NCBI GenBank assembly: GCA_030704615.1
Contig: CM060733.1
Coordinates: 44,020,001-44,084,000, forward strand
DNA: 64,000 nucleotides
Direction of reading: 5' to 3'
Source of the DNA: Takakia lepidozioides
Taxonomy: Eukaryota; Plantae; Bryophyta
Below the pieces are notes generated by a model. That model saw only the letters and a program-made list of their open reading frames with translations. It did no database searches and was not told the origin of the DNA. Position numbers and translations under genes: made by a program. Positions 1 to 64,000 of this stretch are shown piece after piece. Every line of letters begins with the position of its first letter. The first letter of the stretch is position 1.

Positions 1-110
1 GGGACGTCCGGACTCGCCCTGTCAGGCGGAGGATTGAAGAGGAACCTGGGTGCGAAGAGGATTCCTGGAGATCCGACAGGAACATTCGGACAGCACCTCG
101 AGGTCCCGTC

Positions 111-1115
111 ATGTTGCCGCACAATGTGTCTTCCAGCAGTGGAAGCCCAAGAAATTCCAGATCGCCGTCGCCTTCAACCGGGGATTTCGTGCAACAAATT
201 CCCACCGCTCCCTTGCCCCACATTCCGCCCGCTGTTATGCAGTATGGCCAAGCCATTGTGGAGACGACTGTGTCTGCCTCACAGTGGAGAATTGCTCGCA
301 CAAAGCCGTCGTTTCGAGGAAGGTGTTCCGCAATTCGTGTGGATACACGGCAACGTTGTTTAGAGATGATAAGGAGGAATCCAGATGGGGCTGTCCCTGC
401 TCCTACTTTTACAGGAAGATTTGTCCATGCAAAGTTTGCGGAGGCGACAACCACCCAGTTCTGGTTCTGCAGGCATGACATTATGACTTGCGTGTATGGA
501 AAGCCCAAGTACGGCATACAGACAATGCCAGAGGCTCCCCCGGTGTGGCCGGTGGAACCAGGCTGCGATCTGAGTCAGGTTGAGGCCGACGCCCTTACCG
601 CCGCAGGATTTCGGATGGTGCAGCGCACTGACGTGCCCACACAACCATTTCCGCTTCCACAGCCTCCACCACCGACCCCTATGAGAGCAAGAACAATGGG
701 ACACGACAGCTCTAAGCATCCTACACACCGTTGGGGGAAACCGAAGAGGCGGCGACCTCCCTCAAAAGTGAACGAGACAAGGATGGGGAATGCACTTCGG
801 ATGAACTGTACAATCCAGAGCTCAACAGAAGTGCCCCCACCAGGATTCGGGCGTGTGTATCAGATGGCCACGGCGGGCTCAGGTGTTTGCAATGAGGTGT
901 ACACCATCACCATTTCAGAATTACCCACCTGCAATTGCACCGACTTCCAGATCATGGCGAACAAGGGGGCATCATACTGCCCTTGCAAGCATTTGTACTA
1001 CGTGTACCTAAAGAGACTCCGTTGTAATTCCACAACTCATCACTTCATACATGCACCAGGGTTGAGCCCCCAGGAGGTTCACACTCTTCTGAATATGGAT
1101 CCAGGGGACCAGTGA
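111..1115 (+). CDS. C-terminal part of MULE transposase with SWIM zinc finger (5' part outside window)
   Basis: YTITISELPTCNCTDF...CPCKHLYYV fits the SWIM CxCx(n)CxH pattern. Paralogous to 15683-16102. Confidence 0.75.
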   Translation: MLPHNVSSSSGSPRNSRSPSPSTGDFVQQIPTAPLPHIPPAVMQYGQAIVETTVSASQWRIARTKPSFRGRCSAIRVDTRQRCLEMIRRNPDGAVPAPTFTGRFVHAKFAEATTTQFWFCRHDIMTCVYGKPKYGIQTMPEAPPVWPVEPGCDLSQVEADALTAAGFRMVQRTDVPTQPFPLPQPPPPTPMRARTMGHDSSKHPTHRWGKPKRRRPPSKVNETRMGNALRMNCTIQSSTEVPPPGFGRVYQMATAGSGVCNEVYTITISELPTCNCTDFQIMANKGASYCPCKHLYYVYLKRLRCNSTTHHFIHAPGLSPQEVHTLLNMDPGDQ

Positions 1116-1854
1116 GCTTGGCTTGCGGTCCACATACAATGGTACGCCCATCGGATAGTAGAACTGTACTGCTGCCAGTACCTCAGACTCTGGCCACACA
1201 AAGGTCCGACATATGTCTTGCCTACCAGTAACCTGTTTTGATCGAACTAAGATATTACTATATCGTTCACTTGTTTCCACGTGCATGTATTTTTGTATGT
1301 TGGAGGGTTCATGTTTTTCTGCTTTCCGAAAACTTGCTCTCCTCATTCGACCTCCGACAAGGAAATGCGGCGCCGAATTTCCAAGTATCGTCGTAGGTAC
1401 CCCCAGAGGCGGCCTTCGCCAACACCAAACCGCTCCGAAATTTCGCACGTGCGAACCCTAATGCGGCACCCTATTTCCCAGTTCAGTTGCAAACCTTTCC
1501 CGCCGAATACCCGAAGAAGACAGAATTGTGAAGTACTGCATACTGTATTGGTGCAGACTCCATTGGTTCAATCGCGGCAAAAGGGTCAGCTTCATTCCAA
1601 TGTTAAGGCATGTAAAACCGCGGAATACTCTATACAGGCCAGTATGCGACGTCCTTTTGCAGTGGTATACTGGATTTCCCGTTGCACGGTCACTTATTTC
1701 CATGAGCGGATCTATAAAACCATGAGCGGACTTGTTACTGACGACATATCTTCGCCGCATTACATGATCTGGAACGTCCAAAAACGGCAAGGTCAAATAA
1801 AAAACTATTATTTTAATACTTGTTTAATCTGCCGCATTTCCAAATTTGGAGGAG

Positions 1855-1960
1855 TCCGCTCATGAAATCCGCGTATCTTAGACTTCGGCTCACCGCTCAT
1901 GCGGCTCATGCGGCTCATGGCTCATGGCTCATGGTTTCTGCTCATGAAATAGTAAACCTC
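1855..1960. repeat. MULE TIR with subterminal GCTCATG repeats
   Basis: Clustered GCTCATG copies end in GCTCATGAAATAGTAAACCTC. Confidence 0.85.
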
Positions 1961-1982
1961 CATCCACAGGTTGAACTTACTC

Positions 1983-3681
1983 ACAGGCAAAGTTGGAGTC
2001 CAGCTCCTTGTCGGAAGTCTCCTCTGTATCAATATCAGCGGGACGGGGCTTCGGAAGGACTTGAGAAGTGTGTCCACCCAAACCCATCAGGAGGTTCTTG
2101 TAAATCTCAGCATCCCCTTCAATCCCAAAGAGACGTCGCGCACTGGCCTTGCAAGCGTGGTACGAAGCACCTGCAGTGGAATAGAATGAAGGAAGCAGAC
2201 ATTGAAGACACAAATGGAACGGTGGGAAGTACTGAAAGTGCAAGCTCAATCAAACCTCATGAAATCTGAATGTTGAAGAGACGAACCTGTGCCCATTGAC
2301 AAATCCAGAACTCTGGCGTCTGTGTAGGTGCAGCACTCCACAATCGTTTGAATGAAAGCCGGGCTCCTCTCCCTCGCCCCTCTCCAAGGAACCCCATTCC
2401 CCCTTCGCAAGCAGACGTTGCTGTCAACGTAGTTGTGGTGCATGTCATCCGTGGGAGGATCTGTCCTGTCTTCTATGAACTTGCCCCCATGAGTGATGGT
2501 GAACTCCGAAATGCCGGCCGGAGTCGTCGGTGGATGCACTCGGACGAGACAAACAGCTTCAAACAAACGAGTCTGCGAACAACACATCCAGAAGGAACTA
2601 AGAAGCTTAAAAAATCAGGCCCCTACATATGAGTTCGAGCGACCTACACAACTCCATCCGAGAACCACCAAGAAGAGGAAGAAGAAGGCAAATTTACCAT
2701 CTCTCCCGGACGATCCCCTTCGTAAGGTACATGTTGTTCACACAATTCCATGTCTTCAGGACTCTCATGCCCGAGGCTTTCAAATAGCTGGCAAGTGCAC
2801 GGCGACTGCGAACGTCGGCGGACTGTATGAGCACCAAAACACCTGCATCGGACAGGAAAAAATTGCAAAAGGAGAAAACCCACCGCCAGTAGCGCTCATC
2901 AAAAGCATTCCAACCCGGACAAGCACCCGATGGAGGGACATCCGGGACTGCCAACCCATCAGGATGTCCAAGATTATGAGTTTGGCTGCATATTGCTTCT
3001 CCTTCCCGTTCACCCAGGATTTGGTCATTTTAGACTGCAATCAAAATTACAATGGAATACTCAAGAGGATTGAAACGATCCATGCCCACTGCAGAGAAGA
3101 AGCAAAAGAGAACACGCACCGTGCCGAGGAACTCGACAATCCTCTCCCACACTGGTGATGGCTCGCCCTTGTAATCAGATTTCTTGGACTCCATCATGGC
3201 AAGGAATCCGACGTTGGCCATCTCCAACCTGGTAGGGCGAATGACCCTCGTCGGATGTTCCACTGCATGGTACGGGTCCTTGGGATCAACCACCCCCTTG
3301 TTCTTTCTCACGGATCCCCTACCATGCGGTGGAGTCTGCTGGACATGCACCACTGGGCCAATATCTGCAACACTTCCCTGCCCTTGTGCCACCTTCCCTC
3401 TACCCCTTCCTTTCCCCACAACACCAGCAACATCTTTTCCCTTTGCCTTTCTACCTCTACCCGGGGTATCCTGAGCGGGAGGCTCCTTCTCTGCAAGAGT
3501 CCTCAAATTTCGTTCATGAATGTCGAGGTCGGCTGCTGCAGCAGTGGCTGCAATTCGCTCATTCTCTCTCCTCAAAGACACCTCCGGAGCTGGGGTCTCA
3601 GAAGGAGGGCAATCCAAATACCAACCACAAGAAGAAAGATGGTCTGGGCCCCAGTCATGCAAGATCCCAGTAGTAAACATG
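1983..3681 (-). pseudogene. Cargo gene copy 1, 3' exons: beta-class amino-methyltransferase-like domain
   Basis: LIILDI(frameshift)PDG near 2955-2980; GVLVLI; RSPAFIQTIVECCTYTDARVLDLSMGT|G-ASYHACKASARRLFGIEGD across GT-AG intron 2286-2171. Confidence 0.75.
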
Positions 3682-4149
3682 CACTACAACAGATTGCGGC
3701 TTTTACGACTCCCATGGGTGCGCAGTCATGACAGATTTGTGGCAGAAATGCCATTTGCAGTCGTAAAATGCTTTTGAAGTCATAATGCAGGTTTGGGGAA
3801 GGCGTATATGCGACTGCATGGCTCCGGACTCTACGGAACATAGGTCAAACATGTTTGACCACGAATATTGGCATGGCAGATATGACTACCAGTCACGGTC
3901 ATGGCTACACTAGAATGACGTGTGTATATTGCTAGAAAGACATATGACTTCATGACTCTCACTCTAATGCATTCTGCCAGATCATCACATGGATGAATCA
4001 CTACATGACTGCACATGTCAACACATGCTTTTCTGGTTATATATATAATATATGAGTATTTATATTTTGAAAAAACGGAGACTCTCACCACTAGAATCAA
4101 TTTTAAAAAAAAACAAAATGCAATTTAAAAAAAAAAAAAAAAAACACAT

Positions 4150-4430
4150 CGGCTGGTAAGTGCACAGTGTGATGTTGATCGTCCAAGCTGGAATTAAACA
4201 AATGTTGTTCTGAACTATGCCCTTGTGGACTTGTATGCCAAATTGGGGTGCATGGAGGATGATGATCCCAGGATATGCACAACAGCGGCACGGGATGGAG
4301 GCCCTTTGGAGAGGTCTATGAGCAAGTGGTGTGGGAAGGGATACTGCAGCGCAACCACATCGCGTTTGTTACATTTGCAACATGTGTGCAAGCCTGGCAG
4401 CCCTGCAAAATAGCAAAGAGGTTCGTGGTG
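4150..4430 (+). pseudogene. Captured, degenerate PLS-class pentatricopeptide repeat (PPR) gene fragment
   Basis: Frameshifted pieces read ALVDLYAKLGCMED, GYAQ..G.EAL, WEGI and CASLAALQ..KEV, matching plant PLS PPR consensus motifs. Confidence 0.7.
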
Positions 4431-4464
4431 GAATTGTACTAGATGTCGATCTGAACTTTGACAT

Positions 4465-5480
4465 GATGCCAATGTGACAACAGGAAAGTATCCAGAAACA
4501 GGTCACAGAGACGAGGAGAAGTTGTGGAATGGTGGGACAACCGAGGGAAAAAGGTTAATGCCTGTTAGATTATAGAGGGCAGACGCAATTCAATATAGGA
4601 ACTAGTGTGATAAGCTGAGTTGGGTGTTTCCTAGAACAAATGTAGGCTGTCATTATCAGCGGCAAGGCAAGGAAGTATGCATGATTTGTGCAGAAGCAGT
4701 GATAGCTGAAAGAGCAGGGATAGAGTATGGGTCCAGATTCATCCAAGAGGGCCAGATTTCAAGCACATGATTACCTATGATTACCTGTGGATTTAGCTAT
4801 AAGAAACCTGCATGGGTAGATGGTGAACTGGAAGCCGCAGGAGTAGCGGCACAATTGATAAAATCAAGCACTGCTAATAAAGGCACCTTCTTCAACACAT
4901 TTCACCCTGTTTTTCCCTCTTATCAGAACCGGCCCTAAATTTCAATGTATGCAAGTTAGCTAGTTGAGTGAATCTAGTTTGGAGTGACTTTGACATGATA
5001 TTGCCAATGTGACAACAGGAAAGTATCGAAAAATAGTTAACGGAGATGAGGGGAAGCTGTGGAATGAATACTTTTCTGACCCCAGTCAATGGTGGGACAA
5101 CCGAGGCAAAAAGGTACTTTTGGATTACAGAGAGTAACAGATGCAATTGAGAATAGGAACTTGTGTGGTAAGTTGAGTTGGGTGTTTGCTGGAACAAATG
5201 TAGGCTGTCATTGTCAGCTGCTAACAGCAATGCAAGGATATATGCATGATCTATGCAGAGGCATGGATAGCTGAAGGAGCAGGGATAGAGTGTGGGTCCA
5301 GATCATCCAAGAAAGCCGGATTTCAAGCTCCAGATTACCGATGATTCCCTGTGGAATGATACAAGAAACCTGCATGGGTAGATGGTCATGGGTAGATGGT
5401 AGATAGTTTGGAGTGACTTTGATATGATACTGCCAAAGTGACAATAAAAAAGTATCCATAAACAGGTAACAGTAGCAGAT
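4465..5480. repeat. Degenerate direct duplications inside the CACTA element
   Basis: 4465-4830 is similar to 5000-5390, and a third partial copy lies at 5405-5480 (GCCAATGTGACAACAGGAAAGTATC...). Confidence 0.7.
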
Positions 5481-6071
5481 GCAATTCAGCACAGGCACTA
5501 AGGCAAACTCTCCTTCCCCGTAAGGGTGTGTTTTGGTATCTGAGCGAATAAATATTTTATCTAAGAATATAATTTCAAAAATTCGTTATTTAATAATGTG
5601 CCACTGTCCCATGTTGGTCAGTAATAATAATTATAATAACAAATAATTATAATAATTATTTTAGTAATTATAATAACAATAAAGTAAATCTACAACCCCC
5701 AACAGCGACGCGTGTCAATTGACATGAGGAACCACGTGTCAAAATCACGATGCGACACATGCTGACGTCTGACTCCCTCCTCTGCAGTCGGATGGCGTCG
5801 CAGTCTGACACGTGGCGTGTTCTGTAGAGAGCACGTGTCTCTATTACACAGCGGCTGACATGGACCCGTTCAGTCATTCAGTAATGCCAGCGTGTATGAC
5901 TACCCCCACAGCTGCTCTGGCGCCACGTGACAGCCAGCCTGGAGAGTCATATCTGCCATGTCACAACTGACTAGGTCTTTACGTCTGCAGAGTCAGGAAG
6001 TCGTAAATGGCTTCCATGACTGCATTTGCAGTCATAACACAAAGACGAAAAAGCCGCAATTTGTTGTAGTG

Positions 6072-7400
6072 ATGGTCTGATTTCCAGCAGGGACAAGCCA
6101 GAGGTCCACGAAATCTGGATGTTTGTCCAAGCAATTCTCTTCCATGAGAACAAACTTTATGTACCTGCAGGAACAGAGACAGCCTCATTATGCAATGCAA
6201 TTATTGTCTCTCAGCTTTTCCATCACACCAGGAAGACCCCCTTAAACTATGCGTCACAGTACATTGCAACCATAACACACTAAGTAGCCTGAACGGCCAG
6301 GGTGTGCACCTGTAAAGGCATCGTTTCCAGGCTTCCTCTCCTTTTTCTTGCTGGTCAAGGTCATATGTTCGACTGATGCCACCCTCCTTGCTGAACTCTC
6401 TAAAGAAACAAGAGTGCCACACTGTGGCTCTCCATTTCCTCATGTATGCTTCGAAGGAGACCTTCGGTGTTGTCATAGTGATGCCATAGTCAGCCAGCTG
6501 AGTATGCAGAACCGACCGTGCCCTTTCTTCCAACTGCAAAACAATTCAAATGCAAGAATGAACCCAAAAAAAAACACAGCGAATGTGAGAGGCAATGGAA
6601 AGAGAAGGACAGGAAAAGAGAAAAGAAAGTGACACAGGAAAGGACATCACACCTGGCTCCAGTAAGTGGCCTTGTGAAGCCATGTGTCCAGCACATTGTC
6701 ACTGACAGGAATGACACGCTGGGTCTTCTTCTCTTTCTCCGGCCTGGGGAACATGTGGGTATCCCTAACTGTGGGATCGGAGTTCCATATAATGAGAAAC
6801 CAACCTCTTCACATCATTCATTGCCGTCAGAAGATCCATCATGTTCCCCTCACAATCCAGCACCATCGATCAAACAGAGTAATGCCACTCTTCCTCCTGT
6901 GAGTGCAGCCTCCCAATGACAGCCATCCATGCAAGCAACCAGTGGTTCCCATCCCAAACGTGAAATATCTTCCCCGAGAATGCCTGGGTGGAAGGTTTCT
7001 TGGAGAGAAGAAGTTCGAAGGATTCGTTCACCTGTCTCCAAATAGGATCCCAGGAGTCCACGATTGACTCATCCACAAGGAGCTCATTGCCCCTGGAATC
7101 CTTTGTACAAACGTAAAACACTGCGGATCCATCCAAATACCCATGAACAAACTCGGCCTCTAGCTTGAGAATGTCCTTGATGAGGGGTGGTCGAACGACG
7201 GGCATGGAAACCATCCTACACAGGGGAATCTTCAACCTCCCACCCGGGGCAAGCATACTTTGCACCACAAGCTGAGAGTTTACCTTCTGACCCCCCAGCA
7301 TCTCAGCGGCTTTGCTTTCATAGAACTCATCGTCAACATCAACAATGATCTCCTTCCCCAGCCCCGAAGGGATCTCCTCCGCCACACTTTGCATCTTCTC
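6072..7400 (-). pseudogene. Cargo gene copy 1: ParB/Sulfiredoxin-like domain and middle exons
   Basis: RLKIPLCRMVSMPVVRPPL...GY..GSAVFYV...IFHVWDGNHWLLAW (DGNHR in other copies). Splice acceptor at 7401; intron after WKRCLYR in the same phase as copy 2. Confidence 0.78.
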
Positions 7401-7489
7401 CTGCAGGGTTGTCCATTCAAATTGATATAAGAGTGAGGCATTAAACGATGGTGTTTGAGCATGGCAGACATGCCATGTGTGGAAGAAAA

Positions 7490-9292
7490 TGTGAGCTCAA
7501 ATAGTGTGCGTTGACGCACACTGTTTGAGCTGCAAGGTAAGTGTTCATTGAACCTCAAAGACATGCCACGTAAGTGTTCATTGAACCTCAATGATAAGCC
7601 CTTAGTGGCCGATTATCAGATGAAAAAAAAAGAAAATGTGAGCTCAAACACTGTGCGTTGTTGGCCATTTCAACGTTTGGGAAGGGGGGACTTCACATAG
7701 ACCCGGAATGCGACCCTGTGGAATCCGATGTTATCGCACACTGTTTGAACTGCAAGGTAAGTGTTCAGTGAACCTCAGAGACATGCCACGTAAGTGTTCA
7801 TTGAACCTCAAAGACATGCCCTGTATTGCCGAATTTCACAGGGAAAAAACAGTGACAAGGTGGGCTCAAACAGTGTGCGCCAACGCACACTGTTTGAGCT
7901 GCCAGGTAAGTGATGATTGATCCTCAAATACAAACCCTATGTGGCTGATTTTCAGATGACAAAGGCAATGACAAGGTGAGCTCAAACAGTGTGCGTTGAC
8001 GCACACTGTTTGAGCTGCTAGGTAAGTGTTCATTGAACCTCGGAGACATGCCCTGTATTGCCGGATTTCACAGGGAGAAAATAGTGACAAGGTGGGCTCA
8101 AACAGTGTGCGCCAACGCACACTGTTTGAGCTACCAGGTAAGTGATGATTGATCCTCAAATACAAACCCTATGTGGCCAATTTTCAGATGACAAAGGCAA
8201 TGACAAGGTGAGCTCAAACAGTGTATGTTGACGCACACTGTTTGAGCTGCCAGGTAAGTGTTCATTGAACCTCAGAGACATGCCCTGTATTGCTGAATTT
8301 CACAAGGAAAAAATAGTGACAAGGTGGGCTCAAACAGTGTGCGCCAACGCACACTGTTTGAGCTGCCAGATAAGTGATGATTGATCCTCAAATACAAACC
8401 CTATGTGGCCGATTTTCAGATGACAAAGGCAATGACAAGGTGAGCTCAAACAGTGTGCATTGACACACACTGTTTGAGCTGCCATGTAAGTGATGATTGA
8501 TCCTCAAATACATGCCGTTTGTGGCCGTTTTTTCAGATGAAAAAACAATGACAAGGTGGGCTCAAATAGTGTGCGCCAACGCACACTGTTTGAGCTGCCA
8601 GATAAGTGTTCATCGATCCTCAGAGACATGCCCTATGTGGCCGATTTTCAAACGAAAAAGGCAATGATAAGGGTAGCTCAAACAGTGTGCGCCAACGCAC
8701 AATGTTTGAGCTGCCAGATAAGTGTTCATCGATCCTCAGAGACATGCCCTATGTGGCCGATTTTCAAACGAAAAAGGCAATGATAAGGGTAGCTCAAACA
8801 GTGTGCGCCAACGCACACTGTTTGAGCTGCCAGGAAAGTGATGATTGATCCTCAAATTCATACCCTATGTGGCCGATTTTCAGATGACAAAGGCAATGAC
8901 AAGGTGAGCTCAAACAGTGTGCATTGACGCACACTGTTTGAGCTGCCATGTAAGTGATGATTGATCCTCAAATACATGCCGTTTGTGGCCGTTTCTCAGA
9001 TGAAAAAACAATGACAAGGTGGGCTCAAACAGTGTGCGCCAACGCACACTGTTTGAGCTGCCAAATAGTGGAGGATTGAACCGGGCATAGTGGCCCTATC
9101 TGGCCGTTTTGCACACCATCAACCAAGTAAAATGCGGGGCTCAAACGGTGTGCGCCAACGCACACTGTTTCAGCTTCCAATTCGTGGTGGATTGAACTTG
9201 CCGTAGTTCCCCAATTTGGCCGTTTCCCACATCAACAAGCCAGCAAAATGGAAGGCTCAAACAGTGTGCGTCAACGCACACTGTTTGAGCTT
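7490..9292. repeat. Array of 36-bp hairpins GCTCAAACAGTGTGCG-N4-CGCACACTGTTTGAGC, 116-bp period
   Basis: Thirteen consecutive units start at 7864, 7980, 8096, 8212, 8328, 8444, 8560, 8676, 8792, 8908, 9023, 9139 and 9255, with degenerate upstream copies. Confidence 0.95.
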
Positions 9293-9376
9293 CTTGTTCG
9301 CGGTTGATGCAACCTGGCAGAGATGCCGTGTGTAGACTATGTTCATATTGAAATAGAATCTCAACTTGGGTTCACA

Positions 9377-9814
9377 TCAGCAATGAAGCACAAAGGTGGG
9401 TTTCAAAGATTGAACCTTTTTTTTGGCTGCTCCAGAAGACTCCCCAATCGCCGGGGACCCTTTGCGCTTCGGACTGCTCTCCACGCCTCGCATGTTCTGG
9501 AGCATCTCCCCCATCCTCTCTTCCACTATTAGGGTCTTCGTGAGGCCAGCTTCAACATCATCTTCGGCGTCTGCCTCTCCCTCGGTTGCAATGTCCTCCT
9601 CATCTGTTCTTGGAACTATGGCAGGCTGCTGTTCTTCTCCGGATTCCTGCTCTTCCATCGCCGAACTTTGCTCTTTGCCCTCTTTTTCCGCCTTTTCCTC
9701 TTCGGCCACTCTTTCCATCCTCATTCTATATGTGGCACTATTCCTGTTTCTAGAGCTCGTGAAGTATAATGACTTCCTTCTCTTCCTCCTCCGCTGGAAA
9801 CAAGGGCTCCCCAC
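9377..9814 (-). CDS. Probable first exon (acidic, low complexity) of cargo gene copy 1
   Basis: E-rich ORF on the same strand, upstream of the ParB exon. Other copies also start with an acidic or disordered region. Candidate donor AAG|GTTCAA near 9416. Confidence 0.45.
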   Translation of the reverse strand: MGSPCFQRRRKRRKSLYFTSSRNRNSATYRMRMERVAEEEKAEKEGKEQSSAMEEQESGEEQQPAIVPRTDEEDIATEGEADAEDDVEAGLTKTLIVEERMGEMLQNMRGVESSPKRKGSPAIGESSGAAKKKVQSLKPTFVLHC

Positions 9815-10688
9815 GATGCCTCTACAGCTCTCCAGTTTGACGTTTGCAACAAGGGTTGCTATTGCATGTAACCAAAATCAAAATTGGACATTGTCAACCG
9901 TATTTGGATGCGGGTGTTGTTATTGTGTGCGAACGGAATTCATCCATTTCGGCATCTTTGTATTATTCAAGAAATAAAGTGCTAGAAAATATGTACATCC
10001 GTTGCATGTACTTGTGATATATGTCAGATGTACTTCGCCGCCTGCCAATATATGGCGGCCTTCTTGCATGGTTTCAAATTCGGAAGTGCCGTAGAAATCT
10101 AATGCTAGTTCAATTTGGAGCAGTTCTTGCAGATTCGCCATAAATGTTGTGCTTCACATATGCATCCACGTGTGTCGTACTGCCTGCCCTGTGCTTTGCA
10201 TTTTGCCGTCATCGTCGCCATGGGGTCATTCGGTATAAAGGGTTGTGTCGGAAATGATCTTGTGTTGCACACATCCGTGCGAGGTAACTCTTGGAGTGTC
10301 AGTGTTTGTGCTGTGCTCTTCTGGCACGGCACAACCTCATTACATTCGGGGTCTTCCTGTTTACTACTCTCCAGGGTTGTTGCCGTCTTTCCATAAAGGA
10401 TGTTTTCATGTCATGTTCAGGGTTTGTTTTTCATCCAAAAACAGCACGGCTTCTTGTGGCTTCCTGTATTTGAAAACAGTTTTTCTAGTTGGTGTCTCTC
10501 AGCGTGGTTGTCTGCGAAGTTCAGTGCATGTCATTCCTGCATCCTTTTGATGCATCACCCGCAGCCTTTGGGTTAGTGCTACCCTTGTTGACCTCAATTT
10601 TTTTGTGGTGGATCCCCTTTCGAGAATTGCGGGCTATCAGTTCGGGGATTCCGTTGTGAATCGAAAGTTTCGGTCAGCGTAGGAAAAC

Positions 10689-12046
10689 ATGTCCAGGGAG
10701 AGAGATAGACTAGCCCGATTTCATTCCAATGCAGGTAGTCTTCCACTGACTGCCACTGCAGACGACGATGGGTTTGCAGTTGTTCATGAGGATGAGCTGG
10801 TTACAGTGTTCCCACTAGAATTGGGTTCTCTGCTTGTTCAAAAAGAGGTGTATGACGAGGATGGGAATTTGGATTCTGGACATTTGGAGAAACCATTGGT
10901 TGGCGAGTGTGGAAGGAAGTGGAGAGTCCTTCCAGGCACATACCGTGTCCTTGGAAAAGAGAGAAGACAATCAGCAGGATCAGTCATTATCCCTGGAACT
11001 GCAGCATCGGTCGTGCAGCAAAAGGGCACAGTTCATGTGAAACAAGAGGTGAGCACATCCACTACATTCGTGACTCTTTCAGACTCGTCCTCGGAGGATG
11101 TTTCTGAGATTCCTCCGCCAGTGCAGACTCCATTCTTGGATGAATCCGAATTGTAAGAGATAACGAGTGTCATTCCAAAATTGAAAGCCCTCGCAGGGGT
11201 TCCTGGGTGCAAGAGCGAGCTGCGTTTTGTTGATTGGGAGTCCCTTCGTGTGCAGCGGGTTCAATACGTGCCAGCAGAGTTTGATGGGGACATCTTGTTT
11301 GAGCTCAACCCTCCCACGTCTTCCAATGGACTGGCTGGGCTTCTACAGGGCATGGACAAGAAACATGACGGACACCCTTGGTGCAGGACAAAAACGTCAA
11401 ACATCTACAACAACATTGGATTGAAATTTCGAAGGTCGGTTTGCATTGGGCATTGCAAGTGCCTGAATATATCTTGCCCTCGCCTGAGAAACAACGCTCA
11501 ACCAAACGAAAGTGAGTGGGAAGGTGTGCCCCTGAATCCTTTCACCCCAGGACTTGCCCCTCCCAAGACCAATACTTTTGTGTGCAGGTTCTGCAAACTT
11601 TCCCCGTCCTGTGTTTCTGTGTGCCACGCTCGTATGTACCAGGTGGCACACCGATGCAAGACAATGACTCGTGCCTGCATTCATATGGGTGCACACAAGC
11701 ATCCTGTGTCCAAAGGAAGTTGCAGGGATAGCGTGGACATCGCTAGAAATCTGCTGAAGCATGAGTTCCACAATGCCCCTTGTGCAACACCTTCTGCTAT
11801 AGCGCTTGCAGCTAGCAAGGCTTTCCTGGAAAAACACATACTGGGTGAAGGGGATTCGACACAACCAATGTTGGATGCAGATTCGCTTGATGCAGTGATG
11901 GACCATTTCTCCGTGTTGAGCTCTCCCAATATTCGAAACCAGGTGAATGCACTCAGAGTCGGCACAGGCACTGCTGGATTCATGGACAACATTATGGACC
12001 TCAAACGGAGAAGTCGCTATGAATTCATTCAAAACAGTATCTTCCC
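10689..12046 (+). pseudogene. MULE transposase N-terminal part (Cys/His Zn DNA-binding region), truncated before DDE
   Basis: MDKKHDGHPW...CIGHCKCLNISC...CRFC...C...CIHMGAHKHP...FIQNSIFP is homologous to the region preceding the DDE core at 49430-50290. Confidence 0.8.
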
Positions 12047-13433
12047 GTCTTCCGACATAATTCTGGCCAATGCCATCTTATGGGCGGCTTGGAGCTGTAT
12101 CTGTTTGGGTTTGGCACCCGGTCTCAACTTAACCTCCTCCTGAATGAGCTGCTCTGCCTCATGGGCAGCCTCCCGCGAGTTCCCTGTCGCGCACCTCACT
12201 TCGGTAAGCTCCCCTTCAAGTCATAGTTACTCGATTTGATGCGCGCGCCTGACTCCCAACCTGGCCGCCGGGCCAACTTGGAGCTTCGGCTGCTCACCGG
12301 GACATAACGGTCCCCCTTCGCTGCCCACTAAACCCTCCACCTATTTGGGCCTAGTGGAATTCCCTTTGGTAGATGGCAGTCCGGAATAGCTCCCCACTCT
12401 TTGGTCGCTTTCCGGCTCGCTCGCTTACTCACTAGTTTTTGGTCACCAACGGGCTTGCACCGTTCTCGGGGTCACTACTCCCCTTATATATACTTCTGTA
12501 GCTGTCCGCGGGGGTTTCACAACCAGCCATGCCATTTTATGGCGAACCACCACGAAAACCCTCGACTCCCGGTTATGAGTCGCGATGAGTCTTGGCCCAC
12601 TCACCACAGCCCCTATGGACCGTGATGAGTCCCAAGACTCCCCACGACTCCCACCACGAGGTCTCCGCCCCCATGGTGAGTCCTATGCCACCCCCACTAA
12701 GTCCCACTAAGCTACCACCACCCCTTGTGGAGCCACCCCCACCGCAACCCGGTGTGCGGGGCTCCACCTAGTGAGCGCCTCCGCCTCCTTGAGTGCCTTG
12801 GGCACTCAAGGGTGCTTCAGCCCCCCGTACCTATCGCTGCCGCTGCCCCCACCATAGGGGCAGCCCCTCATGTGTCCCGACCCCCCCCCTGCCCTCAAGG
12901 CAAAGGGCCGCGACATTCCCCCTCGCCAATTTGTGACAATGGGAACCAATGTGTATGCAAGCTCGGGTGAGGTCAGGGAAACGGTGCAACACATAGAACT
13001 GCTTGGCATTACAAATAGACATGCAGTGTGGTGGTTCTTTGCAATGCGCACACTTAAATGTGGAGTTCAAAACCTTCTCCTGAGCGCGAAATGGTTGATG
13101 AGCTGTGCCTGTCCAATCGGTCTTGTTCCTGTGACCTCTGGATTTAAAATGGAAGCAAGTTGGGGAGAAACACCGCAACGCGCCCGCACAAACAACGTAG
13201 CGCACCCGCACACCATCGAGCATCTTCATGCTGGTGGTTTTGGTGACGCACCAAGGATGACCATCATGTTTTCTATCCATATCTGTCAACATTCCGGACG
13301 CCCTCGAGTAGTCCGTCCGAGGAGGGAACTCAAAGAAGATATTACCGTCGACGTCTGCGGGAAGGCATGTAACCGATTTAATTGCGAACTTGCTGTAGTC
13401 CAGCCCGGCCAGCTCCGAGCGGTGTCCCTCCAT
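12047..13433 (-). pseudogene. MULE transposase N-terminal Zn domain, split by a solo LTR and truncated
   Basis: Removing the LTR gives ...HIGSHCHKLARGN-SREAAHEAEQLIQEEVKLRPGAKPKQIQLQAAHKMALARIMSED, matching 49900-50080. Confidence 0.85.
12185..12915 (-). mobile_element. Solo LTR (731 bp) of the chromovirus at 36674
   Basis: Termini TGTCGCG...CGCGACA with 5-bp TSD TTCCC (12180-12184 and 12916-12920). Highly similar to 36674-37399. Confidence 0.95.
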
Positions 13434-13869
13434 GTGAAGCCCGACCTATCCGACAGAGACCATCCCCCGGATGGAAATTCGCCGCCGAATTTCCATCCGG
13501 GCCCCCTCAAAGGAAGTCCGGTCGGGTGGTGAGGCCCAAAACTGGACGATATAAAAACCTCCCAGGATGGAAAAACGGCGCCAAATTTCCGTCCGGGGCC
13601 GTTCGGATTTCCCGGGGGTTGCTATTCCATGAGCTCATGAGCGGCGAGCTCATGAGCTCATGAGCGGGCATGGCTCACCCATGAGCCGCAAAGTAACACA
13701 CTTCGAATTTCGGCAGATTTTTTTCGGGCCCAAAACTATAAAATAATCAAAAATCGAAGATTTCCGCGCTCATGCTGGAAGCACTCCGCTCATGAGGACC
13801 AGTGTACGCTCATGACTTGGAGCCCAGGCTCATGGACCGCTAGGCCAGGTCATAGAAAAACTGAATTCT

Positions 13870-14335
13870 GGGCAATAACGGCACCGAAATTATCCCAGAG
13901 GCAGAGACGCAAGGGGAATTAGGATCTGGGTTTGCAGACTCCGAAAACGCAATGGCGACCTATAACCGTGGATAGTACTGTTGCAGAAGTGCATGATGGT
14001 TGGGTATAACGGCGCCGTAATTGGGCACAGGAAAAGAAATAGCCGACTGAAGGCTCGGGAGTGAAGCCAACAACGGTGAAAGTAATTGGGCTCCACCAAC
14101 CAAATACCCAGAGTGCAGGCGATAACGGCGCCGAAATGGGCCCCGAAAACCAAATACTCGGTTGAAGCCACCGGAGTGCAACCGATAACGGCGCCGAAAT
14201 TGGGTCCAGAAACCAAATACCCGGCTGAAGGCTAGGGATTGCAACCAATAACGGCGCCGAAATTGACTTGCGGAAACAAAATTCTCGGCTGAAGCTTCCG
14301 CACTCCATCCAATAACGGCGCCAAAATTGGGCTCC
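13870..14335. repeat. Subterminal ~63-bp repeats with ATAACGGCGCCGAAAT core
   Basis: Core at about 13875, 14006, 14122, 14185, 14248 and 14312. Related motifs lie at 20700-20990 near the other end. Confidence 0.8.
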
Positions 14336-14448
14336 GGAGAGCAAATACCCGCCTTACGGTAAGGGAGGCCTTGCTCTCATTTTGCTCTTCACTCTTCTCT
14401 GTTGTGCCCATCTCCTCCCTGCTTTGAGTTTGTGCTATGTCGTGAGGC

Positions 14449-15000
14449 ATGTCGTGCCCGAATCACATCTATCGACGCCAGACGGGAGTCATTTTCCCGA
14501 AAGCACACGACATCATTGTTTTCCTGGATGTTTACAGGGACGATCCTCGACTTGTCCAGCTGAGAGCAATGGAGTTTCTTCCAGGATTGCACGATTCTCC
14601 TGGACCCCGGCTGGGGAGCAGGTGGTTCCTACGCATCATGGACCTGGACTTTCCGCATGAGTGGGAGCCGAACAGATCACGCACAGCGTTGCTGTATCGC
14701 TGGAATTGTTGCGAGTGGACGTATGATGAGTGCATAGGTGAAAACTTTACGCGTGGACGGACTGGCTCGGAAAGTGGGGACATTCTCTTCAGTTATGAGG
14801 ATGAGGAGGAGGGGAACACAGGGCCCACTGTGAAAATGTCCTTCTACCAAGGGGGAGCTATCGATAAACACGACATCCTCGTTAGTTTCAACCGGGCGAC
14901 AGAAACCACTGACATTCTGTTCAAATATAGGCACCCGGTCACTCAGGAGGTCCTTGAGAGGCCAGTTAGAGTTCCTTCTTCTTGGGCGAGGGGACCATAG
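14449..15000 (+). CDS. Hypothetical 183-aa protein carried inside the MULE
   Basis: Uninterrupted ATG-to-stop ORF with globular-looking composition; no family recognised. Confidence 0.45.
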   Translation: MSCPNHIYRRQTGVIFPKAHDIIVFLDVYRDDPRLVQLRAMEFLPGLHDSPGPRLGSRWFLRIMDLDFPHEWEPNRSRTALLYRWNCCEWTYDECIGENFTRGRTGSESGDILFSYEDEEEGNTGPTVKMSFYQGGAIDKHDILVSFNRATETTDILFKYRHPVTQEVLERPVRVPSSWARGP

Positions 15001-15682
15001 GTCTTGCATGCTAGAGTAGACATGTTTCGACTCGTCGACACTCATGGCACATACATTTTCATTCAGAAATCAAGCAGCTTCCCTGTGCCATATGGGGAAT
15101 ATACATGCTTGGATAATCTTCTGTTAAGGTTTTTTGCAATTCACTGCCAGTATGCTGGGACGTGTCCTTTGTCGTATGGATTGCTGTTTGCACAAGGTGC
15201 AGTATGCAAATGCTGGAATGTGCAGTAGGACCCTTCCCACTGGGACACAGAACTAGCAATCTTGTAAAGGCATCACATTTGCAGAACAGTAACAATGTAT
15301 TTGTAGCAAATTGGAGTCTTCTCATAAAGGTGGACAAAAACGCCAGGATGGGCTGCGAAATCACTACAAATTGAATGAAGAGCAGTAACAAGGAAGCACT
15401 ATGCAGTACATAGACCATAAACGGCGCTAAAATAGGCCTCAATGCCCGTTAATCTCCACACAATGTATGCTTTACTCGGATCCATTTGTAGACAACCAAA
15501 ATAAAAAAACATGCGCATGCCATTTATGGCCAAAAACCACATTCTCATGTATTGCGGCACCAAAATTCACATGTAGCCATGGCGATGCGGCACCACCAAG
15601 TGTATAATTCATCACAAAAAAATAGGGTGCAAGAAGATGAATGTAATATAATTGCCACTTTCTCCTTCCCGAATGTGGAATG

Positions 15683-16102
15683 TCAAGCAGTCCGACCAGT
15701 GTCCTGCCGTAGGGCCTTGTGCAGCTCGTTGAAACTCAGTGTTGGAGCATGGATGAAGACGTCCACTGCGGATATGCAACTCATGCGCTTCAGAAAAATG
15801 TAATAAAGGTGTTTGCAGGGGACGTATGCTGCATTCTTCGATTCCATAACAAGGAAGTCCTCACAGTTGCAAGCTGGGTACTGTGAAACCATGATTGTAT
15901 ACACGACACTGCGCGCAGCAGACCCGGCTGTTGACAACTGAAATATGCGCCCCATCCCGGGGTGAGGAACATCCCTGCAACCTTGCACTATGCAGGGCAT
16001 TGCAAGAGCGTTGGCCATCCTGGTGTCGTTCGCCTTTGTTGGTGGCCGCCGTCTTTTCAGTTTCCCCCACCGATGGGTGGGCCAAGCTGCGGGGTCACCC
16101 AC
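15683..16102 (-). pseudogene. SWIM-finger C-terminal remnant of MULE transposase
   Basis: PTHRWGK..RRRPP...YTIMVSQYPACNCEDF...YVPCKHLYYIF is homologous to 111-1115. The upstream DDE part is missing. Confidence 0.8.
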
Positions 16103-16469
16103 CGGTATGCGGGGCGAAGAGCTTCTCGTGGGAGGAGGATGACGACTGGGAATTGGATTTCGTGGAACGTATTTTAGCTTTCAGAGAATCAGGATGGAAG
16201 TACACGTTTACCCAAACACGGGAGTCCATGTTGAAGACGGGACCTCTCGGTACGCTCCGCAGCGAAGTCCTGCAATGAGAAGAGTGTGTCCTACCTAATA
16301 ACACAAATGATTTTCTAGAGGATTCCGTATCCAACAGGATGGGTGATCGGTGCACGTAAAGATGAAGGTATGTAACGTACGTTACAAAAACGAACGACAA
16401 CAGCAAGTTCACATCGGATATTTGGTGCCTGAATTGTAATGTACAACCACTTGGGCTACAATAAATCAG

Positions 16470-18290
16470 GCCTTCCCATGAATTTCGGCACTGAAATCTG
16501 GATGAACATCTCTGTCATGTAACAGCTTTGGAAGCCAGGGGATGAATTCCGGCGACAGAAATAGTAATTTGTTCACCTCATGAAACTGACCAAGCACCCA
16601 ACGGATGGATTTCGGTGCCGAAATTCGGATGAACATCTTCTTCATCAAATTGTTTCTGCACATGAGGGTTGAATTTGGATGCCAAAATACGGATGAATGT
16701 GTTCCTGATTACAGTCGTGATTCACCACGTGTCCGGATATCGGTGCCGACATCCGAATGACAGTAATCCTGAATCGGCAAAATGGATGTATTTCGGTGCC
16801 GAAATTCATTCTTCGTCTCCTTTTCCGACCCTAATTCTGCTGCCCTGCGGATGGATTTCAGTGCCAAAATTCATCTGAAGTTTTTTTTTTTTTTTTTTTT
16901 TTCTTTGCGACAGATGAACTTCGGCGCCGAATCTCATCCAAGTACTCCCTTCTAATTTTCCTTTTTCTTCGCGAGCAATGAATTTCGGCGCCGAAATTCA
17001 TCCGAAGTCCTCCCGAATTATTTTTTTTCTCCGCGAGCAATGAATTTTGGTGCCGAAATTCATCCAAAGTCCTCCCGAAAAAAAATAAATTCTTCGCGAG
17101 CAATGAATTTCGGCGCCCAAATTCATCCGAAGTCCTCCCGAATTTTTTTTTTTTCTTCGCGAGCAATGAATTTCGGCGCCAAAACTCATCCGAAGTCCTC
17201 TCGAATTTTTTTTTTTCTTCGGGAGCAATGAATTTCGGCGCCGAAATTCATCCGAAGTCCTCCCGATTTTATTTTTTTCCTTCGCGAGCATTGAATTTCG
17301 GCGCTGAAATTCATCTGAAGTCCTCCCGAATTTTATTTTTTTTCTTCGCAAGCAATGAATGTCGGCGCCGAAATTCAACCGACTCCATCCCTTCAAATTC
17401 TTTTCAGGGTTTGAGCGCTGGATTTCGGCACCGAAATTCATCCAATGCCCTCCCTCCAATATTTATTTTTCTTTGAAATGGATGAATTTCGGCGCCGAAA
17501 TTCGTCCAAACCCGACACTTACTATTTGCTTCTAGATGATATAATTTTCGGTAAATCGTTGGAAATACCCCGTTCCGACGAAGATAACAGGAATATTCTG
17601 CATTTAATGGAGAAATCGGCATATTGAACCCCTTCTGTCAAAATTAATTGCATTTTAGCCGTTTTTTTCATTTGAAACCGACAATATCCATTAAGTGGTC
17701 TTTCTCGCACGGGACGTTGCCGCACATAAAGTATAATTTCGGCGCCGAAATTATAGTTAAATGTCCAGAAATGGCAAGTCCAACAGGCATGGACAGCATC
17801 CGTCAGGGGCAATGATGGCGGCAAAGCATAGCATGGTGCCGATTTAGTCTTCGCTCTGGATGAATTTCGGCGCCGAAATATGGATGATTTCACCTCGTCT
17901 ACGCGCGGACGGAGATATTCGTAATGTATTTCGGCGCCGAAATATGGATGAAATGTGCCCAAGTGCAGCCGTTTCCATTGTCCCGGAATTAATTCCGGCT
18001 CCGATATCCCACTGACAGGTTTGTTCATGACGAATGAGGACTTGGGAAGCGATGAATTGCGGCGCCGAAATTTGTAAGTTTGTGTACGAAAGCACTTGAA
18101 TAGGATGAATTTCGGCGCCGAAATTCATCCGTCCGCTATGAAACGTACCGATCTGACTGTTGAATGTCATAGGCAGGGGATTTTCATGGCGGTTGGGTTT
18201 CATGATGTGCGGATATTTCATTCAATGTCGGCTGCTCCGGGAACAGCATCCGGTGAACGGAAGGTATTTCGGTGCCGCAATTCGGATAAA
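16470..18290. repeat. Palindrome array GGATGAATTTCGGCGCCGAAATTCATCC; ~62-bp tandem core at 16970-17390 with poly-T linkers
   Basis: A perfect 28-bp palindrome is at ~18103-18130, with more than 20 variants across the region. Confidence 0.92.
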
Positions 18291-18790
18291 CCGTCTTGTA
18301 CTGGTGGCTGGAACTGGCACGCGTCGTGTTCCAGTCGACTTCATCTGTGCGAACGTGTCAGGGGTCACAATCTCTTCATCACCCATACGGCAGAAAGTGG
18401 TGGACGGTGGCAACGCTTCGGGAGACGTGGCTGCTTACACATCTGCTCGTGCATAGTGGTTGCATGTTCCACCGCGCTCTCTCGCTCCTTGCCCTTCTGC
18501 AGTGACATTCTCCTGCGTTTCCTCTCCTTATGCGGCATAGTGGTAGCATAGAGTTTGTGGAAGGTCAGGCGACTCCGGCAAAGAGAAGAATGACGCGGGA
18601 TTTTGGGAAGCCGCCGACGACACGACTTAAGCTCCGTCTCATGCATGAAATGCAGACCTCGTTATTTGGAGACTCGGATCGCCCACCAGTGACAGATTCG
18701 TGCTTTGCGGATGTGAAGCACTCCATACGCAATATTCCTTTTACACCTTTTTTTTGCGTGTAGTGTCTCATGTTTTCCTGTTTGTTTGAC

Positions 18791-20457
18791 ATGGGAGCTG
18801 GGGAGGGATCGCAGGGAGGCGAAGCAACACAGTCAACTTTGGATACTCCTGCCCGGGTGCTGCGCTCGCAAGGTGGAAGTGCATCAAGGCAGGTGAGTCC
18901 TCATTCAACACCTCAGATATCGCCTCAGAAAAGCCCACCTAGAGTTCGGAAGTCGAGGAAGCAGAAGGAGCCCATGGCTTCGCCAGTAAAACCCCTAGGG
19001 AGACTGGAAGCGGAGATATTGGGTTTGTAGTCAATTTCAAAAAACACGGATGCGGTGGAGGCCGCTGGAGATGTGGGAGTTGGATCTGCAGAAGGGCGGC
19101 CCATTGAGCTGACAGAAGGAGAGGACGACAACGTGGTACGACTTGGCGACGATCAGAACCTGCTGGAGCTTGCGGAGGAGCAAAACCTCCAGGACATTTC
19201 CTTCTCTGCAGACTCTTATCTTTCAGGCATTTTGCTTCGTGAAGAAACATTAGAAATTCAAATTACGTGAAACAGGAAGACTTGTTGATTCCACAGTTGA
19301 TTCCACAGTTGATCCACTGGAGTATAACGTCCTGTTCAACCATGTGGGAGAGAAGGACATTCTTTGTGATTTGTCGGGCAAGCCATGGACGTATGGCAGG
19401 ACCAGGAGTCCTGCATTCATCCCAGACGCTCATGGAAACATGTACGGATGTTGAAGGCAGGGTCCTCAACATCACTGCAAATACAGGTGAGAACGTTAAT
19501 TGAATGCGGCACCAAAATTGATACCATTTCCGTTTGTGTATGTTTGCTTGTGCGAGGAAGCGACTCATTCTTGAGTTTGGTTGTGGTTGTGTCGTATGAA
19601 TTTGCAGGTGCCTGTATGTGGGCGGGAAGGATGTCGAACCGATTTGTGTTCTCATTTGAGGGGGATACGGCCTTGTACGATTACAATTTGGCGGGCCTTC
19701 AGTGTTTGCCTCCGACTGAGGATCCCAAAAACGCAGAAGATGACGTGGAAGGGGAGGAGGAAGATGAAGAGGAGGAAGTCCAGGAAATTCGTTCGATGCA
19801 GGGGCGCCCGAAGCCGCTTCCCCCAATACCTGTCGTCGAGTGAGTTGCACCATAGTAAGTGTATTGGTTTCGGTTGTAGGGACCATGCAACCTGCCGATG
19901 ATTCCCTGTTTGAATTCTCTAATGTACTTCATTCTATGTTTGTGCGTACACTCAGCCTTGCAGAGTCGTCCGACGAGGAGAAGCTGGGAGACTTGCCCGA
20001 ATCGGACCCTGTTGCAGAGGAGGAGACAGAATCGCATCGGTCATTCTTTGCCAGAAAATCGTTTCTCGCGAGTCCCCAGAAGCCTTTTTTTCTACCAGCC
20101 TATGCAGACACGGCTGCCAGAGAAGCCATCAGGAGGGAGGATAGGCCTACTCGGTTAGAGCAATTGACATACGGGAATGAGCAGAGAATTATAATGAGGC
20201 GTGAGGCCAAACATAGAATTGTGAAAGGCAGAGTAGGGAAGTTCGTAATAGAATCCGCGTCCGAGAGCGAGGGGAATGTTGAGGACACTTCCGCACCCAG
20301 GTGGACAGTTCCGGCTGGTGAGGATGGTATTTTTGAGGGGAGGGCTTCTCAGAGTAACAGCGGTAGCGGCAGTGCAGGTTCGGAGGCAGGTGGAAGGCAG
20401 CCATCCTTGCATGAGGCCGGGGATGCATCGGACAGTGATAGCGGATCCTCACCATAG
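18791..20457 (+). pseudogene. Internally deleted cargo gene: acidic N-terminus joined to MTase-like C-terminal exons
   Basis: RSPAFIP.LMETCTDVEGRVLNITANT|G-ACMWAGRMSNRFVFSFEGD (intron 19487-19607). C-terminal RWTVPAGEDGIFE is shared with copy 2. ParB and DIPDG are absent. Confidence 0.75.
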
Positions 20458-21261
20458 CAAAGTCTCATTTGGATCCTTTTGTTGTACAGTTCTGAAACAC
20501 TTAATGAAAATATTGACGATTTGAAAAATCATTGTGTTCAGACTGCTTGTCCGATTCCCTACATTTCTTCTGCCAACCAAAATGTATAATAAAAGCAGAA
20601 GAGACGCAAACTTCAGTGAAGAACCCTACAAGTAATTTATGCACACCATCGAGCCGAGAACTTGAAGCCATGAAAACCCTGCCGTTTCTAACATTCCTAT
20701 TGGGAAATTTGGCGCCGAAATAGCCCAATGCGCGCCTTCGTTATATGGGCCTCAAAAATTCCACGGATGAATTACTGTACCAAAATATCGCGATGGAAGC
20801 CTTCAGCACAAGGCACTTCAGCACATTCCACTTGGGTATTTCGGCGCCCAAATAGCCCGTTCTGCGCCATTAAATACCGCACTATATCACATTTTAAGAG
20901 GTAATTTCGGTGCCGAAATACCCCGGTGGATGTCTTCAAAACATCATTTTAGCACACTGCTCTTGGGAATAACGGCGCCGAAATACCTCATTCCGCATCC
21001 TGGACCAGGAGAAACAGACCCTATTACCGAGGTAAGAGGACATAACACCGTCAATAAAGGCAGGAAAATTCCAATTCCGCGGATGTCCGCTCATGAGCTC
21101 ATAGGCTCATGGGCTCATGGGCTCATGCGCTCATGAAATAGTAAACCTCGGATTTCCCTCTAGCAGTCAAGGATTCCATGAAAAACGTGTCTAAAAGTGG
21201 ACTTCAGCCACAAAACTAACAGTTTAGTTTGTTTTTCTCCGAAAAACCAAGCGGCCACGCT

Positions 21262-22290
21262 CAGAATTACCTGCAGGAAGGTAATTCGGCGCTTCGACTT
21301 ACCTGGCGAATGGAAATTCGGCACCGAATTTCCATCCGCCAGCGATCCGAGTTACCTGCTGGATGGAAATTCGGCGCCGGATTTCCATCCATCCGGGCTT
21401 CGAATTACCTGCAGGAAGGTAATTCGGCGCTTCGACTTACCTGGCGAATGGAAATTCGGCACCGAATTTCCATCCGCCAGCGATCCGAGTTACCTGCTGG
21501 ATGGAAATTCGGCGCCGGATTTCCATCCATCCGGGCTTCGAATTACCTGCAGGATGGAAATTCGGCGCCGAATTTCCATCCTGATCCGCTCCGAATTACC
21601 TGCATGACGGAAATTTTGCGCGCCGCCCTACCTGCCGGATGGAAATTTGGCGCCGAATTTCCATCCATCCGCTCTCCGACCAACCTGGTGGATGGAAATC
21701 CGGCGCCGGATTTCCATCCATCCGGCCTGCGTGGCGGAAATTTCGCGCGCCGCCCTACCTGGCAGGATAGAAATCCAGCGCCGAATTTCCATCCAACCGC
21801 TCTCCGACCAACCTGGCGGATGGAAATCCGGCGCCGGATTTCCATCCATCCGCTCCGAATTACCTGCGTGGCGGAAATTTCGTGTGCCGCCCTACCTGAC
21901 AGGATGGAAATCCGGCGCCGGATTTCCATCCATCCGGCTCCGAATTACCTGCGTGGCAGAAATTTCGCGCGCCGCCCTACCTGACAGGATGGAAATCCGG
22001 CGCCGGATTTCCATCCATCCGGCTCCGGATTACCTGCGTGGCAGAAATTTCGCGCGCCGCCCTACTTGGCAGGATGGAAATTCGGCGCTGAATTTCCATC
22101 CTGCTGCGCTCTGAATTACCTGCATGACAGAAATTTTGCGCGCTGCCGTACCTGGCGGATGGAAATCCGGCGCCGGATTTCCATCCATCCGCGCTCCGAA
22201 TTACCTGCAGGATGGAAATCCGTTGCCGAAATTCTATTCTGCTGCGCTCCGAATTACCTCTATGTTAGAAATTCCGGGCCGAGTTGCGTC
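21262..22290. repeat. Palindrome array B: GGATGGAAATTCGGCGCCGAATTTCCATCC with GAATTACCTGC linkers
   Basis: A perfect 34-bp palindrome is at 21550-21583; about 15-20 full and half units, including exact higher-order duplications. Confidence 0.93.
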
Positions 22291-23354
22291 ATATTTCATC
22301 CGACAGGGAGGGCTTCATCCGACATTTAATTGCGTAGTTGGGCATTAAATGTCCACCGCCGTCCGTTTTTATTCGGGCTGGCAACACATGGCTTCCTCGA
22401 TACGTACCCTAAATCTGATGCTAATCTTGGATTAACTTCTATTCGAGGCATGTACCCCAAAAAACTGAGATCTTTTTCCATTTTGGCTGGGACTTATGTC
22501 GCCTGAAGGGCATGGCTCTCCTGAGAGAGACCTCACATCCAGACCGCGGCGGAAGTTGAAAGCTTTGTACTACGGACGACGGCCAATCTCTCGCATGGCC
22601 AAACTTAAGCTCTAGCAGGAGATTCCAGTGTCTTGCTCACAACCCGCGCCAACTGAAGCCGAGTACTCTCAGGCAAGCCACTTCTGCTTTCGCTTTGTTT
22701 TTACATCTTCATCCTGGCATCGGTGGAAGCGTATGGCTGCATCGCAAAAGCAGCAGCTGTTGCGAAGAATGATCAAGGTCTGAATGGTTAAAAATTAAGG
22801 AAATCCATGCTGAGCTGAGAAGATGAAGTGCCTTCAAAACATTTCACCCTGTTTTCCCGTCTTATGGAATTCCTGATCATTTGTTCATCGTGTTTTATAT
22901 TACCGGTTGAGTGAACCTTAGATAGTTTGCAATGCGTGTGCAAAGCCGGCAGCTCTGGAGAAGGCTGCTTGTGCATGTCATTCTTAGGCATTGGTTGGAT
23001 TTGTTTTCATTGTTGTTCCATGGCACTCCATACTTCCTAAACTTGTTTTGTTTTCATTGTTGTTCCACGATTGTTGCTATGGTGGTTGCGCTGCTCGTTG
23101 CGATGCTGGTTTTGGCACCGATGTTGGTTCTGACGATTTTGGGAATGACAGAGTGACGACGAGCCCGGCACGCTGGTGGTATCATCGACCGCTCCAACTC
23201 ATCGCATGTTTGAATCGCCCAACTTGGGGCGAGAGGGCAAACTTCAACCTTTTGTTGGTGGACGGGAGGACCTGCAGCGAGAGTACGACAGAATAGGCAT
23301 TGGGGAGGTTGGTGCAGACGGCATGGCAGGTGAAGGGCGTGAGGACATGAGGAC

Positions 23355-26300
23355 ATGAGGACAGCAGATCCGGCAATGGAGGTTGTTCATGCACATGCAG
23401 TAGGGCCCACCCACGCAAAGAAGAAGAAGAAAGCTAAGCACATGCAATCCCCGGCGAGAGAGCCGTCACGGGCTGCGGAGGGGGGAGTGAGTAGTGCGCG
23501 CGAGGGTGTCAGTTCGCCTCAATCAAAGGTGGTCGTCCATCCGGGCTCCCCTGCTGCTAGCCCTAGTAAGAAACAGAAAGCCCGTGAGAGGGCAAAAGAG
23601 AGGGCAAAAGAACAGGCGAGACAGCAGGCTAGCCAGGAGGAAAGAGAAAAGGCCACTGAAGAGGCCAGGGGTGCCCAAATGACAGATGCCAATGTAAGTG
23701 AGGGACGCACAGAGACGGTGGATCCCTCCAAGACACCACAAAGAGGCAGTCACACACTGGTTAGACCATCGCGGGCAAGAGCAGCCCCTGCAATTACCCA
23801 TACGGTGGAGAGTGGAGGAGAGGAAAGAACACCAGAAAGAGCACGGATTGTGCAAGTTCGAGGTGAAGCCGGGGAGAGGGCAGTAGAGACGGGGAGAGTG
23901 CTCGAGGTGGTTTCGCCGGTGGCTGACCATGTTGAGGAGGACAACAGGGAGCTTTCTGACCAGGATGACATCCTCCCGGACATCCCCAGGCCCCAAACCC
24001 GCAGCATACAGGCTGGATTTGGCGGTCCTGGTGGGCTGCCGGAGAACCCCTCTGCAGCAGACGTCATGTCAGAGGCGGATATGAAGTTGGCCGCTGCCAA
24101 GATGTTGGAGGCAACCCACAACAACATTGGCAGGGTGCTGGGGGGCATGGTGTACCCGGCCAAGCTTCGGATTCCCCTTTGCCGCTTGGTGTCATTGCAG
24201 GTGGTGAGACCTGCCCTCCCAGGCGATATCGACAAGCTGAAATTCTCTTTCCGGGATGGATATCGAATGGGGTCTGCCGCGTTTTACGTTTCCATTGAGA
24301 ACGACCACGAGCGACCCGTGCCCACACTTCCGATGAGGTGGACAAATGGGGTCCCCATTGGCAAAGGCGAAATGAGGAGTTCAAGAGAACGATTGCTACT
24401 GATCGTCTTTTCCAGCACTTGTCCAGTAAGATGTTTTACGTGTGGGACGGCAATCATCGCCTCCTGGCATGGATGGAGCACATAGCCGAAGCCCACCCCA
24501 ACGACCTCGATTGGCATTTCGCCGTGGAGTGTGTTGTGCTGAAGGTTGCGGGGCCCAAAGATCGCAGTCTTCTCAAAGCTGCAATGGCGGACATCAACTC
24601 GTAAGTTACAACGCCTCTTGCTTTTGGACCCATCCGATTGTAAGTAATTTCATTGCGAATCCTCATATTTGTTGTAAATTCCCATTTCAGAATTGTTTGA
24701 TGGAAATGTGGCATTGCAGGGTGACTGAGAATGCCTTCATTGCCACCAACTTGTCCCACATGCTCTTCCGAGTGAAGGATGTCGGGAAGCAGGGGGTGCA
24801 AGAGTTTGCCAATTCGTTCAGTGCCGACCTCTTGCGCAAGTCAGAGGCAAAGGCAGACAAAACCTGGTATAGGCTGAGCATGGACGCCATGGTGGACTAC
24901 ATATTTCGGGTAAAGCTCCTGACTGTTTTGTTGAGCTAATCTGTCTCTCCTCCCCCAATAGAAGAAAAGTGTTGAGTAGGATCTCTAATCTTATGTGCGC
25001 ATTCTTGACAGACGAAAATTCAGCAGGATTTGGCACATGCGCGGAGGTTCTACATGGAGTCAGAGGAGAAGAATCTAACCCTCCCGGCACTCGAATCGTA
25101 TCTCAAAGCTGCGGAGGTGAGGGCCCGCATAAAGTACAAGTCGCGGATGGTAAAGTACGTGGCCATAGCTGATCCCGCCCTTGGTGCCGACTTTCTGGTG
25201 GAGGTGGGGAAGCACTACTCCTGCGCTCTGAAGCCCACGATGACATTGGAGAAGCTCCATTGTCTAGCCACATCCTGTGTGGATGGTGCAGAAAAGGTGA
25301 TACATTCTTAACCAAATTGTGGTGGCAACAACTCGTTTTTGTGGTGTTTGGCGCTTACGAATATGCTGGGTGGTTGGACAGACCTAGTGGCTCCAAATCT
25401 GGAATGGTTCCCAAAGTACAAGGGACATGTGGAGCTTCCCCAAACCGGACAAACTGTCTGACCCCACATTCGACATGTGGATGAACCGCATGACATGGCG
25501 GTTTCAGGTACTTCCCCACGCTTCGTTTGGCGCTTCTACTCTTGTAGGGGGTGGATTCATTGTATTTTTTCAGCAATGCGATCTGATGGAGAATCTCCAC
25601 AGGTGACGACGAATGCGCAAGAACAGCTGGACACACAAGCACATCAGTTCAAGATGGAGATTTCTCCTGCAGCAGAGAGCCTACGCGACTATGTGACGAG
25701 GTACTTTCTGCTCTACAAAACCGACCTATTCTTTCGGGAGATACCACATGCCCGCCGGAGCCACGAGTTCACCGACCAGCCAAACGCGGACAAAGCAGCA
25801 ATGCGCCTTCTGTACAAGTACATACGCGATGCCTTCCTTTCAGTCCTTGCATTTTTTCGCCGAATTTCCAGATCAGGGCTCCGAAAATGGCTAAGTCCCT
25901 AGGGTGGCTGGCCCTGAACTGGAAATTCGGCGCCATTTTTCCAGTTCCGGGCCTATTGCCATTCTGGGACTTAGCCATTTTCGGGCCGGACCTGGGAAAA
26001 TGGCGCCGAATTTCCAGTCAGGGCTCCGAAAATGGCTAAGTCCCTAGGGTGGCTGGCCCTGAACTGGAAATTCGGCGCCATTTTTCCAGTTCTGGGCCCT
26101 ATTGCCGTTCAGGGACATAGCCATTTTCGGGCCGGACCTGGGAAAATGGCGCCGAATTTCCAGTCAGGGCTCCGAAAATGGCTAAGTCCCTAGGGTGGCT
26201 GGCCCTGAACTGGAAATTCGGCGCCATTTTTCCAGTTCTAGGCCCTATTGCCGTTCTGGGACTTAGCCATCTTCGGGCCAAACCGGGAAAAATGGCGCCG

Positions 26301-27294
26301 AATTTCCAATTCAGGGCTCCCAAGATGGCTAAGTCCCTAGGGTGGCAATCACCGAAAACCGAAATTCGGCGCCATTTTTCCATTTCTAGGCCTACTCAGA
26401 TCCGCCCCAACCTGGGAAAATGGTGCCGAATTTGCAGTTCAGGGACCTCATTGTGTTTTTCATGAATGCAGGTACTGCAAGTTCTCCCTTTGGGAGAAAG
26501 GTCATTTGTCTTTCGAGCCACCATTCTTCCTGGCATGGAGGAACCCTGGGGCTGACTCCATGTACACTGACGATATTGTGAAGGAGTGGCATCTAGAACA
26601 TTTGCGTGATTGCCCTTGGTATGTGGACCTTCCGCCCGGCTCGCTCGACCCATCCGAGTTTCAATTGAAGCTGGATGCTGAGGCCCGACGAAACCGGGCT
26701 CCGCTGCCTTCGCTGGGTGCAAAAGAGGCAAAAGCGCTTGCGAACTCCAGGAAAGCGGCAAAGCTTGCTCAGGCAGGAATTCAGGAGAAATTGAATGAGA
26801 AGAGTAAAGGCCAAAGGAAAAGGACAAGGAAACAGGTGAGTGCGGTAACACCCAAAAAACAGAAAACCATCGGGGCATCGGAGGAGGCGCAGGAGGGGAC
26901 CCAAGAGAGTGACTCGGACGACGACTTTGTTCAAGGTCCTGCGACTGCTATTGCTGCTACCCTGTCACCGATCGTTCGGGTTCCCAAGTCAGTTCAGAGT
27001 GGGACTGGCTCTGCCAAGAAGTTGGCATTTGAGAGCGAGCCTACACGGCAGTATTCGGCGGTGACGTTTACGCACAGGCCAAAGCTAGAACCTCCAACCA
27101 TCATCCAATGCGTCAATGAGAGCTTCCTTGACGCTCTCGCTGCCAGGGCAAAGAAGATGGCACACAACAAGTCTCTGGCGGAGCAGAAGGGGAAAGCCAA
27201 GAAGAGGGCTGCTGGTACAGAGCCTAAAGACACCCCTGGTTTTGAAGCCATGATGGAATTCTTCACGGCTGTGAGCACAGATTGCAAGAGCACT

Positions 27295-27327
<33 letters not shown>

Positions 27328-28840
27328 GGAGAGAGCTTGCGACATGATTCTCCTCGACATTCCAGATGGGGAGCTGCTGGAGGGCCTGGATGGTGTGCCC
27401 ACCTGGAACAGGTTTACTGAGGACTACTGGAAAGCCGGGTTTGGGCTGGCGGGGATGCTTCTAGATGACGGTGGATGTGTGGTTGTCCTTGCCACAAGAG
27501 GGAGGACCACAGAGAATGCGGTGGCAAGGTAGACACCAAAAAGTGTCACCCCGTTCCTCCTCAGAAAATGGTTCTGCATCAATACACAGGGGTTGCGAAC
27601 AGAGGGCCAAAGTGTAAGTTATCAATCTATTGCATTCACCTCATATTGTGGTGTATCTAAACAAGATCCCGGAGTTGATCCCTCTTTTGTTGGATGTGCA
27701 GACATTGGTGTTTGAGGCATATTGCTTTGTGAAGAGAGGGTCTACGTTCAAATTCCGCAACGACGGTCGTCTTGTTGATGCCGCTGTGGACCCTGTTACC
27801 TACGATGTCCTCTACAACTATGTGCCCCACTCCAGTATGCCGAAGGACACAAAGACATGCAAACCGTGGCGGTACAGCCGGACCCGGAGCCCTGCTTTCA
27901 TCCAAACCCTCATGGAGACGTGCTCGGATGTCCAAGGGCGGATTCTAGACCTCACATGTGGCATGGGTAAGCCTTCACGTGCTCAGTTTGTCCCCTGGCC
28001 CGATTGCAATTGCATACCGCAAGCTATTAACCGCCCGCTTTGTTCCTCAGGTGCTTCAATGTGGGCAGGGACGTTGTCCGACAGGCATGTGTTTGCCTTC
28101 GAGCCACATACTGCCCTCCACAACTCGGAACTTGCAGCGGCTGAACGTCTGCTGAAAGAGGAAGAGGCATCCTCGAAGGATGAGGAAAAATCGAGAAGGA
28201 GCAGGGGGAGGAACAAGTTGGGATCGAGGCCGAGGAGCCCCCGGTGTACGAGTGAGTGGTCGCATTGTAAATTGCCTCCAGATTTCGTGAGGCATCTCCC
28301 TTCGCTCTCTTATTTCATTGAAAACCCTTTCTGCTTCTGCTGGTATTGACATTCTTGAAGTGGATTTGTTCTTACTGTAGGATGCGAAGTACGGCAGGAG
28401 GGACGTCTACACCGGAGTTCATGGGCAGGAGGAACGTGCCTTTTTTTGCCAGGGGGGATTTCATGCCTAGTCCAGAAAGGGACTACATCCTTCCTACTTA
28501 TGCTGCCCGGCTTGCTTCGGTGTCCATTAGGAGGTGTTCCGAACCTAGTCGTGTACAACAGATTTTAGACGAGGCAAGCCTCAAGAAAATGAAGATGAGG
28601 GAGGAGGCAGCAGCTATTAGAGCCCGTCGGGCTCGTAGATTTGTCTTGGATTCTGCTGAGCAAAGTGGGGGAGAAGAGGCAGAAGATTCCCAGGAGGTGA
28701 GGTGGACAGTCCCCCAAGGAGAGGACGGCATTTTTGAGAGGCATACTGCAACCGATGCATCACAGAGCTCGGAGGATGGGGGGGATGAGGGGGATGAGGA
28801 AGAAGGAGGGCCAAGTTCCTCGGAAGGTGTAGGAGAGTAG
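23355..28840 (+). pseudogene. Cargo gene copy 2 (best preserved): ParB/Srx-like domain, helical middle region, beta-class DNA amino-methyltransferase-like domain; multi-exon, at least two frameshifts
   Basis: DGNHR at 24446-24460; DMILLDIPDG at 27341-27370; RILDLTCGM|GASMWAG...RHVFAFE. GT-AG introns include 24601-24719, 24910-25011, 25818-26471 and 27967-28050. Frameshifts near 24315 and at poly-G 27296-27326. Confidence 0.82.
25855..26440. repeat. Intronic ~146-bp fold-back repeat with two oppositely oriented GGAAATTCGGCGCC cores per unit
   Basis: Units start at 25874, 26019, 26165 and 26312. Internal inverted pair CCGAAAATGGCTAAGTCCC / GGGACTTAGCCATTTTCGG. Confidence 0.92.
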
Positions 28841-28989
28841 TTCCCATTCCTGCTATGACAGTTAGGACACACTTGTATAGACGTGGCTTGCCACCAAATT
28901 TGCAATAAAATGTTGCATTTCATTGCTATGACGAGTCCACATGACCCTATTTCCGTGCCTCCTAACCCTATTTCCGTGGACAGACAATG

Positions 28990-29050
28990 GCCCGCTCATG
29001 CTTTTTTTTTTCCCGCTCATGCTCATGCCGCTCATGAAATAGCAGCCCCC
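28990..29050. repeat. MULE right TIR
   Basis: GCTCATG repeats end in GCTCATGAAATAGCAGCCCCC, near the reverse complement of the 13614 terminus. Confidence 0.85.
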
Positions 29051-29640
29051 GAAATGGGACTTCATAAGGAATGGGTTCGCAGGCAGTCAGTGAGTGATGA
29101 AGGGGGTATCTCCACTGAAGTCCCTGTTCTTGATTTGGAGCATGCAGAACAGATTGCTACACAGGCCGCTGACGCTGTAGCCCAAGTGGTCCCTGCCGTT
29201 GTGGGTGTACCAAAACGCAAATCACGAAAAAGAAAAGGTGTGGATGTCAATGCAAGTGTGGCCCCCAATGCAGGTGTGGCTTCTATTGCTGGTCCTATTG
29301 GTAATTCTTCACATCCTTCAAATCAGTTGGTTGTAGTGCCTGCACCTACTACTCGAGGAAACAAGCCAAAGGCAGGCGAACATCCTTACAGTGCAGTGTC
29401 ATTTTCTGGTGGTGCACCTAGCATGTATCGCATGAAGATCATGCCTACTCATTTCATTGATATGGTGGAGGCCTCAAGTACATCTCCTGATGCGACCTTG
29501 AAAGAACTCATGGAGTTCTTCAAAAATGTGAGTTTCCCCCAACAAACAAACTTGAATGTAAGGAATTCTTCGATGTTTTTATATCCTCATCATCCGGCTA
29601 TTGACTCCTACATTTTTTGTATGTTGTTTGCAGTTGCCAG
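29051..29640 (+). pseudogene. Fragment of a further divergent cargo-gene copy (region preceding the MTase domain)
   Basis: HPYSAVSF...LKELMEFFKNV aligns with PYHAVEH...IVEFLGTV (copy 1) and QYSAVTF...MMEFFTAV (copy 2). Confidence 0.6.
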
Positions 29641-31789
29641 GAAAGGAGGAAGCTACTGCAGCCCGCACACACCCTCGACCTTCTAGCATGGGTCCTCCTG
29701 TCGGGCCTAACCTTGTGCGCTTCAAGGACGTGCTTTGGAAAGGTAAAGGTTTCAAGTCGAAAGCAGCAGAGAAAGAGGCAATTTGACGATGAAGATGATG
29801 GAGAGTCGCCAACATGGGTCGTCCCCTTCTCCAAAAAATTAAAGAGCATGAAGCATCAGGCGGTTGTTGAGGAATATACTACCCCATCGGATCAGTCCCC
29901 TTCCCCTACGAAGAGCAGACGGGGCGGTGGAGAATCGGACGAGAACGGAGGAGTCCCCTTCCCTTGCAAAGAATAAGAAGCAGAAGGGGGCGAAAGCAAG
30001 GGCAGAGCAGTCTCCAGCAAAACCCCTCCACATGTTGAAGCTCAGTTCTTGCAGGAGTTTTAGAAGGAAACCGGGGGCAACTCTGCAGAAGCTCGGACAG
30101 CTGCTCCGACGATGATCTCTAGCACTCCTGTCCTGGTCGATCTTTCAGCGGATGAAGGTGTTGGTTCTTAACATGGGGAGCTCGACTTCTCCTACCTAGA
30201 ATAGGACTTTCGTGATAATAGGGGAGGTATGGACGACTACATTCTCCCACATGATCTGCCCGGCTACATTCCCAAGAATACAGGCACGGCTCTGGGTGGT
30301 CCATCTGAACAGCCCCTTCCCCCACCCCAAAATGTCGTCCAAGAGGATTTTCAGAGTGCAGAGAATCAAATGTTGGAGGAGACTCACAGCAGCATTGGCA
30401 GAGTTCTTAGGACCAAGGTCTTCCCTTGCACACTGCGAATTCCACTCTGTCGAATGGTCTCCCTCCTGATAGTGAGGCTTGCTCTCGCAAGGGATGTGGA
30501 TAAGATGAAGTTCGCATTCCAAGAAGGCTATTGGCTGGGTCTGCCGCCTTCTATGTTTCCATTGAGAATGAGGAAGGTGGATCGCATGCCCGACAACAGA
30601 AGAGTTACAGCCTAGGGTCCCCACTACCACACTCGCAACACGGAATTCAAAAAAATGCTGAAGGATGATGGCGGTGTTTGGTGGCCAGCCAAAATCCCCT
30701 CTAACCCCTCTTACTATGAAAGCTGTGAAAACTGGCTCAGCAAAGAAGACACTCTTCAACCTCCCGGGGGGGCACCCGTGCGAGCTAGTGGAAATGAAGG
30801 GCAGGAGCCAAAGTTGGAGCCAAAAAAGTGATTCAGTGTGCGAATGAGAGTTTTTTGAGGGCATTGGATGGCCGGCCGGCCGCCAAGTTAGCACACACAT
30901 CAAGCAAATGGAAGGCCTGAAAGCCAAAGCTCTAAGGAAGCGACTGCAGAAGAGCCTGTAGACACTCCAAGATTGTAGCCACGATGGATTTCTTTGCAAT
31001 GACAAGTGAGGGAAGAATTGCATGAGGCGTGGAAAAACGGACCGACTGTCATTGATTTGATCATCTTGGATATTCCCAGATGGAGAGCCTCTGGAGGACT
31101 GGATATTGTGCCCTCTTGGAGCAAGTATTTCTGAGGACTTTTGGAAAGAAAGGGTTTGGGCTAGCCTGCATGGTATTGGATGACAAAGGTTGTGTGGTGG
31201 TCATTGCCAGCAAAGGCAAAAACACAGAGGCGGGATTGCCAAGTGGACCCGTAAGAGTGGCGTCCCAATTCTGAAGAAGATGTGGACCTGCATCAACTCA
31301 ATGGGCCTGGAATGCGGTGCCAAATTTTGCTTATGAATGGGGTCCATTGGATTTCGGCGGCACGGCATCCTTGCAAAGGAATTGCGGACGATGCTACACG
31401 AACAGTATTTCAGCACTCAGGAGACTATGTATGGAGATGAGAATGAGTTTGCAGACATTGCCCTTCATTGCTTATAATCCACAAGATATTTGATTTCCCC
31501 CCTTACAGGGACTTGCACGGATGAAGATTGCGGCTCTATGAATGGAGCCGTTTTCAGTTTCCATCTGTGCCATGGAAACCATGCGCCGCTTTTCTCATCG
31601 GACTGTACGTACCCAGTGGAAATAAGGTGCCGCAATTGCTTTCACGGATCCTATGACCGCGGATAAGTACCCTATTCCCTGTGGACAATCATTTCTGAAA
31701 AATTACTGGCTCATGATTTTTTCGGCAGTTACGAGTCTGCTCATGGCTCATGCCGCTCATGGCTCATGGCTCATGAAATAGCAGCCCCC
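29640..31789 (+). mobile_element. Degenerate MULE right arm: deleted ParB-MTase-like gene plus TIR
   Basis: LRIPLCRMVSLLIVRLAL at ~30430; IDLIILDIP(fs)DGE at 31051-31087; VLDDKGCVVVIA; TIR ...GCTCATGAAATAGCAGCCCCC ends at 31789. Confidence 0.75.
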
Positions 31790-33160
31790 TCTCGGGGGTA
31801 GAGGCCGACACCTGCCCGCCAGAGAACGACCCCCGGATGGAATTCGGTGCCAAATTTCCATCCAGGCCCGTAGGATGAAGTCGTCCGGGGTGGTGAGGCC
31901 CGACACATGGCCGCGAGAGAATATCCCCCGGTGGAAAAAACGGCGACGAATTTCCATCCGAGGCCCGTTCGATGAAGTCGTCTCGGGGGGAGAGGCCGAC
32001 ACCTAGCCGACTGAGATCATCCCCCGGATGGAAATTCGGCGCCGTTTTTCCATCCAGGGCCCGTTAGATGAAGTCATCTCGGGAGGGGGCCGACACCTGG
32101 CCGACTGAGATCATCCCCCCGGATGGATGAAATTCGGCGCCGTTTTTCCATCCGAGCCGGCCCGATGAAGTCGTCCTCGGGGGTAGAGGCCGAAACCTGG
32201 CCGACTGATATCATCCCCCGGATGGAATTCGGCGCGTTTTCCCATCCGAGCTGGCCGGATGAAGTCGTCTCGGGGGTAGAGGCCGACACCTGGCCGACTG
32301 AGACCTCCACCGGATGGAAATTCGGCGCCGTTTTTTCCATCCGAGCCGCCGCCCATGTCTTCAAGCATCATTGACTCCCGAAGGATATTGTCTCAGACCG
32401 CGATCCAAAGTGACAAGTAAATTTTGGAGGGCCTTTGGAAGAAAATGGGGACGAGGCTCAAGATGAGCACCGCCGGATGTCGTCCTCGTGGGGAGAGGCC
32501 GACACCTAGCCGACAGAGAACATCCCCCGGATGGAAATTCGGAGCCGAATTTCCATCCGAGGCCCGTTGGATGAAGTCGTCTCGGGGGGGGGAGAGGCCG
32601 ACACGTGGCCGCCAGAGAACATCCCCGGATGGATAAACGGCGCCAAATTTCCATCCGAGGGCCGTTGGTTGAAGTCGTCTCGGGGGGAGAGGCCGACACC
32701 TGGCCGACAGAGAACATCCCCCGGATGGAAATTCGGCGCCGAATTTCCATCCGAGGCCCGTTGGATGGAAGATGTCTCGGGGGGAGAGGGCCGACACATG
32801 GCTGCCAGAGAGAACATTCCCCCGATGGAAAAACGGCGCCAAATTTCCATCGGAGGCCCGTTGGATGAAGTCGCTCGGGGGAGAGGCTAAACACCTGGCC
32901 GACTGAGATCATCCCCCGGATGGAAATTCGGCGCCGTTTTTCCATCCGAGCCGGCGGGATGAAGTCGTCTCGGGGGTAGAGGCCGACACCTGGCCGACTG
33001 AGGATCTCCACCCCCGGATGGAAATTCGGCGCCGTTTTTCCATCCGAGCCGGCCGGCCGGATGAAGCGTCTCGGGGGTAGAGGCCGACACCTGGCCGACT
33101 GAGATCGTCCCCCGGATGGAAATTCGGCGCCGAATTTCCATCGGAGGCCCGTTGAATGAA
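31790..33160. repeat. Palindrome array A (~96-bp unit) with CGGATGGAAATTCGGCGCCGAATTTCCATCCG core
   Basis: About 13 units with linker GATGAAGTCGTCTCGGGGGTAGAGGCCGACACCTGGCCGAC. Related units are at 13440-13604. Confidence 0.92.
32350..32474 (+). other. ~125-bp Gypsy integrase fragment embedded in array A
   Basis: Reads VFKHH.LPKDIVSDRDPK..KFWRA.WKKMGTRLKMSTA; homologous to the reverse complement of ~39130-39255. Confidence 0.8.
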
Positions 33161-33344
33161 GCCCATATCGGCACTTCTTCAACATTTAGTCGTTGCATCA
33201 AGTTTTTCGCGTTTTTTTGTCTGGTTACACACTAAACTTGGAGTTTTTTGCCTACAGGCCACATTTGGCACATTATTCCCCACCATTCTGGTCCGCTAAG
33301 ACAAATTCGTTGCCGGTTTTTCCATCGATGAGGTGGACCAAATT

Positions 33345-33965
33345 TCCTGCAGGATGGAAATTCGGCGCCGGTTTCCCATCCGGCTCCTCTCCGTGTTATC
33401 TGTGGGTGAAATTCGGCGCGGATTTCCATCCGGCCGCGCTCCGAATTACCTCTGGGATGGAAATTCGGGCCGTTTTTTCCATCCGGCCGCGCTCCGAATT
33501 TTCCTGCGGATGGAAAATTGGGCCGGATTTCCATCCGGCTCCTGCGCTCCGAATTACCTGCAGGATGGAAATTCGGCGCCGGTTTTTCCATCCGGCAGCG
33601 CTCCGAATTGACTGGCGGATGGAAATTTGGCGCCGGATTTCCATCCGGCCGCGCTCCGAATTACCTGCAGGATGGAAATTCTGCGCCGGTTTTCCATCCG
33701 GGCCGCGCTTCGATTGAACTTGGCGGATGGAAATTTGGCGCCGGATTTCCATCCGGCTGCGCTCCGAATTACCTCTGGATGGAAATTCGGCACCGGATTT
33801 CCATCCGGCCGCGCCCCGAATTACCTGCAGGATGGAAATGCAGCGCCGGTGTTTTCATCCGGCGTCTCCTGGATGAGAACGGCTCGGGCGGAGTGGAGGG
33901 ATGGCCTCGTTGCGTTATTCTTCATCCGCTGGATGGAAATTTGGCTCCGATTTTTTCCATCTAGC
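33345..33965. repeat. Palindrome array B, second copy (~50-55-bp units)
   Basis: Repeats of GCGCTCCGAATTACCTGCAGGATGGAAATTCGGCGCCGG, same type as 21262-22290. Confidence 0.9.
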
Positions 33966-35205
33966 CGGCGATTGGCGAAGTCTCAGGGGGGAGGGTGGGC
34001 GTCTGTGACCGACCTCCATACCTACGACATTTAATGGCACAGTTGGGCATTAAATGTCCTCCGCCGTCGGTTTTGAACCGGGGCTGGCGACACAGGGATT
34101 CCGTGTTTGCTTCCCGGATACGCCTTGGAAACCTGATGCTAAACTTGGATTAACTTCTATTCGAGGCATGTATGCACACATATTGCGGGATCTTTTTTCT
34201 TTTGTTGGGACTTATGCCGCGTGGAGAAGGGCATGGCTCTCCTGAGAGAAACCCCACATCCAGACCGCAGCGGAAGCTGAAGGCTTTGTACTACGGGCGA
34301 CATCCAACCTCTCGCATGGCCAAACTTAAGCTACAGTAGGAAATTCCATTGTCTTGCTCACAGCCCGCGCCAACTGAAGCCGAGCACTCTCAGGTTCCGG
34401 CCCTTCCTCTTTCTATTTTTTTGTTTTTTTTTTTTGTTGTTTTCGCATCTTCTTGCCTGCAGCCCTGGAAGCGCATGGTTGGCATCGCAAAAGCACGAGT
34501 TGTTGAGAAGAATGATCAAGGTCAGAGTGGTTAGAAAGGAGCCAGGTCGTTGCTGCATTCAGATTTGCAACAGGGTGCACAACTTGCTGTAGATAACAGG
34601 TTGCATCTCGGAATTAAGGAAATCCATGCTGAGCTGAGAAGATTGTCTAAGCAGATGAAGTGCCTTCAAAATATTTCACCCTAATTCCCGTCTCATGGAA
34701 TTCGTGTTCATGTTGATTTCTAACAGGTTACCGGGTTTAGTGAACCTAAAATAGTTTGCAATGCGTGTGCAAAGCGGGCAGCTCTGGGAGAAGGCTGCTT
34801 GTTGCATGTCATTCTTAGGCATTGCTTGGATTTGTTTTTCATTGTTGTTCCATGCCACTCCATACTTGGTTTTGTTTTTGTTTTCATTGTTGTTCCACGA
34901 TTGTTGCGATGGTGGTGTTGCTGCTCGTTGCGACGGTGGTTTTCATTCCGATGTTGGTTCTCACGAATTTTGGGGTTGACAGAGTGACGACGAGCCGACA
35001 CGCTGGTGGTATTATCGACAGCTCCAACTGCTCGAGCAGTGACTCCGAAAGCCGCACCTCATCGCATGTTTGGATCGCCCAACTTGGGCGGGAGGGGCAA
35101 ACTAAAACCTTTTGTTGGTGGACGGGAGGACCTGCAGCAAGCGAGAGTATGACAGAATAGGCATGGGGAGTTGGTGTAGGCGGCATGGCAGGTGAAGGGC
35201 GTCGG

Positions 35206-36673
35206 ATGAGGACAGCAGATCCGACAATGGAGGATGTTGATGCAAGCAGTAGGGCCAGCCCACGCAAAGAAGAAGAAGGAAAGCCAAGCACATGCAATCC
35301 CCGGCGAGAGAGCCGTCACGGCTGCGGAGGGGGGGAGTGAGCAGGGCGCGCGAGCGAGGGTGTCAGTTCACCTCAATCAAAGGTGGTCATCCTAGAGGCC
35401 TCCCCTGCTGCTACCCTAGTAAGAAATAGAAGGCCCGTGAGAGGGCAAAAAGAAGAACAGGCGAGACAGAAGGCTAGCCAGGAGCCAGAGAAAAGAGGAA
35501 AAAGGCCACTGAAGAGGCCAGGGTTGTCGAAATGACAGATGCCCATGTAAGCGAGGGACGCACACAGACGGTGGATCCCTCCAAGACACCACAAAGAGGC
35601 AGTAACACACCGGTTACACCATCGTGGGCAAGAGCAGCCCCCGCAATTACCCATACGGTGGAGACTGGAGGAGGTGAAAGAACACCACAAATTGCACGGA
35701 CTGGTGCAAGTTCGAGGTTGAAGCGACAGAGGCAGAGGGAGAGGGTAGTAGAGTACGGAGAGAGTGCTCCAGGTGTTCCGCCGGAGGATGACCATGTTGA
35801 GGACGACGAGAGGGAGCTTGCTGACAGGATGACATCCTCCCGGAGATCCCCAGGGCCCCAAACCCGGAGCATACAGGCTGGATTTGGTGGTCCAGGTGGG
35901 CTGCCGGAGAACCCCTTTGCAGCAGGACGCCATGTCGGGGCGGATTATGATATGTTGGCCACTGCCAGATGTTGGAGGCAACCCACAGCAACATTGGCAG
36001 GGTCCTGGGGGGGCATGGTGTACCCGGCCAAGCTTCCGATTCCCCTTTGCCGCTTGGTTTCATTGCAGGTGGTGAGACCTGCCCTCCCAGGCAATATCGA
36101 CAAGCTGAAATTCTCTTTCCGGGAGGGATATCGAATGGGGCTGCCGCGTTTTCGTTTCCATGGAGAATGACCACGGAGCTTCTTGTGCCCCACTTCCGAT
36201 GAGGTGGACAAAATGGGGTCCCCATGGGCAAAGGCGAAATGAGGAGTTCGAGAGATTGATTGCTAGTGATCCTCTTTTCCAGCACTTCTCTGGAAAGATG
36301 TTTTACGTGTGGGACGGCAATCATCGCCTCCTGGCATGGATGGAGTACATAGCCCAAGCCCACCCCAACGACCTGGATGGCAATTTCGTTCGTGGTGGAG
36401 TGTGTTGTGCCCAAGGTTGCGGGGCCCAAAGATCACAGTCTTCTCAAAGCGGCAATGGCAGACATCAACTCATAAGTTACAATGCTTCTTGCTTTGGACT
36501 TTGAATTGAAACAGTCATTTCATTGCCATCGTATTATTTGTTGCAAATTTCTCAATTCTGTATTGTTTAAATGGAAATGTGGCATGTGTGGGTGACTGAG
36601 AATGCCTTCATTGCCACCAACTTGTCCCATATGCTATTCCGAGTGAAGGATGTCGGGAAACAGGGGGTGCAAG
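35206..36673 (+). pseudogene. Cargo gene copy 3 (5' part with ParB-like domain), interrupted by an LTR retrotransposon
   Basis: Close paralog of 23355-24790 with many indels; DGNHR at 36313-36327. Confidence 0.85.
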
Positions 36674-39600
36674 TGTCGCGCACCTCACTTCGGTAAACTC
36701 CCCTTCAAGTCACAGTTACTCGCTTGATGCACGCGCCTAACTCCCAAACTGGCCGCCGGGCCAACTCGGAGTTTTCGGCTGCTCACCGGGGCATAATGGT
36801 CCCCTTTTACTCCTCCACTAGACCCTCTCCCAATTTGGGCCTAGTGGAAATTCCCTTTGGTCGATGGCAGTCCGGAATAGCTCCCCACACCTTGGTCGCT
36901 TTCCGGCTCGCACACTTACTCACTAGTTTTTGGACACCAACGGGCTTGCACCGTTTCTCAGGGTTACTACTCCCTATATATACTTCTGTGACTGTCTGCG
37001 GGGGTTTCACAAACAACACCACCATTTTATGGCGAACCACCAAGAAAACCCTTGATTCCTGATGATGAGTCGCGGTGAGTCTTGGCCCACCCACCACGGT
37101 CTCCTTGGACCGTGATGAGTCCCAAGACTCCCCACGACTCCCACCACAAGGTCTCCACCCCATGGTGAGTCCTATGTCACCTCCACTAAGTCCCACTAAG
37201 CTACCACCACCCTTGTGGAGCCACCCCCACCGCAACCCGGTGTGCGGGGCTCCACCTAGTGAGTGCCTCCGCCTCCTCGAGTGCCTTGGGCACTCGAGGT
37301 TGCTTCAGCCCCCCGTACTTATTGCTGCCACCGCCCCTACCGCAGGGGCAGCCCCTCTGCGACCCGACCCCCCTGCCCTCAAGGCAAAGGGCCGCGACAC
37401 ACACCCCTACCAACATGGAGTCGATGTCCTCATCGACTTGTCCATTTTTGTAGAAATGAACATCCAAGTTGTGGCGTCCCATATCAAGGAGTTTGTTTCC
37501 GCACCATGGCGTCCCATGGCTAAGAACCAAACCCCACTTGACTCTTCTCTCCACTAGCTAGTTCGGCCGACTTCCTCCAAGTCCCGGCCAAAGGTGGAGC
37601 CTCTCAAGCCTCTCCTAGTGCACTCTTCTTGACCCACTTCAGGGTCAAGGAATTGATCCTCCCGGAGGATCGAATCGCCTTACTGCAACAACATTTTGCT
37701 TGCGACCGCTCGTGATGTCGCTTTTGGCATCACCTTGAGCAAGGGTTCACCTTGAACCCCTTTTAACTAGGAAGATAACCTTGAACCAACTGTGCGCCTC
37801 AATCACTACAATTGGGTCCGCTTTGGAATGCTGGCCTGAGGTACGGGAACACACCGAAGCCGCACTACGACTTCCTCCCGAGGCTACACGATTATAGTTA
37901 CTGTGAACGAAGCACGTAGCTTCCGCATTAGCCCGCACTACAAGGCAATCCCCTCAGTAGCGTAGTTATAGTACGCGCACGCGCTAGGTGCGCACTAGCA
38001 CGTGAACTCCCAACGAAGGTGCAAGTTTCCTTGCCCCTTGGGTGGGAGTCACCCGATTTCGGCACTCTACACAAACACACAATTAATCCAATTTTACTCT
38101 CCCACTTTGAAGCTTAGCATGCATTCTACACACTAGCCAACCATACCATGCATTCAACATTCCAAACAAAATAGGACGCACAAACATTTGGAAAAACCAT
38201 TCTTTTATAACAAAATTGTACAATAAAGTTTTTGCAAGTGGATTCCTGAGCTAGCTAAGCCGGGCTAAGCATGCATTTTCCTCCCCACACTCTAGGTTGT
38301 TGTCCCCATCAAACGCTTCTTCCGCTTTTTGAGGTCGCCCTTCGAAAGCTGCAAACCGCCTCGGATGCGTTTCCCATTTCTGAGGCACGCACCCAAGATG
38401 CCTCCACATGATGATAGCCCTTCCATTTCACGAAGGAATACTCCGTTTCTCGATTCTTAAAACCTCCCTCGACTTAAGCACTGCCTCCACCTCGTACTCA
38501 GGTTCATTTTCATGATCCAACAGCACAGGTGCGGACGCAACACTTGAGGCCGATTCGGTACGCGCTTCCATCTTTGAAGTAAGGCTTCAAAAAATGAGAC
38601 GTTGGAATACCGGTGCACCTTGTTGTTTGCCGGCAGCTCCAATTCATACACATCCTCATTTCATAACCCTTCCGGATGCGAGAAAGGGTCTCGCGTACGG
38701 AGGTACGAAACTTCGGACTCACTTCTGGAGGGTAGTCGAAGTTTTTTGATGTTCAACCAGACCTCCGTGCCTGCCTCAACTTAACCTCCTCCGCTTCCGA
38801 TTCGTCTTTTCTACCGTTATACCGTTTTCCTAGCTTTGGCAATTGTTGTACTTTGCGAGCTTCAACAAACGCTTGCGTTTCTTCCAGCACTGCGCTGCTG
38901 CCGGTTCCTCAACGTCTGGGCGACCCAACTTGTCGGCACCAGAGGTGCTTTTCCAACCAACCCGAAAGGGGAAACTCCTGTTGCGGAATGGTTTGTGTTT
39001 ATTATAAACAGAACCCTGCCGCATCCAAGTGCTCCACCCAGTCCGATTTGGTCTCCCCGACACGTAATTCCGCAAGATCTGCTTCACCACGAATTCAAAC
39101 CTTTCCGTTGGCCGTCCGTCGTAGGTCGAAGGCGGTGCTCATTTTGAGCCTTGTCCCCATTTTCTTCCAAAAGTACCTCCAAATTTAACAGTAAACTTTG
39201 GATCACGGTCCAAGACAATATCCTTCGGGAGTCCATGATGCTGCTTGAAGACGGGGGCGTAAGTAAGTCGCCCCGGTCTCCTCGCCGTTGCCGTCTTCCT
39301 TGGTGGGAATGAATGACCATTTTACTGAACCTATCCACCACCACCATGATTGTGTCGAATCCTTTTGACAGTGGGCATTAGCAGTCATGATATCCATCAA
39401 GACACTTTCCCAAGACCCCTCTGGAATCGGCAAGGGTTGTAACAGGCCCACTTGCTTTTTATGTACTCGCTCCGCGTTTTGTTGGCATGTGGTGCAATGT
39501 CTTGACATACTCCTCGGCCTCCTCCCTCAGTTTGGGCCAGAAATACTCTTTCTTCATGAGTGGCCGCGGTGCGCTGGCTCCGCCGTGGCCCGCAATAGCG

Positions 39601-39786
39601 GGGCCATCATGACATTCTCTCAAGAGACTATTCTATGATCCCTCCCATCGGCACATAGAGACGTTTTTGCTTATACCAGAGCAATCCATTTTGCAAGTGG
39701 AACTGCGATTTAACCCCCATCCTCAAGTCCCGCGTCACGGACTTCGCCATCTCATCAATTCCGCTAAGCCTTCCGAATCTTCCTTT
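36674..39786 (-). mobile_element. 3' part of a Ty3/Gypsy chromovirus (3' LTR 36674-37399, 3' UTR, integrase-chromodomain), cut by the assembly gap
   Basis: LTR TGTCGCG...CGCGACA is preceded on the minus strand by purine-rich GGTAGGGGTGTG. Integrase motifs GLLQPLPIP..WE, MVVVDRFSKM and YELELP; chromodomain-like EYEVEAVL...KWKGY. Confidence 0.88.
38290..39786 (-). pseudogene. pol: Frameshifted integrase plus chromodomain
   Basis: CTTCQQ zinc-finger end, rve-core fragments and a chromodomain fragment appear across frames. Confidence 0.8.
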
Positions 39787-40286
39787 NNNNNNNNNNNNNN
39801 NNNNNNNNNNNNNNNNNNNNNNNNNNNNNNNNNNNNNNNNNNNNNNNNNNNNNNNNNNNNNNNNNNNNNNNNNNNNNNNNNNNNNNNNNNNNNNNNNNNN
39901 NNNNNNNNNNNNNNNNNNNNNNNNNNNNNNNNNNNNNNNNNNNNNNNNNNNNNNNNNNNNNNNNNNNNNNNNNNNNNNNNNNNNNNNNNNNNNNNNNNNN
40001 NNNNNNNNNNNNNNNNNNNNNNNNNNNNNNNNNNNNNNNNNNNNNNNNNNNNNNNNNNNNNNNNNNNNNNNNNNNNNNNNNNNNNNNNNNNNNNNNNNNN
40101 NNNNNNNNNNNNNNNNNNNNNNNNNNNNNNNNNNNNNNNNNNNNNNNNNNNNNNNNNNNNNNNNNNNNNNNNNNNNNNNNNNNNNNNNNNNNNNNNNNNN
40201 NNNNNNNNNNNNNNNNNNNNNNNNNNNNNNNNNNNNNNNNNNNNNNNNNNNNNNNNNNNNNNNNNNNNNNNNNNNNNNNNNNNNNN
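39787..40286. other. Assembly gap (500 N)
   Basis: Run of N. Confidence 1.
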
Positions 40287-43200
40287 TCCTCTGTGACTGG
40301 ATTTTGATTTATCATCTTTAGTGGACTTCCTTGTTGGATAGTCCACTAGGATCACACATGTGACAAGAATTCTGCTTTTCTGTACTTTGCCGGGTTCGTC
40401 CTTTTCCCTTTTTCCGTACTCATTAATGGGCCCCCGCCTTTCATCCCTTTTGACGGCCGTTCTTGTCCTCTTTCCTTTTTGCACTTGTCCTTGCACTTCA
40501 TTGTCCTGCTGTTGTCGCGCCCTGACCTCCACGTGTCTATTTTTAAAGTAAGTTCCGTTTTCCTCTTCCGTCATCCTTTTTCCTGAAGTTATTTATGTGT
40601 CCACTTGTCACTGATTCCTATGGCTGGTGTAACTTTATTAGGCCTGTGTTGAAGCTGTGACCGGCTTGTCATACTCTGTTTTACGCTGTGATAGTTTTGA
40701 TTTGTGAATGCACTTGTGGTACGCTGTGATAGGCTTGACACCTGCTGCGGTAGGTTGTGATAGGCTGTGTTTTGCGCCTGCTGGCTGTGATAGGCTGTGT
40801 CACGCCGTGAATGGGCTGTGATAGTGTGTTGCGCCGTGCTGGGCTGTGATAGGCTGTGTTGCGCCCTTTGCTGGGCTGTGATAGGCTTTTGTTGCGCCTT
40901 ACTGGGTTGTGATAGGCTGTGTCACGTCGTGATGGGCTGATAGGCTGTGTCACGTCGTTATGGCTTGATAGGCTATGTTGCGTTTGTTTTGCCCACCCGT
41001 CATATATGCTGGGCCTAGCGACAAGTGTTCTATCTCCGTTCGTAACACTGGTGCAGCCCGTGACTGGTCCTTGCGGTTCTATATGCAATCATGCTGCAGG
41101 GGTTTGTCAGGATACCACTGTACCCCTTCCACTGCATTGATTCTTCCCAGCATTCCTTTGTTAATGGTTTGTAACATGGCGGTGTTGTTATCATACATCT
41201 TTTTGTATGACATAAGGTCCTTTCCACGTTGGATTTAAGCTTAGAAGCTTGAATCTTTCCTTTCTTCTGCAACCATAGAACCAAATCCCCCGTCTTAAAA
41301 AGTCTTAACTTGCCTTCATCAAACTGTTCCTTTCGCTTCATCTGAATTCTGGTCATATTATCAGCTGCATCAGCACGTACTACTTCCACATGGTATAAAT
41401 TCATGTTTCCTGACCTTGATGGAGTCTTGCAATTCCATTTCTTTTCCCCACTCGGTTCCCTTCTCATGGTAGGTAACAGGAATTCCACTGGATAAGGCTT
41501 CCATGCCATAAACTAATTGGAATGGTGTATACTTAGTGGTGACTTTATATGAAGTCCTGTATGACCACAAAGCTGTCAGCAGCTTTGTCCCAATCCGTTC
41601 TGTTTGCATTGACTATCTTAGTCAAGATAGTACATAGTATTTTGTTGGTAGCCCTCTGCCTGCCCATTACCCTGTGGATAATATGTTGTAACTCTTTCTA
41701 TGCACAATCATAAACTCTTGAGTCAACAACTCAATGGTCTCATTCATGAAGTGACTTCCTTGATCACTGATAAATTCTAAGGCATCCAATCGTGTAAGTA
41801 TGTTCTCGTACAGGAACCTTGCTGTGGACTTGGCTGTGTTGTCCCTCAAAGCTTTTGCTTCCACCCACTTTGTAGTATAATCAGTGGCTGTAATTATGTA
41901 CCTGTTTCGTGTATTCTTGGATGGTGGGTTAATTGGTCCAACAAAAGTCTAGTCCCCATTTCTGAAATGTTCCGTAGGCATTGTAGGATGCAAGGCCATC
42001 CTTCCAGATCTCTGCAAAGGTCCTAGCCTCTGACATTCATCACACTTCGGACAATACTCGTGTACTTCTTGAACACGTAGGCCACCAGTATCCTGCGAGT
42101 AGTATCTTTCTTTCTACTGGTAGTCCTCTTCTCCAAAATGACCTCCAGCTACTCCTTTATGAACTTCCGCCAAAACTTTATTTACTTCATGGTGGTACAC
42201 GCATCGTTTTAGTACTCCATCAGGTCCTACTGCTACATTCTGCTTCCTACCATAGTATAAGGTAAAGCTTGATAGCATTCTCTTCCTCTGCTCCTTACCA
42301 TAACTAGGTGGGCACTAAACCATGAGCAAGGTAGTATCTGATTGGCCACTGCCAATCTACCATTCATCTGCACTGCATTCCTGCACCTCCATTAACAAAT
42401 AAACTCGCATCAGGTAACTGATCGTTCCACTCCTGTGCGGCCTCTCCCCTGTTGTTAGTCGTGACAAATGATCTCTGCCACAAGATGCAAACGGCCATGC
42501 TTGTAAATACCTCGAACTCAAACTCATGCAAGATTATTAACCACCTCGCTATCCTTCCACTTATCAAGGTTTGTTCACCAGATATATCGAGCCTGGTGAT
42601 CCACATAAACAGAAACTTTCTTCCCATAGGTATGCCTGAATTTTCTTGACTGCATAATCATTTCCAATGCTCTCTCTTCCGTTTGCTATAGTTCCTCTCA
42701 GCACGTTTCATCAACCGGCTTAAGCATAGTACACAGGTGAATCTATATTCCCTGTAACATTTTGGGCTACACCGCTCCCAACGCTTCTCCTGATGCATCG
42801 CAATGAACATGAATACTACATGCCATTGAGGGTTAATCATTACAGGTGTAGTTGTTACTGACAGTGTAAGTTCCTCAATGCCTGTTGACATTCAGCTGTC
42901 CAGGCAAACACTGCACTTTCTTCAATAGTTTGCTCAATGTTGCTGCTATTTGTGCATACCTTTTGACAAATCTCCTGTAATAACTGGTTTGCCCAGGAAT
43001 CTCCGTAGACTTTTAACATTCACTGGTGGTGAGAGGCTTTAATGGACTCTGTCTTTCTGGGATCCACAAGGAGTCCCTTCTTCACACAATGTGTCCCATA
43101 AGCACACCCCTGAGTTCACACAGAAAGTACACTTCTCTGGATTCAGGCCCAGACCTCCTCATCCTGCATCTGGCCAAACATAACTCCAATTTATGCAAGT

Positions 43201-46200
43201 GCTCACTCTTAGAGCTATAACACACTGAAATCATCCAAGAATCACACCTGCATGAAATCATCCAGATACTCATGAAAAGATTCACTTATCACTCTCTGAA
43301 AGGTCGCTGGTGCATTACAAAGTCCAAAGGGCATGACTTTGTATGCATAAGCCCCCCAGTCTGTGATGAACGCTGTTTTCCCTTGGTCTTCTTCTGCCCT
43401 TGCACTTGATTACTAACACTGAAGCCATCAGGAATGAGTACACTCTCATGGCCTGCCACAGTGTCCTAATAACTGCTTCTGTGAATGGCAAAGGGAAAGG
43501 ATCTTTCTTCGTACAAGCATTCAGCTTCTTTAGTTTCACACAATACTCTTAGTTTGCCATTCTTCTTGGGAACTATAACAATGGGTGACAAACCAAGTTG
43601 TATCCTCTATTGGGTATAATAATTAGCCTCAGCCAACTTCTTATCTCTTCTCCACCTTCTTTGCGTAGTTGGGATTCATTCTATACCTCGCCTGCTTGAT
43701 TGGTACTGACCCTGGTTCCAGTTCAATCTTATGCTGACAGACTTCAGGTGGTATCCCTTTTAGATCCTCATAGCTCCAGCAAATACATCTCTGTATTTGA
43801 TGAACAGCTTTTAGCTTCTTCGAAAATTCCGGCTCCAAATCAGCTCCTACTTTCACCATCCTCGGTTCCTCTTTAGTTCCCACCTTCCTTCCTCACCTGC
43901 TCATCAGCTGTGATTGTCCAACCAGTCACCACTTCCATCCTGTAAGCTCACAGTGGCTGGTTCTTCTAGATTTTTTTTCCTTCCTTTCTTCATAGAAATG
44001 TGATGGGTAACTGCTGGTTTCTTTTTCAGTTGGTGTTTGCTGTCACTACACCACAGCAGATACCTCTTAATACTTAGGGCTTTCCAGCCGCATCTCTGCA
44101 ACCTGCTCCCACTCTGGGTGTGCAGCACATAGGGTAGCTTCCTGCTCCTCATCCAGTCCTCCTTTCCAGTCATACTCTCTGACTCCTCGAGGTCTTCTTG
44201 TAGCAGGTAATCTACTATATTTCTTTGTGGTAATTTGTATCTCGTGTATCCCATTATGCACGGTTAGTACTGAGAATTCCAGTCATGGAATACCCTGGCC
44301 TGTTCATCATCCATAGACGATCCCAATAATAAGGAGTAAGCCTCCATGACTTCATCCTTTTCAAACACAGTTTGTGACTGGATCATAAAGATCATCTTCT
44401 GTATCTGTATCTTAACTCCTCTTATTAATCCCAATGGCTGTACACTTCTTCTTTGATCTGCCATTGTTACGCCTGTAAATGGGGCTGGTTTCATGTTACT
44501 TAGACCAAGCTTCTTCTCTTATTGGTCTGTCATGATATTTACTCCAGAACCACCATCTATCAGTACATCAGTTAGTTCTGTGCTTCCAATCTCAATTGGA
44601 TTACTGGCATAGAATCATCAAAGTCCATGACTAGTTTCTCGCCTTTCCGGCTTCACAGTTATAACTGGTCACCTTGTTGTTCAGGTCTGTGTCTCCTGTC
44701 TCTTGGGCAATTCGATTGAATTGCTTGATATAGCCTGTGCCTACAATAAGGTTCCACATCTAATAGCTATCCAATGGTAATTTCTCTGCTTTGGTCTGGC
44801 TATTACTTCAGCCAAAGCTCTTCATTACTTTGGCATGTCTGCATCTTCTTTTTTCCTTTCTTCCTCACTCCCTTCTTTTTTTCTCCATCCGATCAGAGGA
44901 ATCTTCCACAGGAATATCAGTACTCTTTCATTTCCCTTATAGTATCTGCCACTTCCCTTGTGCAGTTCCTTCTCTATCTCCCAAGTCTCTTCATCTTCAG
45001 GCATATCATTGCCACTTTTCATTCTCATCTTCTTCCTCTTCTACTGGAGGTATTATTGTGGCTTTACTTCTTGTTACTATCATTGTACTTACTTCTGGTA
45101 CAACACATGGCCTAACCATGTGAGCTGCCACCACTGGCCCTCATTCACAGGAGCTCTCATCTCATTCTGGTGTCTTATCCAGAATGAACAGGCTGCCTTG
45201 CGATTCCTGGCTGATTACAATAGTAACATAGCTCTTCACCATTGGGTCCTCGCCCTTGGTCTGTTCTTGGATTATTCTATAATCCTAATTCCGGGCTGGT
45301 AATTCCCTCCCCCTTGTGATTCCCCTGATAGTTGCCTCTGGAATTTCCTTGGTAATTCCCTCTTGAATTACCTCTCCCTTCCATGCCATTGTTATAACCA
45401 CCAGACCTACCATAGTGGTCCTGCATCATTGTTTCTTCTTGGCTGGGGTGCACCTGATGCACCCCTTACTTGCCTAGGTTCTCTTGCAGCCGTCCTTCTG
45501 TTGTAGTAACAATTCTCAGTAGAATGGGATCCATTTACAGATAGTACAGTTGTTTTGTGTTTTTTTTTTTCTCCTTCATGTGGCATTCTGTGGTGGTATG
45601 GCTTTATTCTGGCACTTTGCACACCATACACCCTTCCTCCAATGTGTTGAAGCCTCTGTGGCATACTTCTTCAAATTTCTTCCAATTTTTTTCATAGTTA
45701 TCCCTCTTCAACTTCTCCTTTCTCTTACTCTTTCTTTTAGTTCTTGCTCTTCTTCTTCAATCTGACTCATCCTCAGAGTCCTCCTCATCTTTTTTTTCTC
45801 TCTCCTGAGCATTCCCAATTGCTCAATTCTGTTCGCAGTTTCAAATGCCCCTCCACTGTAATTATGGGGTAACATATCCACTTTCTTTTGCAACTCTGGT
45901 TTTAATCCACTCCACAAACCAAGTCTTCTGTAAACCGGGCCGGGTACTGCAGCCAGCTTTTTCATCATCAATTCCATCTTCTCCATATACTCTTCAACAG
46001 TTTCATGCTTCTTCTGCTTCACTGTTGTAAACTTCCATACACTTTCATCCTCAGTTTTACTTGTCTATTTCGAAATGTTGTATAGTCAGCCATTCCAGGT
46101 TAGAAATGATTATCAGGGAATCTTGCATACCATTCACTTGCTTTCTTGATAAGTGAACAAGGAAACAGTCTCATCTTGGCATCAATCGCCATTCTCATTG

Positions 46201-47083
46201 TTCACTATACACCTGCTCAAATTGGCTAATGTGTACATCGGGATCCCCTTTTCCTTAATATATTGGAAAGGGTGGTTTTGCCTTGTTGGTTGTACACCAT
46301 CTGTGGCCCTACCTTCTGCCCACTGACAGTGCTGGCACCCTTGCTGGTGCTGGTCCTTCTGGACCCTGTTGTTTTTGTGGTGGATCTTCCACCAAGTGGT
46401 GGCCCTTGAGCACTCCTTGCGTCTGGCCCCACGATATTCACAGTATTCCCGAATTCAATTCCACTTCAGTCCTACTTCCCACACTCCCTGTCCCCCCAGA
46501 GCCAGATCCAGGCAGCCCGCCTGATCCCCCTGAGCCGACACCTTCGTTGGCCTGTGATCCAAGTGCTTCCACTTGATCCAGGTCCAACGGGTTGGGATGT
46601 CCTGGTTGTATTCTCAACCTCAGCTGTTGGATCTACTTTCTTCATATTCTTCTCTTCCCGATTTCTTCTCTCTGTTTTTCATCCTCCATCCAAGTTCTGC
46701 CCTTGGGTTCTTCTTCACGCATGTATCAACTGTAATGGTGGTTGCAGAGTCTGAACTCTCCGTTGGCTCTGCCACAGCCTCTTCTCCTTCTTCATCCTTC
46801 TCTGCTTCAGAAACTGGAGTTCCTTGCTTTTGGTGTTCCATGCAACTCTTATCAAATATTTCTGTCAAATCTTTTATCCAATGATGTACCTCAAGATCTT
46901 TTCACCTCGTGATTGATCTTCTTCCTGTACCAATTCCCTTAAATCTTTCTTGCAAAGAACCAGAAGATTGGCATCCAACTCCTAGTTCTTCCGGTATAGG
47001 TGATGTACTCTTTGATCTTAATGGTGTGGAGAGGTCCAGATGATTCCCCTATGTCTATTCCTCTCTCCAAGATATGGATAATT
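40287..47083 (-). mobile_element. Indel-rich gag-pol body of the non-chromoviral Gypsy family
   Basis: Collinear with 56810-63391 (gag, protease, RT with FLDD, RNase H, integrase, GCTGTGATAGGCTGTG repeats at 40720-40980). Confidence 0.92.
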
Positions 47084-48762
47084 GACACACTCAAGCCACC
47101 CAGCCCGTCACAGTCGTCACACGACATAAACAGGCCAAACAGAAGCCAGTCACAAACGCCCGTCACAGTTTCACACAGCCAGTCACGCTTGACACAGCTG
47201 TCACGATCATAGGGAACGGAGAGCAGGGACAGGGAACGACTGTGGGAAACAACCCTCGAAGGGAACATGTTAGTTCACGACGACGGTTTAGTGAGGGAAA
47301 CGGTTAAACCACGGGTAGGAAGATAAAGGTAGAAGCGGGGAATTTTGGGGATATATCATTCGGAGGGGACTTCTTGGTCATGGAGGAGAGGGAATCGGGC
47401 AGAGATGAAGAACGAAGTGAAGATAGAGAGATGATGAGTAGATGCTTCTATATGCAAGGCTGTAATGATATTGTAGAGCAGATTAGAGACACAATGGCTT
47501 CGGCCTGATACCTGATAAATCATAATCAGATACTTTTACGATACAATCACACTGTGTAGAGAGATCGGTGAAGCTGTGGAATGAATGGATGAGTTGATGG
47601 AATCCAATAGATTGATAAGCAAACTGATACTTAATTATCAATGGTAAGATAGCTAACATGAATGCCAAAGGGAAACAAATAGGAACACCCCCATGATACA
47701 CTAGATGTAGGTCATGACTGATTGTTCTGCGCGGGCTGGTAATTAGAGATTTTCCATCTTCTATCTTGGAGTTTCCGCCTCGAATAGCGAAGGGATGGTG
47801 AGTAAACGCCGCGCGACATTGGCGACCATACTGGGGACTGAGTCATGAACACCAGATGTGACAGCATCTGTGTGTCATGGCGGCGGACCATTAAAGAATT
47901 TGAAGTGAATCAATTCCCTGTGGAACGCAGGAAGAAAGATTGTCCCAACAAATTCTTTCAAAGGTTCTTGGAATGCCAGACGGTTGTATGAAAACTTCTA
48001 AGCGAGTGCATGATGCTTGCTCCGGAATGGGTCCTGGAGAAAGGAGTGATAAAGATTTCAGGTAGCCTGTAGAGGAAGAGCACGTTGGTTACCAACATTG
48101 GTTTATGTGATAGCATTGCCTAAACATTAAGCGAGTAGAGTTTGAAGGCTGGGAAGAACGAAAGGTGAATTTTGATACTCATATGCATGAAGAGCTTGTA
48201 CTGGTAAGAATTGGATTCCAAAGGATATCTTGTGGATCAAACTCACACCAGAACAGCTTTTCAGACTTGTTTCCATATGGTATTATGGTAACGGAACTTC
48301 AAGTATGCCAAGGGTGCATTGAAGCTTTGAAAGAAACCCATGCATATACGAGAGATATTACAGAAGAAGAGTTTTGGTTATTGCCACATTAAAAAATAAA
48401 GACATGGGACATGAGTGATGAAAGAGAAGCTAGACGCCAGAGATATTCAGCAAAAAGAGAACGCTATCTGAAAGCTAATATCCATATTTTGGGAGAGAGG
48501 AATAGACATAGGGGAATCATCTGGACCTCTCACACCATTAAGATCAAGAGTACATCACCCATACCGGAAGAACTAGAGTTGATGCCACTCCTCGTTTTCT
48601 TTGCAAGAAAGATTAAGAGAATTGTACAGGAAGAAGATCATCACGAGGTAAAGATCTAGGTACATCCCTGGATAAAATTTGACAGAAATCTTTGATAAGA
48701 GTTGGCATGGACACCAAAAGCAAGAACTCCAGCTTCTGAAGCGACGGTGAAGAAGGAGAAGC
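47084..48762 (+). mobile_element. Gypsy 5' fragment: partial LTR (to 47818), PBS at 47820, ORF0 and start of gag
   Basis: Near-identical, with indels, to 51950-53330 and to the reverse complement of 63100-63470. Confidence 0.88.
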
Positions 48763-51632
48763 GTCGATGGACTCCACTGGTGCCTGTGAGCCTTGGTCTG
48801 TCGCTATACTGAACCTCGCACTTGCCAACTTCGTGCGTCTTCGATGGCTCTGAATTCCTATGCTATAGTTTCTGTCCCCCGCAACTTGGGATAGCCTGGA
48901 TCCCAAACGATGGAGGAACTTTGCAGAGTGACTGAAACTTACCTTTGTTCAAATTCACGCTCAAACCGGGCACAGTTTATTTGGAAGAAGAAAAGGAAGG
49001 ATGTCCTGGACAGGTTGACGAGACCATTGTCGTGCTAGGTAACAACGGAGGTTGCGGAATCGAATGGCACGTACCCCCATCAACACCATCCTGTACCGAG
49101 CTGTGGGAATGCCCATTCCCTTTCCGAATCATCGCTGCCCACACCATCCACAAAGGAGTCCGGAAACCGACAGGCGGCCACTGCCAACAAGAGGGTATGC
49201 AACGATAATCATTCCCGACCTGGACCGTCAAGACCCTCCATAGCTTCTCGTGTGGACGTATTCGACATTTCCGACGATGAAGATGAGTGCATTGAGGTCC
49301 CCAATGTCCTCCACAACGGTCGTTCAAATCCGAGATGGACGTCTCTGCAGGTGCTACGCATGTACCCTCGAGCATAAACTCCAACCCGGTCCATTGTGCG
49401 CTCCTACGACAACATCACCCTTCGATGTTTTCTCTCGCTCCGAGCTGGCTGCTCTCGACTATGCCAAATTTCCGGTCAGGAAGGTAACGTATCTGCCTCC
49501 CAAGTTTGATGGCAATGTCATCTTCGAGTTTCCACCTTTACTTCTCCTCAAACAAAGCCTCAGGGATGTTAACAGACATGGATCGAAAGCATGACGACCC
49601 CCTAGTGTGTGACGAAGAACCAGTAGCACGAAAATTGCCTGATGGTGTTCGTGTACGATACGTCCTCTATGCGGGGAAGCTGAGGTGCCTCAATCCCGCC
49701 TGCTTCCACTTTCTTTCCAAAGGAGGGCGGAGAAACGAGACGGATTGGACTGGCACAACGCATCATCCATTCATTGTCTCCAGCCAAGCTCCTGCGGTAC
49801 TTTTTCAAGTGCGCACATTGCAAAGAACCACCGACGTGCATGTCCATGTGCAGAGCCAAGCAATATTACGTTATCCATTTGCTCCCAGACTTGACTAGAG
49901 CTTGCATACACGTTGGGGTCCACTGCCACCCCTTGGCGAGAGGGGCAACATGCGTGAGGCTGTGCAGGAAGCACACGACATCATAAAAGAGGAGGTGAAA
50001 TTGAGCCCCGGAGCCAGACCAAAGCAGATTCAGCTGAAGGCAGCCCACAAGATTGCTCTTGGCAAAATCATGTCTGAAGATAGTTCAGACCGAGTGCCCT
50101 TGAACGAAGAGGAGATGCTTAACCTGTTGGAGTCCGTCTCGCACGTTTTGTAGTCCGAATGTGCGGAATCACATCGTATCTTGCAAGCAGGAGTTTCGGC
50201 CGGGGGTCGGACATGCACTCAATCCTGGAGGTGAAACGAATGACTGTATATGACTACATCCAAGGTAGCAGGTTTCCAGGCAAGGCAGCGAATCCGATCG
50301 TTGTTACATTTTTAAAATGTCGACGTGTGGGCCTGGGAGTGGAGTCGACTTGGTCACTCGCATGACAACTGGAAACTTGTCGAATGCTTGGGTGATGTTT
50401 GATCACATCAAGCGAATTACAAACCATCAGTGGGTGACTATGGGTGCGCATGTTTATGACTATCACTCCAAGAGGCTCATGACGATTGCAATCTGCGAGA
50501 TGAAAGGGGAGGACACACAGTCGGAGATGCATCTGTGGGAGGGCATAAACGAGCAGATGGCAAGGGCGGGATTGGCAGAGCCCAATTTCAGGGGATTCAT
50601 GGCAGACAACGCTCAGGCCAACTGGGCAGCGGTGCGGCGTGTGTACGGTGAGGACCCCAATGTTCCAATGGAGGGGAAAGAGAGATCCTGTGGATTCCAT
50701 TGGATGCAGAGTCTACCCCACTACACTACCAAATTTGTTGCTAGCTCATTCCAGGCTGAACACCGTGTCCTTTGTACGGCGTGGAAGGATGCACCCACAT
50801 TTGATGACGCGGAGGTTAAGTTTGCTATCATCGAGGCTTGGTGGAACACGTCAGTGCAGTGGAGACAACCAATCTGGGAGCCTTGCACAGCTGGTTGGGG
50901 TGGTGGCATTTCCGGTATCGACAGTTCAGACAGTACTGCGGGAGGTATGATGCTGTCATTTTCGTGCAATTGTCTTTCTATTACGGACCTTTCCATTGGT
51001 TCCTCACCATTGTCTGTGTCCTTGTAGGAGCGGTGCTTGGATTCCGACACGGACATGCCGAACACGAATATAGCAGAATCAGTGCACTCCTCCTGGCGAG
51101 CGTCTTCTGCCGCACATTTGGTGGACGTAGTGACGGCCACAACGGAGGACATTGACAGAGCAATCATGCAGCAAGCCACGTACTACAAGTTTCTGAGCGG
51201 GAAACAATGGGGCTTTGGGCCGGACAGGGAGGAATTGTTGGTGCGAACAGCTTCGAGGGCAAAGAATCCACTGAAATGGGCGACAGCATTGCGAGAGAAG
51301 ATCAAAGGACGCCTCTGCAACCGCAGAGGTGAGCACCTAGAGGGGATGTCCGTACTCGCCCTGTGAGGCGGAGGATTGAAGAGGACCCGGGTGCAAAGAG
51401 GATTCCTGGAGATCCGACAGGAACATTCGAACAGCACCTTGAAGGCCCGTCATGTTGCCGCACAATGTGTCTTCCAGCAGTAGAAGCCCTCGCAATTCCA
51501 GATCGCCATTGCCTTCAAGCGGGGATTCCGTGCGAGAAATCCCACCGCTTGCTTGCCCCAGATTCCGCCCCTGTTTATGCAGTATGGCCAAGCCATTGTG
51601 GAGACGACTGTGTCTACGTCACAGTGGAGAAT
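48763..51632 (+). pseudogene. MULE (Mutator) transposase with Zn domain and DDE core, interrupted by an LTR element
   Basis: WVMFDHIKR (D at 50401), FMADNAQAN (D at 50605), CGFHW (CxxH, 50689), TNIAESVH (E at 51076); intron ~50945-51028; several frameshifts. Confidence 0.88.
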
Positions 51633-52660
51633 TGTTAGAGGACAGTCGGGGACTTAGACACTTATACGGGATCTGTAGGGTACCCTTAATTTTTGCACAA
51701 ACAGAGACCAACAGGAGCCTTAGGGATGACAGCAGCGCACTGTAGAGGGGGTTACACAGCCCGTCACAGCCGACACAGCCACACACAGCCGTCACAGTCG
51801 TCACAGCAGACACAGTCGTCACAGCCCACAGCCCGGCACAGCCACACAGCCAGTCACAGCCCGTCACACAGCCGACACAGCCAACACAGCCCACCACAGC
51901 CAACACAACCGTCACAGTCGTCACAGCAGACACAGTCGTCACAGCCAACACAGCCCGGCACAGCCACACAGCCAATCACAGCCCGACACAGCCAAACACA
52001 GTCGCACAGCCAGTCACAGCTTGACACAGCTGTCACGATCATAGGGAACGAAGAGCAGGACAGGGAACGACTGTGGGGAACAACACCTGCGAAGGGAACA
52101 TGTTAGTTCACAGACGACGGTTAGTGAGGGAAACGGTTAGAACCACGGATAGGAAGATAAAGGGAGAAACGGGGAATTGAGGGATATCATTCGGAGGAGG
52201 ACTTCTTGGTCATGGAGGAGAGGGGATCGGGCAGAGATGAAGAACGGAAGTGAAGATAGAGAGATGATGAGTAGATGCTTGATATATGCAAGGCTGTAAT
52301 GATATTGTAGAGCAGATTAGAGACACAATGGCTTCGGCCTGATACCTGATAAATCATAATCGGATACTTTTACGATACAATCACACTGTGTAGAGAGATC
52401 TGAGTGAAGCTGTGGAATGAATGGATGAGTTGATGGAATCCAATAGATTGATAAAGCAAACTGATACTTAATTATCAATGGTAAGATAGCTAACATGAAT
52501 GCCAAAAGGGAAACAAATAGGAAACACCCCCATGATACACTAGCTGTAGGTCATGACTGATTGTTCTGCGCGGGCTGAGTACTTAGAGATTTCCAACTCT
52601 TCTATCTTGGAGTTTCCGCCTCGAATAGCGAAGGGATGGGTGAGTAAAAGCCGCGCGACA
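51633..52660 (+). mobile_element. 5' LTR (~1028 bp) of the non-chromoviral Gypsy element
   Basis: TG...CA termini. Starts exactly where homology to 1-294 breaks, contains CACAGC repeats at 51755-52030, and is followed by the PBS. Confidence 0.82.
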
Positions 52661-53248
52661 TTTGGCGACCATACTGGGGAACTGAGTCATGAACAACCAG
52701 ATGTGACAGGCATCTGGTGGGATCATGGCGGATGGACCATTAAAGAATTTGAAGTGAATCAAATTCCCCTGTGGAACGAAGAAGAAAGATTGTCCAAACA
52801 ATTCTTTCAAAGGTTCTTGGAATTGCCAGACGGTTGTAATGAAAACATTCTTAAGCGAGTGCATGATGCTGATCCGGAATGGGGTCTGGAGAAAGGAGTG
52901 ATAAAGATTTATCAGGTAGCCTGTAGAGGAAGAGCACGTTGGTTACCAACATTGGTTTATGTGATAGCATTGCTATCCATTAAGCGAGTAGAGTTTGAAG
53001 GCTGGGAAGAAAGAAAGGTGAATGTTTATACTCATATGCATGAAGAGCTTGTACTGGTAAAGAATTGGATTCCAAAGGATATCTTGTGGATCAAACTCAC
53101 ACCAAGAACAGCTTTTCAGACTTGTTTGCCATATGGTTATATGGTAACGGAGACTTCAAGTATAGCCAAGGGTGCATTGAAGCTTGAAAGAAACCCAGGC
53201 ATATACGAGAGATATTACAGAAGAGAGTTTTGGTTATTGCCACATTAA
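52553..53248 (+). CDS. ORF0, extra ORF upstream of gag (true start uncertain; the first ATG is inside the LTR)
   Basis: Open in two copies (also 63479-64000 on the minus strand); ends 21 nt before the gag ATG. Confidence 0.6.
   Translation: MTDCSARAEYLEISNSSILEFPPRIAKGWVSKSRATFGDHTGELSHEQPDVTGIWWDHGGWTIKEFEVNQIPLWNEEERLSKQFFQRFLELPDGCNENILKRVHDADPEWGLEKGVIKIYQVACRGRARWLPTLVYVIALLSIKRVEFEGWEERKVNVYTHMHEELVLVKNWIPKDILWIKLTPRTAFQTCLPYGYMVTETSSIAKGALKLERNPGIYERYYRREFWLLPH
52663..52680 (+). promoter_or_regulatory. Primer-binding site, tRNA-Arg-like
   Basis: TGGCGACCATACTGGGGA begins 2 nt after the LTR's CA end; it resembles the complement of plant tRNA-Arg 3' ends. Confidence 0.72.
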
Positions 53249-53322
53249 AAGAAATGAAAGACATGGGACATGAGTGATGAAAGAGAAGCTAGACGCCAGA
53301 GATATTCAGCAAAAAGAGAAAG

Positions 53323-54300
53323 CTATCTGAGTGGTGTACCAATGACTTGTGAATTGTGCAAGTTTTTCCATGCCTCATGGCCCTTAAAGAAAATATCATC
53401 AAGCCCGAATTTCTGTGTTGACAAATTGTTCCAGGCCGCATGAAACCATGAACGAAGTTGGGAGTCATTTTGCATCATCACCTTTGCATCATAGAGGTAC
53501 ATATGAGGTGGCATTGAAGGTAAGACCCAATGATCCCCACTGGAATAACTCAGAAAGCGCGATTGCATCTTCTGCTGCTCAATGTGATAACGTGCCAGAA
53601 AACAAGCAGCATAGTATAACCCGCAGCCCATGACAATACTTGCTACCTCCTTGGTCTTGGTATAAATGTACCCATGTACAACTTGGAAGGCAATTAATTC
53701 CTTCAACATGGTACTTGCCTCATGCCAGTACCTCGCAAAGTGATGATCCTCAATGGGTCGATTGTTCGGAAGAACCTTAGTCCTAGTTGCCACTGGCAGC
53801 CAAATGCGCATGATCTGGTAGTAATATGCCAACGACTGTGGAGGACCAAATTCCTTCCAAGCCAAATCCAACACAATGGGAATTTGGTTGAAGGGCATAA
53901 TCATAGCCTGACTGTACTCCCGTGCAGCATGAGTTTTAGGTGGGTTAAAAGCATCATCCCCCCATACCTCAGGCTGTGGTGGCTGTGGTGCGGCTGTAGT
54001 AACAACAGGGTCAGCTACTATCACAGTGACTTGTTGTGGTCTTGGTGGCACTGGCTCTTGTACCACTGGCATCTCCTGCACCCCTTGCGAAGAAGACTGA
54101 AAAGCCAAAGTTCTGGCATGTAAATAAGAAGCCATCAGCTGCTCCTCAGGTACAAAGACTCTCTTGTCAATATTTGATGTCAGGTCCTCCACCTGAGTCT
54201 GCAGGCCGTCTATATCCTTTTGTAGCTCTGCTATCCTACTATAGACATTGTCTATAGTAGTTGTGGCAATGTTTTGCACTTGCACTCTCAGCTCATTCAT
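53323..54300 (-). CDS. Accessory ORF4 (unknown function, 3'-truncated at the 53330 junction)
   Basis: 325-aa open frame starting 19 nt after the ORF3 stop, with a short N-terminal coiled coil. Confidence 0.65.
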   Translation of the reverse strand: MNELRVQVQNIATTTIDNVYSRIAELQKDIDGLQTQVEDLTSNIDKRVFVPEEQLMASYLHARTLAFQSSSQGVQEMPVVQEPVPPRPQQVTVIVADPVVTTAAPQPPQPEVWGDDAFNPPKTHAAREYSQAMIMPFNQIPIVLDLAWKEFGPPQSLAYYYQIMRIWLPVATRTKVLPNNRPIEDHHFARYWHEASTMLKELIAFQVVHGYIYTKTKEVASIVMGCGLYYAACFLARYHIEQQKMQSRFLSYSSGDHWVLPSMPPHMYLYDAKVMMQNDSQLRSWFHAAWNNLSTQKFGLDDIFFKGHEAWKNLHNSQVIGTPLR

Positions 54301-54318
54301 CTTGCTTTGGGTGAACTT

Positions 54319-56676
54319 TCATGGTGCTTTGCCTTCCACCGGCCCTTGTGCTAACCAGACCCGCATAAGGTGGTTATCCACCAAGTTGCTTGTGGTACCC
54401 CTGAGAGTCTGCTCCTCTGTGAGCCTATTCATATCTATCTGCTGTTGTAAAGCCTCCATGCGCTTCGCATGAGGTTCAACCAAACTCGCATATGCAGCAG
54501 CTAGATTATTGGCTTCCTTCCAAGCCTTGTTAGCCACAGAGAGTTCATTTCTATTGGACATGAGCGTTTGTTGCAATTCCAGGATGTACCTCTCTTGGTC
54601 AGCTTCAACCTGCCTGTATTGCTTGAAAGTATTCTCGTTGCGACAGATTGTATTCTTCATATCAATAATGAGTTTCGTCTGCTCGAGATTATCAGCATGC
54701 GCCTTCATACATCTTTCCGCTTGGTTGTTAACTTCTAATGTAGTTTGCTCAAGCGTAGTTGTGAGTGTAGCACATTGTATGGCCATCCTGTCATGCACTG
54801 TCTGCAACTCCGTATGTAGTGCATTCACTTCTTGCAACTTGCTTCCATGCTTCACCTGCATTTGGTATAGCTGTTGCTTATGTGTTTCGTGCAACTGGTT
54901 TTGCGCGAGGCCTGCCTCAATCAATTGTTCCTTGGCCAATTGCAAAGCAGCTTTTGTACTCTCTAAGTCTTGCTGTATCTTGAGAGTGACCTCCTTATCG
55001 ACCTTGTTTGCACACTCAGTGGCAAGTCGAGCCTCAAACTCCTTCCTGAGTTCCTCCCTCAAAGCTGCCAATTGGGTAGTTGGAACATGGGATTTGACAT
55101 AAGTGCCCAACAAATTAAGTGTCCTGCTTATGGAACTCATAAGCATGGTCTGTTGAAGGTCATCATGGTGAGCTTGCTGCTGTTCTCCCTGATCCTCAAC
55201 GGTGTGATGCCTCACAAACCATTCAGGCCATTGCCCCACCAGATTTTCTTCCTGAACCACTTCATTCGTCACAGGTGCTGCAGTGTCTTGACATTCTACT
55301 TGTGGTACCTCCGTCACAGGTGTGTGTATTATATGCATTGCAGGGTTTCCCCTGGACAACCGCTGCACCTCTGCAATCATTGTTTCCCTGACCAAGCCAG
55401 AATTTTCATAGAGAAGGTCCCCCTTCTCAATTTCTGCCACCACCTGTTCTGTAGTGGGGATATCTAACCCTTCTTTCTCCAAATCAATTATTTGTAGTGG
55501 AACTGCATGGACAACTTGTGGTAACTCTGTGACAAGCCGATCATCTGGCTGTGATGGCTGTGATACTGAAGTAACTTCCTCTTCCCTCTCTGAAGGCCCT
55601 GCTTCCAATAATAGCAGCTCTCTGTGTTGCTGTGCCCCTTCCTGCACAAGAGCTTGGGAAACATTATCATGCGGTTTCCGTGAAGCCAGTGGATCCGCCA
55701 CTACAGTCTTTCCCCGCCTCTGTCTCTTAGACTGGGGTTGCCCTGCCAGTCCACCCTCACTGTGTGAAGAGCCTTGCTCTTCCATTGCAGTGGTTTCGGT
55801 CTCAAACACTCCCATCTCCTTTCTTTCCCGAGCATCAAGTATGCAAGAATCAAGAATTATTTGAGCAATGATTGGGCCAGACACTATGATAGGAGACTTT
55901 GCGGCAGTGCCCTGTAATCTCTTCATCTCCTTTACCAGTGCGTTGTACATTATGTCCGCCCATGCTACCTCTTCTCCTCTCAGGGCTTTGAGTATTTCCT
56001 CTGTGAAGGATCTGCTCAAATACTGTTGGTTCTGTTTCATGGCAAACAGAACGTTCAATACCTGGCCTACCTCTCTTAGCCCTGGGTACACGGCCTTGGT
56101 ACAAGCATAACCCCGAGTTTTAAGGAAACTCCCTTCTTGGAATAAGTCCCCTATTTGCAGTCTTGCCCTGTGCACCTCCACATGCACCTGACCTGATGGC
56201 AATTCAAACAATTGCTGTAGGTATAGGGGAGTAATTTCTAATTCAACTCCCTTCACCGTTGTTGCTCCTGTCCTAGGCTCAAAGTTCTGCAAAAATTGTA
56301 ACATGTACTGCCTATGGTGCAATGTCCAATCTTTGCTTTGCAATCCTTCTAATCGCAGCTCCTTCAGTAACTGTACCGCCTGTGGAGTAGCAATCGTTTG
56401 TTTCTGCAGGATTGTGGTGCTCTTCACCCTGATTTCTTCCATTCCTCTCACTCTCTTCATTCTAGATTCACAGAAAGGTTTTGGCTGTAACAATTGAAGA
56501 AATGCCTGTAGGGCACAAAGCATAAACGTATGGTTGCCACAAAATGCTATGGGTAATTTCTTGTAAGCCTGCGGGGCTTGCAAGCATCGATTAAGAGAAA
56601 AGATACTCTCTGTTCTTCTATCCCCGTGCCACTGCGTAAGTAGTATCGCGAGCGTATAGTCTGTTAGTTCCTCCAT
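54319..56676 (-). CDS. Accessory ORF3: plant-transposon-protein-like N-terminal domain plus long coiled coil
   Basis: 785-aa intact ORF; QFLQNF...VKGVELEITP..LQQLFELPSG...WADIMYNAL...GPIIAQII; Q/E-rich heptads in the C-terminal third. Confidence 0.72.
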   Translation of the reverse strand: MEELTDYTLAILLTQWHGDRRTESIFSLNRCLQAPQAYKKLPIAFCGNHTFMLCALQAFLQLLQPKPFCESRMKRVRGMEEIRVKSTTILQKQTIATPQAVQLLKELRLEGLQSKDWTLHHRQYMLQFLQNFEPRTGATTVKGVELEITPLYLQQLFELPSGQVHVEVHRARLQIGDLFQEGSFLKTRGYACTKAVYPGLREVGQVLNVLFAMKQNQQYLSRSFTEEILKALRGEEVAWADIMYNALVKEMKRLQGTAAKSPIIVSGPIIAQIILDSCILDARERKEMGVFETETTAMEEQGSSHSEGGLAGQPQSKRQRRGKTVVADPLASRKPHDNVSQALVQEGAQQHRELLLLEAGPSEREEEVTSVSQPSQPDDRLVTELPQVVHAVPLQIIDLEKEGLDIPTTEQVVAEIEKGDLLYENSGLVRETMIAEVQRLSRGNPAMHIIHTPVTEVPQVECQDTAAPVTNEVVQEENLVGQWPEWFVRHHTVEDQGEQQQAHHDDLQQTMLMSSISRTLNLLGTYVKSHVPTTQLAALREELRKEFEARLATECANKVDKEVTLKIQQDLESTKAALQLAKEQLIEAGLAQNQLHETHKQQLYQMQVKHGSKLQEVNALHTELQTVHDRMAIQCATLTTTLEQTTLEVNNQAERCMKAHADNLEQTKLIIDMKNTICRNENTFKQYRQVEADQERYILELQQTLMSNRNELSVANKAWKEANNLAAAYASLVEPHAKRMEALQQQIDMNRLTEEQTLRGTTSNLVDNHLMRVWLAQGPVEGKAP

Positions 56677-57164
56677 AGCTTCAAAGCTATAGCATTGATG
56701 GTTTGTCCCTTCGAGACGCCCGTTACTTGGAATGACGCCGACTCTTGCGCTTAAAATCCCTCCAATTTCTTGATCCTGCTTCTAGCTTATGATTGGCTGT
56801 AACTGATGTGACTGGATTTTAGATTTAATTTCTTTCCATGGATTTTCCACTCTGGACTGTCCACTAGGATAGCACATGTGACATGGATTTCGCTTTTCGG
56901 TACTTTTAAAGGGTTCCGTTACCCTTTCCCTGTATGCATTAATGGGCCCATAATAAGTTAATGTGTCGGGTAGGTACTTTGACGGCCAATTTTGTCTTCT
57001 TCCTTGATGACAGTCGCCCTTGCAATCCATGTCCGGCTGTGTGTCTCGCCCTGGCGTCCACGTGTCCATTTCTACACGTGCCTTCGTCCACTTTTCCGCT
57101 GGCCACTCTCCGGATGTTTACCCACGTCCACCTGTCACGGATCCTATGGACTGTTTAACCCCAG

Positions 57165-57493
57165 TAGGCTGTATTGAGCTGTAATAGGCTGTGTCATACT
57201 GTGGTACGCTGTGATAGGCTGTGTTGCACTGTGGTAAGCTGTGATAGGCTGTGACACGCTGTGGTAGGTTGTGATAGGCTGTGTCGCGCCGTGATGGGCT
57301 GTGATAGGCTGTGCCACACTGTGATGGGCTATGATAGGCTGTGCCATACTGTAATGGGCTGTCATAGGCTGTGTTGCGCCGTGATGGGCTATGATAGGCT
57401 GTGTCCCGCCGTGATGGGCTGTGATAGGCTGTGCCACACTGTGATGGGTTGTGATAGGCTGTGCCATACTGTGATGGGCTGTGATAGGCTGTT
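57165..57493. repeat. 30-bp tandem repeat (GTGATGGGCTGTGATAGGCTGTGCCACACT-like) downstream of integrase
   Basis: About 11 units with a strict 30-bp period. Confidence 0.93.
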
Positions 57494-57590
57494 TCGTGCT
57501 TGTCCTGCCCGCCCTGGTAAGTGCTCTATACTCTGTTGGTATCACTGGCGCAGCCCGTGACTGCTTCTACGTTTCAACATGCAAATCATG

Positions 57591-60500
57591 CTACAATGGT
57601 TTGTCATGGATACCACTGTACCCCTTCAACTTATTGGCATTGACTCTTCCCAACATCTCTTTGTTAATGGTTTGTAACATGGCAGTGTTGTTATCATACA
57701 TCTTCTGTATGACATAATGTCCTTTCCATGGTGATTTAAGCTTAGAAGCTTTAATCTTTCCCTTCTTCTGCAACCAGAGAACCAAATCTCCCATCTTAAA
57801 AGTCTTTATCTTGCCTTCATCAAACTGTTCCTTTCTCTTCATCTGAATTCTGGTCATGTTATCAGCTGCATCAGCACGTATTTCTTCCACATGGTATAAT
57901 TCATGTTTCCTAACCTTAATTGAATCTTGCAATTCCATTCTCTTTCCCCATTCCGTTCTCATGGTAGGTAACAGGAATTCCACTGGAAGTAAAGCTTCCA
58001 TACCATAAACTAATTGGAATGGTGTATACTTAGTGGTGACTTTATATGAAGTCCTGTATGACCACAAAGCTGTCAGCAGCTTTGTATCCCAATCCGTTCT
58101 GTTTACATTGACTATCTTAGCCAAGATAGTACATAGTATTTTGTTGGTAGCCTCTGCCTACCCATTACCCTGTGGGTAATATGTTGTACTCTTCCTATGC
58201 ACAATCATGAACTTTTTAGTCAATAATTCAATGGTCTCATTAATGAAGTGATTTCCCTGATCACTGATAAATTCCAAGGGACAACCAAATCGTGTAAGTA
58301 TGTTCTCATATAGGAACCTTGCTATGGACTTGGCTGTGTTGTCCCTCAAAGCTTTAGCTTCCACCCACTTTGTAGTATAATCAGTGGCTGTAATTATGTA
58401 CCTGTTCTGTGTATTCTTGGCTGGTGGGTTAATTGGTCCAACAAAGTCTAGTCCCCATTTCTGAAATGGTTCCGTAGGCATTGTAGGATGCAAAGCCATC
58501 TTCCCAGATCTCTGCAAAGGTCCTAGCCTCTGACATTCATCACAACTCTGACAATACTTGTGTACATCTTTGAACAAAGTAGGCAGTAGTATCTTCCTAC
58601 TGGTAGTCTCTTCTCCAAAATGACCTCCATCCACTCCTTTATGAACTTCCTCCAAAACTTTATTTACTTCATGGTGGTACAAGCATCGCTTCAGCACTCC
58701 ATTTGGTCCTAGCTTATACATTCTGCTCCCTACCATAGTGTAAGGTAGAGCCTTGATAGCAATTCTCTTTCTCTGCTCCTTTCCAACTTGGTGGGCACTG
58801 ACCATGAGCAAGGTAGTATCTGATTGGCCACTGCCAATCTAACCAGTCATCTGCACTTCCCTGCACCTCCACTGCAAATAGACTCACATCTGGTAATTGA
58901 TCATCTACTCCCGTGGCTGGTTCTCCTGTTGATAACCGTGACAAGTGTTCCGCCACAAGATGCAGCCTCCCAGGCTTGTAAACAACCTCGAACTCAAACT
59001 CGTGCAAGATTATCAACCATCTTGCTATTCTTCCGCTTATCAGAGGTTTGTTTACCAAGTATATCAGAGCCTGGTGATCCACATAGAACATAAACTTCTT
59101 GCCCAACAGGTAATGCCTGAATTTCTTCACTGCATAGATCATTGCCAATGCTTCTCTTTCCGTTGTGCTATAATTTCTTTCAGCACTGTTCATCAACCTG
59201 CTAGCATAGTACACAGGTGAATCTATATTTCCTGTAACATTTTGGGCTAACACCGCTCCCAACGCTTCTCCTGAGGCATCACAGTGAACATGAAATACTA
59301 CATGCCAGTGAGGGTTAATCAGCACAGGTGTAGTTGTTACTGACAATGTAAGTTCCTCAAAAGCCTGTTGACATTCAGCTGTCCATGCAAACACTGCATC
59401 TTTCTTCAGAAGCTTGCTCAATGGTGCTGCTATCTGTGCATACCTTTTGACAAATCTTCTGTAATAACTGATTTGTCCCAGGAATCTCCTTAGACTCTTA
59501 GCATTTACTGGGAGTGGAGAGGCTTTAATGGCCTTTGTCTTTCTGGGATCCACAAGAAGTCCCTTCTTGCACACAATGTGTCCCAACAGCACCCCTGAGT
59601 TCACATAGAAAGTACATTTCTCTGGACCCTCCATGAAATCATCCAGATACTCATGAAAAGATTCACTTATCACTCTCTGAAAGGTTCCAAAGGGCATGAC
59701 TTTGTATGCATAAGCACCCCAGTCTGTGATGAAAGCTATCTTTCCCTGGTCTTCTTCTGCCACTTGCACTTGATTATAACCACTGAAGCCATCCATGAAT
59801 GAGTACATCTCATGGCCTGCCACAGTGTCCAATACTGCTTCTGTGAATGGTAAAGGGAAAAGATCTTTCTTCGTACAAGCATTCAGCTTCTTGTAGTTCA
59901 CACAAACTCTTAGTTTCCCATTCTTCTTAGGAACTATCACAATGGGTGACAACCAAGTCGTATACTCTATCGGGTATATAAACTTAGCCTCAGCCAACTT
60001 CTTGATCTCTTCTCCAACCTTCTGTGCATAGTTGGGATTCATTTTGTACCTTGCCTGCTTGATTGGTACTGACCCTGCTTCCAGTTCAATCTTATGCTGA
60101 TAGATTTCAGGTGGTATCCCTTTTAGATTCTCGTAGCTCCAAGCAAATACATCTCTGTATTTGTTGAACAAACTCTTAGCTTCTTCAAAGAATTCTGGCT
60201 CCAAATCAGCTCCTACCTTCACCATCCTTGGTTCCTCTTCAGTTCCCACATTCACTTCCCTCACTTGCTCATCAGCTGTGATTGTCCAACCAGTCACCAC
60301 TTCATCCTGTAAACTCACAGTGGCTGGTTCCTCTAGGATTTCCATTTCTCCTTCTCTTTCTTCATAGAAATGTGATGGGTAACTGCTGGTTTCCTCTTCA
60401 ATTGGTGTTGATGACACTACACCACAGCAGATACCTCTTAAACAACTTAGGCCTTCCAGCCGCATCTCTGCAACCTGCTCCCACTCTGGGTGTGCAGCGA

Positions 60501-61133
60501 ACAGGGTAGCTTCCTTCTCCTCATCCAGTCCTCCCCTCCAGTCATACTCTCTGACCCCTCGAGGTCTTCTCGTAGCAGGTAATCTACTAGATTTCTTAGT
60601 GGTAATTGGTATCTTGTCACAGTTAGTAACTGAGAATTCCAGTCATGGAATACCCTGGCCTGTTTCAGCCACGGACGTCCCAATAATAAGGAGTAAGCCT
60701 CCATGACTTCATCCATTTTCAACACAGTTACTGTGATCATAAAGATCATCTTGTGTATCTGTATCTTAACTCCTCTTATCAATCCCAATGGCTGTACACT
60801 TCTTTGATCTGCCATTGTTACTGTAAATGGGGCTGGTTTCATGTTACTTAGATCAAGCTTCTTCCTTAATTGGTCTGTCATGATATTTACTCCAGAGCCT
60901 CCATCTATCAGTACATCAGTTAGTTCTGTGCTTCCAATTCTCAATTTGATTACTGGCATAGAATCATCAAAGTCCATGACTGTTTCTCGCCCTTCCGGCT
61001 TCACATTATAACTGGTCACCTTGCTGTTCAGGTCTGTGTTTCCTGTCTCTTGGGCAATTCGATTGATTGCTTGATACAGCCTGTGTCTACAACCAATAGC
61101 TGTCCAATGATAATCTCTGCTTTGGTCTGGCAT
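57591..61133 (-). pseudogene. pol: pol: protease, RT (catalytic segment deleted), RNase H, integrase
   Basis: VLIDGGSGVNIM; FPLPF...FMDGFSGYNQ; HCDASGEALGAVL; GGHFG...CDECQR; KWGLDFVGP; ISDQG. Frameshifts and a premature stop are present. Confidence 0.93.
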
Positions 61134-63457
61134 ATTACTTCAGCCAAAGTCCCTTCATTACTTTGCATGTCTGCAACTTCTTTCTTCCTTTCATCCTCAC
61201 TCACTTCTTCTTCTCCATCAGAATCAGAGGAATCTGCCACAGGAATATCAGTACTCTTCTGCATTTCCCTTATGGTATTTGCCACTTCTTTGTGCAATTC
61301 CTTCTCATCTCTCCAAGCCTCATCGTCTTCAGGCATATCACTGCCATCTTCATTATCATCATCTTCCTCAACTACTGGAGGTATTAGTTTGGCTTTGCTT
61401 CTTGTTACTATCATTGTACTTACTTCTGGTACAACACATGGCCTAACCATGTGAGCTGCCACCACTGGGCCCTCATTCATAGGAGCTCTCATCTCATTCA
61501 GGTGTCTAATCCAGAATGAACAGGCTGCCTTGCGATGTCCTGGCTGATTACAATAGTAACACAGTTCTTCACCATTGGGTCCTCGCCCTTGGTCTGCTCT
61601 TGGATTATTTCTGTAATCCTGATTCCCTGGCTAGTAATTCCCCCTTGGATTACCCTGATAGTTGCCTCTGGAATTTCCTTGGTAACTCCCTCTTGAATTA
61701 CCCCTCCCTTCCATGCCATTGTTATAACCACCAGGCCTACCATAGTGGTCCTGATCACTGTTTCTTCTTGGCTGGGGCTGCACTTGATGCACCCTTACTT
61801 GCCTAGTTTCTCTAGCAGCTGTCCTTCTGTTGTAGTAACAATTCTCAGTAGAATGGTTATCCATCTTACAGATAGTACAGTGTTTCTCCTTCATGTGGCA
61901 TTCAGTGGTGGTATGGCCTTCATTCTGGCACTTTGCACACCAAACACCCTTCCTCCAATGTGTTGCAGCCTCTGTGGCATACTTCTTCAAGATTTCTTCT
62001 AATCTTTTCTCATAGTTATCCCTCTTCAACTTCTCCTTTCTCTTACTCTTCCTTTTCAGTTCTTGCTCTTCTTCTTCATCTGACTCATCTTCAGAGTCCT
62101 CATCATCCCTTTTCTCTCTCCTGAGCATTCCCAATTGCTCAATTCTGTTTGCTGTTTCAAATGCCTCCTCCACTGTATTATGGGGTAACATATCCACTTT
62201 CTTCTGCAACTCTGGTCTTAGTCCACTCACAAACCAAGTCTTCTGTAAACCTGGTGCTGGTACAGCAGCCAACTTTTTCATCATCATTTCCATCTTTTCC
62301 ATATACTCCTCAACAGTTTCATGCTTCTTTTGCTTTAACTGTTGTAAACTTCCATACACTTCATCCTCAGTTTTACTTGTCCTGAACCTATTTCGGAACG
62401 TTGTACTCAAGCCATTCCAGGTTAGGAAATGAGTATCAGGGAGTCTTGCATACCATTCACTTGCTTTCTTTATAAGTGAACATGGAAACAGTCTCATCTT
62501 GGCATCATCGCCATTCTCATTGTTCACTATACACATGTGCTCAAATTGGCTAATGTGTACATCGGGATCCCCTTTTCCTGAATATATTGGAAAAGGTGGT
62601 TTTGCCCGTGTTGGTTGTAACGCCATCTGTGGCCCTACCTTCTGCCCACTGACAGGTGCTGGCACCCTTGCTGGTGCTGGTCCTTCAGGACCTGTTGTAG
62701 TTGTGGTGGATCTTCCACAAAGTGGTGGCCCCTGAGCACTCCCTGCTACTGGCCCCACGATATTCACAGTATTCCCAGCTCCAGTTGCACTACTTCCCAC
62801 ACTCCCTGTCCCCCCGGAGCCAGATCCAGGCAGCCCGCCTGATCCCCCTGAGCCGACACCTTCGTTGGCCTGTGATCCAAGTGCTCCACTTGATCCAGGT
62901 CCAACGGGTTGGGATGTCCTGGTTGTAGTCTCAACCTCAGCTGTTGGGTCTACTTCTTCATACTCTTCCTCTTCCAATTTCTTCTCTCTATTTTCATCCT
63001 CCAAGTTCTGCCCTTGGGTTTCTTCTTCACTCATGTAACTCAACTGCAATGGTGTTGGAGAGTCTGAACTCTCCGTTGGCTCTGCCATGTCCTCTCCTCC
63101 TTCTTCACCCTCCACTTCAGAAGCTGGAGTTCCTGCTTTTGGTGTTCCATGCCAACTCTTATCAAAGATTTCTGTCAAATCTTTTATCCAGGGATGTACC
63201 TCAGATCTTTCACCTCGTGATTGATCTTCTTCCCGTACCAATTCCCTTAATCTTTCTTGCAAAGAAAAAGAAGGAGTGGCATCCAACTCTAGTTCTTCCG
63301 GTATGGGTGATGTACTCTCTGATCTTAACGGTGTGAGAGGTCCAGATGATTCCCCTATGTCTATTCCTCTCTCCCAAAGATATGGATAATTAGCTTTCAG
63401 ATAGCTTTTTCTTTTTGCTGAATATCTCTGGAGTCTAGCTTCTCTTTCATCACTCAT
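61028..63457 (-). pseudogene. gag: gag with CCHC zinc knuckles (frameshifted at 3' end)
   Basis: YSGKGDPDVHISQF...LFPCSL..ASEWY; LKQKKHETVEEY; CAKCQNEGHTTTEC; CTICKMDNHSTENC. Confidence 0.92.
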
Positions 63458-63478
63458 GTCCCATGTCTTTCATTTCTT

Positions 63479-64000
63479 TTAATGTGGCAATAACCAAAAC
63501 TCTCTTCTGTAATATCTCTCGTATATGCCTGGGTTTCTCTCAAGCTTCAATGTTCCTCTGGATATACTAGAAGTCTCCGTTACCATATACCCATATGGTA
63601 AACAAGTCTGAAAAGCTGTTCTTGGTGTGAGTTTGATCCACAAGATATCCTTTGGAATCCAGTTCTTTACCAGTACAAGCTCTTCATGCATATGAGTATA
63701 AACATTCACCTTTCTTTCCTCCCAGCCTTCAAACTCTACTCGTTTAATGGATAGCAATGCTATCACATAAACCAGTGTTGGTAACCAACGTGCTCTTCCT
63801 TTACAGGCCACCTGATAAATCTTTATCACTCCTTTCTCCAGACCCCATTCAGGGTCAGCATCATGCACTCTTTTAAGAATGTTTTCTTTACAACCGTCTG
63901 GCAATTCCAAGAACCTCTGAAAGAATCGTTTGGACAATCTTTCCTTCTCAGTTTCACAGGGAATTTGATTCACATCAAATTCTTTAATTCTCCATCCACC
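63479..64000 (-). CDS. ORF0 upstream of gag (partial)
   Basis: Paralog of 52553-53248. Confidence 0.6.
   Translation of the reverse strand, partial: GGWRIKEFDVNQIPCETEKERLSKRFFQRFLELPDGCKENILKRVHDADPEWGLEKGVIKIYQVACKGRARWLPTLVYVIALLSIKRVEFEGWEERKVNVYTHMHEELVLVKNWIPKDILWIKLTPRTAFQTCLPYGYMVTETSSISRGTLKLERNPGIYERYYRREFWLLPH

Follow-up and report, generated by a model that had tools for sequence, protein, structure and literature searches.

The closest published system to the locus described here appears to be the PAG2/PAG3 pair of red-algal Plavaka transposons. As described in the accessible part of its report, PAG2 combines PF01555 with a SET domain and PAG3 a ParB-like domain with a 2OG oxygenase; PAG homologues also occur on Chondrus Mutator elements, and self-targeting has only been proposed there (10.1101/2025.02.11.637652). 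For the VANDAL elements of Arabidopsis, the excerpted account of the anti-silencing VANC proteins describes motifs, specific to each family, that have multiplied into tandem repeats within introns and elsewhere in non-coding DNA (PMC5735166). In a 64,000-nt stretch of Takakia lepidozioides DNA (the window), we analysed a transposon cargo gene that, like PAG2/PAG3, belongs to a eukaryotic DNA transposon, pairs a ParB-like domain (7BNR being the best PDB entry for both) with a PF01555 methylase and has tandem inverted-repeat arrays adjoining the ParB gene, a likeness drawn from that description. In contrast to PAG, the moss cargo has ParB and PF01555 parts in one predicted polypeptide, lies on a land-plant Mutator element and has a motif IV without the aromatic residue; unlike the separate PAG2 and PAG3 genes, protein P0156 gave no Pfam match to SET or oxygenase. 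With VANDAL it shares, again by description, the Mutator superfamily, an accessory gene and family-specific tandem motifs in non-coding DNA. However, VANC motifs all point the same way within their arrays and, in the part of the source available, are never termed palindromes (PMC5735166), whereas the moss motif is palindromic, and the moss cargo has ParB and methylase folds and matched no Pfam family tied to VANC.

The same domain pair, in the same order, is described for prokaryotic and phage ParB-fold/N6-N4 methyltransferase fusions (10.1101/2025.10.10.680097; PMC4738411, both as excerpted), from which the moss cargo differs in its introns, long helical middle region, transposon location and non-aromatic motif IV. 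Its permuted motif order and fold recur in M.BceJIV, CcrM, M.MboIIA, M.PvuII, M.RsrI, rotifer N4CMT and Marchantia MpDN4MT1, which are active and carry DPPY or SPPY/F where the moss cargo has DIPD; N4CMT and MpDN4MT1 are host genes, and ParB goes unmentioned for MpDN4MT1 in the available portion of the source (PMC10406627; 10.1101/2021.02.12.428880). ParB, Noc and KorB CTP clamps resemble the cargo in their N-terminal fold, equivalents of the Box I Arg, Box II GxxR and Box III Asn, a helical region that follows, and parS-type palindromes comparable to the palindromic candidate sites of the moss element; GNHR instead of GERR, a ~45-residue insertion, a C-terminal methylase and the lack of a visible ParA partner set the cargo apart.

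The host element

The cargo gene is an accessory gene of a highly repeated, Mutator-like cut-and-paste plant transposon, and its main copy is broken. Terminal repeats and a 9-bp duplication of the target site mark sibling copies, which also carry a putative DDE/SWIM transposase read in the divergent direction. Mutator-like elements (MULEs) have terminal inverted repeats (TIRs), often accompanied by subterminal tandem repeats. Here, TIRs of ~20 bp, short for the Mutator superfamily, occur with CATGAGC repeats at 13614 and 21149, and the same family terminus recurs at 1961, 29051 and 31790. The 9-bp target duplication GGATTTCCC flanks a nested family member; the left end of the main copy is lost. 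Target-site duplications of MULEs measure 8-9 bp (PMC5225508, as excerpted), and MULE DDE transposases have an N-terminal Zn finger and a C-terminal SWIM domain (PMC1702500). The transposase patterns D..D..CGFH..E and CxC..CxH were read by eye, and no Pfam transposase matched at E up to 1.

2050-12040, minus strand: diverged sibling element A, cargo gene on the minus strand (methylase 2070-2998, ParB 6873-7424)
7499-9290, unstranded: sibling A's own palindrome, 14 copies, 116-bp period
10683-12040, plus strand: sibling A's transposase remnant
12047-13445, minus strand: N-terminal transposase remnant (GCM-like Zn domain), divergent from the cargo gene; probably linked to the main copy, judging by position
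13614-21149, unstranded: nested family member, a 7.5-kb deletion derivative (TIRs; GGATTTCCC duplication at 13605-13613 and 21150-21158)
15683-16330, minus strand: SWIM end of the transposase, nested derivative
16851-17510, unstranded: 63-bp palindrome array, nested derivative
about 18700-20457, plus strand: deleted cargo gene, nested derivative
28990-29051, unstranded: right end of the main element, with a terminal inverted repeat and, subterminally, GCTCATG repeats
30340-31790, plus strand: copy D, ParB and methylase pieces with internal deletions, then right terminus
31791-36673, plus strand: copy E, with 19 palindrome copies in arrays of 95-bp and 53-bp type, a promoter region and the ParB part; 85% identity to the main copy
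49300-51640, plus strand: transposase copy with the fewest losses; GCM-like domain, then the residues D (50389-50415), D (50596-50619), CGFH (50689) and E in NIAESVH (51067-51087)

A solo LTR (12185-12915) lies inside the transposase remnant at 12047-13445, which is truncated at about 12047, and copy E is cut by an LTR element. The C-terminal continuation of the transposase, with SWIM, was seen at 1-1110, followed by the family terminus at 1961.

The cargo gene

23355-28840, plus strand: spliced cargo gene, pseudogene in the main copy; 9 predicted exons, ~1,390 codons
23355-24600, 24720-24909, 25012-25296, 25382-25507, about 25574-25840, plus strand: predicted exons 1-5, exon 5 boundaries uncertain
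26472-27613, 27702-27966, 28051-about 28253, about 28382-28840, plus strand: remaining predicted exons, boundaries of the last intron uncertain
24072-24600, plus strand: ParB-type nucleotide-binding domain (VR, GY, WDGNHR, terminal N), frameshifted near 24308 in the main copy
24720-26930, plus strand: helical middle region (exons 2-6a), candidate DNA-binding/dimerisation part; profile matches to exons 2, 3 and 6a
27100-28160, plus strand: circularly permuted (beta-class) amino-methyltransferase fold, predicted
27356-27370, plus strand: motif IV variant D-I-P-D-G
27967-28050, plus strand: phase-1 intron within motif I (DLTCGMG), from sequence and a spliced contig
ParB-part motifs, plus strand: LRIPLCRLVSLQVVRP 24165-24212; WDGNHRLLAW 24443-24472; VECVVL 24524-24541
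Methylase-part motifs, plus strand: DIPDG 27356-27370; LLDDGGCVVV 27458-27487; RSPAFIQTLMETCS 27885-27926; towards the 3' end, GRILDLTCGM 27936-27965 and RHVFAFE 28083-28103

The first-pass annotation was confirmed in large part. The main copy is a pseudogene with two frameshifts and two stops, which that annotation left out: a frameshift near 24308, a stop at 25385-25387, a frame change at a 31-nt run of G (27296-27326), and a stop at 27530-27532. Three of the four breaks are absent from other copies, as seen in contigs of sequencing runs, and an extra base at 24308 appears in contigs from all four runs compared. All five cargo copies within the window are broken or deleted. In one contig of run X8, precisely 27614-27701 and 27966/7-28049/50 are missing, both methylase introns being spliced out. 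The phase-1 intron in motif I does start at 27967, 2286 and 19487, as had been reported for three copies, with the X8 contig spliced at the first of these; all the motifs quoted earlier were also present, motif IV standing before motif I.

Against a profile built from 15 relatives, seven of 11 exon pieces gave collinear matches at iE 6e-32 to 6e-6, and the other four (exons 4, 5, 8 and 9) gave no score. Reversed exon pieces, used as a control against this profile, reached an iE no better than 0.13; at the sequence level, the match of the cargo gene to the family profile is not chance. Fusion of ParB and methylase domains in a single polypeptide, claimed earlier, is supported by annotated gene models in one liverwort and one fern, although no transcript spanning both domains was seen, with splicing seen at the methylase introns only. 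The ParB profile matches 958 clusters (50% identity).

The ParB-type domain and helical middle region

Folds were predicted on models of relatives, not on the window's own protein, and these models match ParB CTPases and N6A/N4C methylases, the two folds first suggested. For the N-terminal domain, the modelling supported a ParB-type fold: VIA gave Z 9.2-9.4 to ParB CTPases (for M. xanthus ParB, 7bnr, Z 9.2 and rmsd 2.3 Å over 95 aligned residues), the 10 best Foldseek rows were all ParB/Noc, though at E 0.07 or weaker, and the best wide match of the relative's model was KorB (Z 8.1). Eukaryotes are known to have the ParB fold chiefly in the form of sulfiredoxin, in which the catalytic Cys sits in a GCHR motif. 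The original label had been ParB/Srx, and ParB is the better match; the sulfiredoxin match was weaker (Z 6.1), with GNHR in place of the catalytic-Cys motif.

The alignment of relatives keeps R189 (51/59), G273 (56/61), R276 (51/61) and N322 (53/59), and Box II GxxR is present (G in 56/61 and R in 51/61 rows). GNHR stands where canonical ParB CTP clamps have GERR. The hydrolytic Glu of the GERR box is E93 in MxParB (PMC13229309); its position, mapped from the motif and not by residue-level superposition, is Asn in 60/61 rows. The nucleotide choice of ParB-fold proteins is not readable from sequence or models, according to the available part of one report (10.1101/2025.10.10.680097), and the CTP switch put forward earlier gained no specific support, since the phosphate-binding positions are retained but the hydrolytic Glu is not. 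In the model of relative P0111 the middle region is all-helical; some ParB/KorB/Noc alignments reach into it at rmsd 6-7 Å, and extended alignments in relatives' models were obtained only at rmsd 6-11 Å. Canonical clamps bind a parS palindrome through an HTH domain; we regard the helical region as a candidate DNA-binding and dimerisation part.

The methylase domain and its DIPDG motif

Modelling likewise supported a beta-class methylase fold. Motif IV precedes motif I in sequence order, the permuted, beta-class arrangement. The methylase model of relative P0171, weak at a mean pLDDT of 53, gave a Foldseek E of 8e-6 and a VIA Z of 12.5 (rmsd 3.8 Å, 193 aligned); the 11 best VIA rows were all beta-class N6A/N4C enzymes (Z 9.8-12.5), and the next row scored 7.2. 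PF01555 matches P0156 at E 5e-5, below the curated cut-off, and language-model neighbours of the domain are mostly phage PF01555 clusters; no close phage relative was found, the best tblastn match having E 0.004 over 17% of the query. Full domains retain the SAM-side motifs, with motif I reading DLTCGMG, DLSVGTG, DFAGGWG or EFGCGSA (variants of DPFxGxG) and the next strand keeping E or D.

DIPDG is fixed in the window's subfamily and recurs in a relative, and no substitution in it was listed at 1% or above in run X1, nor any in the spliced X8 contig. The motif had been placed at 27341, which is the start of the preceding strand. It is present in the three copies named, but in the other two it becomes readable only when a 1-nt frameshift within a run of C is bridged (a C is missing near 2963, and an additional one stands near 31075). 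The catalytic motif of N6A/N4C methylases is [DNSH]PP[YFW] (PMC4738411, as excerpted), its Tyr stacks on the flipped base (PMC10406627, as excerpted), and a Y-to-G change inactivates a DPPY enzyme (PMC3036652); the window's subfamily has DIPD, without the terminal aromatic. Because phage methylases carry DIPY and DLPY, aromatic loss is the sole oddity of motif IV, and "non-canonical" describes the Y/F-to-D substitution but not the otherwise ordinary remainder.

At family level the motif is D-x-P-x-G, with D, N, T, S or I at position 4 in most clades; this position is non-aromatic, with five different residues, in 18/24 stored proteins with the motif. Phe occurs in 6/24, all from Adiantum nelumboides (DVPF/DLPF), so that the aromatic loss described as conserved extends to several clades but not to this fern clade. 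Asp1, Pro3 and Gly5 occur in 24/24 matches, the search pattern having required them, so that decayed motifs would escape it. Asp4 is retained between rows ~36% identical and common to three lineages ~36% identical or less. The pN/pS ratio is 0.25-0.49 in the methylase fold, against 0.86-1.20 in a shifted-frame control, and well under 1 in both domains. By this measure the methylase fold is under purifying selection, which excludes its simple decay; of the earlier alternative between a dead module and altered chemistry, the pair of options survives and decay does not.

Palindromes and CpG content

13434-13613, unstranded: palindrome array of 95-bp type belonging to the main element, interrupted by the nested insertion and resuming from 21159 onwards
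21258-22285, unstranded: 53/85-bp tandem array upstream of the cargo gene; the palindrome occurs 13 times, with perfect palindromes of up to 34 bp around GGCGCC
25858-26392, unstranded: 146-bp tandem repeat occupying a cargo-gene intron, 5 palindrome copies

An 18-bp palindrome occurs 52 times in the window, 52/52 in non-coding element DNA. It is absent from the listed coding segments and from ~25 kb of LTR element, and none of 20 Markov simulations produced it. A different palindrome (14 copies) is present in sibling A; the methylase pieces of sibling A and the main copy share 36% identity. The arrays lie between the divergent transposase and cargo genes. Observed/expected CpG is 1.06-1.31 in arrays, while LTR elements reach 0.32-0.40 and cargo copies 0.44-0.64. 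The high array value can be explained just as well by recently amplified tandem units or by selection acting on the motif.

Function of the cargo protein

We favour, at somewhat less than even confidence, a cargo protein that docks on its element's own palindromes and serves as a non-catalytic, or very weakly catalytic, SAM- and DNA-binding shield against silencing. A shield is preferred to a methylase because the methylase fold is without the base-stacking aromatic residue. The helical region would read the family-specific palindrome, as ParB reads parS, and the ParB domain would bind a nucleotide of some kind, which may allow the protein to be loaded onto the element and to spread along it. 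The ancestor of the methylase fold was perhaps an active amino-methylase that targeted its own element, as the fern D-x-P-F members possibly still do; the fold would bind SAM and DNA and keep host 5mC methylases off, leaving the divergent transposase and cargo promoters usable. Mutator anatomy, the confinement of palindromes to non-coding DNA and the VANC-like palindrome pattern of sibling A argue for shielding, as do both fold matches, the kept SAM-side motifs, the non-aromatic position 4, low pN/pS and array CpG. Against it stand the 6/24 proteins that keep Phe, the weak methylase model (mean pLDDT 53), the reliance of both folds on models of relatives and the ambiguity of array CpG; in addition, the retention of Asp1, Pro3 and Gly5 in all 24 matches, and of Asp4 between rows only ~36% identical, suggests upkeep of a pocket more than drift.

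An active self-targeting DNA amino-methylase (6mA or 4mC) has a real if minor chance of being correct: ParB loading at palindromes would raise its local concentration enough to make up for the lost aromatic, or another residue or a partner subunit would stack the base. D-x-P-x-G and the SAM motifs are retained under purifying selection, the fern DVPF/DLPF members resemble phage DIPY/DLPY enzymes, beta-class enzymes act as dimers dividing tasks (PMC10406627, as excerpted), and red-algal PAG2 is interpreted as an adenine methylase in the accessible part of its report (10.1101/2025.02.11.637652). However, aromatic replacement lowers or abolishes activity in tested enzymes (PMC3036652), Asp is unable to stack on the base, and D, N, T, S and I are all accepted at position 4. 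This tolerance also bears on the improbable reading that selection favoured Asp4 for a different SAM-dependent reaction, whether at another position of the base, on an amine of protein or RNA, or as transfer of a non-methyl group: its fixation in a high-copy subfamily, its sharing by three lineages ~36% identical or less, and the kept fold and SAM motifs fit, but clades with T, S or I are what relaxed constraint predicts, and no precedent was found in the literature examined. Just as improbable, to our mind, is its fuller version, in which a nucleotide-gated ParB clamp loads at parS-like palindromes and spreads the methylase fold, the DIPD lineage having been rewired to new SAM-dependent chemistry that writes an undescribed transposon-borne DNA or chromatin mark.

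Instead of countering silencing, a ParB-like clamp at internal palindromes might act directly in transposition or inheritance by helping to pair the short TIRs, recruiting transposase or regulating the divergent promoters in the manner of KorB-type proteins. KorB as the best wide fold match (Z 8.1), arrays between divergent genes and short TIRs are consistent with such a role, which we nonetheless rate as quite improbable: it leaves the selected methylase fold unexplained, and Mutator transposases can work alone (PMC5225508, as excerpted). That the transposon carries a functionless captured relic, as the five broken or deleted window copies might suggest, is largely refuted by the selection signal, with pN/pS well under 1 in both domains, and hardly credible given that three of four breaks are absent from other copies, that contigs are spliced and RNA-like, that 958 clusters at 50% identity match the ParB profile and that liverwort and fern share the architecture.

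If docking on the element's own palindromes is correct, ParB-plus-palindrome self-targeting, so far proposed for red-algal transposons, would extend to mosses, liverworts and ferns, in fused form. The natural active-site variants (F versus D, T, S and I) make mark-writing and DNA-occupying defence of transposons directly testable against each other, and the fern members with Phe are candidate land-plant DNA adenine methylases. A sequence-addressed ParB clamp on plant chromatin, if true, would be a biological novelty and might serve as a targeting tool.

The transposon family and its genomic setting

The window is eukaryotic repeat DNA, with nested DNA-transposon pieces to ~36.7 kb and Ty3/gypsy LTR elements beyond; bacterial contamination was rejected on the introns, the splicing and the nesting with LTR elements. 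The members of the transposon family are as follows:

2050-12040 (-), sibling A
13614-21149, nested element
23355-28840 (+), cargo gene of the main copy, with ParB-like, helical and methylase parts; DIPDG (motif IV) at 27356-27370
30340-31790, copy D
31791-36673, copy E

The nested element ends in terminal inverted repeats and CATGAGC subterminal repeats and is flanked by a perfect 9-bp target duplication. It carries the SWIM-bearing end of a transposase and a deleted cargo gene, divergent around a palindrome array. Termini of the same type occur at 29051, just past the main gene, and at 31790 in copy D. By its motif patterns, the transposase appears to combine a GCM-like domain at the N-terminus with a D..D..CxxH..E core and SWIM. 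A Sola-type assignment was rejected on the 9-bp duplication and SWIM. Pfam returned no match for the transposase; Mutator transposases have been described with a similar architecture of N-terminal domain, DDE-type core and SWIM (PMC1702500, PMC5225508).

Close to the nested element's left end, a 184-codon open frame (14446-15000, +), with no match in Pfam or in the eight loci of relatives (L001-L008), is possibly a third element gene. At 12040-12047, a deletion between sibling A and the main element is marked by two oppositely oriented transposase remnants, both truncated, that are joined head to head. Two LTR copies, a solo LTR at 12185-12915 and another at 36674-37399, are 89% identical, each inserted in a member of the ParB-methylase transposon family. 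In the region 40292-64000 lie two gypsy elements, related to each other, that bear long open frames on the gag side (53323-56781); an extra 232-codon frame there (52550-53248) had no Pfam match.

Structure and integrity of the cargo gene

All motifs quoted in the first-pass annotation lie where it placed them in the window sequence, in beta order, and the start of the motif-I intron was confirmed at 27967, 2286 and 19487. Its report of DIPDG in three copies holds in frame for the main copy, and for the other two only once a single base in a C run is corrected.

Four lesions make the main copy a pseudogene: a frameshift close to 24308, stop codons at 25385-25387 and 27530-27532, and a frame change at a run of 31 G. 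Other copies in public sequencing runs are free of the first three: contigs of 4/4 runs carry an extra base at 24308, positions 25385-25386 are changed in all depth, and at 27531 G replaces A in 11,073 of the 11,111 depth units. At the G run, a repeat skipped by the tool, the frame of other copies was inferred from gap letters: one spanning contig has 16, which would keep the frame, and another, over a longer span, has 15. Copies of the element are very numerous; in run X2, 22,287 of 3,038,600 contigs fell on the 5.6-kb gene, a figure that is not a copy number.

One contig of run X8, taken as RNA by guess only, skips exactly both predicted methylase introns, and a second begins at the acceptor following the repeat intron. 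None of the run contigs compared with the gene bridged its ParB and methylase parts. In annotated gene models of relatives, P0156 (Riccia, 1,207 aa) and P0183 (Adiantum, 1,282 aa), the ParB-like, helical and methylase parts occur in one chain, and both proteins match the window gene in order. The same order is found on contig L001, where the ParB and methylase parts lie 3.4 kb apart, and 7 of 11 window exon pieces match a 15-relative profile collinearly, with no match for reversed pieces as a control.

The C-terminal tail past the methylase (28382-28840, 20044-20457) is under purifying selection (pN/pS 0.35). It ends in a conserved FVLD/FVID..E motif, present in Riccia and fern relatives, which may be a short interaction motif. 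Upstream of copy D, open frames at 28859-30100 (+) without a Pfam match may be N-terminal exons of that copy or another cargo gene.

Distribution of relatives

Cargo relatives were named from Riccia sorocarpa, Adiantum nelumboides, A. capillus-veneris and Ceratodon purpureus (30 proteins looked up), which suggests a non-seed land plant as the host. A profile of the N-terminal domain matched 958 clusters at 50% identity (E up to 0.001), and among the 150 matches listed most end at the same intron. With the window sequence itself, Pfam gave no relevant match for 16 pieces at E up to 1, a word search with the C-terminal methylase piece returned 0 of 917 candidates, and the ParB piece had no usable match in the ESM Atlas. 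PDB sequence searches yielded nothing significant. PHROGs and NCBIfam returned methylase families only, and no ParB family. No relative of the cargo gene was found in the viral contigs searched, and tblastn against phages (48 records; 3 records) gave weak motif-I matches only. Loci L001-L008, which are short or decayed, yielded neither palindrome arrays nor a transposase match.

A predicted ParB-like fold in the N-terminal domain

For a model of the relative P0111 (62 rows; pLDDT over 90 across most of residues 160-310), the best 10 Foldseek rows were all ParB and Noc, none below E 0.07. The first five of a Foldseek-independent search included KorB (8.1), PadC (7.2), Pnob8 ParB (6.7) and sulfiredoxin (6.1), and realignment gave Z 9.2-9.4, with M. 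xanthus ParB at an rmsd of 2.3 Å over 95 residues. The Z values are modest, but the top rows point to one superfamily. Of the ParB/Srx pattern first proposed, ParB is retained on this relative's model, and a sulfiredoxin identity was rejected.

Residue roles were taken from ParB (PMC13229309) and carried over by motif and offset. On this mapping, counterparts of the phosphate-binding Arg, Arg and Asn are kept in 51/59, 51/61 and 53/59 family rows, and the hydrolytic Glu position is Asn in 60/61. A survey of the ParB fold describes nucleotide preference as unpredictable, and bacterial methyltransferase fusions with this fold bound ATP (10.1101/2025.10.10.680097). On these grounds, the domain is likely to bind a nucleotide, and a CTP switch is a possibility.

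The predicted methylase fold and its motif IV

The assignment of the C-terminal domain to the beta-class methylases is supported by the model for P0171, a relative with DIPDG (24 rows; mean pLDDT 53), for which the best 11 rows were solely beta-class enzymes (Z 9.8-12.5; Foldseek E 8e-6); Pfam PF01555 and the ESM Atlas concur. The strand-D-x-P-x-G pattern matched 24 of 205 stored proteins, a redundant set of about five clades, with D (7), N (1), T (8), S (1), I (1) or F (6) at motif IV position 4, all F rows being from A. nelumboides. The motif had been called non-canonical as a whole; since two phage methylases carry DIPY and DLPY, position 4 alone is unusual. In neither run X1 nor the spliced contig does any substitution in DIPDG reach 1%, and the motif recurs in a 63-member cluster. 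A fern clade (P0161, P0147; A. nelumboides) has Phe at position 2 (DFPT, DFPI), not position 4, conceivably as a compensating aromatic.

Between window copies, pN/pS was 0.38, 0.25 and 0.49 for the methylase part, with upper bootstrap bounds of 0.61, 0.36 and 0.63, and 0.31 and 0.44 for the ParB part. These raw values overstate the ratio, since some pairs approach saturation at synonymous sites. As they are low and similar in both parts, against 0.86-1.28 in shifted-frame controls, the methylase fold is not decaying. In a 15-row tree, strong support (99/97) groups the Phe rows, with DFPT/DFPI as their sister (100/99); the DIPD group (81/94) and phage root (84/85) are weak, so the tree does not discriminate between several losses of Phe and a single regain.

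Palindrome arrays

The palindrome AAATTCGGCGCCGAATTT occurs in 52 copies at up to 3 mismatches, all in non-coding element DNA, and is absent from 20 simulated sequences and from the diverged sibling A, which has another palindrome in 14 copies. Observed/expected CpG is 1.06-1.31 in the arrays versus 0.32-0.40 in LTR elements, a pattern compatible with protection from 5mC and likewise with selection or recent amplification. Across the 52 non-independent copies, C to T changes affect the central CpG in 4/104 half-sites and the outer CpG in 13/104.

Members of the family lie within or directly against one another's arrays: the 7.5-kb element has inserted into a 95-bp palindrome array (13605-13613), and the end of copy D (31790) adjoins the copy E array. 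These positions hint that insertion may target the family's own arrays. Within a 95-bp palindrome array, 125 bp of gypsy integrase DNA (32350-32474; 84% to 39131-39259, reversed), flanked on each side by CCGCC, looks like repair filler or a captured spacer.

Relation to published systems and proposed function

Among published systems, the red-algal Plavaka cassette comes closest; in it the accessory gene PAG3, with a ParB-like domain, lies beside tandem inverted repeats and PAG2 carries PF01555; PAG homologues also occur on Chondrus Mutator elements (10.1101/2025.02.11.637652). ParB-methylase fusions are known from bacteria and phages, and other prokaryote-derived amino-methylases from eukaryotes (PMC4738411; PMC10406627; 10.1101/2021.02.12.428880; PMC12344493). 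Searches of open-licence papers turned up no land-plant Mutator form in which the two domains are fused, the gene is spliced and motif IV is degenerate; preprint supplements may list such proteins. The ParB-methylase cargo gene is judged to be real.

The aromatic residue of motif IV makes a stacking contact with the flipped base (PMC10406627, PMC4738411), and a DPPY enzyme was inactivated by a Y-to-G change (PMC3036652). An active self-methylase is possible but somewhat unlikely, and a changed chemistry built on the conserved Asp is improbable. A role in transposition or promoter control seems more doubtful still. That the gene is a relic is very hard to credit given the low pN/pS of the methylase fold (0.25-0.49), which is not decaying.

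We tentatively prefer a protein that binds the palindromes of its own family, a reading in which we infer every functional step. The ParB-linked helical region would recognise these palindromes, and the protein would occupy the element; the methylase fold of the DIPD lineage would bind SAM and DNA, and methylate poorly or not at all. Such occupancy may counter silencing, as do the VANC anti-silencing proteins of Arabidopsis VANDAL Mutator elements.
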